Assembly: GCA_050084515.1 (NCBI GenBank)
Contig: CM114271.1
Location: 33,418,001-33,482,000, forward strand
Source of the DNA: Blasia pusilla
Taxonomy: Eukaryota
Reading direction: 5' to 3'
DNA: 64,000 nt
The notes beneath the pieces were generated by a model. The model worked only from the letters and a program-made list of their open reading frames with translations. It did not search any database and was not told the origin of the DNA. Positions 1-64,000 of this stretch are shown here, piece by piece. Within the stretch, counting starts at the first letter, position 1. Every line of letters begins with the position of its first letter. The translations under genes were made by a program, and so were the position numbers.

Positions 1-426
1 ATGCCCAATTGCATCAAAGACCTCCTTAGGGGTGGGCATGGCATACCTATCAGACTTCGTTTGCCGATTGATAGGTCGGTAATCTCCACACATTCGCCTA
101 TTCGTCCAGTTGCCATACATATCCTTCTTGGCGGGCATGACAATCATAGATGCATACTCTCCGTGCGACATCTCCACTAGTCCTTCTCCAACCAAGTCCT
201 GGCTCCTACTCTGAATCAGAGCCCTCTCCATGTCACTATACCTGTAGGATCGTCGAAAGATCGGCGTGTCATTTGATAACTCAATGCGGATCCCTAGACC
301 CTTTAGCGTACCCAAATCATGCAAACTAAATGCAAAATAGGTCCTATAACTCCTAAGGAACAGGTGTATCCGGCACCGCTCTCCTCTTGTCAGCTTAGGG
401 CCCATATCTGGCTCCCAAGTCTCCAT
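1..426 (-). pseudogene. Gypsy reverse transcriptase N-terminus (copy 1)
   Basis: Hand translation: ...IRIELSNDTPIFRRSYRYSDMERALIQ...EYASMIVMPAKKDMYGNWTNRRMCGDYRPINRQTKSDRYAMPTPKEVFDAIGH. This matches the Gypsy RT pattern RxCxDYRxLN...DxYxxP. Confidence 0.9.
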
Positions 427-733
427 CGTGACTACGGTAGGACTATTCGGCGCGGGTGACGGTGGTAGCTATGGTGCAAACCCATCTTGGACAATAGAAC
501 TCTCATTTCCATGTGCAGTATCCGGAACCACACTCGATGTTGTGGCTATGATCTCCTGGCATACTTGCAAAACATCTCTAGAAGTCCAAGGATGTCTCTC
601 CCCTAATGTGTCGATCTCCTCGAATCTTGCCTCCAGCCACTGCCTTAACCGTCCCGGTAGGCATGGGGCTCACCAACGCAACAGTTGTGATATGTCGCAT
701 CCTCAAACGACGTTGCTCAGCTACTCCTCAGCT

Positions 734-1677
734 GAAAATCCATGTCAAGGAGTTCAATTCCATCGCCTGATCCAAGACATGATGTCGTGATGCCTCTCAT
801 AGTGACGGTACTACCGTCACTCCTTCGGGGAATCCCATCGCTCGCTCTCGCTCATCGGCGTTGGGATCCACCAACCTCTGTACATGGTCATCCCAAACCA
901 AGCCAGTTCCGGCCTCCTTGAATGCATAGGAAGCGGGAAAACTCACCAATGCGGGAAAGGCTGTCCGTGGCCTGCCAATCCTGTTGATCACAGTCAACAG
1001 CGATTGATCATCTAGCCTCACTGCTTGGGATCGACGGCCCGGATCCAATATAGAATCCACCAACACTCGGAGGGGTGCTACACTCTCGCATATGCGCTCC
1101 GTAACACCTCGTGTGGTACCAAGTTGGTCCACCAAAGACGCAGGAAATGTGCTCGTGAACCCACACTCGCTGCATCTAACAACACTACCAAGCCGATCCA
1201 TGCGCGCACCTGATGTGCACTCGTCACTACTCGGGACCTTGAATCGCCCAAAATTGGCACATTCTCCAAAATGTATGCTGGAGAACAAGGCTGATGCCCC
1301 TGTAAATGTCGTAAGATCGACATCATCTCCCAAAACACCATGGAACGAGTGTCAGCTAACCCACTACCTTGTCCAGCACTCGATTGGTCTTGACATGGCC
1401 AACTACCAATGACCAAGTATATGGTCCCTACCCGCTCCAAGTCCTACGCCCCCAACAATGAAATGTCCCTCGATAGGGAACTCTGGTAACCCTGAATGGC
1501 GGACGTAGACAACAAGTCGGGAAAACGGAGGCATAACAGCACCACATGGTGAAGTGAAGCGCGCCTCACAACATCATCAATCTCCACATACAGGTTTTGT
1601 TGCACGCGCATTCTAGCATGCACAACAACAGCTAACACAATGCTGATCCCTCCAAAGAGATCCAACACCCGAATACC
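734..1677 (-). pseudogene. C5 cytosine DNA methyltransferase domain (DNMT3/DRM-like motifs, canonical I-X order) embedded in pol
   Basis: Motif I RVLDLFGGI (~1645-1671); II YVEID; IV GSWPCQDQSSAG (catalytic Cys 1393-1395); VI ILENV (Glu 1264-1266); VIII LDAASVGSRAHFLRLWWTNL (~1120-1180); IX ERERAMGFPEGVT (~815-853); X SRHHVLDQAMELNSLTWIF (734-790). In-frame stops at 1444 and 797, and a frameshift near 1080. Confidence 0.92.
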
Positions 1678-2099
1678 CTTCTCTAGGATGCACCACACAA
1701 TCGGGGTGGTGTCCAAAGGGGTCATAGCAGCACTCCTGTCTACTTGGGGTTCCTCTGACGCGTCACACTCTAGTGCAACCGTCTCGCTCTACGTGGTTTG
1801 CACATGCTCCATGGCTAAGGGTCCAAGCTCCTCGGTCGAGCCCCAAAGCGGCATCTCTCCTTCACGGACTAATGCGGCTATCATGATACTCCTCTGCATA
1901 GAAATGTCACGAATGGGAGTATCCTCTGCATGGACATGTCCCTCAATCAAATCACTAGGCCAAGTGATGGCACTGCTAAATGCTGCTTAGGTCGCCATCT
2001 CTCCTAGCCGTTGCTCAATCACTGCACTTGTGAACCGAATGGGTAATGAGCTAAGACGCCCATCACTTGACTAACATCCTGGTCTGTAGGACGCTGACT

Positions 2100-2823
2100 C
2101 CTCCTAGTAATCCAGGGAAAACCCCATCGGGTATAACATTGCTCCATCAACCAAGACGTCGTAGGACTTTGTATTAGTCACTATTGCCTTGGCTCGCACC
2201 ACGGACTCATCTATAAGATGTCCCAGGCGAATCCTCACCACAACCTCCTATCGGGTGATATACAGTGTGGTACTCACTCCACCCAAGGATGTCTGTATCC
2301 GAAATGGACAACGCTTCACATCGGCTCTCGTCAAGCCCAATCCTCTGAATGACGCTTTCCCCAACATCAAGGGTTGCGCTCCTCAATCCAACAAGATTCG
2401 TTGCGGACTAAAAGCTCTACCTCCCCGACTCACCAATTAGAAGATCTCTCCCCGATTATCTAGCAATAAAATACCAAGAGAAACCATGGCATGCTCTATT
2501 GTGGGTCTAGCGGGCATCTCCGCCATCCTAGCAGCCGCAGCTTGCCATAAATCTAACGTGGACGGCCCGAGCATGCGCTCCAAGGGAAAGTCCATCATTT
2601 CCTCTACAATCACCTCTGAATGTGATGCAGGAACTCCAACTTCACGCTCACATAGCGTAGCGGCCAACTGAGAAACCTTGGCGGGCGTACCTCCCAACGT
2701 CCTAACATCGGAAGCAGAAAATAAAGGAGCGCGATACACAAGGGTGGCCGCCCCCAACAACGTGCTTGACACATGCCCCTCTTGAGCATCAGTAATAGGA
2801 GTCATCGCACTCGCTTTTCCCAT
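2100..2823 (-). pseudogene. Retrotransposon aspartic protease plus an upstream conserved segment (copy 1)
   Basis: RILLD*GAQPLMLGK (DSG motif with the Ser codon changed to TGA) and SYDVLVDGAMLYP. Same reading frame as DNMT motifs I-VIII. Confidence 0.8.
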
Positions 2824-3199
2824 CGCCCTCTATGCTTGCACATCAACAACATCACCAACTCTCTAGGAACTTTGATCAGGACCTATCCATAGGGTCCTCA
2901 TTGCCTCAAACAATGTGAAAGATTGAGAAAGCCTAGTATGTTTCCTTGCTTCCCCTCGCTGTGGATCCAACTCTACGGCTGCTCCACGTGTCACAACTAT
3001 GGCGGCCTCCATCTAGGCAACCCCGCACATCCAACCAAGATCCTCCATATCTCAAGCTGCTCCATATAATGTCGATGCCACAGATCCGGCATCGGGTAAT
3101 CTCAATGCCATAGCAACAATCTGCTCCTGTAGCTGATGTATCTGAGCAACCATCCTAGCCTCACGCCCGGCGTCTCCCTTGATGCATCTAGGGAGACGC

Positions 3200-4560
3200 G
3201 TCAAGGGAGTGGTAGGACTCTACCTCCTCCACGGGTAGCTCCACCACCTTGTCGGGCAACTCCAGCTCCTTGTCCCCCAACGGGACCACCTGGTGCACGA
3301 TCTCTAGGCCCACTCGGACCGACTACTTGCTCTAGCGCCCTCTCTGGCCCTCGGTCCGGACGTAACTCAGGATGTAAACTGAAACACCTCGCGCGTGTAT
3401 GACCATACCTCTGACAATAGTCAAACTGATAACCTCTTGGTATAGCACCATCTCCTCCTCCATGATGAGGCACATGTCCATGACACTAACGAGTGCAATC
3501 ACGTTGATGATAGGCTCCACCACATGACCAACAAGTAATCGTAGGCAGCTACTACTGAGCCGCATACGAAGGCGCACGTCTCTATGGCACAGCCTCCTGA
3601 TATCCTCCCTGAGCTCGTGGTGCCACATTCGACCTATCTCGGAGTCCATGTTGTTGCACAGGTGGTGCAGACAATCGTGACTGCTCTCACCCGGAACCCA
3701 TGGTGGCTATGCTCTCCTCCGCTATGTTGCGCTTAATGTTCTCAGTAGTCCTAAAAAAATCTCTCAACATAGGGGAGGTATTCATAAGAAGCATCCCCCC
3801 GCACTCCTGTCCGTAGGGTCTGGTCGAGCATCGCGTACCATGATTGGATAGCCTGAGCCTCTGTCACTACTGAGTGACGTTGATCAACCGGCACAAGCGA
3901 GTATAAGCCTCAGGAAAAGTCTCACCCGCGCGCCTCTAGAAGTCGTGGATGCTTTGCAACTTCTCCGTTCGTATCCCCTAGTAGCTCGCCCTCAACTCAG
4001 CAAAGAACTCAACCACGGGGTTGAACCTGGGACGAATCCGACTAGACGGTGCAATTGCTCTAGTGCGAGTGACCCCTCCTAAAACATCACAAGTAGAAGA
4101 GGAAGTAGCCTCTCTTGACTCCTCCTTCTCATCTGGGAATGGCTCCATCCATGACACATAGTGTGGGTCATAGTAGATTTGCCATGCTTCAATCTCCTTG
4201 GCATATCTGTGGGAGAACTCATGGTAATCGTCCATGGGCGCCCCCTCTAAATATTGGAACATACCGTTCCATGCTGTAAACGGGTTGAACTCTCTAGAGT
4301 TCCTAGCGTGCTGTAAGTCACACCAACTCCTAAACTCCGCAATGAAGTCGTGTAGCTCTATAGTACGTATAGCACCCGAAAACCTACGCAATCCTCTACC
4401 CCGATCGTCCATCTCGTACGCCCAAATGGTAGGACCACTCAATGTGTATGGTGGATCACTAACACACTCCTCTATATGCTCCCCCTTGTCTGAAGACACT
4501 ATAGAAGGAGATCGAGGTGGCCTCTCACGTGGAGATCCTCAAAACCTCGCACCACTCCGG
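3200..4560 (-). pseudogene. Gag with decayed CCHC zinc knuckle (copy 1)
   Basis: ORF 3978-4499 (LRRFSG...LHDFIAEF...QYLEGAPMDDY) and ORF 3201-3473 share a frame. The latter has FDYCQRYGHTRARC followed by a Gly/Arg-rich tract. Confidence 0.7.
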
Positions 4561-5552
4561 CTAAACTCTCCAGAGCTACTCTCAGGTCCACTACCTTGCC
4601 TCTCAAAATCCCGAAAGGACGCAATGATGGCCCTCGTGTCCCTCTCACATGATCACTCTCAATCTCACGAGTAATCCCTCAATCACTCAAACTAAACATG
4701 CGGCACTTAATCTACACTCTCTCACTGAGACGTGTGTTGTGCGACAACAAGCAGCGTGGTGCGGAAAATCAACCGATCTATCATCTCATCGACAAACCAT
4801 CCTCAACTCTGGACATTCCATAGAGGTCTATGTCCCCTAAGCCCATACATCATCAATGCTCCTACCATGAGCACAAAACCCAATATCCCAAATAACTTCC
4901 CAATACACGAAAATCCCTTATACGTGCAGGGTAAGAGACCAGAATGGCTAACCTGACAATAATGTCGATGTGACTCCTCGGCAACTGCAAATCTCGACCC
5001 CAACTCGGTCGTGGAGACAACTCCTCCAATAAGCAAGTTGTACTCCTCTTGTACTGACGCTGCTCAAACCTCCTCGATGTGTGGTGCAGGTCTGCACATC
5101 AAGGAGGTAACGACGACGGCCGCCGCCGTCATGGCAGCTTGTTTAGGGTTTGAACAATTTAACCCTAAGAATTGCCTAGAAATGGGGGTTTTGTAAGATT
5201 GACCATAACTTTTTTCTCGCAACTCTGCGCACCGTCTATTGCACAGCATGCAAAGCTTCACGATCTACGATGGCATCAAAAAATATTTTGAATCGGACAT
5301 TCTAGTAAAAACTGAGGGGGACTCTCGTAAAGCCCAATGTCTCTTCCTCCTACACAAAATTTGACAGCGCTTCCGCGTTGATTTCTCCCAACAAAAATGT
5401 AAAATCTGTGAAAATAAAAATCAGCAACCTACATGGTGCTCTCGAGAGCACCGGAATGGGGCAACCTGCCCCCATACTCAATCCCTATCAAAAATTGGGC
5501 AGCGCTGTCGTATAGTAAAATTAGCCAGTGTGTAAACTCCTTCCTCGTTAAG

Positions 5553-6091
5553 TGTTAGATAGAGTTTTATTAGTATTAAGTAAATTAACTTAGGAAAAGG
5601 AAATTCCCATATTTAAACCTCTTTATGGTGTCTCTTTTATGCGGGCCAAACTTTAGGAAAAGGAGTAATAAATAAAAGATGACTTTATAAAAGTAAAATA
5701 ATGAGGTTGGTGCTTTAATGAAAAGCAAAAGTAGGCTTGGTTGGTGGCTAAGTTAGTTAGGGTAATTTGGAAAATATCAAATGGGTAAAAGAGGATATTT
5801 TAGAAGAGATAAGAGGAAATCTACTTGTGTCCAAATATGATTGGCTAAGCCTTGAGAGGAAGCCATGTGGCACAAGATAAGATTAGTTCTATTTCGTACT
5901 CTTGTGGATCTCTTGTGAGTATATAAAGAGGAGGGACCTTCAAGGGTTCATCACCTTCTATTCCACATCTTGAGTCTCTCGTGTCACTCTTGAGTGCATA
6001 GCTTTAGTATTGCTTGCTCTTCCAATAAGAGTGGATCACCCTCTTAGGAGAGAAACTTTACCATTATCTATTCTTCGAGAGGTTTCTAAAG
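5553..6091 (+). mobile_element. LTR-like segment interrupted by the Gypsy element at 6092; resumes at ~10211-10496
   Basis: Starts TGTTAG and has TATATAAAG near 5920. 5601-5652 and 6043-6093 recur at 10211-10312. The resumed part ends GGTGGAACA (10496), like the LTR-like segment 12581-13362. No TSD found. Confidence 0.45.
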
Positions 6092-7089
6092 TGTCGCGAC
6101 CCTCATGACCAAACCAGTGCCAAGCGGAACAACGGAACATTAGCGGGCTCATGCTAAGATGGTTTGTAAGTTGGAGTAGTCTCGAAGAAGAGACAAGAGA
6201 CGAGACACGAGCGAGGCTTTACGTTTCAGATGTTGTGGTCACAACCGAGAAACCTGGACCAAATGCGGAATAAGACTTGAAAGGAGTCGAGTCTAGAAAG
6301 TGGGTTGCCAAAGGAAGAATCCGGATTTGGAACGCCACTAGCGTTTGAGAGTTTCCGACTATATTTATAACCATAAATTTTAGCGCCAAGATACGTTTGG
6401 ATTAAACAAGAAGGCGTTGGAAGGCTTATGGAAAGCCGGTTCAAACGCACTAAAGATCTCTGCAAATGCATAAGCAGCGACTGAGAAACAACCCGGAAAC
6501 GACTGTAAGTAGAGTCGGGTTGAGGGCCACAATGAAGGGCCCAACCCTCCTTTTCCAAAAAGGGGGGGATTATTGGAGAACCCTAGAAGTACTAGTAAGG
6601 GGGAAGGTCTCCGAGAGTGCTTGGAACTCCAACCCCTCTTTGGGTGACATGGGGCGGCTCAAGGGCATGGAACGGATCGAGAGTTTGGGGTTGGGTTGGA
6701 AAACTTGAACCAAGTCTACGGAGGCGATTTTAGACATCCCTCTTGGATTTCACCCCGCAACTCAATTACTTGGGTCTCAGATTCGAACTCGCACGAGGTC
6801 CGTTGAACAGTTGGGATCGCGCGCAAGTGCCGTTTTAGGTTCCTGGACTAATCAGGAAGTCTGTTCCAAGTCTTGAAGGACTTGCCATGTTTTGGAAACT
6901 AGGAATTAAGGAAGGTTGAGATTGATGAGACGCCGAGTTGAGAACTTGGTGGGTTGGAACGCTGGTTGGCCCGGACCCGACTAACAAGAGTGCGTGTTTG
7001 GGTGCAGATCAGCGATGAGATCGTGTCCTTCTGAACGTACCCTTCCGCAACAGTAAAGATTGACGTTCAAGGAGAGTAGGGGCGCAACA
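6092..7089 (+). repeat. 5' LTR (~1 kb, TG...CA)
   Basis: Begins TGTCGCGACCCTCATG and ends GGGGCGCAACA just before the PBS. Both ends match the reverse-oriented homolog at 24157-25164. Confidence 0.85.
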
Positions 7090-7091
7090 AG

Positions 7092-7103
7092 TGGTATCAG
7101 AGC
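7092..7103 (+). promoter_or_regulatory. Primer-binding site (tRNA-iMet)
   Basis: TGGTATCAGAGC, 2 nt after the LTR's terminal CA. Confidence 0.9.
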
Positions 7104-10100
7104 AAGTCCTTGGTGAGCGAGAACTTGGGGTCGTGGGATCAATCGAACGCTTGGGAAAACTCAAGGTAGCGGCTAGACTCAGACGCTTGAGGAGGGACGC
7201 AAGAAACGAGGAGGGGATCTGAGTGAGTTGGCTTGAAAATGGCGATCGAAGGAGAACAACCCAAGAAGCGCCAAATCAAGCGACGTGAACCAAGAGAGGA
7301 ACCAATGCCGGACCGTGAAGCTACGGAGAAGACGGAGACTCCCGAAGAGTTGAACGCCAGTCGTGAGGACGTTCCAGAGGTGAATCCTTCTGTGGGGCCA
7401 TCGGCCCAAAATCAAGGGAACGGACCGAGTCAAGCCAGACGTTGGACTTGTTGAAGCTGTTGGTGGAGCAGATGTCCCAGCAAAGCAAGCGGATTGTAGA
7501 GTTAGAGGCCACCCAAACTCCGGGTGTGGGTTAAAAGCTCTGCAATACAATCGTGCCGACGCCATTCATTTGGGGTGGGCGCCATGAAAGTGAAGGATTT
7601 CTTACTAAACAGAATCGCATTTGCCGAGCGCGCAAAGCGGGCAGGCGAGCAGGACAAGGTGACGGTAGCCGTTACTTTCCTGAAGGATCATGCACTACAA
7701 TGGTGGACAACTCAACAAGAGGAATATCTGGCCGGCGAGTCACCTCTCAGTTGGGAGGAGTTTAAGGTGTTGATTGGGGATCGATTCACTCTGGAGTACC
7801 AAGGGTTGCGTGACACGGTGGAATGCGTGCGGATGCGACAAAGTGGTTCCTTAAGCGCGTATGTGAGGGAGTTTAGTGCAAAACTGACTTCTGTTCCAAA
7901 GATGGATGAGCACGCAAAGAAGGCTATCTTCATTAGTGGACTCAAGCCGAGCACTGAAAAGGCCCTTTACCGAATGCCGACGCTGCCAGATACATGCGCG
8001 GATCTTTTGAAGCTAGCGGAGAGGATTGGGGACGATGAGGTCCAAAGCCAGAAACCCTTTGAGTCAAAAGGTTTTTTGAAGAAGTCGAAAATAAGGAGAC
8101 GTTCAAAAGAGTCTGGAGTGGGGGCCAGCACGATCCAAGAGAGTCGTCTGCCCGGGCAGCAAACGAGTGGAACTTCATGCGAAGCCGAGAGGAGGACAGC
8201 ACCCGAAGTCATGGAACGGCAAGGTCATATGCTACAACTGTGGCGAACCGGGGCACCTGGCGAAAGTGTGTTCAAAACCGAAGGTTAGTAATGGGAGTAT
8301 GATTGTGTTTTCTGCTAAGCATCTGTTGGCGGCTGATCTCGAGACATCCCTCCAGGTCACCAAGAGGACGCACAATTTGGTGTACCTAAGATCCAAGATT
8401 GCTGATTGCGATGTGTTGTTGCTCGTGGATACAGGTGCTTCGCACTCCTTCCTAAGCCCGAGAATCGTGAAGGAACTGGGGTTGTCTACCTCTAAGGCGG
8501 ATGAGCCCATTTGAGTAGGATTTTCAGGAGGCAAGTCTCATCGGACTTCTGAATTGGTCTTGGGTTTGACTATAGGATGCGGGGTATTCGAGTTGAAGGA
8601 GAATTTCACTGTGTGCGAAATGGATGGCATTGACGGAGTCTTGGGTAATACCTTCCTAGATGCGTATGAGGTGGAGTTAAGATGTAGACCCTTGAGGTTG
8701 AGCGTCTTGCTAAAAGGAAAACGGTTACAGGTGCGGTTGGTCCGTGAGGTTCCGGCGAAAAAGGAGTTAGTGAACTCGATTACAAGGAGGAGCATGACCG
8801 AGTTGGAGGATGGATTTCTCTGCTTGATGAGACAAGTGGAGGAGACTACAAGCAGAATCACGCAGAGATCGAGACACGCTTCAAGGAAATCCCAGAACCA
8901 CTCCAGGAAGTGGTCAAGGAGTTTGAGGATGTCTTGACAAATGAGCTTCCGACTGAATTGCCGCCACATAGAGCCGTCGATCATAAGATGGAGATCATAC
9001 CTGGTTCCCAACCGCCTTCAAAAGCACCATATAGGTTGAATCAAGAGGAACTTCTTGAGTTGAAAAGGCAGTTAAGTGAGCTCTTGGAAAAGGGTTACAT
9101 TAGGACTAGCAAGTCACCTTATGGAGCACCAGTTCTTTTTGTAAAGAAGAAGGATGGAAAGATGAGGCTGTATGTTGATTACCGTGCGCTAAATAAAGTG
9201 ACGGTTCGGAACAATTATCCTCTTCCGAGGATAGATGATCTCTTTGATAGGCTGGCAGGCGCGAGATATTTCAGTAGGATTGACTTGAAGTCAGGATATT
9301 ACCAGATCCGGATTGCCGAGGCTGATGTGGAGAAGATTGCGTGTAGGACAAGATACGGTTCCTTTGAGTTTGTAGTGATGCCTTTCGGTCTATGTAACGC
9401 GCCTCCGACGTTCACCACATTGATGAACTCCATTTTTCACAAGGAAATGGATGAGTATGTTATCATCTATATTGATGACATACTTATCTATTCGAAGTCA
9501 CTAGAGGAGCACGTTCGACATGTGAGACCGGTCAGCAAATCAGCTGTATGCGAATGTAGAGAAGAGCAAATTTGGTTTGAGCAAGATCAAATTCTTGGGT
9601 CACGTGGTCAGTGCAGATGGCATCAGTCCAGACATGGAGAAGGTGAAAGCGATTGTCGAGTGGGAACCCCCATCCACTGTAAAGGGGATGAGAAGGTTCA
9701 TAGGTGCGGTGCAGTTCTATCGCACTTATGTGAAAAACTTTTCGGGAATTGTGAGACCTCTCACGGATTGGACAGCAAAGTTTGCCAACACGACTTGGAC
9801 CCAGAAAGTTAATGAGGCATTCAGCCGAGTGAAGCAGATTCTATCGTAGGAACCAGTATTGAAGCTGCCGGAGTTTGACAAACCATTCGAAGTGCATACC
9901 GATGCTAGTGATTTCGCGGTTGCAAGAATGTTGGTGCAAGAAGGGAGACCTGTAGCATAAGAGAGCAAGAAGCTTAGCGATACTGAAAGGAGATGGCCCA
10001 CTCATGAGAAAGAGTTGTTTGCGGTGGTACATTGCTTGAGGAAGTGGCCGCATGATCTAGGGCTCCACAGGACTCGAGTATTCACCGATAATATATCACT

Positions 10101-11219
10101 CAAGTATTTTGAGACCCAGGATCGAGTGACACCGAAACAACTACGATGGCATGATACCTTGGCGCTGATGGATAGTGAGTTGATTCACAAGGCTTTTCGG
10201 AAGCCGTTCGAAATTCCCATGTTTAAACCTCTTTATGGTGCCTCTTTTATGCGGGCCCAACTTGGGAGAGTAACTTGACCATGGTCTATTCTTCAAGAGG
10301 TTTCTAGAGTGTGGTGTGTGTGTGGAGATGAGAGGTTTGTCACCTTAGAGGAGTTTAGTCGTACTAAAATAGTGAATGTTTTGGCTTGTTACTTTCCTAA
10401 TGAGAGTGGATTACCCCTCTTGGGAGAATAACTCCGCCAAAACCCATTCTTGAGGAGAGTAGAGAATGTCTATCAAGCATGGATAGGGGTGGAACATGAT
10501 TTGTGCCCGACTTTCCTTTCCTCAATCCATACCATGTCAAGATACTCTTTGTAGATAGGCGCTCGTTCACTCGCTATTTAGTTTGTCACTTTGGGGAGGC
10601 GTTCATAAACCAGGTCATTCAATCTCCAACTCCGGTGATCCTTCCTGTCGTCACATATGGAAGGACATGGGATTGTACTTTGTATGTCCTTATATAGCAA
10701 TCCATGGACGTCAATAGGCCTGCTCAAGTAGGATTTAACACTAGTTATGCTATCTTCTTCGTGTACAAGCGTAAAGTAGTTTATAGGGATTTTATAGTTA
10801 GGAATTTTGGGGTCCGATGGTACGAAGAAGTGATCGCCTTGGCACTTCCATTTGTGATACTTGTCGTGAGAGAATGGAGAGTATACATTATAATTTTGTA
10901 TTGAAAAAGGAGAACTTATTAGAGGGTTCACCTTGTATCGACCACGTCTGCCGCAGCTAGAAGGCATGCCCTTACTCGAAGAAAAGCTCTCGACACGACA
11001 GCGCTTCCGCGCGCCACTCTTTCACACGAAAAATTGACAAAGGAAACATCACAAATAAGCAGTTCTTGCTCCGGTGAGCACTCCCATGAATCGATGAACA
11101 AGTGATACAATCCCCAACCTGCAAAACCAGTGAGTGATCAGCGAGCTCCCCCATGAAGCTCTCTCACTCACTCATTCTCTCTTTGTAAAATAAGATCCAA
11201 TCTCTTTCACAACACCATA

Positions 11220-11700
11220 GTTCTCATATGTGTGCGCTCTCACATGTCTCTCTAAATATCAACCCAAACCCACTCTCCTAATGAGAGGCTTGGATTACAC
11301 ACACAAGGGAAGCAAGACCATAGCTCCGCCGCCTCATGCCAAGAGGTTCAGCAAAGAGAGAATGAGCTCTCAAGCTCTCTCTCCTTGAGGTATACCCCTC
11401 CCCTCTCCCAAGCTCTCTCCATGGTAACCTATGCTCCCAATCACCTCCTTGGCTCTTGACCTGATGTAGGAGATAAAGGGCCATTTACCAAAGATATAAA
11501 GTTGCTTATATACTCAAAATGGTACTTATCTAAAATAGTAAGTTTCTCAATATGGCTCCAAATGAGCCAAAATGAAGGGTAAACCTGCTCTCTCAAGTTT
11601 CTCGGGGCCTCAGTAGGTCATCCTTGACCTATTGAGCCTGTCATCCACTACTCATGAAGGCGCTCTACTAGATCGTACCAATCTATCCTAAAAGACGTAA
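11220..11700 (+). repeat. Interspersed repeat; reverse-oriented copies at ~17950-19240 (with nested solo LTRs) and ~21505-21950
   Basis: For example, CCTCATGCCAAGAGGTTCA at ~11332 matches TGAACCTCTTGGCATGAGG at ~18718 and ~21848, and CAAACCCACTCTCC matches GGAGAGTGGGTTTG. Confidence 0.8.
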
Positions 11701-11709
11701 GAGGCTGGT

Positions 11710-12550
11710 TGCGGGCTAGGATGCGGGCCTTGAAGCCCGCCTCAAGGCCAGGTCGCAGGCTACCAAGCTCGCATGCGGGCCAGGTACAGGCCATGAAGCC
11801 CACGCACGGGCTAGGTCGCGGGCCGTGGAGCTCATATGCGGGCTAGGGTGCAGGCCCTCAAGCCCACATCTGGGCTGATTACACGCCGCATGCAGGCTAT
11901 AACACGAGCTCGCGCGCGGGCCTAGAAGCTTGCATGCGGGCTATAGTGCGGGCCCTGAAGTCCGGCTTGCTTTCAAGCCTGGGAGCTTGCCTGCAAGCTA
12001 GGGCAAGGGCATGCGTGCGAGCCGTCAAGCCCGCGCACGGGCTTCTTGTGGGTCTTGGAGCCCGGCTGCATGCTAGGTACTAGGCCGTCGAGACCGCGTG
12101 CGGGTTGATTGCGGACGTGGGAGCCTAGTGCGGACTTGCATTCGAGCCTCCAAGCCGGCCCGCAGGCTAGTTACGGGCTCTAGAGCCCACATGCGGGCTA
12201 TATTGTGGGCCGCCAAGCCCTCTGACGGGGTAGGCTGCGGGCATGGAAGCTCGCATACGGGCTACGGCACGGGCTAGTTGCGAGCCCTAGAGCTCGCGTA
12301 GAGCCTGCGCACGGACTCTTAGGCGCGTAGTGCGGGCTCTACGCGGGCCCTAAAGCCTGCGTGCGGGCTAGGGCACGAGCTTGCCTGCGGGCCCAAGATC
12401 CCGTGGATGGCCCGTAGTGTAGGCTTATAGCCCGCGCAAAGCTTGCATACGGGATACTTGCGGGCCTTGGAGCCCGCCTACGGGCTAGGGCGCAAGGCCG
12501 TGCATGGGCTCTTGGCGGGCCGTGCGGGCCAGGGGTTATGGGCGGGCCCT
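11710..12550. repeat. GC-rich degenerate minisatellite, ~31-32 bp unit
   Basis: Consensus approximately GCGGGCTAGGTCGCGGGCCTTGAAGCCCGCAT, repeated with divergence. Confidence 0.8.
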
Positions 12551-12580
12551 CTGATTTTAGTGAGGTATTAAAAAAAATTC

Positions 12581-12972
12581 TGTCACTATTATGGTTTGGG
12601 TGATTGACGGTTTGAGAGGTTGGAATAAGGTTGTTGTAGGAGAATATAGGTTAGTTAGAAATGAGAGTAATTAATGTATTTGGGATCCTAGTGGTGGAGA
12701 AAGGAATGAAAATATTAAAATAGATTTGAATAGGGTGGTTATATTGCAAAATAGGTCTGGTGGAAATTTAAACTAGATCAAGAAGTTAGGATAGGTCAAG
12801 AAGAAATCTAATAGGAGAATAAAAATAGGCTTATTAAAGAAAATTAATGGAGATCGTTTAGTAATCAATTTTAAGTGGAGGTTGATAATTTGGGGAGTTG
12901 GAAGGGTTCGTTCTCTTCCTTCCATCCTCCCCTATATAAACTTGCTCATTTTTCATAATCTCATTCCTCCCT

Positions 12973-13021
<49 letters not shown>

Positions 13022-13362
13022 GTTTTTTTTCTCCATAGATAGCTTAACTTGATAAGTGAGAATATATTTTGCCACTAGATAACCTTGATACTAAAGGTAG
13101 TTTGGTTATCTTGGTTAGCATATTGATCTTTCTTGTTCATAGTGAGTGTTCCAAGTTTTGTTATTGGAGCATTCACGGAGAATATTTGGTGTAATTTGCA
13201 TATATTTTACTGATCCATCTAATATTGATATAATAAAGAATTGGGAATTTCCCAAATATTTTTGGGTGGGGTTAGTGAGTGCCTGTAGTCATGACCAAAG
13301 CCAGAGAATTCCAATAGATTGTGAAGGAACATTGCTAAGAAGCACAGATGAAAGGTGGAACA
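12581..13362 (+). repeat. Probable solo LTR
   Basis: TGTCAC...GGTGGAACA, with CCTATATAAA at ~12932 followed by a (CT)n tract. No TSD. Confidence 0.4.
12976..13018. repeat. (CT)n microsatellite
   Basis: Direct inspection. Confidence 0.95.
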
Positions 13363-13369
13363 TCAAGTA

Positions 13370-15778
13370 GATGGCATACTCTCAATGCAACATCAGGAGT
13401 AGTCTTGGCTCCTACTCTGAATCAGAGCCCTCTCCATACCATTGTTCCTATAGGGTCATCAAAAGAGTGGCGTGTTGCTAGACAACTCAATGCGGATCCC
13501 AACACCCTTCAACGTACCCAAATCATGCATCCTAAATGAAAAATAGCTCCTATGACTCCTAAGGAACTGATGTATATGGCATTGATCTTTGCCCGTTAAT
13601 TTAGGGCCCATATTGCTCCCAAGTCTCCATCGTGACTACTATAAGACTCTCAGGCACGGCTATCTGTGATTACTATGGCGCAACCTCATCTCAGACCACA
13701 GAACTCGACTACTTCCTTGCAGTCAACTCCAAACACTCATGTCCTCCATATGTAGTACTGTGATAATCCTTGTCAAACACTTAAGGTCCATCAACTTATC
13801 CATGATATGATATCGTCATGTCTTTGATAGTGACGGCACTACCGTCACTCCTATGGAAAATCCCGTCGCCTGCTCTCGTTCATTGGCCTTTAGCTCCACC
13901 AACCACTATGCCTCCTCATCCCAAACCAAGCTTGGATTGGCCTCCTTGTATGCATAGGAAGCGGGAAAACTCACAAAAGTGGGAAAGGCTGCCTGGGGCA
14001 TGCCAATCCTTTTGACCTCACAGTCAATGGCGGTCGATCATGATGCCTCATTCCATGTGATCAACAAGGTGATCAATACAACCGGGTTCCATAATATATA
14101 GAATCCATCAAAAAATGGGAGGGGCACTTCACTCTCACATACGTCCTCCGCAACACCTCATGTGGCACCAAGTTGGTCCACCATAGATGCGGGCAAGGTT
14201 GCACGAGATGTTCACGGACATGTCGCCCAAGCACCTACGGCCCGTATCTAAGCTCGCCCATGGAGACCGCCGAGCCTATAACGGGCATCTGGGTTGGCCG
14301 AGCCCATATCGGTTTTATGGCCCACGGCCAAGACCGTGCAAGGCCCACACATGGCGCGGCTCCTATAGGCCAAGAGCCTATCCAATGGGGACCTAGCCCG
14401 CTTTGTGTAGGCCTCGCCACGGGCCACAAAAGTGGTGCGGGCTCAGCGAGCCCAAGTGCTCGCTACCGGCTTGACGGGCTTCAAGGGCAGGCTTGGGATG
14501 CGCAATGCGGGTACCTTGGATTGCACGAACATGTCCATCTTAGGGATAGGCATAAGCCCGCAGATATGGACACGTCCGCAAATACAGAATCTGTTAGTAT
14601 GCAATCCTGGACGCGGGCGATGTGCTCGTGAATCTACACTTCTTGCATCCAAAAATTCTAATGGGTCGATTAAAGCACGCACATGCTTGGGACTGGTCAC
14701 CACTCGTAAACTCGAATCACCCAAATTCGGCATATTCTCTAGGATGTACACTGGAATCTCATTATCCGTTTGATTCATGGCCATGGGTGGACTGATTGAA
14801 AGACGGCAAGGAGAGATGGTGATGTTAGCAACATTTGGTAGCGCCATCACTTGGCTTGATGATTTGATTGAGGGTCATATCCATTTAGGGGAGACACTTG
14901 CGCTTGACACTTCTACGCAGAGGATTGTAAGAGAAGCCGCATCATTCCATAGAGGAGAGGTGCCGCTGTGGGGCTCGAGTGAGAAGCCTCGAGGCTCGGC
15001 GGATGAGCACGTGCAGATGGCGTGGAGGAAGATATTTGCACAAGAATGTGATGGCTCAGAATAACCCGAGGTAGCTGGGAGTGCTACGATGACACCCTTG
15101 GACACCACACCCATTATGTGGTGCACTCCATCGGGTACAACACTACTCCTCTGACCAAGATATTATAGGACTCAAAATCGATCACTATCGCCTTGGCTCA
15201 CACAATAGACTCATTTGATGGATGTCTGGGTCGAATCCTCACCACGACCTCATATCCGGTAATGAACTATGTCATATTTGCTCCACCCAAGGATGTCTAT
15301 ATCTTCAATGGGCAATGATTCACATTGGCCCTCGTAGGCCCAACCTTGTAAATGGTGACTTCCCCAACATCAAGGATTGCGCTCTTGAATCCAAACAAGA
15401 CATGTTGCGGGAAAATCACTCTACCTCCTAGACTCATCAAATGGAAAACATCTTTCCGGTTATCTAGCAACACGACACCTAGAGAAACTATGGCACACTT
15501 TATCACGGGTCTAGCAGGCATCTCCGCCATCCTAGCAGCCGCAACTTGCCATGAATTTTGGGTAGACAGCCCAAGCAAAGGCTCCAAGGCCAAGTCCACC
15601 ACCTCTAAACGTGAGGCACTAACACCAACTCGACACTCACATAGCCAAGCGACCAGTTGGAAAACCTTAACGTGCATACCTCCCAACATCATAATATTGG
15701 AAGGGGAAAACCATGGGGTGCGGTACAATGTAGTATGTGGCACCCCCAACAATGTAATCACCACATGCTCCTTGTGAA
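13370..15778 (-). mobile_element. DNMT-Gypsy copy 2, rearranged (RT start, DNMT motifs VI-X, inverted linker, protease)
   Basis: GGCTCCTACTCTGAATCAGAGCCCTCTCCA at ~13407 is identical to 201-230. Also ANEREQATGFSIGVT (motif IX), VYILENMP...LDARSVDSRAHRPR (motifs VI and VIII), and ORF 15297-15764, which is homologous to 2437-2823. Confidence 0.88.
14194..14609. mobile_element. hAT-type MITE inserted in DNMT motif VIII
   Basis: Ends are CAAGGTTGCA and TGCAATCCTG. 8-bp TSD GATGCGGG (14186-14193) / GACGCGGG (14610-14617). The insert is absent from the homologous site in copy 1 (~1140). Confidence 0.85.
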
Positions 15779-15789
15779 TATTTGACGTA

Positions 15790-17780
15790 TGTTGTTGTCA
15801 ACTTTTTCTTCATTGACATCCCCTAGATTGCATCAGCGGTGGTTCTTACCATTTGGGTTAAAGAACGTTCCGACAAAGTTTCAAAGGGATATGGATAGGA
15901 TTTTGATAGGTTTGGATTTTGTTGGGTGTTATATTGATGACATTGTAGTCTTTAGCACCACGGTTGGGAAGCATGAGCGACATCTTGAGGAGGTGTTTTG
16001 ATGATTGCAGTTACATGGGCTGAAGCTATATTTAGGTAAGTCTAGTTCTTCTACGACCAAATTGAGTTCTTGGGTGACACAATATGCCTAGGTGGCCTTG
16101 GTATTCAGTAGATAAAGGAAGAGGCTATCTCACGCATTCCATGCCCTACAGATGTGAGTCGAGTTCTTGAATTCATGGGATTGGAGAATTTTTACCGACG
16201 GGCTTTAGTTTGATTGTAAAGCCGCTAACCTTAGTGACTAGATGGATCACGAGTGGCAATAGGGAGATAAGTACGTGAGAGCATTTTTTTTGCTCGAGGA
16301 TATGTTGACGTTTGCGCCCATATTGAGGAGACTTATCTCCTCAATATGGACGTCCTTTCCAATTGCATACTAATTCGAGAATGTTAATGTTGGGACTTGG
16401 AGCGCTGCTCACACAACATGATGATGAGGGTAGAAAAATTTTGGTGGCTTACAATAGTCGCTCAAACAATAGTGCAGAGGCAAAGTATAGCTCGTATGAG
16501 GATAAATGTTTGGCGCAGTGTGGGTTGTCGCATATTTTTCAAGTATTATTTATTTGGCAATCCCTTTATGTACCATCATTACTCATCATCATACACTTAA
16601 GTAGTTAATGGAGTTTGACAAGCTTACAATAAAGCTTGTGAGGTGGGCTCTATTGTTGCCAAAGTATGATTTCCATGTGATACATCGATATCTACCTAAG
16701 ATGCTGAACCAAGATGTAGATGGGTTGAGCCTTAACCCATGCCTAAGTTAGCGAGATACGACTGGAGCTCGGTGGCATGGAGAGAGAGATAAGGAGTTGG
16801 TGCCTGGATGGCAAGCGTCAGCCTATTTAGGCTTGTTGGCTATGGAGAGCGAGAGTGGTAAGACTTCTATTGCGAGGTCTAATGCAGAGTCCTTAGATCT
16901 AGAGGCCAGCGAGGAGGCGATAGGTGGCCGAGATATTCACTAGGATGGAGAATTCTTTGAGTACTTGTGTACAAGCAACGTTGCAAGCACAATGGATGCT
17001 AGAGAACGGGATCGGATCTAATAGCGAGCTTGACGGTTCCGGTGGGAGTGGACATATATGTTGCAAGTTTGGGAGTATATATGGAAGAGTATGTGTGGTT
17101 CCACATCCTTTGTAGAGAGCATGATTGGTGCAATATTCGGACAAGGAGTTGTGTTACTTTGGAGTGAAGCGGACATATAGCTTGCTCTAGATCTAGATAT
17201 AATATTGGTGGCGAGATATGCAGACTCATGTTCAAAAATTTATTGCCAAGTGCATGGTGTGTAATGGGATCTGGGTGTCGTTCAGTACTTTGACTCCACA
17301 GTTGCATCCATTTCCGATCATGCATTTAGGTTAAAGATTGAATTTGGATTTTGCATGACCTTTACCTTTAATGTAGTGTCATAGTCGTTATGTGTTGGTG
17401 ATGGTCGAGCACTTCTCGAAGTGGATAGAGTTGGTTGCATTTCCTGAAAAAGCAAGTGAGGGAGTAGCATATGCCTTCCTAGATGGAATGTTGAGTCATT
17501 ATGGCGCACGATTAGCTCTTGACAGACAAGGGTACAGAGTTTTACGGGGAGTTTGAGGTCTTGTATGATCAGGCGTTGATTGACCACCGCACCACTTCGC
17601 AAGATCATATTGACGCAGATAGACTAGCCGAGAGGCCGAGTTGTGCAGATGGTGAAGAGAGTTTTATGCAAGTATGGCTTGCAAAGAGATCACCTTGGAG
17701 ATTGGGACCTCTAGTTGCCATGGTTAGCGATGCAATACAGAATCAGCAGATAACTATCCTTCAAGTCTTTCTCACCGTAC
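15790..17780 (+). pseudogene. Gypsy RT C-terminus, RNaseH and integrase (degenerate)
   Basis: LPFGLKNVP...CYIDDIVVFS; FQLHTN...LGALLTQ...VAYNSRSNNSAEAKYSSYE; FGVKRTYSLL...KCMVC; MVEHFSKWIELVAFP; TDKGTEF...HRTTS...ADRLAER. Confidence 0.85.
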
Positions 17781-18215
17781 TGGGTCTTCTAGGGGCCCTG
17801 GCGGGCCACGCAATGCGTGCAGGATTCTTCAACCTAGGTGTACGTGGTGGGCTCCAAGACGGGCTCGGGTGCATGCTGGCCACGCGTGCCCGGGCCTACA
17901 CAAACATAGACAGATCCGCGGACACGGACTTTAGTCGTGTGCAACCTTGGTCTTTAGGATAGATCAATGAGATCTAGTAGAGCACCTTCAAGGATATTGG
18001 AGGACATGTTTAAGAGGTCTAGGATGACCTTCTGAGGCCACGGGTAACCTAAGAGAGCAGGTTTTCCCTTCATTTCGGCTCATTTAGAGCCATATAGAGA
18101 ATCTTACTATTTCAGGAAAATTACCATTTTAAGTATAGTTGACTTTATACCTTCGTAAGTGGCCCTTGACCTCCTAAAGCACGTCGACAGCCAAGAAGGT
18201 AACATGTGAGCATAG

Positions 18216-18634
18216 TGTTGGATTCTCAACATCCACTTCTCGCAACGTCATTAATTTGATCGGCTCTTGTATGAGGAGGAGCCTAGATTGATGGTTCCGA
18301 CTTAGGCGTCGAAAGAGTCATAGTAATATGACGTATGTGGCTTATGGAGTGGCATTACTAGGATTCTCTAACCCTATATTGCATCAAGGTGTGGGGCAAT
18401 ATAGGGAAAATATTTTCTATAAATAGAAACAAAGAAAAATAGGTTAAAAACCCTAGTTTCTCGAGGAGTGAAATAGTTGGGAACCGCAACGGTAGTGCAT
18501 TCTCGTATTTCGAGTTATCTCCATGTTCAGGTTCTATCGAAGCTCTTTTATGAGCACACGGACGGACTAGGCCACTTTGTATCTCCAAGATTTGTAAATA
18601 TTTTAATGATTTCATCACATTATATTTTCTCACA
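18216..18634 (+). mobile_element. Solo LTR with 5-bp TSD
   Basis: TGTTGG...CTCACA flanked by CATAG (18211-18215 and 18635-18639). Strand label is relative only. Confidence 0.85.
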
Positions 18635-18737
18635 CATAGGTTACCGTGGAGAGAGATTGGGAGAGAGAAGGAGGTATACCCAAGGATAGAGAGCTTTAGA
18701 GCTCATTCTCTCTTTCTTGAACCTCTTGGCATGAGGT

Positions 18738-19131
18738 TGTGAAAAAACAGAAAGTGACGAAATCACTGGAATCTTTATAAAACTTAGAGATATAAAGTGG
18801 TCTAGTCCGTCTGTGCGCTTACAGAAGAGCTTCGATGGAACCTAAACATGGAGATAACTCGACATACGAGAATTCGCTAACCCTACGGCTCCCGACTATT
18901 TCACTACTCGGGAAACTAGGGTTTTTTACCTATTTTTCTTTATTTCTATTAATAGAAAAAATTTGTTATAGGGTTAGATAATCCTAGTACGTTGCTCCAG
19001 AAACCATCTACGTCATATTACTATGACTCCTTCAACGTCTAAGTCGAAACCATGTATCTAGGCTTCTCCTTATACAAGGGGGCCGGATCATATTAATGAT
19101 GCTCAGAGAAGTGGATGTTGAGAATCCAACA
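18738..19131 (-). mobile_element. Solo LTR of the same family in the opposite orientation
   Basis: TGTGAA...ATCCAACA is the reverse-complement homolog of 18216-18634. TSD is degenerate (GAGGT/AAAGT). Confidence 0.8.
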
Positions 19132-19210
19132 AAAGTGGCCGAGCTATGGTCCTTCTTGCCTTGTGTGTGTAACCTAAGCCTCTTATTCGGAGAGTGGGTT
19201 TGGTTTGACA

Positions 19211-19211
19211 T

Positions 19212-19237
<26 letters not shown>
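19211..19237. repeat. (GA)n microsatellite
   Basis: Direct inspection. Confidence 0.9.
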
Positions 19238-19243
<6 letters not shown>

Positions 19244-22062
19244 TGTTAGATACTTGATTTATTGGAGATATTTTGGCACACGATTGTTGTCATGTGTACA
19301 TACCTTGAGTGACGAGGATCAAGTATGGGAGCTTGAGTATTTTTTTGTATGTTTGGTGACAACGATGTATATTGTGTAGGGATGTGTATGTGCACGAGGA
19401 ACCAAGCAAATAACCACAAGACTACTCTATGAATGGTTGGTCTTCCAAAATGCACTGAGCATTCATCTTCAATTAGTGATGTTGGGCTTACCCAAGAGCT
19501 ACGTGTAAACAAGTGAGGTTTCAAATGAGGATATTGAATGGAACCAACCAATGGTGCTTGTCCAAATGTCTATGCAAACCCAAGATGTGTAATCCCAACA
19601 AACTCTAAGTCCTAAGTTAGAAGTTAAATCCTTGCTTGAAAATCCCAACCCGAGAAATATAACAAAATGTTTTGAAAGTGGAGATCCGCATATAGCCATT
19701 CTTGTTGATGAAAATAGACAAGAGCATAAAAGAAATGTTAGCTCTTCTCATCGTGGAAAGCTAACATTGCTCCTAGACAAGGGTATTTGACTAAAATCCT
19801 CCTCGAATTATGCCCTCATCCCTTCCAACATCTTTAGGAGATTTCCACCATTCCGTAATGGAAAAATTAGGGTGGGATTACTCAACTCAAAAAATACTAT
19901 ATGCGTGCTCTCTACGTCATGGAACCATCTCCTTCTTCAACTCACTTAAACCCAAACATGATCTAAATATTTTCTCATATCTTTACGATCCTTCAATAGT
20001 TTCTTAACATATGAAAAATAGTTTCCCCTTGAGTGAATAAGTTTTTCTATAATTTTTATCGAAAAACAACTCCTTCTACTCCTTTAGCAATAAAATACTT
20101 CAACAAATTGATCGATTTCTTGTTCTTCAATACACTCCAGAAACAAAATCATATTATTAATCAATAGTTCGAAGTTATACTTGGAAATTATTGGATTGAG
20201 AGATGGGTTTTATATTCTAGGAATGAAACCATTATTCCCACTTCAGCTGAAGCTTGATAGCAAAACTTTTTTGAGTGATTAAGTTGAGAAATTGGAAGAC
20301 CAATCTATTATGAGAGTTGGATTTGTTCCATTTCTAACAAGTTTGTCCTTCAATCCATTACATAAGAATACTTCCCCAACCTAACGCATCTTAGCAAGCC
20401 ATCTGTCAAGGTTTACTCTTCGCATGGTTGATAGATTCATCGACTGTCATAGGTTTTTCATATCCATCCTTGGTTCTGTGGTTGAAGTTTGTATCCACTA
20501 AGGAAGTCTTGTTGAAATGTAAGGCTACCCATTGCCACGAGGACATTCACTTATGCCGAATTTGAGTGTTATGTTGCCCAAAACCCTTCCTCTTATTACT
20601 CAAAATACTTTGTCTCTTATTTTGACTCCTCTATGTTGACAATAGGAAGATTTGTTACTTTGTTGATTTTGCCTTCCTTTCCTAAAGATTCCCCCATTTT
20701 GCCTCATTAAAATTACAATACCCATGTTACTTACTAAGATGCATGGTTAAAACCATTGTTTTAAATTTACACATAGGAAACATAATATGTAAAAAAGAAA
20801 AATAAAAAGTCATTCCCCATTGTGAAATTAAGAGTCACGTACAGATCAACACCACAAAAAAAAATAAAAAAATTAGGTATCATCGAGAGGTTTAAATTCA
20901 CACCATACAAATATAGGGTAAGGGCACTAAACAACAAAGGTCTAGTTGGAGGCAAGGAAGATAGTAAGATAGAAGAGTGAGATTCTCATTTCCTTCAATG
21001 ATACAATTGATTGGTAATGTTCTAAAATATTTTTTCAAAACCCTGAGTAGAAAAAAATACATATGCTTGAATGGGAAGTAATTCTTTCGAGTTGTCTCAC
21101 GGTTGACAAAGTCATCATATGAGCAACATGGAAAGTAACATATGTGAACAATGTAAATTACTACTATATTTGAATTATATGTATTGCCTCTAATACTGTA
21201 CATGCAACATATTCCATTCCCACTTAAGACATGTCGTGATATAAGAATCTCCATATTAGATGCCTTGGTGAGTGCAATCCGCTTGGCCCAATCAATAGTG
21301 CATCTCAACGTCCTACTCTTCTTTACTCCATTCTAAGTTGTGTGAAGATATTTTGGAAATAAGAAATGTATTCTATATGTCTACATTAATTTATATTTGA
21401 TCGGAAAAGAAAACTCTTTGTAACATGTATATGCAAATGTTGGATGTGTCCCCCGTGCACCAATCAAAATCCTATATATAGTTGATAAAATATCAACCTT
21501 ATCATGTCTTTTAGGATCAATTCACGAGTTTGGTAAAGAGCCTTCAAGAAGATTGGAGGATAGCCTCAAGAGATCAAGGATGACATGTTGAGGCCTCAGA
21601 GCATATGAGAGAGCAAGTTCCCCTTTGTTTTTGACCATTTGGAGCCATATAGAGAAACTTACTATTCATGTAAGTTTCTACTATGAGTATAATTGATTTT
21701 CCACTTTGGAAAGTGGCACTTCACCCCCTACAATAGGTCAAAAGCTAAGGAGGTGACATCTAAGCATAGATTACCATAGAGAGAGAGCTTGGGAGAGAGA
21801 AGGGGGCATGCCCAAAGAGGGATATTTGAAGCTCATTCCTTCTTTGTTGAACCTCTTGGCATGAGGCGGCAGAGCTATGGTCCTCCTTGTAGCCTAAGCC
21901 TCTCATTAGGAGAGTGGGTTTGGTTTGTAATGAGAGAGATGGGTTTTTTGAATGATCTTGATTTACAAGATCACAATATATACTCGCATGACAACCTCCT
22001 CTTGAGTACTATTTATTCCAATAAAAGTTGGCCAAACCTTAGAAGTGTGGCCACCTATTCCG

Positions 22063-22517
22063 CAAGGTTGCATGGACATGGACAAGTCCATCCATGGGAT
22101 AGACATGCCGACACACATGCCTCGTACGCATCCAAGCCCGCCACCAGCCCGCACCCATTGTGTGGCCTGCAGTTGGGTCACGGCGTAGGCTCAAGGCCTA
22201 GGGCGGGCTTGGTGCGAGCTCAAGGCCCATGCACGGCCTGCAATAGGCCCCCATGGCGGGCTTTGGGCCCAAAAAATTTGGTCCAACAGACCAATTTTTG
22301 CAAGCCCAAAGCCGGACGTTGGTGACTAGTATGGGCCCTACGCATGCCTCGAGCCCTTACCCTGCTTGGATTGTGGGCCACGCAATGGGTGCGGGCTCAG
22401 ATACGGGCTTGGATATAGGCTCGGGTGCGGCCCTCGCGTTCATGAGGCCTGCACAGACATGTCTGTCCATAGGACGCACATAAGTCCGTGGTCACGGACT
22501 TTATTTATGCAACCTTG
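22063..22517. mobile_element. hAT-type MITE
   Basis: Perfect 11-bp TIR CAAGGTTGCAT / ATGCAACCTTG and a GC-rich interior like 14194-14609. TSD not preserved. Confidence 0.7.
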
Positions 22518-23023
22518 TTGTACTGGCCATCATCGCTACACATTTTTAGAATGGGTAAGAATCATTGGTAAAAAATCATTACTTTGTGTGGTCACTAGTT
22601 TTTGTATAATGTATAACATTTGAATCTTGAGATTTGAATTCTTTTTTACATATTAGATTTTGTATGGAAGAAATCAACGCACAAGCATTGCCGATTTTTT
22701 CAATAGATTTGGGGCCGCGGGATGATCAATACCGCAATCAGTAGCAAATTGGACTTCCAAGTTGAAATCTGAGTTCTTGAGGTCATGTTTCCAAGAGTTA
22801 TATTCTCTTTCTTTAAAATGGCATATTGTTTCGATGTCAATGTTAAGTACTTTTTTGATTGAGGGGTTTGAATTATCATTCTTACTCTACAATGCTCTTA
22901 GAGACTAGAACCTGATTGACATGGATTAAGTTATGTGCCATGATGTCGTCCGTAGCCACAATGCGCCACTAATTTTTTTGTCATGCTGCTTAAGGTTGCA
23001 TGACACCGTCAAGTGTTCCACCC

Positions 23024-23319
23024 CAAGGTTGCATGTGGATAAAGTCCATGTCCGTCCTATGGAAGGACTTGTCCGTATGGGCCCACCTTTCCCTTCTTTC
23101 TCATTCCCCTTACTTGCCTTCGTGTTCCATACTCCCCCATTTCTTCCTCCCTCCACTCCACTCCCTCCTTCCTCATTGCTCCTCTTATCCTTGCCTTGCC
23201 TTCCATCACAGACTAAAAGTGTGGGTCCCACCTCTTGGAACCCATATCTGTGGACATATCCAGACTTGTCCATCCATGTCCGTCCTAAGGAAGGACTTGT
23301 CCGTTTTTGTGCAACCATG
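23024..23319. mobile_element. hAT-type MITE with perfect 8-bp TSD
   Basis: CAAGGTTGCA / TGCAACCATG, with TTCCACCC at 23016-23023 and 23320-23327. Confidence 0.88.
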
Positions 23320-23546
23320 TTCCACCCTCACTATATCTAGAAAAAAAAGATTGTGTCATTGAACACACATGTCATCTCTAAGGATGTTCATCATGAATAC
23401 CTCCTTAACTGACTACCATAAAATACCCCTCTAGTTATCAATATAACTTCTAAGGTTGCATACAGACAAAATTTGTGTCCATATACTTTTCCATAATCGT
23501 GGACTTATGTCCATGTGGGAAATATTGCCCACATCCCGCGTCCATT

Positions 23547-25164
23547 TTTCGTCCTGCTATTCTCCATGAACGTAAATCTTAAATGTTGCGAAATCATGAG
23601 TTCAATAGGACATGCTCTCAATGTTGATATGCATCCATACACACACTCATGTTAGTCGGGTATGGGTCAATCAGGGTTCTAACTCTTAGAGTTCTCCACT
23701 AGGCCTCTCATCAAGCTCAACCTTCCTAGTTTCTTGCTTTACAACACAAGCAAATGGCGTTTGCATGCCCGACCGGCCCAACTATCCCATGGATCTCTAA
23801 TGAGTCCCTAACCTAGGACATAGAGGACCGGGTCACTTGAGCTTGGAGCTAAAGGCCGCGTGGAAAGATTCACGTCTGAGACATCCTCATGTCTAAGGTT
23901 GAGCGCTTCAAGAGTCGCTATCTCCTCCTCTGGCTCGCGGTCAATCATTGGTTTGTCTCTCGGGTCTTTAGCTTGACTCACGACTTCCTTGGTAATTCAC
24001 CCTTGGTCGCCATTCTCGAGTCCTCGCCTTCTCAGATCTCCTCCTTGTCTCTTGCGTTCCTCCTCGAGCATCGAGATCTCCCCTCGAGCATCAAGGTTTC
24101 CTTCTCCTCAAAAATCCAGATCTTCACGCTCACCAATTATTAGCTCTGATACCACGTGTCGTATGCCTACTCTCCTTGGACATAAATCTGTAGTGTTGCA
24201 GAAGCATGCGTTCAGTTAGGACACGGTCTCAATGCTAATCTGCGCCCAAATACGCACTCATGCTAGTAAGGTCTGGGTCAATCAAGGCTCTAACTCTCCG
24301 AGTTCTCAACTTGGCTTCTCATCAAGCTCAACCTTCCTAGTTTCTTGCTTTACAACGTAGGCAAGTCTCTCTCAAGACTTGGGACAAACTTTCCGGTCAG
24401 TAAGGAACCTCAAACGGAGTTTGCATGCTTGGTGGTCCCAACTTTCCAATAAACCTTCAATGAGTCCCTAATCGAGACTCACCAAAATGAGTCACGGGTT
24501 ATAATCCAATTGTGGCTTTCGAAATCTACACCCTTGGATCAGGTTTCGGTTTCGATTCCCAACGCCAAACTCCCATTCCATCCCGTGTCTTTGAGCCGCC
24601 CTTTAGCGCCCAAAGTTGGGTCTAGGTCCCAAGAATCCTTGGAGACACTCCCCCTTAGTAGTACTTCTGGGAACCACCACACTCCCCCTAACTTTGGGAA
24701 AAGACAATCAGGCCCTTCATTTTGGCCCTCAACCCAACTCCCTCTACTGTCATTTTTTACAAATATCTCATCCTCTACTTATGCGTTTGCTAAGATCTTT
24801 GGTGCATTGGAACTGGCTTTGCATAAGCTTTCCAACACCACCTTACTTGTCCCAAACACATCTTGTAACTTAATGTTAAGGTCCAAAATATATTTAAACC
24901 CCAAACGCTAGTCGCTTTCCAAATTTGGTTCTCACCACTTTGGCAACCAACCTTCCTAGACTCAACTCATTTCAAGTTTTGGTTAACGTTTGGTCAAGGT
25001 TTCTTGGTCGCGACCATAAACACATGAAATGCGCAAACTCTATTCGCGTATTTCATCTCTTGGATTCTTCCAAGAGACCTCTCCAAAGCGCAACCATCCT
25101 AGCGTGAGTCCGCTAACATTATGATGGTCTTCTTGGCACTCGTTTGATTATGAGGGTCGTGACA
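23547..25164 (-). mobile_element. Internally deleted relative of the 6092 Gypsy: LTR (24157-25164), PBS (24143-24154), short internal piece, partial second LTR (~23547-23820)
   Basis: GCTCTGATACCA is the reverse complement of the iMet PBS. LTR ends match 6092 and 7089. 23640-23755 duplicates 24250-24365. Confidence 0.8.
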
Positions 25165-26011
25165 CCATCGAAGGGGGGGAGGGGGGGCATCCCACCCCAC
25201 CTCCCTCTTGCATATTGTTTTAAAGAAAGATAAGAAAAAGAGAATCATCTTCTTTTGTTCATCTTTATAATTAAAAGAGGATCGGGTTAAGGAAATCCTC
25301 TTCCATGTCCTTTCAACCCTAAATTAACATGGCCAAGGATTTGGCAAATGCCTTTCCCCTCACCCTTGCACATGCTTGCATCACACTAGTGGTGTATTTC
25401 TTTCTCTTTGCCTATCACCTTCAAAAATATTTTGTTGTGGCACAATGTGAGAGAACTCCAATAATTGCAATAGGTAAAAGAGCACAATCATTATGAATTT
25501 TTTATTATTTTCATTTGAAAGCTCTCATATTATTTTGATATCGTTACTATTCTTTTATTTTAGTTTGTCTTACATCATTCAAGATATTATTTTTGGTTTG
25601 TAATAGATTAGAAGAGAAAATGATTGGACGTGAATCGGGCGTCGTGGGGAGCCCTCGTTCCTTACGAGCGACCGCACGCTCTGTCGCCAAAGACGGGTTC
25701 GTGTTGCACAGCAGTATAACACTCACCGCACTTGCTGTGTAAGCAGTGATCGCAGAGCAACGTTTCGAAGAATTGTGTGCAGTGAGAGTGAGAAGAGGAG
25801 CCCTTTCCTTCCTAATAACAGCGCGGAGTGCGCGGAGTGCCTGACAGATGTTGAAGGAGAGCATAGAGAGAAAGATCGATCTGTGAGAAATTCGTGTCGT
25901 TTCAGGCCGAAGATTGGAGTGTGGGAGCAGAGGATCGGGAGTTCGTAGGGTTGCAGAGCGAGGTCGATTTGTGAGGAATTTGCGTTGCTCCGTGCTACGG
26001 TCAGTTCCAAG

Positions 26012-27457
26012 ATGGTGAAGATATGTTGCATTGGTGCCGGATACGTCGGAGGGCCGACCATGGCCATGATCGCATTGAAATGCCCAGACATTCAAGTGTA
26101 TGTGGTGGACATTTCCAAACCCAGGATCGCGGCGTGGAACAGCGATGAGCTGCCGATCTACGAGCCCGGTCTGGATGATGTGGTGAAGGCTTGCAGAGGC
26201 AAGAATTTATTCTTCAGCACCGAAGTAGAGAAGTACGTGGACGAGTGCGACATCGTGTTCGTGTCTGTGAACACCCCCACCAAGACTACCGGTCTGGGAG
26301 CTGGCAAGGCCGCGGATCTCACCTACTGGGAATCCGCAGCCCGAATGATCGCCGATGTATCGAAGACGGACAAGATTGTGGTGGAGAAATCCACCGTGCC
26401 CGTGAAGACGGCCGAGGCAATTGAGAAGATTTTGACCCACAACAACAAGGGGATCAACTTCCAGATCCTGTCCAACCCCGAGTTTCTGGCCGAGGGTACC
26501 GCCATCGAAGATCTGCAGAAGCCCGACCGTGTCTTGATCGGAGGCCGGGAGACCCCCGAAGGTCAGAAGGCAGTGGAGGCCCTCAAGGCCGTGTACGCAC
26601 ACTGGGTCCCGGAGGAGAACATCCTGACCACCAACCTGTGGTCGGCCGAGCTCTCCAAGCTCGCAGCCAATGCCTTTTTGGCGCAGAGGATCTCGTCGAT
26701 CAACGCCATGTCGGCGTTGTGCGAGGCCACCGGGGCCGACGTTTCGGAAGTCGCTTACGCCATCGGCAAGGACTCGAGGATTGGACCCCGGTTCCTGAAC
26801 GCCAGCGTGGGATTCGGGGGTTCTTGTTTCCAGAAGGATATCTTGAACTTGGTGTACATCTGTGAGTGCAACGGGCTCACGGAGGTCGCCAATTACTGGA
26901 AGCAGGTGGTTTCTATCAATGACTACCAGAAGAGCCGCTTCGTGAGGAGGGTGGTGTCGTCCATGTTCAACACCGTGTCAGGGAAGAAGATCGCCATTCT
27001 CGGATTCGCGTTTAAGAAGGACACCGGTGACACCAGGGAGACCCCCGCTATCGATGTGTGCCACGGGCTTCTCGGAGACAAGGCTCTGCTGAGCATCTAC
27101 GACCCGCAGGTGACAGAGGAGCAGATCAAGCGCGACCTTTCCATGAACAAATTCGACTGGGACCATCCCCAGCACCTGCAGCCCCAGAGTCCCACCAGCC
27201 TCATCAAGCAAGTGAGCGTCGTGTGGGATGCGTACGAAGCCACTAAGGGCGCGCACGGCATCTGTGTCACAACCGAGTGGGACGAGTTCAAGAAGCTGGA
27301 TTTCCAGAAGATCTACGACGGCATGCAAAAGCCCGCTTTCATCTTCGATGGCCGCAATGTGCTCGACATCGAGGCTCTTCGCAAGATAGGCTTTATCGTG
27401 TACTCGATCGGCAAGCCTTTGGACCCATGGGTGAAGGATCTACCCGCATCCGCTTGA
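26012..27457 (+). CDS. UGD: UDP-glucose 6-dehydrogenase (481 aa, intronless CDS)
   Basis: [18 protein letters not shown] (Rossmann GxGxxG), [30 protein letters not shown], and [10 protein letters not shown] with the catalytic Cys. Intact, with high GC3. Confidence 0.98.
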
Positions 27458-29199
27458 GCGCGTCGTCATTGACCATCTAGATGGATCAAAAAATCTTGTA
27501 TAGATGGGAAGTTCTGAGAGACTTTCTTCCTCTGTTCTACTTACCGATATCGGATATGCGGATGGACTCCAATTTCCAAAGGAACCAGTCGCCCACATTC
27601 ATCTGTTCCTCCTTACGCGCAGAAATCGGACCCCGTGCAGTAGTTGATTGGGAATGTGACGATGGCTCTTCTCATTCACCCTCATTTATCATTTCTGTTC
27701 CACATTGTGAAAGTACTGCAGGAAGATGTTAGTGGATGGAAGAAGGATCTTCACTCAGTAGACTAGCTTGTAGGTGGAAAAGTTCAGTGATTGATGGGCT
27801 GAAACCGAGTAGTATAGGAGTACTTCTCTGAGGCCTAAATGGGAAACCACTCAGACAATTACACAGCTAGTTGAGAACATTTCTCCAACCTCCTGGTAGA
27901 ACCTGTAGCACATGGACAAGCCATTTGAGAATTCCTGCTTTTCAACCCATTTGGTGGCTGACATCTAGATTGCAGACAGAAGCATAGCACACCCGTATTA
28001 GTGCAGTCTTCTAGGATCAATGCCAGTTGGAATTCAATTTTTTTCAAGAACTGACTGTCTCAGTTCTTGTCTAGGACCATGACCTAGTCTTGGATCTGCA
28101 ATAAAAAGCACTTGCACCTTCAGTTGCGGAATAGCCAAGATTTAATTCTAAGACATAATCTGGTTTTCTCGTTCGATTGTTCCGCAGTCAGCCCCCCATC
28201 GTCGGTGTTTTGAGCAGTCTTTTGAGCACACTGAACCGATGCATTCCTCGTCTCTCTTGACGGTTTCCAGGGATGTCCTTGGGGTTCCTGTTACTCGGAC
28301 AGCGGGTGTAGGATTCTGGTATCTTTCTTGCTGTGCCCGTTGCGCTCGTGTGCAGTGTGACCACTATTTCCAGCTCCGGCATCCTGAGCATTTCCTGAGG
28401 TTTTGTTTCCGAATGAGTTTTACGACTCGTCTGTAACCAGGACATCAGGTCGATCGACTTCTTTCTCATGTCCCGAGCATTTGACAAAACATGACACCTT
28501 GGAATCAGGTAGAGAAGCCATAGGTTCAGCTGGAAAACTCGGCCACCGAGAGTTTATTCTCGCTGTTGTTCCTCCAATCATGGTCATCTCTTTGTTGTCC
28601 GTCTCCAGGAAGGCAGACGGGTTAGTCGTCTTTCCTGCCCAGGCCTTCTTCCGGGACTCTAGTCAGATTCACTGCCTACGTCTGTCCTAGTGCATGACGT
28701 ACGCTCCCTCCTTCCTGGTCCCACGGTTGGTCCCACAGATTCCTGAGAAAGCACACCTCCACAACTTCGGATACCGAATTTCATCGGGCGATGTCTGTGA
28801 TGTGTGTATTTATGCCTGTGATGTGACGTTATTGAATGCTTCCGTTCCCAAACTACTACTCGATCTGTCGTTTTTTGTGGCGTGTGGCGTCCCTCCGCGT
28901 GAGCTGGCGTTGTTTCGGCACGTCTTCAGCGCTTGGTTGAATGTAGCGTGGTGGAACCGTACATGCCCGCCGGGTGTACTCTGGGCTGGGCTGGGCTGGG
29001 CTCAAAGTAGAGGAGCTGGAGGGGCTCCAGTGATCTTGCCTTCGTGCCGCGTTGGCCCCCGCGAAGGGGACCAAATCTTCCTGCGCTGACTCTCTGTAGT
29101 TGTAAACAGTAACTAAATCTCCCCCTCCCTTGTGCCCCTTGTAGAGGAGGTCCGGGGAGTTTTTTTACGAGAGGGGGTTAAGTTTCTGGCAAATGGTTG

Positions 29200-32100
29200 A
29201 ATACATCAGTAATTTGATCAGTTTAACCGGTCTCAAAAGGTAACATTTGAAATCGCCGGGCAATTTTTTGGTGTTTTTTCATTTTTCCGTTATTTTCCGA
29301 AATTTAATTTTTTTCCACAGTTCATTTCCGATCACTCGGAATGTTGTTAGACCGATATCCGGGATTTTCAAAACCAACCGGAAAAAATTTCACGACTTGT
29401 TTGAACTTCACCCTCTTTTGAACTCCTTTTCTATTAGACTTCAACTCTTTTGGAATCATGACTTCATCTTTAATGTAGAGATTCATTTCAAATCATTTTT
29501 TCACTAAATCATCCTTGGCAAGAATTGAACCCGACTAGGCCTCCCACCAGTTGGGAGCCAAGGATCTTTCCTCTCCATAATACATTGAAGCTTTTGAAGA
29601 AAAAGCTTCAATGTATTAGAAAAGGGACCCCTAACCGTATACTTTCCCCCCTCATCTTACACATCCACAACAACTTCACTCGGGTCTAAAACATCTAAAT
29701 TTATACGGACCTCTGGTGGAATTTCTATCTCAGAAACATATCTCTCAGGATTGGCATACACATACCTAAAGTGTGCAGAATTCTTCCAAAGAACTACAGA
29801 TTCAACCAAAAAAGTTGCACGATCATCTATTTTCCCCTCTAAGGCAATCCTAAGAATAGCATCCAAATACTTTGTCAATAATCTATTCCTACTTTTAGTC
29901 TTAATCACATTCTGCACAGAGAAGGCTCTCTCGCAAATAGCAATACTAACACAATGTACCCTAGCAATGTTGGCTAAAATGAGCAAGTTAGAGAACTTAC
30001 ATTGCAAGGACGGGTTCCAATTTACCATAGCCCACAAGTCCTTGAAGTTTTGATCTTTCCACTCCGTGGTGGCCATGAGCTTAAATGATTGAAACTCTTG
30101 TTTCACGGCTGCTACACTCAGTAAAGAAGGTTGCAAGTGACCTTTGAAGGGTAAGTCCGTCCCAAAATGTGCACAGAGGTCATCTAATTCCTTACAACCC
30201 CACCTACTCAATCCCACTTGCCTTGAAGGCATGTGTAGAGGATTCATTATCCTCATAGCACTAATCAAATTGTTATCCTTAAACTGATCTTGTAAAGCTG
30301 CACAAACACTCTCAGAAAAATTCTTTTGAAACGACAAGGCAGCCTCTAAATCCTTCCCGGTCCGATTCCTCAACATTTCAATACTATGAAACTTTCTGCC
30401 CCTAATCTCAGACTGTAAACGTTTCAAATACCCACCTAGAGGACCAAAGTCTGGTAGAATGTGATACCCAATTTCTTCAGAGAAAGTTGAGGCATTCAGA
30501 TCAGGGTTCTCCATTTAAAAATTCATTGTTATGGAAGCTATTTCAGAAGTCACTATGCTATCTATGGTACTAACATCTACAAACTTATATTGGAACACCT
30601 TACTCAAGTTAGCAAGAAGAAACAAAATATCTGCCAAAAAGTACAACTGATAGATCATCTGAAATGATTTGAGTTTGTTATATAAATTTACAGCATTACC
30701 ATCATCTTCCGAGAGCGAGATATCTCTGAAATATGCAAGGACAGATTCCAAGGAGTCACATAAAGTAGTAACCAACGAATCTGCCAACGTGACAACCAGC
30801 GAATCCTGTGGTACCTCTTTATCACTTTCTGAGAATCGTTCAACTTCTCTTGCAAAGTTGCAAGACTGCACTTCCTCTTGGATGACCTTCTAAAATATCC
30901 AGCTATTGCATTCAAGATTAAATCTACTTCTATAGATATTTCCTTACACCCTACACCTTTTTCTCGTGTTAAAGCAACGAGGTTCGTCCTGTGCGCCACA
31001 CAATGCACAGACAACATAAAAGGATTTAACTTCTGTTTCAGCTAAGATGCTACTCTGTTTTGGCTTCCTACTATAGTAGAAGCTCCATCAGATCCAAAGG
31101 CCACCAATTTTGATCCCTCTAGTCCCGAATCCTTTATCAAATCCAACAAATTGTTACTGATTGCGTTCAAACATTTCTCTAGATATTGTAGCAATCCTAT
31201 AAAACAACTCTCTACCTAGCCCTCATCTAAGTAAGTTGCAAATACAACAAGGTGTCCAGTGACAGATATATCTATGGACTCGTCAATCATTATCCCAAAG
31301 AAAGGAGATTGTTGCACTTTAGAGAGGTTCCTCCTGAGAAGAACCTGACTAATATAATAACACATATCAGCACAGCTTTTTTCATCTTGGTACAAGTCAC
31401 GGATAATAGGTGCATTCACACAAATCAGTAACTTACACAGATTTGAGAACTTTGAAAATGGCAAGGCTTCCTTTGCAACGAAATATGCACATTTGAACAT
31501 AGTCAAAAGTGCAAGATCACAAGTCCGATTTGTAGTGGCTATAGCCCTGGCCATGGATCTGTTCCCCACATTCACAGCCCATGAAGCTTCATGTGCTCAT
31601 TTGACTTACCATGATCTGTGAAGGCTGAAACCTTACAGTTAATGGCACCATCCCTAGCAAAGGAGCTTATCCCCTTACCCTATGTACAAACTTTGCAAAA
31701 AATCCGACCAGATTCTACATGGAATTCTATCCAATCGAACAAAGTATACCAAACATCCTTCCAAGCCAATCTATTTTTCTCACTATGACTTATAGGAGGA
31801 GTATTCAATTTTTCCCCTTCTCTCCCATCCGATGATCGTGACCTACTGTTCTCCTCTGCAAAGTCTTGACTAACTTCCTTGTGTAGCATCTCATTCATAG
31901 TTCGATGTAGAAGCTCAGAGAGTGCAGAACTATGACGTAGATACTAAAATATGGTGTAAAGGACCTACTATATTCTAAGTACAATTTTTCTGTTACTGTT
32001 GTGCAAGTTGCACAACATAAACTTGTCACTTAGTAGGTGCTAAAGAAACAATGAAGCTCAAGAAGATGCGGATCTGAAAAGAACTTAAACCTCAAGACTC

Positions 32101-33415
32101 GGAAAAAGATACTATCAGCCAATGCAATGTGTTATCAAACACACCTAATTCCCTAAGGTCCCTTATCCCGGCTCGGATTCATGTACATTCAAAGTTCTGA
32201 AACCACGACTGCCAATACTCAAGTAGCAACAAAGAGCACAAGGGCACAAACACGAAGACTTCAAAGTTCAAACACGGTAGCGGGTTAGTGGAGCTTCAAA
32301 GTTCTACCAGTCGGAGTCCCCGAGTGTGCAGCTCAAGCCTGGTGAGACTCCACTGAGCCAAGGAGACTCAAACAACTCAAGTCAGGACTGGACTAGAGAA
32401 AAAATGGTTGGACGAGCGCGGAACCGGAGTCTACTAAAAGAGCTCGGGCCTCGAAGAAATCAGTAGCAGGTCGAAATCGGGCCTAGACGAGAGCAGCTCA
32501 ATTGCATGGAGCACAAGAGAGTCGGGCGGACTCGGGCCTGGACGAGTCATGGATTCAACTCAAGAGTCTCAAGTTGGTCTAGACGGGAGCATCTCGAGAG
32601 AGTCGAGCCTGCACGGGAGCTGATCATGGTTTAGGGTTTAGGTCGAGCCTACACGGGAGGAGTGCATCACACAGTAGAGATTTGAGCGTGGAAAAAAATG
32701 ATGGCAAGAGCAAGAGCAGTATGCGCTTGAGTCTAGCGACTCCGGCCTGAACAAAGTAAAGACCAAGCAACAACGCAAAAACATGGAGGATAGAGTTTCA
32801 GTGAGCAAACACCAACAAGCAGCGCCGCCAAGAGAGAAAGGAGCGAGCAGAAGCAGCCCTTCACGAATGAGCGAGTAGCAGCAGCAACAGTGCTTCACAA
32901 ACAAGCAAGCATCAACATTGTTGAACAAGCGAGCAACAACAACAGTGTTGAACGAGCGGAGCAGCAGCGCTTCACGAACAAGCGAGTCTCATCAAAGAAG
33001 GTGGCATGCAAATGGCCCCCCCTCGAATCCCCCTTACCAACTACCCCTTGGGCCCCTCGGATGCTCGGACGCTGAGAGTCTCAAGTCCGAGACTAAAGAC
33101 TCCTGACTTGGCGGCTTGCCCTAAGTTGGAGGGCCTCAATTTAATCCAGAATTTTTAGTTTACCGGCAGTCGGAAACTGATGCGGCAACAAACCGGCACA
33201 AACTTTCTGATTGGCAGCCAAAATCCGGACAGCATGTTGCCGAAACGGCGCACGTCAGTCACATATATCCCAGGATTCAGCAGAAAATTGCCTTATCCCT
33301 CTCCGGCCAGCAGTTTTTTGGGATACCTCCAAGCCCTATCGGAATTGCATCCGGACTTCTCTGAATTTTCCCAGAATTCCTAAAATTTTCCCGACTAGGT
33401 CAATACGTAACCTCG
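29200..33415 (-). mobile_element. hAT-superfamily DNA transposon (degenerate)
   Basis: Contains a transposase pseudogene and CCGG-rich subterminal regions (29220-29400, 33160-33400). Candidate right terminus CGTAACCTCG (33406-33415). Left TIR and TSD not found. Confidence 0.65.
29657..31900 (-). pseudogene. hAT transposase (ZNF862-like: N-terminal zinc finger, DDE core, hATC dimerisation domain)
   Basis: WYTLFDWIEF...IFCKVC; AKEALPFSKF; FFGIMIDESIDIS; LVAFGSDGAS; VHCVAHRTNL; RWLSR; CERAFSVQNVIKTKSRNRL. Broken into several frames. Confidence 0.9.
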
Positions 33416-33769
33416 GTTCTGCCGTTCATTGCCTTATAGCCGGAGACCATCTGTGCAGCCCGGTCCTCCAGGTGCAGATCTAGATGCTAGTGTCAAGCCG
33501 GAGGCTCGGAATTTCTCATCGTCTCCCGAGAAGCCCACGGCCAAACTGTTCTCATTTTGAGGGTGTCTCACACCGGAAGCGTCTCACTCGTTGTATCAAA
33601 AGAGAACATATAAACTTTAGTAGGAACTTGGATGGAAAACCCATCGGGACACAAAGGAGGGGGACATAGAGAGCCAAAATACCCACTAGCCAAAACCGGC
33701 CCCGAAGAGACAAAAGGGGGGCATTCCCCCCTTACGACCAAAATCACCAACAGCAGAGACAATATCAAC

Positions 33770-34800
33770 AACACCTAGAGGACCATGGCTACTTTTAAGT
33801 GGGCCTCTAGCATTGGCGTCTCCAACCGCCTGAGCTTGACATAAAATCCCATTTGCGTGGGCATGCTGCAAAGCTATGGAGACCCGTAGTCTACAATAAA
33901 GTATCGTAGTGGCTAAGAACAACCCATTTCTCGACTAGAGATGATGGGCGCAGTCCGTAAGGAACGAGTAAAATCTCTCCCCCATAGCCGCGTACATCTC
34001 AATGGCTAGGGGGATAAATCGATGTTCGTCATGAAGTCAACTATAAATGTGGGTCTTCTTTACCGCCGCCGCTGCCGTCGCCAGTCCTTGTAGCAATCTC
34101 CCTTGTGCCACCACTTAGGCTCGCACCGCCTCCCGCGTAGGATTTGTTACTACAACATCCGCTACCACCACCTAAGACTCCCGCGTCATGTAGAGATCAA
34201 CACGGATAAGGGAATCCTGCGAGGCTCCGGCGAGGCGGTGACACTTGCAATATGTCGAACTAACCACCGATGATTGGGGGAGGCCCAGTTGGAACCGCAT
34301 CGCTGTAATATAGGTAAGTGGTGCGATACAGAAAGTCGGGATGAGGGGGCGAGCCCCCACCCATGAGCATGCCCCCTTTCCGGAGCAAGAGCAAATATTA
34401 CGGGATGAGGGCCCGAACCTCCATGGGGATATTCCCATCCGACATAATAGCTCTAAACAATGCCTCAAAGTAGGCTTCCATCAAAGAAGATTGGAGCTTA
34501 GACTATCCAAAGGCAACAAGAGAAGAGAAAGTGGGAAGAACTGATCTAGCCTTAACTAGAAGGGAGTCTCTACAAGCTGTGAGTGAAGACTGAAGTGGAT
34601 AAAGACCATCCTCAACCTCGGAAACGTACTATAAAAGTAGCGGTCTATCCCTAACCAAAAATCAGGAGCAAAGGAGGGGTGGTACAATGGCCCAACTCCC
34701 TAAAAAAGCCAAAGATGCCACTAACTCAGTCGCTATAAGACCTACTCCACCAAAGGCAATCAGCCAAAATCCTGTCTACGAGCTAAATCCCGCACCTAGT
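33770..34800 (-). mobile_element. 3' fragment of a non-LTR retrotransposon with a restriction-like endonuclease (CRE/R2-group-like)
   Basis: Hand translation: GGVGL...AFLGSW; MRFQLGLP...YCKC; IRVDLY...VVADVVVTNP...AAVKKTHIY...RFIPLAIEMYA...RVSIALQHAHA. Confidence 0.75.
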
Positions 34801-37800
34801 CCCCCGCGGGGCACTCTAAGGAGCCGCGTCCTAGTAGATCCCCGCACGCCGGCATGATCTTTCTATCATATCAAATCAAATCCTTGCGCTTTAGCGTGCC
34901 ATATGCGTGAACCCCCACGTCCACGTCTGTTCTTCATGGATGCAAGCCCGAGCCGAGGTTTCCTTAGATGGCTCGCAACAACGGAGATGTAACCAGCGTC
35001 TCTTTTCACGACTTTCATTATTGTGGGCTTAGACGAGCGAACGCATGAAAAAGGAACAATTTCAAAGTGAGAACCAACCTTCATGATGAAAAGAGATCAT
35101 TTCATGATTCCAAACTAACAAGGAACATGCAAAGAAGGAATGATTTCATGATTTGAAAGGTTTAAACTTAGAAAGAGGAGACAATATATGAAGAACATGA
35201 ACGATAACCCATCCGAAGTACAAGGAGGGGGACTCAAAGAGGCTGGAAACACAAGTACACATTGAGCGGGGCAATGGAAAAAAAGAAAACCCCAAAAAGT
35301 AACATCGTACAGGCTGAAAAGATATCTACTAAACCTAAAAGGGAATACGTAAAATAGGGGGGTCATTTGAAAGCCCTTGAATGCAAGCATTTGACATTAA
35401 ATGAGGGAATAATTTGAAGGCCATGCAAGGCATTCAATCTTGGAAAGGTTGATGGTAAAATTCCTCATCCCTTGTCATTGTATGTTAATGCCTACAAAAT
35501 GAGAAAATCAATCATTAATTGCAAAAATAATATTGCTTGATAGAGGAGGGAGTTGTTTTTAATATCTAATATGCCCCGAGCGGAGAAATCACGAAAATTG
35601 TTTAACGATTTAGAATTAAAAAATAAGTTAGAGAAAGAAAAGGGAAATTATTTTCAAGATAGAAAATGGTAAGATGTACTTAAGTACTAAAGTAGGGTTG
35701 AGTAGGGACCCTACTCACTAGTTCAAAGCATATCAAAAGTAATTGGCATGAGCACATCTCCGAAAAAACACTTTGAAGAAAGAGAGTTTATATCCTTAAG
35801 TGCAGGTGAGATGCGCTTCAAGGAAAGAACCTATCAACCTTGTCATCCATAAATTCACACAACACTTATAAATTTCGAAGGTAAGAAGGGAAAAAATATT
35901 GTATAATTGGATTTTCTTCTTAAAAAATGTCTAAACTAATTGATTTTTAATTTTTACAAATCAGATTGCTTCTCAAACTCATGAAACCCATAATGTTTAG
36001 GAAAGGGTTCTAATGTGTTTTATATATATATGATGAAACTTGTCATCATAACACAAGTTTATATGTATTGTAAAGTTGGAGGGTACCTTGTTGTACCTTA
36101 CTATTACATCATTATGTTGAAATGCCTTTGTATGCTCATGAATATATTTGCACATGACATGGTATGCATGATAGTCTAATGTGTATATCAATGTGTAGCA
36201 CACAAAAAAAGATGTCTCTGTTGGCAGATTTTTTGTACATATGTGAATGTAGGAAGGTACTTGTTTAAGTCAACCTGGTCTTTATGAGGCTCAAACAAAT
36301 TTTTATTGTAGAAAAAATACTCTTAATGCAGAAATATATCTCTATACTAAGAAGCACTACTAAGAAAATCTTGGTAGAATAAATATCACAGTAACTCATT
36401 GAATCCCCCAAAACATCTAAAGTATTAAATCCATATGATCATCTCTGGCTAGAAGCCCCTTAACACTAAAATTAAGGGTTCTTTAGTGGCCCAAGAAATT
36501 CCCTTGTAAAAAAAAGTTTAAATTTCCAGGGTGATATTCCAATCTGATGTTTGTAAAACATTCCTTGTTTTTTTTTCATTTGGAGCTTACATTTGGAAAG
36601 AAATGAATACCCTATATTGCATATGTCATTGAATGTTAGAACAATGAGAAAAACTTTTTTTGAAGAGTTTTATTTCCCTTATAATAGCATGAGGTATATT
36701 TTTATACTTTTATTTCCCTTATAATAGAGTAAGAAAATTGTAAAACATAGCGTTTCCAGTGGTGGTTGGTTTTAGATCTCCTACAACCATGGAGCAATCT
36801 ATATCCCACTTTATGTACTGGGATGGAGATACTCTAAGGTTCTTCCTAAACTCTATATTTGGTTGAAGCCTTCAACTCTTGGAAAGTCTCTTCACACCTA
36901 ACATCCATCTTTCAACCTTTTAATGTATTTTATGAAGAGTTTGATTCTTTGTTGAGCCATGTGAACCAATGAGACCTTAGTGCTTGGGTGGATTAGACTA
37001 TAGGGTATTGTGTTTGCTTACTAATATAATCAACGAATCATTAGTTTTAGAAGAAGAGGAGATAACAAGATACATATTTATCTGAAGTTATTGTAGGTGC
37101 TTTTTTAGAATTTATCGTATTAAATGGATCTTTGACATGAAGATATTGCTAAGATAACAAGTGAGATATACTCGGATGGGTTATTATTTCTTTGGGCAGA
37201 ATTCCCCCAAATTTCCAATTTGAGATGGACACGTACCACTTACTTTCCACATTGAGTAAAGTGACAATCAATGTTGAAATCTATGTTTTAGGTGTACTCC
37301 CACCTTATTCTTCATGGTGCTATTCACACGATCCAAGCTTTCATACTATTCGATAAATGTACTTTGGCATATAATCTAGAAATGATACCGTGTCCCTTTT
37401 ACTAAAAATCATGTAGGAAAAAATTTTCTTTGAAGACTAGAGTGGCTAGTTATATGCAATTTCATTTTGATGCAAATTAACATAAAATTATAGTTTGCAA
37501 GTTTTAAGAGCCACAAAATAGTTGCATTGAACTCGCAAAATTAAGAATTTGACTGGAAAATTTTGATTGCAATGTACATCGGAAATTCTATTTTCTAACA
37601 CTTGCAAGTCAATCAAACTTTAGTCATAATTCAATGACAAAATAGTTGCAAGATGCTCATAAATTACTTGCAACACTTTCATAGCTTTGTGAGTCATTCA
37701 CAAGTGATTATAAATCTACTTAGTTGCAAAATATAACTTGCCCACAAAGGAGTCTCCCAAAATCTACAGAAAAAGTCTCTAAATAGCACATCCAAGTGGT

Positions 37801-38479
37801 GGTTTTTTTCACTTGTGAAGAAGTGGTTTTGAACTCATAAAGGTTCAAAACCACCTTTTTCCTCCTTTTTCACTCAAATTCGAATCATACTTTGCTCAAT
37901 TTGGAATCATTTTCCACTTGGTTTGGGAAAAAAAATCTCCCTCATTTCTTATTCTTCATAATCAAGAACTTTGGGAAAAATATGTAATACTATAAACTTC
38001 ATTCATCTACATGTCCTTCAACATCAAAAAAATTTCTACCCAAAAAGATCTCAAGACTTAGCTCCACTATAGAAAGAAACTAGTTGCAAAGTGGGGAAAT
38101 GAGTCTTGAAAAGTTATGAGGAAAGAAAAAATAGAGCGGTTTGGAGATGAAAGGGAAATTTATGGCCAAGATTTCAATTATGGATTTTGCAAACAACTCA
38201 CAAGTTAAGAGTCTTTTTCAAATCCAATGTGAGCCCCCATAATTGCATTTTGCGAGTCCTAGAAGCTTAAATGTGCAAGTCATTTACGAGCTCATCCAAG
38301 TCATTTCAGTTGCAATGGCAGAACAATTCATGAGACTTGGGAAAAATGGACTTGGACTGTAATTGTGTCGACATCTCAATCCCTAGTAATATTGGAATAA
38401 TCCCAATGGTTCTATAAGAAGATATGAACAAATTACTCTATGTACAACAAATCTTGAAGATACATAATGGCCTAGTATG

Positions 38480-38778
38480 TCGATGCATTCTCAACAAGGC
38501 TTTGACGAAGCAAACATGACGAGACTCTATGTATGAGAATATGCTATCATCAAAGTTCCTCAACTTTCTGAATATTTTTTAAATTTGTGCATTGGACCTA
38601 TTTTCTTTCATTCTATTAATAGAAAAATTTGTTCAATTATCCTAACAACATACCTACCTCATATAACTATGACTTCTCGAGCATCTAAGTCAAGACCACA
38701 AATCTAGGCTTCTCCTTATATAAGGGGAATCTTCATATTAAGGGAGCAAATCATGAGGTGGTTGTTGAATATCCAAAA
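38480..38778 (-). repeat. Diverged copy of the 18216/18738 solo-LTR family
   Basis: TTCTATTAATAGAAAAA, CTATGACT...CTAAGTC and TCTAGGCTTCTCCTTATA are shared with 18940-19080. Confidence 0.6.
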
Positions 38779-39619
38779 TCTACCAAGTAGATATCTCCTT
38801 TCCTTTAATATGAGCATTTTTTTACGTAAATAAAATTTTTGGATGGACACCCTATTAGAGACTAATATGAGAACCTTATGCTTTTGCATGATTATTTTTT
38901 CCTTTGAGCAATGAGTTATGTTTCGGAGAGCAGATTTTAGACATAAAGTTAGTATTCAATGTTTTTTTAACATGTTGAAGCTTGAGTACAAGTAGAGTGT
39001 GTGATCTCCTTCAATCATGCACATTCACATCCCTATCATGCTAGGCTTTCAATTCATGTAGCCATAATCCATATAACATGTGATTTAGTTTAAGATGCAT
39101 ATACGAGATTGAGCATCATCTCCCGTATTGTTCAACTATTCACCATCCCTAATACCCTATGAATATGCCAATGAGCTATTTTATTTACTCTTATATGTTA
39201 TTAGCAATTATGTTATTATAAAATAGGATTTGGATTTGTACCTCTTCCCGAAATTTGGATCCATAATTGCCATCTCTGCCTTAACCAATGATATATATGC
39301 CTTATTGATAGTTCTCTATATTTCATATTAGACAGTTATATGGTTAACCCCAAATAAAATTCAACACATGAAATTTTTCTCATAGTATGAAACTAAAAAT
39401 CAAGGTGATATATGATTATATTATGAAAAAAAATCGAGAGAAAATATTTGATCTATACTTACCGGTGAGCATAGAGTAGCCGCACATGCAAAAGAACTGC
39501 ACAATCTCATGGAGTATCTTTGACTCTTTCCTACAAAGAATGAAATAATAAATTAAAGTGGTGCAAAATAATAATGTGAAAAAATGGTGTCCGATCCTCA
39601 AAACCAAGCACGCACCAAC

Positions 39620-40620
39620 ATGGATCACTACAACTCTAGTTGGCTCACACTAGGATGGAAAAGCATTGATATCTCATAAGCAGGGCATAAGTTGTAGAAG
39701 CCAAATTTGAGCCTTACCATGTGTCTTGAATGATAATGGTTGTGGACTAGAAAAAAGTGAACAAATATAGCGTGGAACTTGGGAATAATTTAAGTCCCAC
39801 AAGAGTTTGACTCAAAGAAGTCTATAATCTCGATTGCAATCTAACTAAGCATTTGGTGGTTTTGCACATTGGAGTTACTAGCGGCTAAACTCAACGTGTA
39901 TTTGTGCCAAATAGGATAGCAATGGAAAGCTTCTAATGAGCCTTTTCTAATGCATCAAAGATCTGGAAAATTTACAATAAAAAAACCCTAAAACTTGCCA
40001 AAAAAATTTCAAAATGAGAGTTTGAATTGAGGGCCAAAATTAGTGGGTCTAGAGGGATACTTTGGAAGAAAAAGGGGCCAAAGATCTCTAGAACTATATA
40101 CAAGTCAAGGGGGAGGGTCTACAAGGGATTTTGGAGCGTGAACCCTACCTAGGGAACTATGGAAGTTAAACCAAGAGCACAGGACGTATCATAAGGTTGG
40201 CATATGGATTTTGATACCAAGAAAACTCCAATTACTCTATTTTGGGATCCTAAACTCGGACCTTGACTCAGGACACATATATGGAGTTCATGTTAGAGAC
40301 TTATTTTAGGTCCATTGGGCACTTGGGATTGTTAAGATCATGATTTTACATTTTAGATGCTCCAACTCTCAAAGAAGTTAGTCCCAAGTTTTGAGTGGCT
40401 TGCGTACTTTGAGGAGTAAGGGCTTAGGTTGATATCTAACCCTATTTAGGAAAATTGAGCTTGAGGCTAGGAATGACCCAAAATTGATACTATGGAGATA
40501 CACGCAAGGCTAATTGACCCAAAACATGGCTCATATAAGTGTGTTTGGATGTAGATAAGTAACGAGAGTGTGATCTAGTAAACTCAATCTTCCATACCAC
40601 ACAAGATTGGCTTTTAGGAC
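39620..40620 (+). repeat. Highly diverged LTR related to 6092-7089
   Basis: Patchy collinear similarity, e.g. ATGGAAAGC...AAAGATCT (~39922-39964 vs ~6428-6459) and GTGTTTGGATGTAGAT (~40540 vs ~6994). Confidence 0.4.
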
Positions 40621-41140
40621 ATTGGGTGCATCATAAATTGAGGCAATATGTACAACTTCCTAAAGTGTTAATTTTATAATTTCCTTGTACATGAATTTTC
40701 ATAGAACGCTATGACCATTTTTAGGCCACTTAATCCATCAAGAATGTAGTCTCGAGGTCATAAGCTACTCCAGCGCGATGTGCAATCCATACGATAAATA
40801 AATGAATCTACGAAGGAAGATGAGCATCCATATTTATGTGTATATATTGCTACACAACATACATCTTTGTCACCATTCATACATTTCTTAATACCAAAAA
40901 TCATCCTCAATCATGAAGTCCACACACACATACAATCATGCACCGAAAAAATCTCTTATTAAAGAAATATGAAAAATCAACAAGCATATATTCATAAAAA
41001 CGTTCCATAACTCTCTCTAGGCCAAGCCAAACCCATCTTATGGTGAGAGACTTGGATTGCACACACATAAGGCACGGAAAAACATAGTTCTATAGCATCA
41101 TAAAAAGAGTTTCAAGAAAGAGAGAATGATGTTCTAAACA

Positions 41141-41142
<2 letters not shown>

Positions 41143-41234
<92 letters not shown>
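41143..41234. repeat. (CT)46 microsatellite
   Basis: Direct inspection. Confidence 0.97.
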
Positions 41235-41237
<3 letters not shown>

Positions 41238-43998
41238 CACACATCATACCTGCATACAATAGTGGACAAATTATAACTTTCCCTAAATAGAAATGAAACT
41301 CTATAAGAAATAGGGAACTTATCCAAAATGGTAAGTTCCTCAAAGTAGCTCCAAATAAGCCCAAAACCAAACTTATCCTACATATTCAAGTTACACTAAT
41401 CCTCAACAAATCATCTTTGAACTCTTGAGATCAACACCCAACCTCCCCACATATCCCAACACTACAACCTCCCTATTTCACTACAAAAGGACAAGATAGT
41501 TATCGTGCACGTACACATTGCTACACAACATAGAGTCCAAGAGTATGGGAGATTTGTAAATGAGTATTTTAATTGCATGGAAATGTTATGATTTTTGTGA
41601 GAGAAAATGGGAACCAAAGAGTAATCTCACTCAGGTCACAAATTTCTAGATGAATTTAGAAGTAGATAATTGCACGGAAGATAGACGGTGAAATTTGAGT
41701 TTATTACATATCTTGAGAGCAATGTCTGATTTGTAGAATCTCTATTGGCCTAATTTATCTTTTGAGTAATACATTAATGGTGTGAAAACTTGGAAGTTTG
41801 AGGAATTCAAGACAATTAAAAATTATTCCAATTTTTTCCAATGAAGAATAAGTTTTGAATTTTTTCAATGGGATGCATGTTACTTGTGGATATTCATAAC
41901 TTGTATGTTTTGTTGCATTAAGAAGATTAGATGGATAAGATCAACACAATTTGGTACCAAAAATAGGGTCTTTGTTGTATTTACTTACTATAACCCAAAA
42001 TGCCAGTTGAGATTAGGTTGGGTAGGCTTGCTTGAGTGTTAAGGGTTTGGACTAGGCCAAAACCTAAGGCATTGGTGAATTCAACCTAAGGATGATAACT
42101 AGGAGGGGGAGTATGGCAATTACCTAAGTCTATGGTGCTCATACTAGTAGGGACTTGGAAGCGAATCATAATTGGTTCTTTTGTTGGTCGCCCCTTAATT
42201 GGCCAATCTATAATATTATAGGAGGATTACCTCCACCATGGCAATACCTCTTGGTTTGAATGTGGCGTCAAACATGGTTTCCCCTCCCCTCCTCACCCAT
42301 GTCACAATAAATAAGATTCAAAATAAAGGTTGAGTTTTATATCCACCACATACATATCATCTCATAAAATATACCTTAATAGTTTTGACTAGTTCCACGA
42401 CCCTAGTTTTTGCACCAACTCACATTTATCCAACTAGCTCGCAAGCTATGGGTGCTGAAATAAATTTCTTCCAATTTGTAAGAACCTACGAAAATATTCT
42501 TCAAGTGAAAATGCAAGAAATAACTTTTCTCACATGAACTAATCGTAGTATTTTGAAGTAATTTTGAAGAGCTTGCATCTCATATGAAAATTGGAACCCT
42601 TCTATATCTACAAGAAATGGGATGAAGACATCCATCGACAAGCAACTTGTCTAAGACTCTTGGGTTTCAAGTACTACAAGATGCAAAACATCCCGTGCCG
42701 ATATGGATATCCCTCAACCCATGATGCTAGTGCATGAGCACAAGGTTAGTAAACTAAACGTGGCAACCTTCATCTTCTTGTGCCCATTTTCACAAAGGCA
42801 TGAGGACCTCTCCCATCGCATGCCATGCCATAAACTCACAAAAACTTTGCATTCAACCCAGAAAATTGGTTGGATCTTCATCCAACCAATTGGCCATGGT
42901 AGCTATTACGAGAACCGGAAAGTTTGTCCTCTTTATAAGCCCTCCTGGGCTCCTCCACAATGCTAATTCGGCTATGCTTTTTGGCCATATCGGGTTTTCC
43001 TTGAATGTCATCCAGGCCTATGATGACCCACCTTTCCCACTATTAGTCACCGCGTATCATGCGGATAGCCAGCCTAATGGCAGAGTCGCTCTGTCAAAGC
43101 TTCGTAACTGGAAACGTTCACACGAAGATTACGAGAAAGTGGTCCACTTCGTAGCGGAAATAGGACACGGAGAGCTAGCTACGTCGTCGAGTGAACGAAA
43201 ATGCACACGAGTGAGTAGTGACAGAGAACTCAGACAACGGATATCATAAAATTGTTCAAATGCTGAAGTTGAATTACAGACGGCCACGGGCTGGCCGTAT
43301 AGTTGCAAAATGACGCGAAACACTCGAGGGCTGTATGAGAACGTCACACGAATGTCGAATCAATTTCTGCTGTTGTCACTACCGTTTGGTAGAAATCTCG
43401 CCAAGCAAATGGAAGGTTCACTTTCCCGATTGTCGGGGTAGAGACGCGTCAAATTTCCTGTGTACATTTACACTCTACAAAAAAATTTATGACCGTGCTG
43501 TTCGGATGGAAATCTCTGAGTGGGTGTCGATAGTTCTCAGCTCTGATGATCGGACACTCCCGAGTGGGAATTCCACGTCAAACTCGAACAGATTGAAGTC
43601 TGCAGAAGATGTTTTCTTTTTCTTGTCTGGAAGAGTCACAAGTCTGGCAATTGATGTGCGTTCATGGCCAACTGCTCTGGTCTGCTGCTTACCCGGATCC
43701 AGTTCCATAGAATCAATCACCCACGCCAAACAGCTGAAGATCGAGACTCCAGAACTGGAAATCAAATCTACTGTTTGCTAAAAGTACGGAAGCAAATTCC
43801 AATCGTCATCTAGGTGGTCTCATTTGCTCCGAGGAACTTCATACTCCTACGTCCAATATACAAAAAGCCATGCGGAACCGCAACGCATGGACGTCGCAGA
43901 ATTTTCAACCACATGCTTCAGATCTGTTCGTAATTGATCGAGGAACGAAGCTCTGCGCATCTACTCTATACATTGAAACGTTTGAAGAGAATGCCTCA

Positions 43999-45165
43999 TC
44001 AAACCAATGAACTCACTGATCTATGGTATACCAGCATTATATCTCTGCAGAAACCAACCTCCTCCTCAATTTCATCGACATGAATAGGACCAAACTTGCA
44101 TGTCCTCGACATCGCTTTCGCTGATGCCTCTTCTTCCGTACTGTCGATCGCTGCCTCAGCTGCCTTGAGCATGGCCCTCAGGTAGCAGTCTCGTGGGCCT
44201 CTCGTAGCCTTACCCAAACCCAAATGGAACCGAACAACGGAGCGTTCTGTTCTCCACTGCCGAGCCTTTCTCTTGATTTTCGTCGACCTCTGCAATCGCC
44301 TCTGGGGTTGTACAGCAATTCCAGAATCAACGCGTTTGAACGAGCGAGTGGAGTGAATGCGCTTGAAGGAACGTTGCCTGACGATTTCCTCTTTCGCCTT
44401 CTGTGTGTCATGTGGACGATTACCAGGCTGAAACTGTGCCCTGATGAAGATGAGCGAGTCCACGTGCTGAAGCTTCGTGGTCTCCTTCGCGCCGTTGCGT
44501 GATCCTAAGGCGTCTACGCTCCGAACAGGCGTAGTCACACCGATCACCGAATGAAACTTCGTAGGTACAAGCGAGTCGGTGCGTTTGAGCAACCGGTTCG
44601 TCTTGATGTTGATAGTAGGACAACGTTTGAGCACATTACTGTCCTGCACTACAACGCCGCGTCCGAGCCTAAACGAGCCCGAACTGCCGCTGTACTTCGA
44701 CGAACCAGAGCCGCTTTGCGATCGAGTGAAGTCCTTCGAGAGACCGGAGCTGCTTCTCGATCGATTTAATTCCGTGCTTATTTGCTCACTCCGCTTCAAC
44801 ATACGGGAATCGTGGACAATAACATTGCGTCCATGCCTGGAAGAACTGGAGCTTCGCGTGTACCTTGAAGAACCTGAACTACTACTGTACTTGGAGGAAC
44901 CAGAACTGCTACTGTACTTGGACGAACCCGAACTACTTCTCGTGCGAGAGAACTCTTTCGACAAAGAACCCGAACGACTTCTAGACCTAGAGAACTCCTT
45001 GTTAGAACCTGACGTAATTCTCGATGGCGAACTTTCCACCTCAGCCCCAACGACACTTCCCCGCTCCACCTCCTCTAGTCGTCGATAGCTGCTTCGGAAG
45101 AAAGCGTCTCGGACTTTGCCTTTAATGATCGCTTTCAAAATCTTCCTCCTCCTGCCCATCGCCAT
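43999..45165 (-). CDS. Ser/Arg-rich, likely disordered basic protein (~388 aa), function unknown
   Basis: Uninterrupted 1.17-kb ORF from the ATG at 45165, with internal repeats. The C-terminal RDCYLRAM...VDEIEEE resembles a motif pair of small uncharacterised plant proteins (recalled from memory, not verified). Confidence 0.7.
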   Translation of the reverse strand: MAMGRRRKILKAIIKGKVRDAFFRSSYRRLEEVERGSVVGAEVESSPSRITSGSNKEFSRSRSRSGSLSKEFSRTRSSSGSSKYSSSSGSSKYSSSSGSSRYTRSSSSSRHGRNVIVHDSRMLKRSEQISTELNRSRSSSGLSKDFTRSQSGSGSSKYSGSSGSFRLGRGVVVQDSNVLKRCPTINIKTNRLLKRTDSLVPTKFHSVIGVTTPVRSVDALGSRNGAKETTKLQHVDSLIFIRAQFQPGNRPHDTQKAKEEIVRQRSFKRIHSTRSFKRVDSGIAVQPQRRLQRSTKIKRKARQWRTERSVVRFHLGLGKATRGPRDCYLRAMLKAAEAAIDSTEEEASAKAMSRTCKFGPIHVDEIEEEVGFCRDIMLVYHRSVSSLV

Positions 45166-47336
45166 GTCTCTCACCTCGACTTCCTGCCCTTTGTTTCCAC
45201 TGATAAACAATCTCGATTATGTGCCTCTGTCGATCCGAACCTTCCTACCTAAACTGCCAGGCCTCTACCCGGGGGTCTGCACATTCTGAGGACTTTGAGA
45301 TCCGCTCTCCGCAAGGGGCATTGGACTAGTGATGGCGAGTTCACGTTGATGTAGCACCCTTCTCGCTCGAGATCGGGGACCACCAATTTGAGAAGCGCAT
45401 AGCATTCGCTGCCCGGCTGCTGCGATGTTGATAGAATTTATCAGAGCGCCTAGATGCTCGCCGAGATCCGGGGACTCTCGTCGCTCTCAACGCATTCCCA
45501 ATTGGGGCCCCATCTTTGTTGTTCAAGGAGTGAGCAGTGCGTGCACAATCAAGCGACGATCGCGCCACGTACACGAGTAATCTGCTTTAGAAGCCAATGC
45601 CACTACCACTCTCCCGCAACCGCAGCCTATCTGGATCCGAGACAGCAAGCGCAGCCAGCGAATACTGTAGATCCAGCTTTGGAATGGAGAATGTGACTGC
45701 GCGGTAGCTGTAATGAGTTTATTCTATCCGACTCCGAAGCTGCGAGCGAAGCCCACTCTGAACTTCCGAAGATTTCGTCATTTATTCGTACGAGTGGCAC
45801 ATCATCCCACGCCTGCTCCGAGCGAAAACCACTTCAAGACGCGATCTACCTCTTGTGCTTTCGTAGTTTGAAACCATACTCCCAAGATTCCAAATGTACT
45901 TGCACGAACATGAGTAGTTATGCTTTCAATATGTAACCAGTAATTTATATGTACTCGTAGGGTCATCAAATCCCGAACTCGTTCTAGTACTTTTTTTCCG
46001 AGTTGTGCTCTCATTTAACAGTTTTTCGAAGATAAATCACTCAAAATTTTAATGACGAGCTCATCACGACTAAGATTTAAATAATTTTGAAAATGATTAA
46101 AGAATTCCTTAAATTAATTTGGAATGATGTTACTAACAAAAATGTATCTTATTTTGAAAGGTTAAGTGTGAAGAAGAGGAATATTCGAAACAAAGAAGAC
46201 AAAGAAAGAGATTGTTTTCTATTTTTTCTTGTTTCTAATTAGTTTAACTTCTTTAACATTTATTCTCTTTCCTTTTTGAGTCGCACGCCTCCAGGACATG
46301 TCTAGTCATCTTAAGATGTAGTTTTTTTTAGTTGCTTAAGTTTGACACGTGTCATCAGTTTTGAGATTGCTAAAGAAAATGAATTATTAAACCGTGCAGC
46401 GCAAGGTGTCTTACTGCTTAAACTTTCAACTTTGACTCACCCTTTTTAATTTAAAAACTTTGAACTAGTGACCACTAGACTAGTAGTCACTAGTTCTTTC
46501 TTGTTTTAATTTAAATCCGTGAATAATCTTGGCCTTTATATTAAACCAACCTCCTTCAATCCCCGGTTAGAACTAAAGGTAGTCAATGGCGTAGACTTTG
46601 AGAGTTTACGTCTACTTCAATGAAGAGTTCGTCGAATTTAGAAGCTCCGTCCATTTAATTTAAGTCAACTTATGACTCGTATTATAAACCTATACTTTTT
46701 CCGGCCTCATAATTTAAGGTCTGTCCCAAATGTTACTGTAACTCACCTTGTGATGGGGCCTAGTCCATAGCGACAATGAAGCGTCCATGGGCTAAACTTA
46801 GATTAGGGTTGAAGTACTATAATCCATGGTTCTGACGTCTCCTACAATCCATGGGTTATAGTAGATCTGTTTGCGAATGAAACGGTGGCAACACACGACT
46901 CTAGTAAATTTGGTGCGTACAGTCGGTCATGACAAAACCAAGAATTTCGACCAGTCAGATTTGAACTAGATTTGAACCACTAGACTTTTTCCGTCCACTT
47001 CATTGATCTCGGTTCTAAAGCTTACCGGAAGACACCAACCATGTGATGGGCTCAATCTAGAGCGGAAATGAAGTCTCCAGAGCATACCCTTACATTTTGG
47101 GTTAAAGGTGTTGTCGGAGTATGATTTGCTGTACCCAGCTATTTATCGGCATTCCGTTGGGGCCTGACGGCGATCGCCGAAGCCACCCCGGTCCGGCGAC
47201 CCTCGTCGAGTTAACTACTGACTTGGAAATTCCATCCCTTAGGAGTCACCGAGAAGATCGGGAACGAAAAGGTCATCCACGCAGCTGAGACAAAGCGAGA
47301 GAGGGGAAACAGATTTTCCTTAGAAAAGGGCGCGTT

Positions 47337-47422
47337 TCCGACCTGCCGGATTCGAACCAGCGACCTAGAGATTACTGACGGCGCACTACAGTCTCCCGCT
47401 CTACCAACTGAGCTAAGGTCGG
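47337..47422 (-). tRNA. tRNA-Tyr (GTA) with 13-nt intron (47373-47385)
   Basis: CCGACCTTAGCTCAGTTGGTAGAGCGGGAGACTGTAG[tgcgccgtcagta]ATCTCTAGGTCGCTGGTTCGAATCCGGCAGGTCGGA. A and B boxes are intact, with a TTTT terminator ~10 nt downstream. Confidence 0.95.
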
Positions 47423-47859
47423 ATTCATGTTGATGGGTGAACTGAAAAAGCACTTTAATCACAGTTATATTTAAGCTTTAAACGTATCCTCAACTTTCTA
47501 CGGAGCCGATGGTGAATTTGTGTACATTGAAGGCCTGATTCCAAGGAGACACGCACAGATCGCTCGGACCTACCTTTTGCCACCAAGACTATTTTCCAAT
47601 GGACAAAGTTAAGAAGAATCGAACTTTCTTAATTACTTTTGGTCCTAGGCCATTTCTGCGCCAAAAATTTGGCTATCCTCAAGTTTAGGTACGTATGGGG
47701 TTAGCCTCTAAAGTTCTACTAGATTTCGTGTTCATGTACTCCTTGGAGAGGATGCTCTTATTTGGTTCTAGCTAAGTCCCAAAAACACTATTTAGAGCCT
47801 CTACACGCAAACCTCCACACTAAATAAAAGTTATGAATTTTAGTGCGGTTTAGGACTCC

Positions 47860-48965
47860 TCTATAGGTTCCTTTGTTTTTTATCATAGAGTTGGTGACAA
47901 TGGGCGTTACACCAGCGAAAGTGTTCCGGTTGGCCGCCACGTTGTGTGAGCGTGGAGAGATGATTGTCTCTTGTACTCAAGTGGTTATTGTTGAGGAGGT
48001 GGTGGATTTGACCTTGGAGCATGTGCTCAGGACGTTCCCCACTCAATCATGGCATGCTACAGCGGCCAAATTAATAGATATGCCAACTAGGCCACCGATA
48101 GAGCAAGCCATGATCACATCAGGTGTAGTATTGTTAGATAACCGAGCTGGAGTATTTTGCTTGGTTAGTCCCATAGGTATGGTGTACCACTTCCAGTGCA
48201 TCCTACTTGATTTGGGAGCGTAGCCCTTGATGTTGGAAAGGCGGTGTGTTTGACATTGGGTTTACGAAAAGGTGACACTGAGCGTTGTCCCTTTCAGATA
48301 CAGACCTCTATTGGGGGCCTATCACGCACGCAATACATGACTCGACAAGAGTTGGTGGTTAGACTCCAATCAGAGCATGAGTCGAATAGTGCGATGGTGC
48401 ACACTCAGGCGATAACGACACCTGAAGATTCGTATAATGTGTTGAAAGGGAGTAGGGTGTTGTACCCTCTTGGTTTCATCCTAGATTTTTGACAAGAGAG
48501 GATTTCTTATCGGCCAGGGTGGTAATCAAGTAATGGACGGACCAGCCATTTACCGATGGACTTTGCAGGGTGTAGTGGTGGTCGACCAGATGACAATATG
48601 GTGCTCACCTTGGCAGCATTGACAAGTGGTGTTAGCTGACCAGGAGAGTTATAGGAGAGGAGCATCCATACGGAGGACATTCCCGTAGTGGATAGTCCCA
48701 CGGAGAGACATGTCATGGTGGTTGTCTCTTCCGATGGTGCGGAGACTTCTTTATCATTGTTGGGTACTAGCCTTGAGTTGTAGAGGAGTGCAGACGAACT
48801 CGTGACGCATGTATGAATCCGTACCTGTGTCTTGGAACAGACAGAGTCAGGTGACGGTCATGCTTTTGGACCAGAGATATCATATTTTTGGTTATCACTC
48901 ATTTGTGTGGCAGTATTTGGAGCAGTGTATGAGAGTGTTAGATCTCTTCAAAGGGATCAACACGG
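47860..48965 (+). mobile_element. DNMT-Gypsy copy 3 fragment (pre-PR segment, protease, linker, DNMT motif I)
   Basis: TPAKVFRLAATLCER...CILLDLGA*PLML; SYNVLKG...YPLGFILDF; VWQYLEQCMRVLDLFKGIN (motif I at ~48932-48958). Collinear with 2750 down to 1645. Confidence 0.85.
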
Positions 48966-49249
48966 CCGATATATGCAATGTTGCGGGGATGACCGCACCG
49001 ACGGTGCTAGATGTGAATAGAGTAGTAGATCATGTCAGGTAGATATGATGTCTGCTATCTATAGTTAGGGGGGCCCAATTTCCAGCTAGGGGGGCTGGTT
49101 GAAGGGTCTCGACATATATGCGTGAGCCTTTTTGTTTATGAGTGGATCGACCCGTATGTTGGGAAGATCGGTATTTTGTGGTGTGTAGATATGAACAGAC
49201 ATGTGGATTGTGTAGCGATGTGTATGGGTACGACATCCTGCACAATATA

Positions 49250-50800
49250 ACTCCTCAAATATGGCCACCTGAGAAACAAAATTGAATGAATTAGCCACAA
49301 CGACTTGAATTGCTCCCCACATTAGATGAATATCAAGAGTGCAACGTATCCCATTACTTGAGCTGCACATGAAAACTCACTAACTTGCCACAAAAGTAGA
49401 CTTTGTATAAAGCATTGTTGTATTGAAGGCCTCCCATATTTGGCATGTTCAATGATATGAGCCAGTGCTAAGGCCTCTGCTCAAAGTTAATGCTCATTTT
49501 GAAGATTCTCCCAATCCCCAAACACATAGCATTGAATACTTGTGAAGGTTTCAAGATGTCTCGTCGCATCACCCCTTGGACGGAGGACTAAAACCCTTTG
49601 GGGGAAGAGTAATAGGAGATACCAAGCATTGATATATGTGGGATCATGGGCTAAGTTTTCTACTGGGAAAAGTAATGCTTGTTGGATGGTGGGGCAAAGA
49701 TCAATAAGAATGCAAGTGAAGAGCCTAAAATGACGAAGACCAAGATGGAAAGAGCAAAGGACATCAATTTGGCATAATTTGGTTCAAGCAGTTGTTCAAG
49801 CTCAAGGGAGGAAAATAGAAGGTGATATCAGATTAGGGATTGAAGACTTGTACATGGATTGACAATGCCGTTGATATCTTTTGATCACATTATGAGGAAA
49901 ATCCTTACCACAAGGTATGCAATGAACCTTTGGCATAGATCTAGAAGTTGAAAGGTTACAAGGGGTTGAGGTAGGAGGTGGATGAGGTGATGATGGACGA
50001 CAATGAGGGGGTAAAGAGGTTGGGGAAGGAGAAAGAGGGAGAGGAGGGATAAGTGTAAAAAGATGGGAGTTGGAACCAAGGGTACATATGAGATATATGA
50101 GGACGGAAAAATAGTAGGATTAAGTAATAATGGATTGAGATAATGCTCAATAGGAAGAGACAAAAAGGGGAATAGAGAGGGATATGGAAGAAATGAAGAA
50201 AGTGTAATGGATGTATCAATATTTAGAGGAAAATGGTGAGATCTACAATGTGGAGGGGAACTAGGGGGAAAGGTTACAATCGAAGGAGGGCGTGTAAAAC
50301 TAGATAAAAAATTAGATGGATTATCCAACTCCATATCCATAAAACCAAAGGTAGATAAGTCATTCAAGACAAGAGAAAATAGATGAAACTAGTAGGATAA
50401 CGACCATAATAAAAATAGTAGAATCCATCCAAAATATATTAATACAGATAATAAGATTAGACAAAGGAAAATTTAAAATTAAAAATCACCTTAAGAAGTC
50501 TAAGAAGGAATTGAAAAAGAGAAGTGACCTATATGGTATCAAAAGAAGTGGCTCGATAATATGATCTTATAATGCTCTTAGATAGCAAAAGTAGGGAGGG
50601 CCAAAGTAATAAATAAAGTGTTGAAAAACCAAGGCACACTTTTGAGAGAAATTGACCTAAAATAAATCCATAGACAAAAATTGGTGCCTACGTAGAAGGA
50701 AGAAAACTAGAAACCTGCTTGGTATGAAAAGAACAAGCTTGTCAAGACAATCGAAACAAGACCAGACACACCAAAGCCCAATACTCAAATAAACAATAAC
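49250..50800 (-). mobile_element. Possible heavily decayed LINE RT remnant with an AG-rich insertion
   Basis: Scattered motif-like patches in LINE order: YQAGF (~50700-50720), FDTI (~50535), GFP (~49900) and LGIS (~49620). Weak. Confidence 0.3.
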
Positions 50801-53518
50801 AAATCAAATTGGAAACAACAAAACAGAGTATGTGAGGAGGAAGTGGAAGCCACCCACCGATGACTAGTATGAAGGAATGAGGTAGTAATACTAGGCCTGA
50901 CTAGTTGCAAAAGATCAAACCACCTAAGAGGATTTCTTTGAACCAATTATAACCCAGAATCGCACTATAATAACTAAAAGCGCAATATGTGAATTGGCAT
51001 TTAGGATGCTATAAGCATATTCACGAGAGAAGGAGGTCCAAAGATCCCAAGAATTTTGAAAAACCCCGAGAGATGCAGAGTGTGTCCAAGACCCACAAGC
51101 CCCAAACACGCCAGCACCAGGTATCATTTACCACCATTGTTGCTTGGAATGGACGTTTCTTGGTGACGCCAATCAGATTCAGCCAAGCACCAAGGTCTAG
51201 GTTTATGTGGAACTAGATCAGAGTTGGGAAGTGAGAAATCTGGAGTTGTGGTCTCAAACCTCAAGTCTAGAAGTCCATGCGCATCTCAATCAAGAAACTT
51301 TGCTAACTTGAGTTAGCGGAGGGCCAGAAGGAGTTAGCGCATCGCTAACTTGTGCGGCCGCCGAAACCACAGTTGAGGCGTCGGCGCCCCCAAGCCCAAT
51401 CCTAGTCGCAAGAGCCGTCATGAGTATCATGGCTAAGGCAGGTGGACCGCCATGGGTACTATTCGTATCCCGAACTCAGACGTGAGGCCACAATCAGAGG
51501 GCGTGAAGAAACCGAAACGTCATAGCGGTCTTGGAGCCCGGTTGGAGTCGCCGACATCATAAAGCAGAAACAGAGCACCAAACGCGGGACGTTTCGGACA
51601 TTCTTGGTCTCATTGAAAAGTTGAGAAGCAAACACTTTGAAGATGGGGTCGCATGCAGCGAGAGAGCATTAGATTATTGAGGGTTAGCTCAAGATGACGA
51701 AAGGGTCTATAGAATCAAGATGGCAAAAGAGTGTGGAACGCGGCAAGGTGAGTTTCGTGGCGTTGAGTTCGTATCGAGAGTGGAGCTGGCGAGTGCGAGA
51801 GAAAGTGAGCAAGGGTTTTGTTTAAGAGTTGTGCTTTGGAACAAAGTGAGCTCGAGGTCAAGGTGACACTAGCCCAATTGGATTGATCTAGGAGTGAGAG
51901 GTCCTGGTAGGTGATTGTAGTGAAACATGTGGAAACCAGGAAGGCTGGCTGAAATCTGAGTAAGGTTGCCATGGTTGCTCCCAAAGAGGAGAGTGAAGCC
52001 CACGTTGGAGAGTGACAGGTGTTTGAGCCGGAACCAAACTGGGAGAGGTCTGGTGGCACGCCAGGATTTTGATTTGTGAGTTGTAACCGCCCATAGTTGT
52101 GTTTGGTGTGTGGCTTTTCTGAGTGCAGGTTTTGAAGTTTCGAAGAATTTAGTTTTTCCTGCCCGTCACTAACTTAAGTGGAAGAAGAAAACAAAATTCA
52201 AGCTTCATAATACGAACAATTTGAAGCTTACATCAAAAAGATTGGAACACGATTAAAGTAATTACCAAAATCCTTAATTATCCTCCAACCTCCTCCTCAA
52301 TGATCCTCCCCCATGCCCCAAGGTTTTAAACACATCATGTCCAATCACAAACGTCCTCTTCACCTGGCTTCATTTTTCAACCAGTCTAAACTTGTGCCAT
52401 TGCCTTTCTCGAAACCTACACATCTTATGTCTGGATAGACATAAGATGCTTGGCAAAGACTAGTGTTCATTTTAGGGGAAAAAGACACTAACTTGCCTAC
52501 AGATTTCAAGTCGCACTTGCATCTCCAAGTTGCTAGGTATGTGGCGCCTCAGTGGATTCTTCAGGCACATTCTCCAAAGCCAGAGTAAAGAACTCGTGCA
52601 TGAGATCACAAAACGCTTCACATTTGGCAAGGCTAGCAGCCAAGAGAGGAGAAATGTAGTTGGCATACTTTCTTCAGGGGGGACCTACCCCTTGCATGGA
52701 TCTTGTGCCTACTCCCGCTGCTCAAAGCCTTCTACTTGGGTGCCAACTTTTGGCACGTCTCAAGCACTTCTTACGGCTTTGTGGCTTGAGATCATGGAAC
52801 CCAACCAGTAATCTCACATGTCTGACCTCTTCACAGTGCGGGGACCAAGGTATCTGTGCGGAAAGGTTCAGTTATGCTGCATAATATCACAGCTGCGACA
52901 CTGATGTGCAGCAGAACAAAACCTCCTGACCAGCTAATCCAGTGATGTGAGACTCTCGCAAGGGTAGGCCAGTTACAATTTCCACAGGTTTCACAGACTG
53001 ATGTTAGCAGGATTTTAGCAGACACCCAACCAACAACGAGACACTAATGAATTGCCTTCCTCCACGAGGACAGCAAATCAATCAAAATCAGTAAGACGCT
53101 CACACATATTCCTTAACCTACTTGTCCGTCCCCCAGATGTGAACAAGTTAATAAGTTCACTCCAGCAATCTGATGAGAGCCAGAGTAGATGAATCTCTCT
53201 CCGATACACATGTCAGATATTATGCACACCACTACTGAAAACCCTCAAATCATGGACGTTCATTAAACTTTCATGGAACCTGCACAACCAATATATTCCC
53301 ACTTGATGTGATCGGTAACCCAGTTCCATACCAAATAATCACAGATCATATCAAAATCACTAAGCTGGAAATGGAAGGGTTAACATCAAAGACGTTGGTA
53401 ATGTTGGGAGTATACTTGAATAGACAATATGTGTACAACCTCCCAATTTGACTATGTTCTCACTACAAAGAACAGAAGTTCCGGTCCCTCAATTTGGCTG
53501 TATGTTATTCCAACGTCC

Positions 53519-56500
53519 TCAGCTGCTCTGCCAGAAATTCGTGGAATCTTCTGCATAAAGTGTTCGGTCTTGAATTTCTAAATTAGCAATGTGCAGGTCC
53601 ACCATCCAAGCTTGAAAGCACTTGCACATTATAAGTAGCACTGGTAACAGCCACCAACTTTCCTCCACCCTACACACATAACCATAGATCCAGATCAGAT
53701 TAATAAGTACAGAATGTTTGGCATGATAAATTCCAAATTCACCAATTTCCAGTTGTGCAAAATTATTAGGATATCCTGAATTGGAACCAGAGGCAACAGA
53801 ATTCTCCCAGCTCTCTTGAACACCACTAGAAAAATCAACCTTTCTCAGCCAGGAAAATGAACCTTACCCGCTAAATCTGACTGTGTGTAAATCACCTTCA
53901 GGCAGCATCCGTGGAATAACATAATGGAAGAACCCGAATATCAAGGCCACAAACTGTAAAAAAACAATCACATGGGAATTAGGATTCTAGAAACATTTAT
54001 CCTAAAGCATTTATCCCATAATAACCATCTGAACTCACACTCTTTACAAGAAACACTCCCATGCTACAACCTATACTTGTCTTGCGATATCCATCTGAAA
54101 TGAAAGTGGTGATATCCAATTCAATGGATACTGATGGTGAAGAACTTCTACAGGAGTGACTACCTTGAAATAACCATTGACGCTTGTCAGGAACAACTTT
54201 GAAGGAAGCACTCTACACTATACAAACAGCCGTCGGGTAATGCTTGTTGACTCACCACATTGGCAAAAGAGGTAATATTCCATAGGGCATAAACCCGAGC
54301 TAACCCTGCTGCTCTCCGTGGGCCATGACTGAATAATGCATTGAGGCCCGCAGCACTGGGCAGCAATGATGCAAGAGGAAGTACCAAAAGAACCAAAAGA
54401 AATGCCTCCAAAGATATGGAAAAAAATTGTAGAAGTGTGAGCAATGTTAAGCTTAAATCTGCTAGAAGTAGCAAGGATATGATCAGTCCCACCGTCGCCT
54501 GCACCACAGTTACCCAAGTTACAATACATTCCTTTGATTCAAACAAGAACAGATTCACTAAAACATGTTTGAGACTAAGTTCTTCCAAATATTTAAAGGT
54601 GATTGAACTGCTTTCAAAGAATCGCCATGAAGGTCTCTCCTATTTCTATTCTTCAAATCAACATGTTCAAAAGCTCACCTGATGGCCAACTGGCCTCATG
54701 TTGCGCAATAGCAATGACAAAGGGAACAGTACATCCCACTTTTCTTCTAGAGAAGGTAGTGTTACGGCATCCAATATAGCTCCTCCAACTCTCCTGCCAG
54801 ATGCATTCATCTGAGAGTAACTCTCAGTTGACAAATATGGCCCTGGCAGGAAAGTTTCCTGACCATCCGCTGGTGGAGAGTTGTTTAATCTGGCAGATAC
54901 GCTTAGTCTGCAGAGTAACCCAACCAAGAAGTCCAATGAGCATTCCACATACAAAATATTAAAGCTCATGATGTTGAATTTAAGGTGCACATGGGCTACT
55001 ATACACTAAACCCTAAGCAGCCGAATCTCAAGCTTTACAAAAGAAACCTCAGAAGACTTGGGCACCTACTGTGCTCGAGGAGACTCTACCCCATCAGGGA
55101 CCTGCTGCATCGATGGTAGTTCTCGGGCCTCATTAAGAACAACACCCAGTTGATAATAGCCTGATGCAGTAGCCTGAAACCATGCTAAGTCCACTCGAAT
55201 GCCTTCTGAGTTGAAACACGGGTTGACATGGGAGTTCAACCAGTCATTCACTGGAGACAGAGTGTGGCGCAGAGAACCTCTCCTAACAGTCCGTAACTGT
55301 GCATTTAATCCCGCAACAAAACGGTACCAAACGGTGGGAGGTAGTGCCTGAATAAAGCCCAACACCAGACACATGATATATTCCAATACCCCATAGATCA
55401 GATGGACCAAATACTTCTCAACTTTCAATTTCTTCACTAACACCAAAAAGACTGGCAGATAAATTTATCCAAAAAATATGGCTACACCTGGGTAGGTAAA
55501 GGTAAGGAGCCTTCAAGACTCCAAGGTGCAATAAACTGTCGACGACAAAGGAAGAGCTTGAGCCTTTTCTCAGATACGAAATGGTAACATGATTTTAATA
55601 AATTGGAGTACTTGAAAGCAACAAAACTTTGAAAAGTAGGGAACAGTAGACCATTGCATAACATAAGGCAACCCACCTGAGAAATTAGACTTGTAAATAG
55701 ATTATCACTGTGAAGTGAGTAAGCAGCCATGTAGGTGCCATCCCCACCAAAGATGATAGACATAGGCAGCCTCTGCAACAATCGGGGTGGAAGGTCAGAC
55801 CTCTTCTCATCTCCTCCCGAGAACACATCGATGTAAGCCAAAATAAGATCTGGTGTGGCTGCCACCTGCCCAAGCAACAAAGAGAGTGAGTGAATGAGGT
55901 CAAACCCTTCGCTCATGGCCCACTGATACTACCATAGACCTTCAGAGGAATCATCAAGACTTCACCCATTCAGAGAGGCATAGAAGTCACTCATTCAACC
56001 TGCGCTTCAACACATGTAATCATTACCAAAGCAGTACCTAAACCCTAACACCAGTCTTGATTCCTTATGAACTTCACATTCATATTTCCCTTCAACTACC
56101 AGAATTACATCAATGTATGACTCTGGGTACAATAACATAGCAACTTAAATGCCAGAATATAGGAGTGAGTAAATTCACCACATGCAAGCCTATGCTCAAA
56201 TGTTAAGAGCCACTATTTTCTGGAAGACAATGATACCAAACCCTGGAGATTATCACTCTACTGTTAATCTGAAGGATAGCTGTGAAGAGGTACCAGGATG
56301 GCTTCCTCACCCAATGCTAAACTCTTAAAACAGGCCAAATTTTGCTAAATAAGGCACTCAGATATATACAAGGTCTTTACTTAGCTCTGCGTTGAAGAAA
56401 CCACTATTATGAAGCAACAAATATTGAATCATAAGCACGGTTAATATAACTGACCTTCAAGCCTTCATAAAGTGCTCGTGAGCGACATGATCGCAGACAG

Positions 56501-59500
56501 GCATGATCATACTCTGACCGAACATACTCACGCAGTTGTTGAACCTTCTTTCGGCGTCTCCATTGCTGCCAGTGCCATGCAAAAGGGTATGCAAGCACAG
56601 ACAATATACTATGGACAGACCCCTCCCACCATTGATAGGCCGCCAAGCTATTGATCTCCTCCACAAATCTGTTATATGCATCCTCATAACTGCACAAGAA
56701 GGTGTGATGAAACTGAATCAGCACCAGAAAGCCAATAATGGCAATTCCTGTGACTTACGTCTTCATATGAAATTAGCTTGCTAACCAAAGATGAGTTACA
56801 AGTGCCTTTTTACTTGAGATACATACTAAGCTCAAGGTTACATAAACACACAAAATGTGTAGCCAATTGCTGAACATGACATCTGTTCCAGAACAGTGTC
56901 TTACATTATATTCTAAACATGCTACAAAGAGTAAATTAGCTGTCACAATTTCAACAACTACTAGCCTTTCATCATGAGTCAAATGTGTGTAATAAAATGA
57001 TACTGACTGATGCTTTAACTGATAAAAAATCCTGGACATCATCAGGCCAAACTATCCAAGATCCATTTATTTATTTGATAATGGACAACTGAGCAAACAG
57101 AAACCACCCATCTTACACAAGTTCAACGATCTGCTCAGCAGGTGAATGGGGAAGATGCCATGGCTCGCCAAACGAATTGCAGCCCATGAAGAACACTCGA
57201 TGTACATGACTTTGGGACTCTTCTACACGCGTAGTTTCTAGGACCTGAAGACAAAGTAATCGCAAAAATGTTTAATGTCCACAACAACATACTACCAATA
57301 ATGCTCTTTGGCGACCAGAGAACCACGTACATTTTACCTATTGATCTCCTCCTACAACAACATACTACCAACATTTTACCACCTACATTTTAGTGCTCTT
57401 TGGCGACCAGAGAACAGAAATAATCATTTGCAGTGCAGTAATTTTTACACAATAGAATGAGTTAACTCACTCAGTAAAATGTGATTAGAGATAATGTAAC
57501 TAAACAGTAAGTTCAGCAGTAGGTTTGGAGAAGTTGAAGGAGTCAAAAGTTGAAATTACCTCATTCAAGGACTCCAAGAAGGGGAAGGAGTGGTCAATGT
57601 GAGCACCAGTTGGAACTGGGGCAGGACCAGAAAAATCATCATTCCCCATAAGTTTCATTCGAGCGACACTGAGAACAAGAGCTAAAATAACAAGTGAACT
57701 CGAGAGGAAGACAGTGAAAAGCAGAGGTCCACCAAGGTTGTAGATCAGTTCTTCTATTGGTGTATGACAATTTGGCATACGATACTTTTCCGACAAGCAC
57801 TGATATGGACAAGACGGTTCTGTTACGCCTCCTGCAGAATATATCCAGTACAAAAACGGTTTCATGTCATAATATAGCACTTCAAGACAGGATGCTAGAA
57901 AGTAACAAATCTTACTGAATTGACAAACAAAGTATCAAATTACAAGAACGTAAACGCACAAACCTCGGACATAGGTGAAGCTAGCTCTCCGAGGCAATTC
58001 TATAGTTGGACAAGGTAAACACAATCTGATGTCAGAACCCGTTTGATTCTTGAACGTACCAACTGGGCATTCCTGCACACCAGCTCCACAGATCCAACCC
58101 CCCATCCCCACAAAGCCCTAATTAGATCTCTCTAGAGCGGCCTCTGATTTTCATGAATGTATCACCTTTGAAGTGTGTCAAGAGGGCAAAAGTCAGAGTC
58201 CCAAAACCTCCACACAGGGTCAAACAAAATACTTCACCATCCATGCAAACCACTCAATAAAGCACAAAGAATAGATTCTAACATAACCAAATGAAGCAAC
58301 TTCAAGAAAGAAAACACACAAGGACCTCACCTCACAGAATATACCATGGAGTCCTTTGGGGCATTCTCTACCAGTTATTGTACCATCACTTCCACCGAAA
58401 CCACTGTCACTTCCTGTCCCCCCTCTAACTCATGACAAGCCCAGGTAAGAACTTCTATAAGCTTTGACAGTTTCCACATCAATAAGGCAATGGCATTAAC
58501 AGCCACATGACACTAGTTGCACACATCCAAATTACCAATCAAAGTGATCGCATGACATCAATCAATATGAACTGAAAATGACTGAATTGTATAAACACAT
58601 GCTTCATGTAGGGCAGGCTACAACCTCATTCTACTCAAAGAGCCTAGTGGGAAGAGACAAGGTTCTAGCTACCTTGCATGAAGGTATCCTTCGACATTCG
58701 CAACGGCTAAGTAATCTTCACCCGTGGCAATATTTGACCAATGAAAATGAACCCTGCCACCAGCCCCACCACCACCTCCTACCGGACCGCCATGGCCTCC
58801 AGCACTTGAAAGCAAAGATCCATTTTGGAGTGTTAGACTCTGCAGAAAAAGTAAAAGACTTCCCCCCGATCCCCCCCCAGGGCCTCCAGTTGCTTTCTCA
58901 GCTACCAGCTCACTAGAGCTTTCCCCATCCACTGTAAGAGCCCCTGAAATGTCCAGGCTCGACAACGGATGGTCCAATGATCCCAACACTGCAAAAACGA
59001 ATGTAAACTTTCAGCAACGCATACACTTTAATAGTTTAACTAACTATTCATCCTCCACAACATAAAAATAAAAAAATGTCCATGGAATAATGTCCACATA
59101 CAGACTAATAATGGAAAGAATGAACAAGTCGCCAATGTTTCTCTTGTAGCACTGTAATTGGACTTTCATCTCCCATGTTTTCCAGGATTTAAATTATTTT
59201 AGAAACCAACAAAAATCAGAACATTGTCCATACTGACACCTTTGAAAGTACTTCAACCAACCATCGACAGGTCTTGCGAGAAGAGTAAGTATAGGACTAA
59301 AAAGGAAAAGATTGAATCATTCAAATTATCTTCAAATGGTGATACTGGATCACTGGTGGACTTCAAGAAATGGAATAACTGGTACTTGAAGTCAGCAACT
59401 AAATCAAGTAGACGACTTAACCAAGAGATGAGTCACTTTCGTAGGTGAGAAAATATCCCTGAAGCCTATTTAACAGAGCAGAGCCTCTACTGAATTGCAT

Positions 59501-62500
59501 CATAAGGCAACTCCGGGCCTTTGGTACCTTGTAGAAGTTTAAATATATCCTGTCAGACTTACTTTCTATGAAAGAGGGTAAACTAAATGACAGTCAGACA
59601 GTCATGATTCACATTTTAAGATGGACCTCCAACAATCTCATGAACAAGATTCTTTACCAATTGCAGCAAAAATGAAAGGGTACATCTTGATTTTCTTTGG
59701 ACGATAACCTATCATAAGGTTTTCTTACTCACTACAGATTAAAGATAAACTGAAATTTTTAATCTCATCATAGTTTCACTTTCTCAATTTACTTTGACTC
59801 GCTGCAGTTGTATTTTCCTGTTTTTTTTATTGCAACACATTCAGTTATCCAACTTGTACTGGAACACAGCAAATCCCTCCACCATTCATGGACATACTCT
59901 CCATTTAAGAAATTTGGAGATGCTCAATAATAACACAAGAGCTGCCCATTACCGATAATTCCACCACCCGAAGTAATTATTCCACTGCTTGAATTACCAC
60001 TGCCACTCCCAAGCTCACATGGCAGACTCTGATCCCCGTATTCAACTCCACCTTCTGCCCAGCTCCCATTGAAGAATCCTCGCCCTCCCTTTCCACCATG
60101 ACCCCCTCCTCCAGCAGCATATGTTTCAGACATCTCACCCTTCCCTAATCCACCTTTGCATCCTGCATACAGTATTGCCATCTTAAGACATGAGTTACTC
60201 ACTTCAATCTGTCAGTACCTGACAAAAGACACTATCCCAGATCAGAAGATGTCTCAATACACACATCCTTCATCAGCAACATAATCTACATAAAATAGAA
60301 ACGGAAAAAACCTTTCGACCGATACAGTGATGTCGAAACATTAAAGACAAACTTTCACGAACCCCAGCCAGAGGCAGTAAGAAGTCCATGAGCACTGATA
60401 GAGACAGTCCTTGTTCGTTGTGCATGCACCACACTACCCTTGACTGTACCATCTATGTATATATCTTCAACTCGGCACACCTGCAGTGCCAAACATCCAC
60501 TTTCTTTCCATTAGCAGGCAACTAGGAGGAAGATCCAGCTACAGTCCCTTAAAATTCCGTTGAAGACACAGAAAATGCTTTTTCTTCTCTTATAACGCTC
60601 TGTACTTAATGTCACTAAACTGGTCCTTAGATTTGTCCTTATCAAGGTTAAGATATGCGCATTCAGCTCAAACTGTAGGATATGCAGGACTACTAAAAAA
60701 AGGACAACCGTTAGCAGCTGTCACCACCTTGACAATGGTTTTCAGCCACTACACAGGCATTCATATATTTTAAAATTCACACTGAAGGAGGATGAGACTG
60801 GTCAATAAGACAGACAGTACCATATGGAGGAATTATAACCCAGGAGGGCCTGAAAATAACAGCTACTCTCTCTCTCGTCTCAATCACCTTGACAGGTCTC
60901 CTTGTATTTGCACTCCTTAATTTGCAGTAAAACGTCAGGGTAAGAGAAGCAGCAGTCTTCCTTGTAGAATGACCAGATTTTAAGAAATTAAAAAATGCAG
61001 GATGTCAATAGGAAAGTTTATCTACACCACTGTCTGCCTCACACAAAGATTTAAAGAGTTGACCAATTTGCGATGAATCACATCATCTACACACTGTGAA
61101 ACAAGAAAATGGACGTATTCAAAAAGGCTGTAGTATTTGGGACAAAGGCATGTATCGCTTTTCCCAGGAAACAGACATGCACACATATGGACAGCCCTTG
61201 AGGTCCTGGCATTTACCTCAACTCTGTACTGTCGCTTCAAGAAGCATCCAGTTCTTTTCATAAATTTCTTGGTCATAGGGATCAGACGCATGGGTAATTG
61301 TATGTAGAAGGTTGCTAATTTAAGAGTTTATTATCTGGAAGCTTAAGATAAGAGTGCCAAACGTCTCTCTGGCTGAATTACGTTTGGTACGGCAGTGTGT
61401 TTGGGGTCTGATTGCTCCAATGTTGGGTGCACGCCTGTCACTGTTTTGTCCATCCCATGAACTCTCATCTCCTTGAACACTAAATTAATTCCTTCAGTCT
61501 TGAAATACAACCCATCTTATTTCAACACAGATGTTTCAAGACCAAGTTTTATCCGGCCAAATTCACTACAAAATAATTTAGAACCTGCACAACTACTTTT
61601 TCTAATAATTGTCCACTTACAGTGAGGATGCGTTGCGTCTCATCTTTGACATTTCTCTCTTTCTATTCCACAATCCCGAAAATCCAACAAGTTCAAAACT
61701 TCTAAAAAACCCCTGACAGTTGCACTCAAGCCTAGACTAGAGTATATAGTACTCTGTTCATCAGTACTCGTAAGAAGATTGCTACAAATGACAGAAAATT
61801 CACCAATATACGTCATGTCAAGTTACAATAATTACAGGCCATTACACACAGTATTTTAAACAGCTTCAATCCCGTGTTGTAGTTAACCTTTCTTCTGTTA
61901 TGTTATTGGGATTGCTGGAGACCTCTTCCAAATAGATCGAAAAAATCATTAGACATTAACACATTAATACTCTCCTTCAGCAATCTTTTTTCTTCATGCG
62001 CATGGATAAGACTGACAAAAATCACAATCTAGAGGATTCATAGGGCAAACCTGTAGTGTGAAAGGGGATGACGTATTTAGTGTACAATCTTCAGAGGGAT
62101 TGATCACTTCATCTGGGCACGTAGTTCGCAAACAATGCACACGGGAGGTCCTGAATACCGCATTTGATGAATCATGTGGAGGTAACATAAAAAAACTATT
62201 AATATGGAAAAGAAAGAAGCACTGCACCAGGGATGGACTCACTTATGAGAGAATATAAAAATTTCAAACTGCCAACGCCGAAATAATAGAAAGATACCCA
62301 TCAAAGTATCTGAACAAGGTTCAGGCACGTATTATACATCACATCATAAGACATTCATGTCATATTCAGGCTGTCTATAGACTATTATCAATGGTGAAGT
62401 ACAACTCACTCATCACTTAATGGTGAGTTGTAGTCCAATGGTGCTTGTAGTATTGAGCCAGATCCGACCTACAATGATTGATTAGAACAATCCCCTGTTT

Positions 62501-63964
62501 AGATAACAGAAGAATTTAAAATTCCAGATTGTTCAACAGGGATGAAAATATGTGGTAGGACTGCAACTGAAATAAAACAAACAGGTTGAAGATCACGTGG
62601 CACCAACTGATTTCACGATTATCAGTATCCTTAACTATCAGGACTAAGTACACCAGAGAAGTTGAAGATACATTACATAGAGAGTAAAGAAAAGTGAGAG
62701 GAATAGTCGCTCTGCTTCAATGATATCTCCTGTGCCATTCAATCTCAAAAGTCCTTGACCATGCAATCCCAGGTTGGAATTAGACGAAATTACAGAACCC
62801 TCCTGAACCAGCAAGGAAAGATACTGCATTAAGTCCAATCAAGGTCATGCTAAGTGCAGTCATATTTGTAAATGAAGAATCATGTGCTGCTTCCCATAAA
62901 CATGCAGAGGATGAGAATACATGAACTTCCTGGAAACAGAATGCCAAACTTCTTCCAATCCATTTTTCTCAGGTGGGCCCGAGCCTTACAAGACGGCAGC
63001 TTTACAAGAGTATGGACAACTCATGAAACCACATGGTATTACCCAAAATTATCACTAGTCCCACATCCCATGACAAAAAGTTGTGGCCTGATGCCCTAAG
63101 ACTCTGTAACAGACTTCCAAAGGACTGAAAATTTGCAGAAAACACTCCAATAGGAAACTCAAATTAGATACTGTTAGTTTGGCTTCCTGAAGAACATACT
63201 CTTAATACAGCGATACTGCTGGCCTCCAGCTCTGAAGTGCCCGTCATCGAATCTGAGCCACCCTCAATCTGCAGAATTGAGTTCACCATATACAGCATTT
63301 TCACTTGAAGCTTCAGAGCACCATAGACCTACACACAATTAGGGGACATCCAGAAGTTAAAAGCAGGTAAAGGAGATGTTGTGCATCATTTTTTTACCTA
63401 GTACTACATGCTTAACTAGCACTTACCCGAGATCAGGTAAAAGTGAAAACAGTTCCACCTGATCCCACATTTCTTCAAAATGACGCTATGAGTACGATTG
63501 ACGAGGTTTCAAACTGCTGGTAACAGGTTAAATCCAACAGTGTTAACTTTGGACAAAAGTTGGTTTTGTAAAGAGAGAGAAGAATTACTTTCAGATAGCA
63601 TTACTTGAAAACCTGCTCAAAACTAGATTTTGATTCTCGGATAGAAAGAGACATGACAGGAGGATGTTCTCTCCACAGGATCCAGAATAAATAAATTACA
63701 AAACTTGTGGGCAATTTCTTTTGACAAGGTTCCAGTGGATTCTGTTACTCCTCAAAGCACCACAAAGTACTTAATGCAATTGCTAATGATTCTTCCTTTG
63801 CATCAAGTCTGAACATGAGATGAGGAACTTTGATAAACACATACCATAATAGTTCCGTCAGTCATTAGAACCTCTTCTGCCACCACCTCAAACTCTGAGC
63901 TCGAATAATGAGCCAAGCCAAAGCTTAGTAAGGCACCAGATGCAATTGTTAACTGTCCACGAAC
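53519..63964 (-). CDS. Large conserved glycine-rich membrane protein (Arabidopsis At5g11700/At4g32920-like, often annotated 'ephrin type-B receptor'-like); 5' part lies beyond the window
   Basis: 19 GT-AG exons with consistent phases: 63845-63964, 63200-63328, 62677-62802, 62410-62468, 62051-62150, 60363-60480, 59953-60162, 58673-58988, 58331-58424, 57964-58072, 57560-57831, 57117-57244, 56455-56689, 55677-55865, 55070-55347, 54679-54907, 54256-54498, 53868-53953, 53519-53669 (TGA). Motifs GGGGHGGKGG, LPCELGSGSG, CPKGLHGIFCEECPVGTFKN, YDHACLRSCRSRALYEGLK, HGPRR and ANLEIQD. Confidence 0.92.
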
Positions 63965-64000
63965 CTGAGGACTCCAAATGTATTCTGTTAATCAAACCGA

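What the first reader, a model, noticed from the sequence alone, without database searches (positions are those of the whole stretch)
1..4680. Ty3/Gypsy retrotransposon with a DNMT3-like cytosine methyltransferase built into pol between protease and RT, in a land plant
Seen: a full C5-MTase motif set in canonical order (I RVLDLFGG, II VEID, IV PCQ, VI ENV, VIII DA..V.SRAH..RLWWTNL, IX ERAMGFP, X) at 734-1677. It lies directly upstream of a Gypsy RT (1-426) and downstream of gag/ZnK and protease. The protease and motifs I-VIII share one frame, broken only by point stops, and no introns are evident. Knowledge: motifs VIII and IX resemble DNMT3 (AAHRARYFWGNL, ERVFGFP). Plant DRMs are circularly permuted and this domain is not. 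From memory, DNMT-bearing retrotransposons were reported in Symbiodinium and in a charophyte alga (de Mendoza et al. 2018); I know of no description in embryophytes. Inference: the element encoded its own de novo methyltransferase, cleaved from pol and perhaps packaged to methylate its cDNA or modify host chromatin.
Basis: partly seen in the sequence, partly recalled or inferred. Interest (0 to 1): 0.93.

Follow-up and report, generated by a model that had tools for sequence, protein, structure and literature searches.

The report
Gypsy retrotransposon carrying a DNMT3-type methyltransferase
This is a dead copy of a retrotransposon family, abundant and transcribed in its plant host and also present in liverworts and peat mosses, that carries its own DNMT3-like DNA cytosine methyltransferase gene.

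Summary
On the minus strand of 1-~5506 lies the 5' part of a decayed Ty3/Gypsy-type element: gag, CCHC knuckles, protease, an unpermuted C5-methyltransferase (motifs I-X at 740-1671; PF00145 E 1.6e-9) and the start of RT. It has 23 in-frame stops and at least 3 frame changes.

It is colinear with intact Marchantia polymorpha ORFs. Relatives occur in Calypogeia, Sphagnum and Klebsormidium nitens. By sequence and by fold the domain matches DNMT3A/B/C best.

In DNMT trees the window copy sits in a strongly supported bryophyte clade. That clade lies on the PR-DNMT-RT side of a split from a second, RT-RH-DNMT-INT group (Scenedesmus and metagenomes).

In transcribed copies the stop is followed by the plant readthrough signal CARYYA.

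In the host, reads at 88% likeness or more give depths of hundreds. Three RNA runs show strand-biased transcription of the family.

I found no description in land plants. The kind itself is known (KnitGypsy-Dnmt3, 2018). Activity and targets are untested.

The parts
4413..5506 (-). 5' untranslated region and presumed 5' LTR; the inner LTR end, PBS and outer terminus are not resolved
   Evidence: In the WGS run, 351 and 776 reads have loose ends on either side of place 5506, which marks a repeat boundary. No second LTR or tRNAiMet PBS was found in the window.
3363..4412 (-). gag with two CCHC knuckles (3495-3533 intact pattern; 3384-3416 lacks its first Cys); 9 in-frame stops
   Evidence: tblastn of Marchantia Mp_4g09160 (P0002) residues 9-354 onto 4397-3363, 40% identity; motif coordinates.
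2044..3162 (-). Conserved spacer and aspartic protease (active-site LLD*GAQ at 2374-2394, with a stop in place of the Ser/Thr; YDVLVDG at 2143-2163)
   Evidence: Part of the 711-column frame -2 alignment to P0002. Relatives have LLDSGAQ. Asp_protease_2 hits in P0001 (E 0.0012, 20 bits) and P0017 (E 0.00028, 22 bits), both under the 24.3-bit cut-off.
1705..2043 (-). Conserved linker between protease and DNMT, of no known family
   Evidence: Conserved in copy 2 (inverted there, 74% nt identity) and in relatives. No Pfam hit. Partly helical in the AF2 model of P0004.
701..1704 (-). DNMT3-type C5 cytosine methyltransferase domain, motifs I-X in canonical order. It has 3 in-frame stops (codons ending at 1446, 799, 730) and a frame change near 1075
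   Evidence: PF00145 E 1.6e-9; motif coordinates. The intact relative P0004 matches DNMT3A/B/C best by sequence (E 8e-11) and by fold (6f57_D, E 6e-18, TM 0.84 by target).
472..700 (-). C-terminal tail of ORF1 (HPW motif at 574-594), with a frame change near 600-610
   Evidence: Homologous tails of 76-82 residues end the proteins of Marchantia, Sphagnum and Calypogeia; coordinates.
469..471 (-). Conserved TAG stop ending the gag-PR-DNMT frame, in frame with RT; candidate leaky stop
   Evidence: ORFs 469-669(-) and 1-468(-) are contiguous in one frame. The TAG is kept in copy 2. It is also kept in the consensus of RNA reads that diverge at place 456 (X17 28 reads, X19 18 reads), where CAA CCA follows it. 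That is the stop-CARYYA readthrough consensus (PMC5397192).
1..468 (-). N-terminal part of reverse transcriptase; the element runs off the window
   Evidence: 67-69% identity to the RT start of P0006, P0174 and P0205. Positions 1-156 align to P0183 residues 517-568, which enter its Pfam RVT_1 match at 534-692.
13402..17795 (.). Second, rearranged and decayed copy of the family. PR to RT start lies on the minus strand (13402-15785) and lacks motifs I-IV. There is a nested inversion at 14787-15125. RT end, RNase H and integrase lie on the plus strand (15828-17795)
   Evidence: blastn 73-79% identity to copy 1. tblastn of Marchantia, Sphagnum and P0017 proteins: integrase 63-78% identity.
47870..48967 (+). 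Third fragment of the family: protease to the start of the DNMT, then broken off
   Evidence: tblastn of P0002 residues 528-836 and of P0180 up to residue 768.

Best explanation
Window 1-~5506 (minus strand) is the 5' part of a dead copy of a Ty3/Gypsy-type LTR retrotransposon family of bryophytes. The family's first reading frame encodes gag, CCHC knuckles, aspartic protease and, at its C-terminal end, an unpermuted DNMT3-type C5 cytosine methyltransferase. A conserved in-frame UAG follows. After it come RT, RNase H and a DDE integrase, most likely made by stop-codon readthrough. In intact family members the DNMT would therefore be made with every Gag-PR molecule, in excess over RT and integrase. 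It is kept under selection as a catalytically competent enzyme. Shown here: anatomy, homology, fold, conservation of catalytic residues, the conserved stop and its context, abundance and strand-biased transcription of the family in the host. Inferred: readthrough; release of the DNMT by the protease; de novo methylation of DNA. I think the most likely target is the element's own cDNA or new insertion, as proposed for other DNMT-bearing retrotransposons. Action in trans on host chromatin is the main alternative. The locus in the window itself does nothing.
For: Anatomy: colinear tblastn to the intact Marchantia ORF Mp_4g09160 (residues 9-1236) and to the RT start of MARPO_0084s0073. PF00145 E 1.6e-9.
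Family-wide presence: the domain is at the same place in copy 2 of the window. It is also there in 22 named Marchantia models, 2 Calypogeia and 3 Sphagnum models, among 77 hits and 44 hits. Marchantia models show DNMT then RVT_1 then RNase H. The unnamed full-length P0017 shows CCHC, PR, DNMT, RVT_1, RNase H, Integrase_H2C2 and rve.
DNMT3 type: the top 29 of 48 PDB sequence hits are DNMT3A/B/C, colinear and unpermuted. All listed Foldseek top hits are DNMT3A/B/C, on a model with pLDDT above 90 over the domain.
Selection: in 40 PR-DNMT-side proteins with 13% mean column identity, the motif IV Cys-Gln, the motif VIII Arg-x-Arg and motif IX ERE..G are kept in at least 90%, and the motif VI Glu is invariant.
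Stop: ORF1-type proteins of three bryophyte genera end 76-82 residues after the DNMT. The TAG at 469-471 is in frame with RT. It is kept in copy 2 and in transcribed copies, where CAACCA follows it (consensus from PMC5397192).
Host: of 41,832 WGS reads laid at 88% likeness or more, only 64 are 99% alike or more. Depth is 143-795 per read orientation across 1-5425. RNA from 3 runs has first mates on the plus strand roughly 4 to 100 times more often than on the minus strand in most bins, and the bias reverses in the neighbouring repeat.
Against: No enzymatic evidence exists for any Gypsy-borne DNMT3. The K. nitens domain gave no detectable methylation in yeast, which the authors call inconclusive.
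Ka/Ks between the two window copies is mixed. It is 0.19 for motifs VI-VIII (64 codons) and 0.24 for RT (69 codons), but 1.19 for the TRD-to-X part (83 codons) and 1.06 for the linker (99 codons). Both copies are decayed and the samples are small.
The RNA strand reading rests on the usual library convention, which I could not verify. Nearly all RNA reads are under 95% alike, so they come from other copies.
The readthrough signal is read from a 30-letter consensus of read ends, not from an assembled copy. Some eukaryotic gene models bridge the stop with a predicted intron, so splicing is not excluded.
LTRs, PBS, PPT and target-site duplication were not found. Integrase is seen only in a rearranged second copy and in relatives.
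Confidence: 0.75

Rival explanations
1. The DNMT acts in trans, not on the element's own cDNA. As an abundant ORF1 product it would methylate host chromatin or other elements. It might create or find methylated heterochromatin as a safe landing niche, or add to the host's de novo methylation.
For: The conserved stop puts the DNMT in the frame made at Gag level, not at RT/integrase level. The family is abundant and transcribed. The sister architecture couples the DNMT with integrase and a PHD finger, a chromatin reader.
Against: There are no methylation data for the host or for these elements. No nuclear localisation signal or chromatin-reader domain was found next to the DNMT in the PR-DNMT-RT type. 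According to de Mendoza 2018, K. nitens, which carries the nearest known relatives, has an ordinary plant-like methylome.
Confidence: 0.2
2. The domain is kept but is not a DNA methyltransferase. It might methylate the element's RNA, or work without catalysis, as DNMT3L does, by binding or diverting host methylation factors.
For: KnitGypsy-Dnmt3 gave no DNA methylation in yeast. De Mendoza 2018 raise RNA methylation for the LINE-borne DNMT. The TRD-to-X part shows Ka/Ks near 1 between the two window copies.
Against: The catalytic Cys, the ENV Glu, the motif I SAM-binding residues and the motif VIII and IX residues are kept in at least 90% of 40 diverse relatives. A DNMT3L-like role would not require them. 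Sequence and fold are nearest to the DNA enzymes DNMT3A/B/C, while DNMT2, the tRNA enzyme, is near the bottom of the list (E about 0.009).
Confidence: 0.12
3. The bryophyte elements captured a DNMT3 on their own, independently of the Klebsormidium elements. The shared PR-DNMT order would then be convergence or the result of transfer between hosts.
For: The DNMT is only 31% identical to K. nitens KFL_000540020. The two sit in separate strongly supported subclades. The tree is unrooted and holds no host DNMT3, so a host sequence could fall between them. Sphagnum groups with Marchantia (98/86) to the exclusion of Calypogeia, which does not follow the species tree.
Against: All 24 proteins with the PR-DNMT or DNMT-RT order, including K. 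nitens relatives with CCHC-PR-DNMT, lie on one side of a 99/98 branch, against the 15 with the RH-DNMT-INT order. The 158-row tree gives 63 against 95 rows. ORF1 also ends shortly after the DNMT in the K. nitens-like proteins, at 13 residues.
Confidence: 0.2
4. A host DNMT3 gene fragment lies here by chance or was captured by this one copy only.
For: None beyond the fact that this copy is decayed and sits in a nest of repeats.
Against: Same position and frame in copy 2, in many Marchantia, Calypogeia and Sphagnum models and in dozens of unnamed contigs. No well supported read joint skips the domain among the 15 of 25 joints shown.
Confidence: 0.01

Closest known systems
KnitGypsy-Dnmt3 of the charophyte alga Klebsormidium nitens (de Mendoza et al. 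2018, PMC5890265; sections 9 and 10 and passages read)
   Same: A Gypsy-type element with an intronless, unpermuted DNMT3-like domain in its polyprotein. A K. nitens protein (KFL_000540020) is a significant relative (E 7e-33) and lies on the same side of the architecture split. Its close relatives show CCHC-PR-DNMT and an ORF that ends just after the DNMT.
   Different: The hosts here are bryophytes. DNMT identity is only 31% and the two lie in separate subclades. Here there are hundreds of read-depth equivalents, while the paper speaks of fewer copies in K. nitens. The paper reports a DIRS-like repeat arrangement, which I could not examine here. I could not confirm from the paper's text that KFL_000540020 is one of its elements, because the supplements are closed.
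SymbioDIRS-Dnmt3 and SymbioLINE-Dnmt of Symbiodinium (same paper)
   Same: Retrotransposon-borne DNMTs with conserved catalytic residues. The DIRS-borne DNMT3 methylated CG de novo in yeast, which is the only functional precedent.
   Different: These are DIRS elements (tyrosine recombinase) and LINEs, not LTR/Gypsy elements with a DDE integrase. The paper infers an independent acquisition.
Cellular DNMT3A/3B/3C (solved structures)
   Same: Best match by sequence (E 8e-11) and by fold (TM 0.79-0.84 by target). Motifs I-X are colinear, including the DNMT3-like motifs VIII, IX and X.
   Different: No PWWP or ADD domain. About 23% identity. The stretch between motifs VIII and IX is longer (about 88 against 64 residues in the alignment). 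The domain is embedded in a gag-PR polyprotein.
Plant DRM methyltransferases
   Same: DNMT3-related; second-best group in the PDB search (E 4e-7 to 2e-4).
   Different: The DRM hits align only to query residues 310-443, at the C-terminal end of the DRM chains, as expected for a permuted domain. This domain is not permuted.
RT-RH-DNMT-INT(-PHD) Gypsy elements, e.g. 'pol' of Scenedesmus sp. PABB004 (KAF8056149.1), and EpiLTRs of the 2026 preprint 10.64898/2026.05.21.726589 (passages read)
   Same: LTR elements with a C5-MTase in the polyprotein. The first group is the sister group of this family's DNMT.
   Different: Their DNMT sits between RNase H and integrase, often with a C-terminal PHD finger. 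In the EpiLTRs the preprint describes, the DNMT is near DNMT4; in Cymbomonas it is appended to the 3' end of pol; the elements also carry an adenine methyltransferase and a chromodomain.
Leaky-stop expression of pol (stop-CARYYA readthrough of plant viruses and genes; PMC5397192, passages read)
   Same: UAG followed by CAA CCA in transcribed copies, with RT in the same frame.
   Different: Readthrough was not measured here. Protease and DNMT lie upstream of the stop with gag.

Membership tests
Ty3/Gypsy (Metaviridae-type) LTR retrotransposon | gag with CCHC zinc knuckle(s) | tested here: met
   CX2CX4HX4C at 3495-3533. A second, decayed knuckle lies at 3384-3416. Pfam zf-CCHC hits in the relatives P0017 and P0025.
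Ty3/Gypsy (Metaviridae-type) LTR retrotransposon | Domain order PR-RT-RH-INT, with a DDE integrase after RNase H | tested here: met
   The window copy shows PR, then DNMT, then the RT start. RT end, RNase H and integrase of the same family lie at 15828-17795 in the rearranged copy 2. P0017 has PR, RVT_1, RT_RNaseH, Integrase_H2C2 and rve in that order. The order was not seen in one intact copy of this genome.
Ty3/Gypsy (Metaviridae-type) LTR retrotransposon | Paired LTRs, PBS, PPT and target-site duplication | tested here: inconclusive
   The 3' half lies outside the window. There is only a read-pile boundary at 5506. No repeat partner and no tRNAiMet PBS were found in the element.
Ty3/Gypsy (Metaviridae-type) LTR retrotransposon | RT groups with Gypsy lineages in a reference RT tree | not tested
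   No reference RT set (e.g. REXdb) was available.
DNMT3-type C5 cytosine methyltransferase | C5-MTase motifs I-X in unpermuted order; Pfam PF00145 above its cut-off | tested here: met
   The alignment to DNMT3A is colinear: query 315-500 onto chain 9-174, and 589-628 onto 238-277.
DNMT3-type C5 cytosine methyltransferase | Nearest solved relatives are DNMT3 enzymes, by sequence and by fold | tested here: met
   The top 29 of 48 PDB sequences are DNMT3A/B/C. All listed Foldseek hits are DNMT3A/B/C. The Atlas structure search gives DNMT3A at TM 0.75. These tests used the intact relative P0004, not the broken window copy.
DNMT3-type C5 cytosine methyltransferase | Placement inside the DNMT3 clade in a tree with DNMT1/MET1, CMT, DRM, DNMT5, DNMT2 and bacterial enzymes | not tested
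My trees hold only element-borne domains.
DNMT3-type C5 cytosine methyltransferase | De novo methylation of DNA | not testable with these tools
   Catalytic residues are conserved in relatives. The window copy is broken.
Gypsy-DNMT3 elements of streptophytes (KnitGypsy-Dnmt3 kind) | DNMT3-like domain inside the polyprotein of a Gypsy-type element, present across copies | tested here: met
Gypsy-DNMT3 elements of streptophytes (KnitGypsy-Dnmt3 kind) | Common descent with the K. nitens elements | tested here: inconclusive
   They share a side of a 99/98 split and the same domain order. The tree is unrooted and has no host DNMT3. No RT tree was made.

The most novel reading that the evidence does not exclude
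Gypsy-DNMT3 elements are one old streptophyte lineage. A single capture of DNMT3 would predate the split of Klebsormidium and land plants, and the lineage would still be active in bryophytes, including the genetic model Marchantia. Because the DNMT ends the gag-PR frame ahead of a leaky stop, it would be made at Gag level and methylate DNA in trans as well as in cis. Part of de novo cytosine methylation in bryophyte genomes would then be written by a transposon-encoded enzyme.
Probability: 0.2. Interest if true: 0.85.

Novelty: new member of a known kind. Interest (0 to 1): 0.62.

Why it matters
What a methyltransferase does for a retrotransposon has been an open question since 2018. The known hosts, Symbiodinium and Klebsormidium, are hard to manipulate, and the Gypsy-borne enzyme gave no result in yeast.

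This family has apparently intact reading frames in Marchantia polymorpha, a model plant with transformation, methylation mutants and methylomes. That makes the question directly testable.

It also moves the host range of such elements into land plants. It points to a large, two-branched group of DNMT-bearing Gypsy elements in green algae and environmental data. And it adds a mechanistic detail: the DNMT shares a frame with Gag and protease, ahead of a conserved leaky-stop context. That detail predicts the enzyme's abundance relative to RT.

For annotators, these gene models are named DNA (cytosine-5)-methyltransferase in public databases, so they can inflate counts of host DNMTs.

Tried and rejected
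- Whole-genome search: no genome is held for this window.
- Index of sequencing runs: no RNA holder listed. RNA evidence comes only from laying raw reads.
- LTR and PBS: blastn of 1-7500 against the window and a repeat search of 4400-5600 gave no LTR partner. The tRNAiMet PBS motif matched only the neighbouring plus-strand Gypsy, at 7092, and a relative at 24143.
- Pfam on the RT piece 1-468 gave no family. The piece ends before most of RVT_1, so the RT call rests on homologues.
- Ka/Ks between the two window copies gave mixed values and is not decisive.
- Names for the nearest unnamed relatives: cluster look-ups returned no organism. The window's UGDH protein is not in the collection.
- An RNA-only joint 4663->4717 (skips 53) is not bounded by GT..AG on the element's strand. 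I read it as a length variant of the transcribed copies, not an intron.
- Host-fragment capture: rejected (see rivals).
- A programmed frameshift between the DNMT and RT: rejected for this family, because the tail, the stop and RT share one frame.
- Supplements of de Mendoza 2018 and of Sarre et al. 2025 (PMC12344493) were closed. They may list streptophyte species or gene ids that bear on novelty.

Full report
THE OBSERVATION. Motif coordinates are:
- I RVLDLFGG 1648-1671
- II VEID 1576-1587
- IV PCQ 1390-1398
- VI ENV 1258-1266
- VIII SRAHFLRLWWTNL 1120-1158
- IX ERAMGFP 827-847
- X LDQAMELNSLTW 740-775

Of ten translated pieces of 1-4538 scanned against Pfam, one passes a curated cut-off. 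It is 1078-1443(-), matching PF00145 at E 1.6e-9 and 38.1 bits against a cut-off of 22. The order is the canonical one, not the permuted order of DRM.

ANATOMY OF THIS COPY. tblastn of the intact Marchantia polymorpha protein Mp_4g09160 (P0002, 1278 aa) is colinear with the window:
- residues 9-354 (gag) on 4397-3363
- residues 395-1078 (knuckle region, spacer, protease, DNMT motifs I-VIII) on 3162-1081, as a single frame -2 alignment of 711 columns
- residues 1086-1236 (rest of the DNMT and tail) on 1060-608, in frame -1

The RT start of MARPO_0084s0073 (P0006) lies on 423-49 at 69% identity.

The gag ATG is at 4410-4412. An intact CCHC pattern lies at 3495-3533 and a decayed one at 3384-3416. 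The protease active site is at 2374-2394 and reads LLD*GAQ, where relatives have LLDSGAQ.

The aligned segments hold 23 in-frame stops (9, 12, 2 and 0) and at least three frame changes. The locus is dead. The element runs off the window inside RT.

Upstream of gag, genomic reads pile up with loose ends on both sides of place 5506 (351 and 776 reads). I take this as the outer end of the 5' LTR. I could not define the LTR's inner end, a PBS or a partner LTR.

IT IS A FAMILY FEATURE, NOT A CAPTURED FRAGMENT. The window holds a second copy, 73-79% identical in DNA. In it the DNMT end and the RT start sit in the same arrangement. That copy lacks motifs I-IV and has inversions. Its RT end, RNase H and integrase lie on the plus strand at 15828-17795. 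A third fragment at 47870-48967 covers the protease up to the start of the DNMT.

Outside the window, a word-indexed search with the broken DNMT gave 7 proteins among 3697 candidates, from Marchantia, Calypogeia fissa and unnamed records. PF00145 was found in 5 of the 7.

With the intact Calypogeia domain the search gave 77 proteins among 7996 candidates. Those with an organism name are 19 from Marchantia polymorpha, 2 from Calypogeia, 3 from Sphagnum (S. troendelagicum, S. fallax, S. jensenii) and 1 from Klebsormidium nitens (KFL_000540020: 31% identity, E 7e-33).

The search among longer proteins gave 44 proteins. Named ones are 3 from Marchantia and 1 from Scenedesmus. No vascular plant appeared. 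That is weak evidence, because the search needs annotated models and shared words.

Marchantia models MARPO_0091s0058 and Mp_2g26090 show DNMT, then RVT_1, then RNase H. The unnamed 2188-aa P0017 shows CCHC, protease, DNMT, RVT_1, RNase H, Integrase_H2C2 and rve in one frame. This is the Gypsy order with a DNMT inserted after the protease.

WHAT KIND OF METHYLTRANSFERASE. The intact relative P0004 matched 48 distinct PDB sequences at E up to 0.01. The first 29 are DNMT3A, 3B or 3C (best E 8.4e-11). The alignment is colinear, covering motifs I-VIII and again motifs IX-X.

After those come two chains named only 'DNA methyltransferase' (4onj and 4onq, which I recall to be tobacco DRM), then DRM2 (2e-4), M.HaeIII (4e-4), M.HhaI and DNMT2.

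An AlphaFold2 model of P0004 built on 40 relatives has pLDDT above 90 across almost all of residues 305-640. All listed Foldseek matches in the PDB are DNMT3A/B/C, the best being 6f57_D at E 6e-18 and TM 0.84 by target. The ESM Atlas structure search also returned DNMT3A first (TM 0.75).

In the alignment of 40 relatives, whose mean column identity is 13%, the following are kept in at least 90% of sequences: the motif I Phe, the motif IV Cys-Gln, the motif VIII Arg-x-Arg and the motif IX Glu-Arg-Glu..Gly. The motif I Leu and Gly and the motif VI Glu are invariant. That argues for a conserved catalytic function.

I did not place the domain in a tree with host DNMT families. 'DNMT3-type' therefore rests on nearest solved relatives, not on phylogeny.

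THE WIDER GROUP. A full HMMER scan of 1.84 billion representatives with P0004 found 4631 proteins at E up to 0.001, and 281 at E up to 1e-30. Two architectures came out: PR-DNMT-RT-RH-INT, and RT-RH-DNMT-INT, the latter often with a PHD finger. The second includes 'pol' of Scenedesmus sp. PABB004.

A FastTree of 158 DNMT domains splits cleanly. One side has 63 rows (31 typed PR-DNMT/DNMT-RT, 32 untyped, none of the other type). The other has 95 rows (71 typed RH-DNMT/DNMT-INT, 24 untyped). Support is 97.

I chose 52 rows for a careful IQ-TREE run. In it the RH-DNMT-INT type is one side of a branch at 99/98. The window copy, read through with X at its breaks, falls in an 11-row clade (100/99) with Marchantia, Calypogeia, Sphagnum and unnamed records. 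The K. nitens protein sits in a separate 5-row clade (100/100) on the same side, beside a CCHC-PR-DNMT protein.

THE DNMT ENDS THE FIRST READING FRAME. Proteins of the bryophyte clade from Marchantia (P0002, P0171, P0176, P0178, P0016), Sphagnum jensenii (P0227), Calypogeia (P0004) and unnamed records (P0172, P0173, P0279, P0289) all stop 76-82 residues after the DNMT. Their tails are alike and include an HPW motif. K. nitens-like ORFs stop 13 residues after it.

I examined 130 proteins that have a complete DNMT end and are not of the RH-DNMT-INT type. Of these, 17 run on into RT. Several of the 17 are eukaryotic gene models that bridge the gap, presumably by a predicted intron.

In the window the homologous tail (HPW at 574-594) ends at TAG 469-471. 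RT follows in the same frame; ORFs 469-669 and 1-468 are contiguous. Copy 2 keeps the TAG at the same place.

RNA reads that diverge from this copy at place 456 have a loose-end consensus (X17: 28 reads, agreement 1; X19: 18 reads, agreement 0.99). That consensus keeps the TAG and follows it with CAA CCA. Stop-CARYYA is the consensus readthrough context in plants (PMC5397192, passages read). The window copy departs from that consensus at one letter.

So the likely design is ORF1 = gag-PR-DNMT, a leaky UAG, then RT-RH-INT. But the DNMT would be made together with Gag and protease, in excess over RT. Readthrough itself is inferred.

THE FAMILY IN THE HOST. I laid one WGS run and three RNA runs of the species label that holds the stretch, on 1-6500, at 88% likeness or more.

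About 1 in 100 of the WGS run was read. Of 41,832 reads laid, 64 are at least 99% alike, 1590 are 95-99%, 20,500 are 90-95% and 19,678 are below 90%. Depth is 143-795 per read orientation across the element. If the 64 near-identical reads stand for this locus, the family amounts to several hundred copy equivalents. That estimate is rough, because the genome size is unknown and the last 1 kb belongs to other repeats.

Depth is lowest over 1086-1302 and 435-651. Among the 15 of 25 joints shown, none skips the DNMT.

In all three RNA runs, first mates lie on the plus strand far more often than on the minus strand across 1-5425. In the first bin the figures are 81 against 7, 66 against 1 and 69 against 9. 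The bias reverses in the neighbouring repeat at 5426-5859, so the libraries are stranded. By the usual convention the RNA is then the element's sense strand. Only one RNA read per run is 99% alike or more, so the transcripts come from other copies.

HOW IT PROBABLY WORKS. Shown:
- a gag-PR-DNMT frame with conserved catalytic residues
- a conserved stop in a readthrough context
- RT, RNase H and integrase downstream
- abundance and transcription of the family

Inferred: the protease frees the DNMT, or it stays joined to processed products. It then methylates cytosines de novo as DNMT3 enzymes do. The target favoured in the literature is the element's own reverse-transcribed DNA (PMC5890265, abstract and discussion passages). 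Its Gag-level dosage makes action in trans a serious alternative.

Against any confident claim stands the single assay of a Gypsy-borne DNMT3: the K. nitens domain in yeast showed no methylation, which the authors call inconclusive (section 10).

Ka/Ks between the two decayed window copies is mixed. It is 0.19 for motifs VI-VIII, 0.24 for RT and 0.57 for the protease, but 1.06 for the linker and 1.19 for the TRD-to-X part.

WHAT IS KNOWN. De Mendoza et al. 2018 describe DNMT-bearing retrotransposons in Symbiodinium (DIRS and LINE) and a Gypsy element with Dnmt3 in K. nitens. They call the latter an acquisition in the K. nitens lineage (section 9 read).

A 2026 preprint speaks of 'streptophytes (Gypsy-DNMT3)' and cites that work. 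Sarre et al. [quoted passage not shown] Their supplements, which I could not open, may show more species.

Six full-text searches found nothing on such elements in bryophytes. They used DNMT, retrotransposon and bryophyte terms, Marchantia gene ids and element names. Term searches in five papers also found nothing: two Marchantia methylation papers, the Physcomitrium DNMT3 paper and two liverwort genome papers.

The gene models are public, and some are auto-named DNA (cytosine-5)-methyltransferase. I therefore file this as a new member of a known kind. It adds a new host range (land plants, including a genetic model) and a new detail of gene expression.

LIMITS.
- The host is coded. 'Bryophyte' rests on the named nearest relatives and on a Streptophyta-like UGDH gene at 26012-27457.
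- No full-length copy, LTR pair or integrase was seen in one piece in this genome.
- No host-rooted DNMT tree and no RT tree were made.
- No methylation data were examined.
- The whole-genome search and the earlier-findings tool were unavailable.

Noticed in passing
relatives P0021-P0169 and P0253-P0276, e.g. P0050 (Scenedesmus sp. PABB004 'pol', KAF8056149.1): There is a large second group of Gypsy-type polyproteins with the DNMT between RNase H and integrase, often with a C-terminal PHD finger. It has 71 architecture-typed rows of 158 in the domain tree, and its DNMT forms the sister group of this family's. I did not find it described under that architecture.
   Followed up: partly
DNMT tree: Sphagnum sequences group with Marchantia (98/86) to the exclusion of Calypogeia and the window copy. 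This does not follow the moss-liverwort species tree. The cause could be old element sublineages or transfer between bryophytes.
   Followed up: no
window 13402-17795: The second copy has its 5' part (PR to RT start) inverted relative to its RT end, RNase H and integrase. It also has a nested inversion at 14787-15125 and has lost motifs I-IV.
   Followed up: partly
window 6092-12000 (+), and 23557-25165 (-): An unrelated Gypsy element sits on the plus strand. A presumed LTR starts near 6092, an exact tRNAiMet primer-binding site lies at 7092-7103, and gag starts at 7506. Protease and RT (RVT-like ORF) lie at 8748-9812. A related LTR with the same PBS lies at 24143-24154 on the minus strand.
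   Followed up: partly
window 5506-5960 (+): A short repeat next to the element's outer end is strongly transcribed from the opposite strand. RNA depth is 91-200 with first mates on the minus strand in three runs. Many molecules begin at 5762. Its identity is unknown.
   Followed up: no
window 26012-27457 (+): An intronless 481-codon ORF encodes UDP-glucose 6-dehydrogenase, with all three Pfam domains (E down to 3e-65). Its nearest Atlas clusters are Streptophyta. It is a likely host gene inside the repeat nest.
   Followed up: partly
window 29657-30514 (-): An ORF has a weak hAT dimerisation-domain match (E 7.5e-4, below the cut-off). It is probably a hAT transposase remnant.
   Followed up: no
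window 728-730 (-): At one in-frame stop of the DNMT, more than 90% of genomic reads (189 of 202 and 225 of 237) and all RNA reads shown carry another letter. That stop is therefore private to this copy. Most of the other 1077 listed differences were not displayed.
   Followed up: partly
window 4663-4717 (-): RNA reads of all three runs (6, 3 and 7 reads), but no DNA read in the 1% sample, skip 53 bases in the 5' untranslated region. The ends are not GT..AG.
   Followed up: partly
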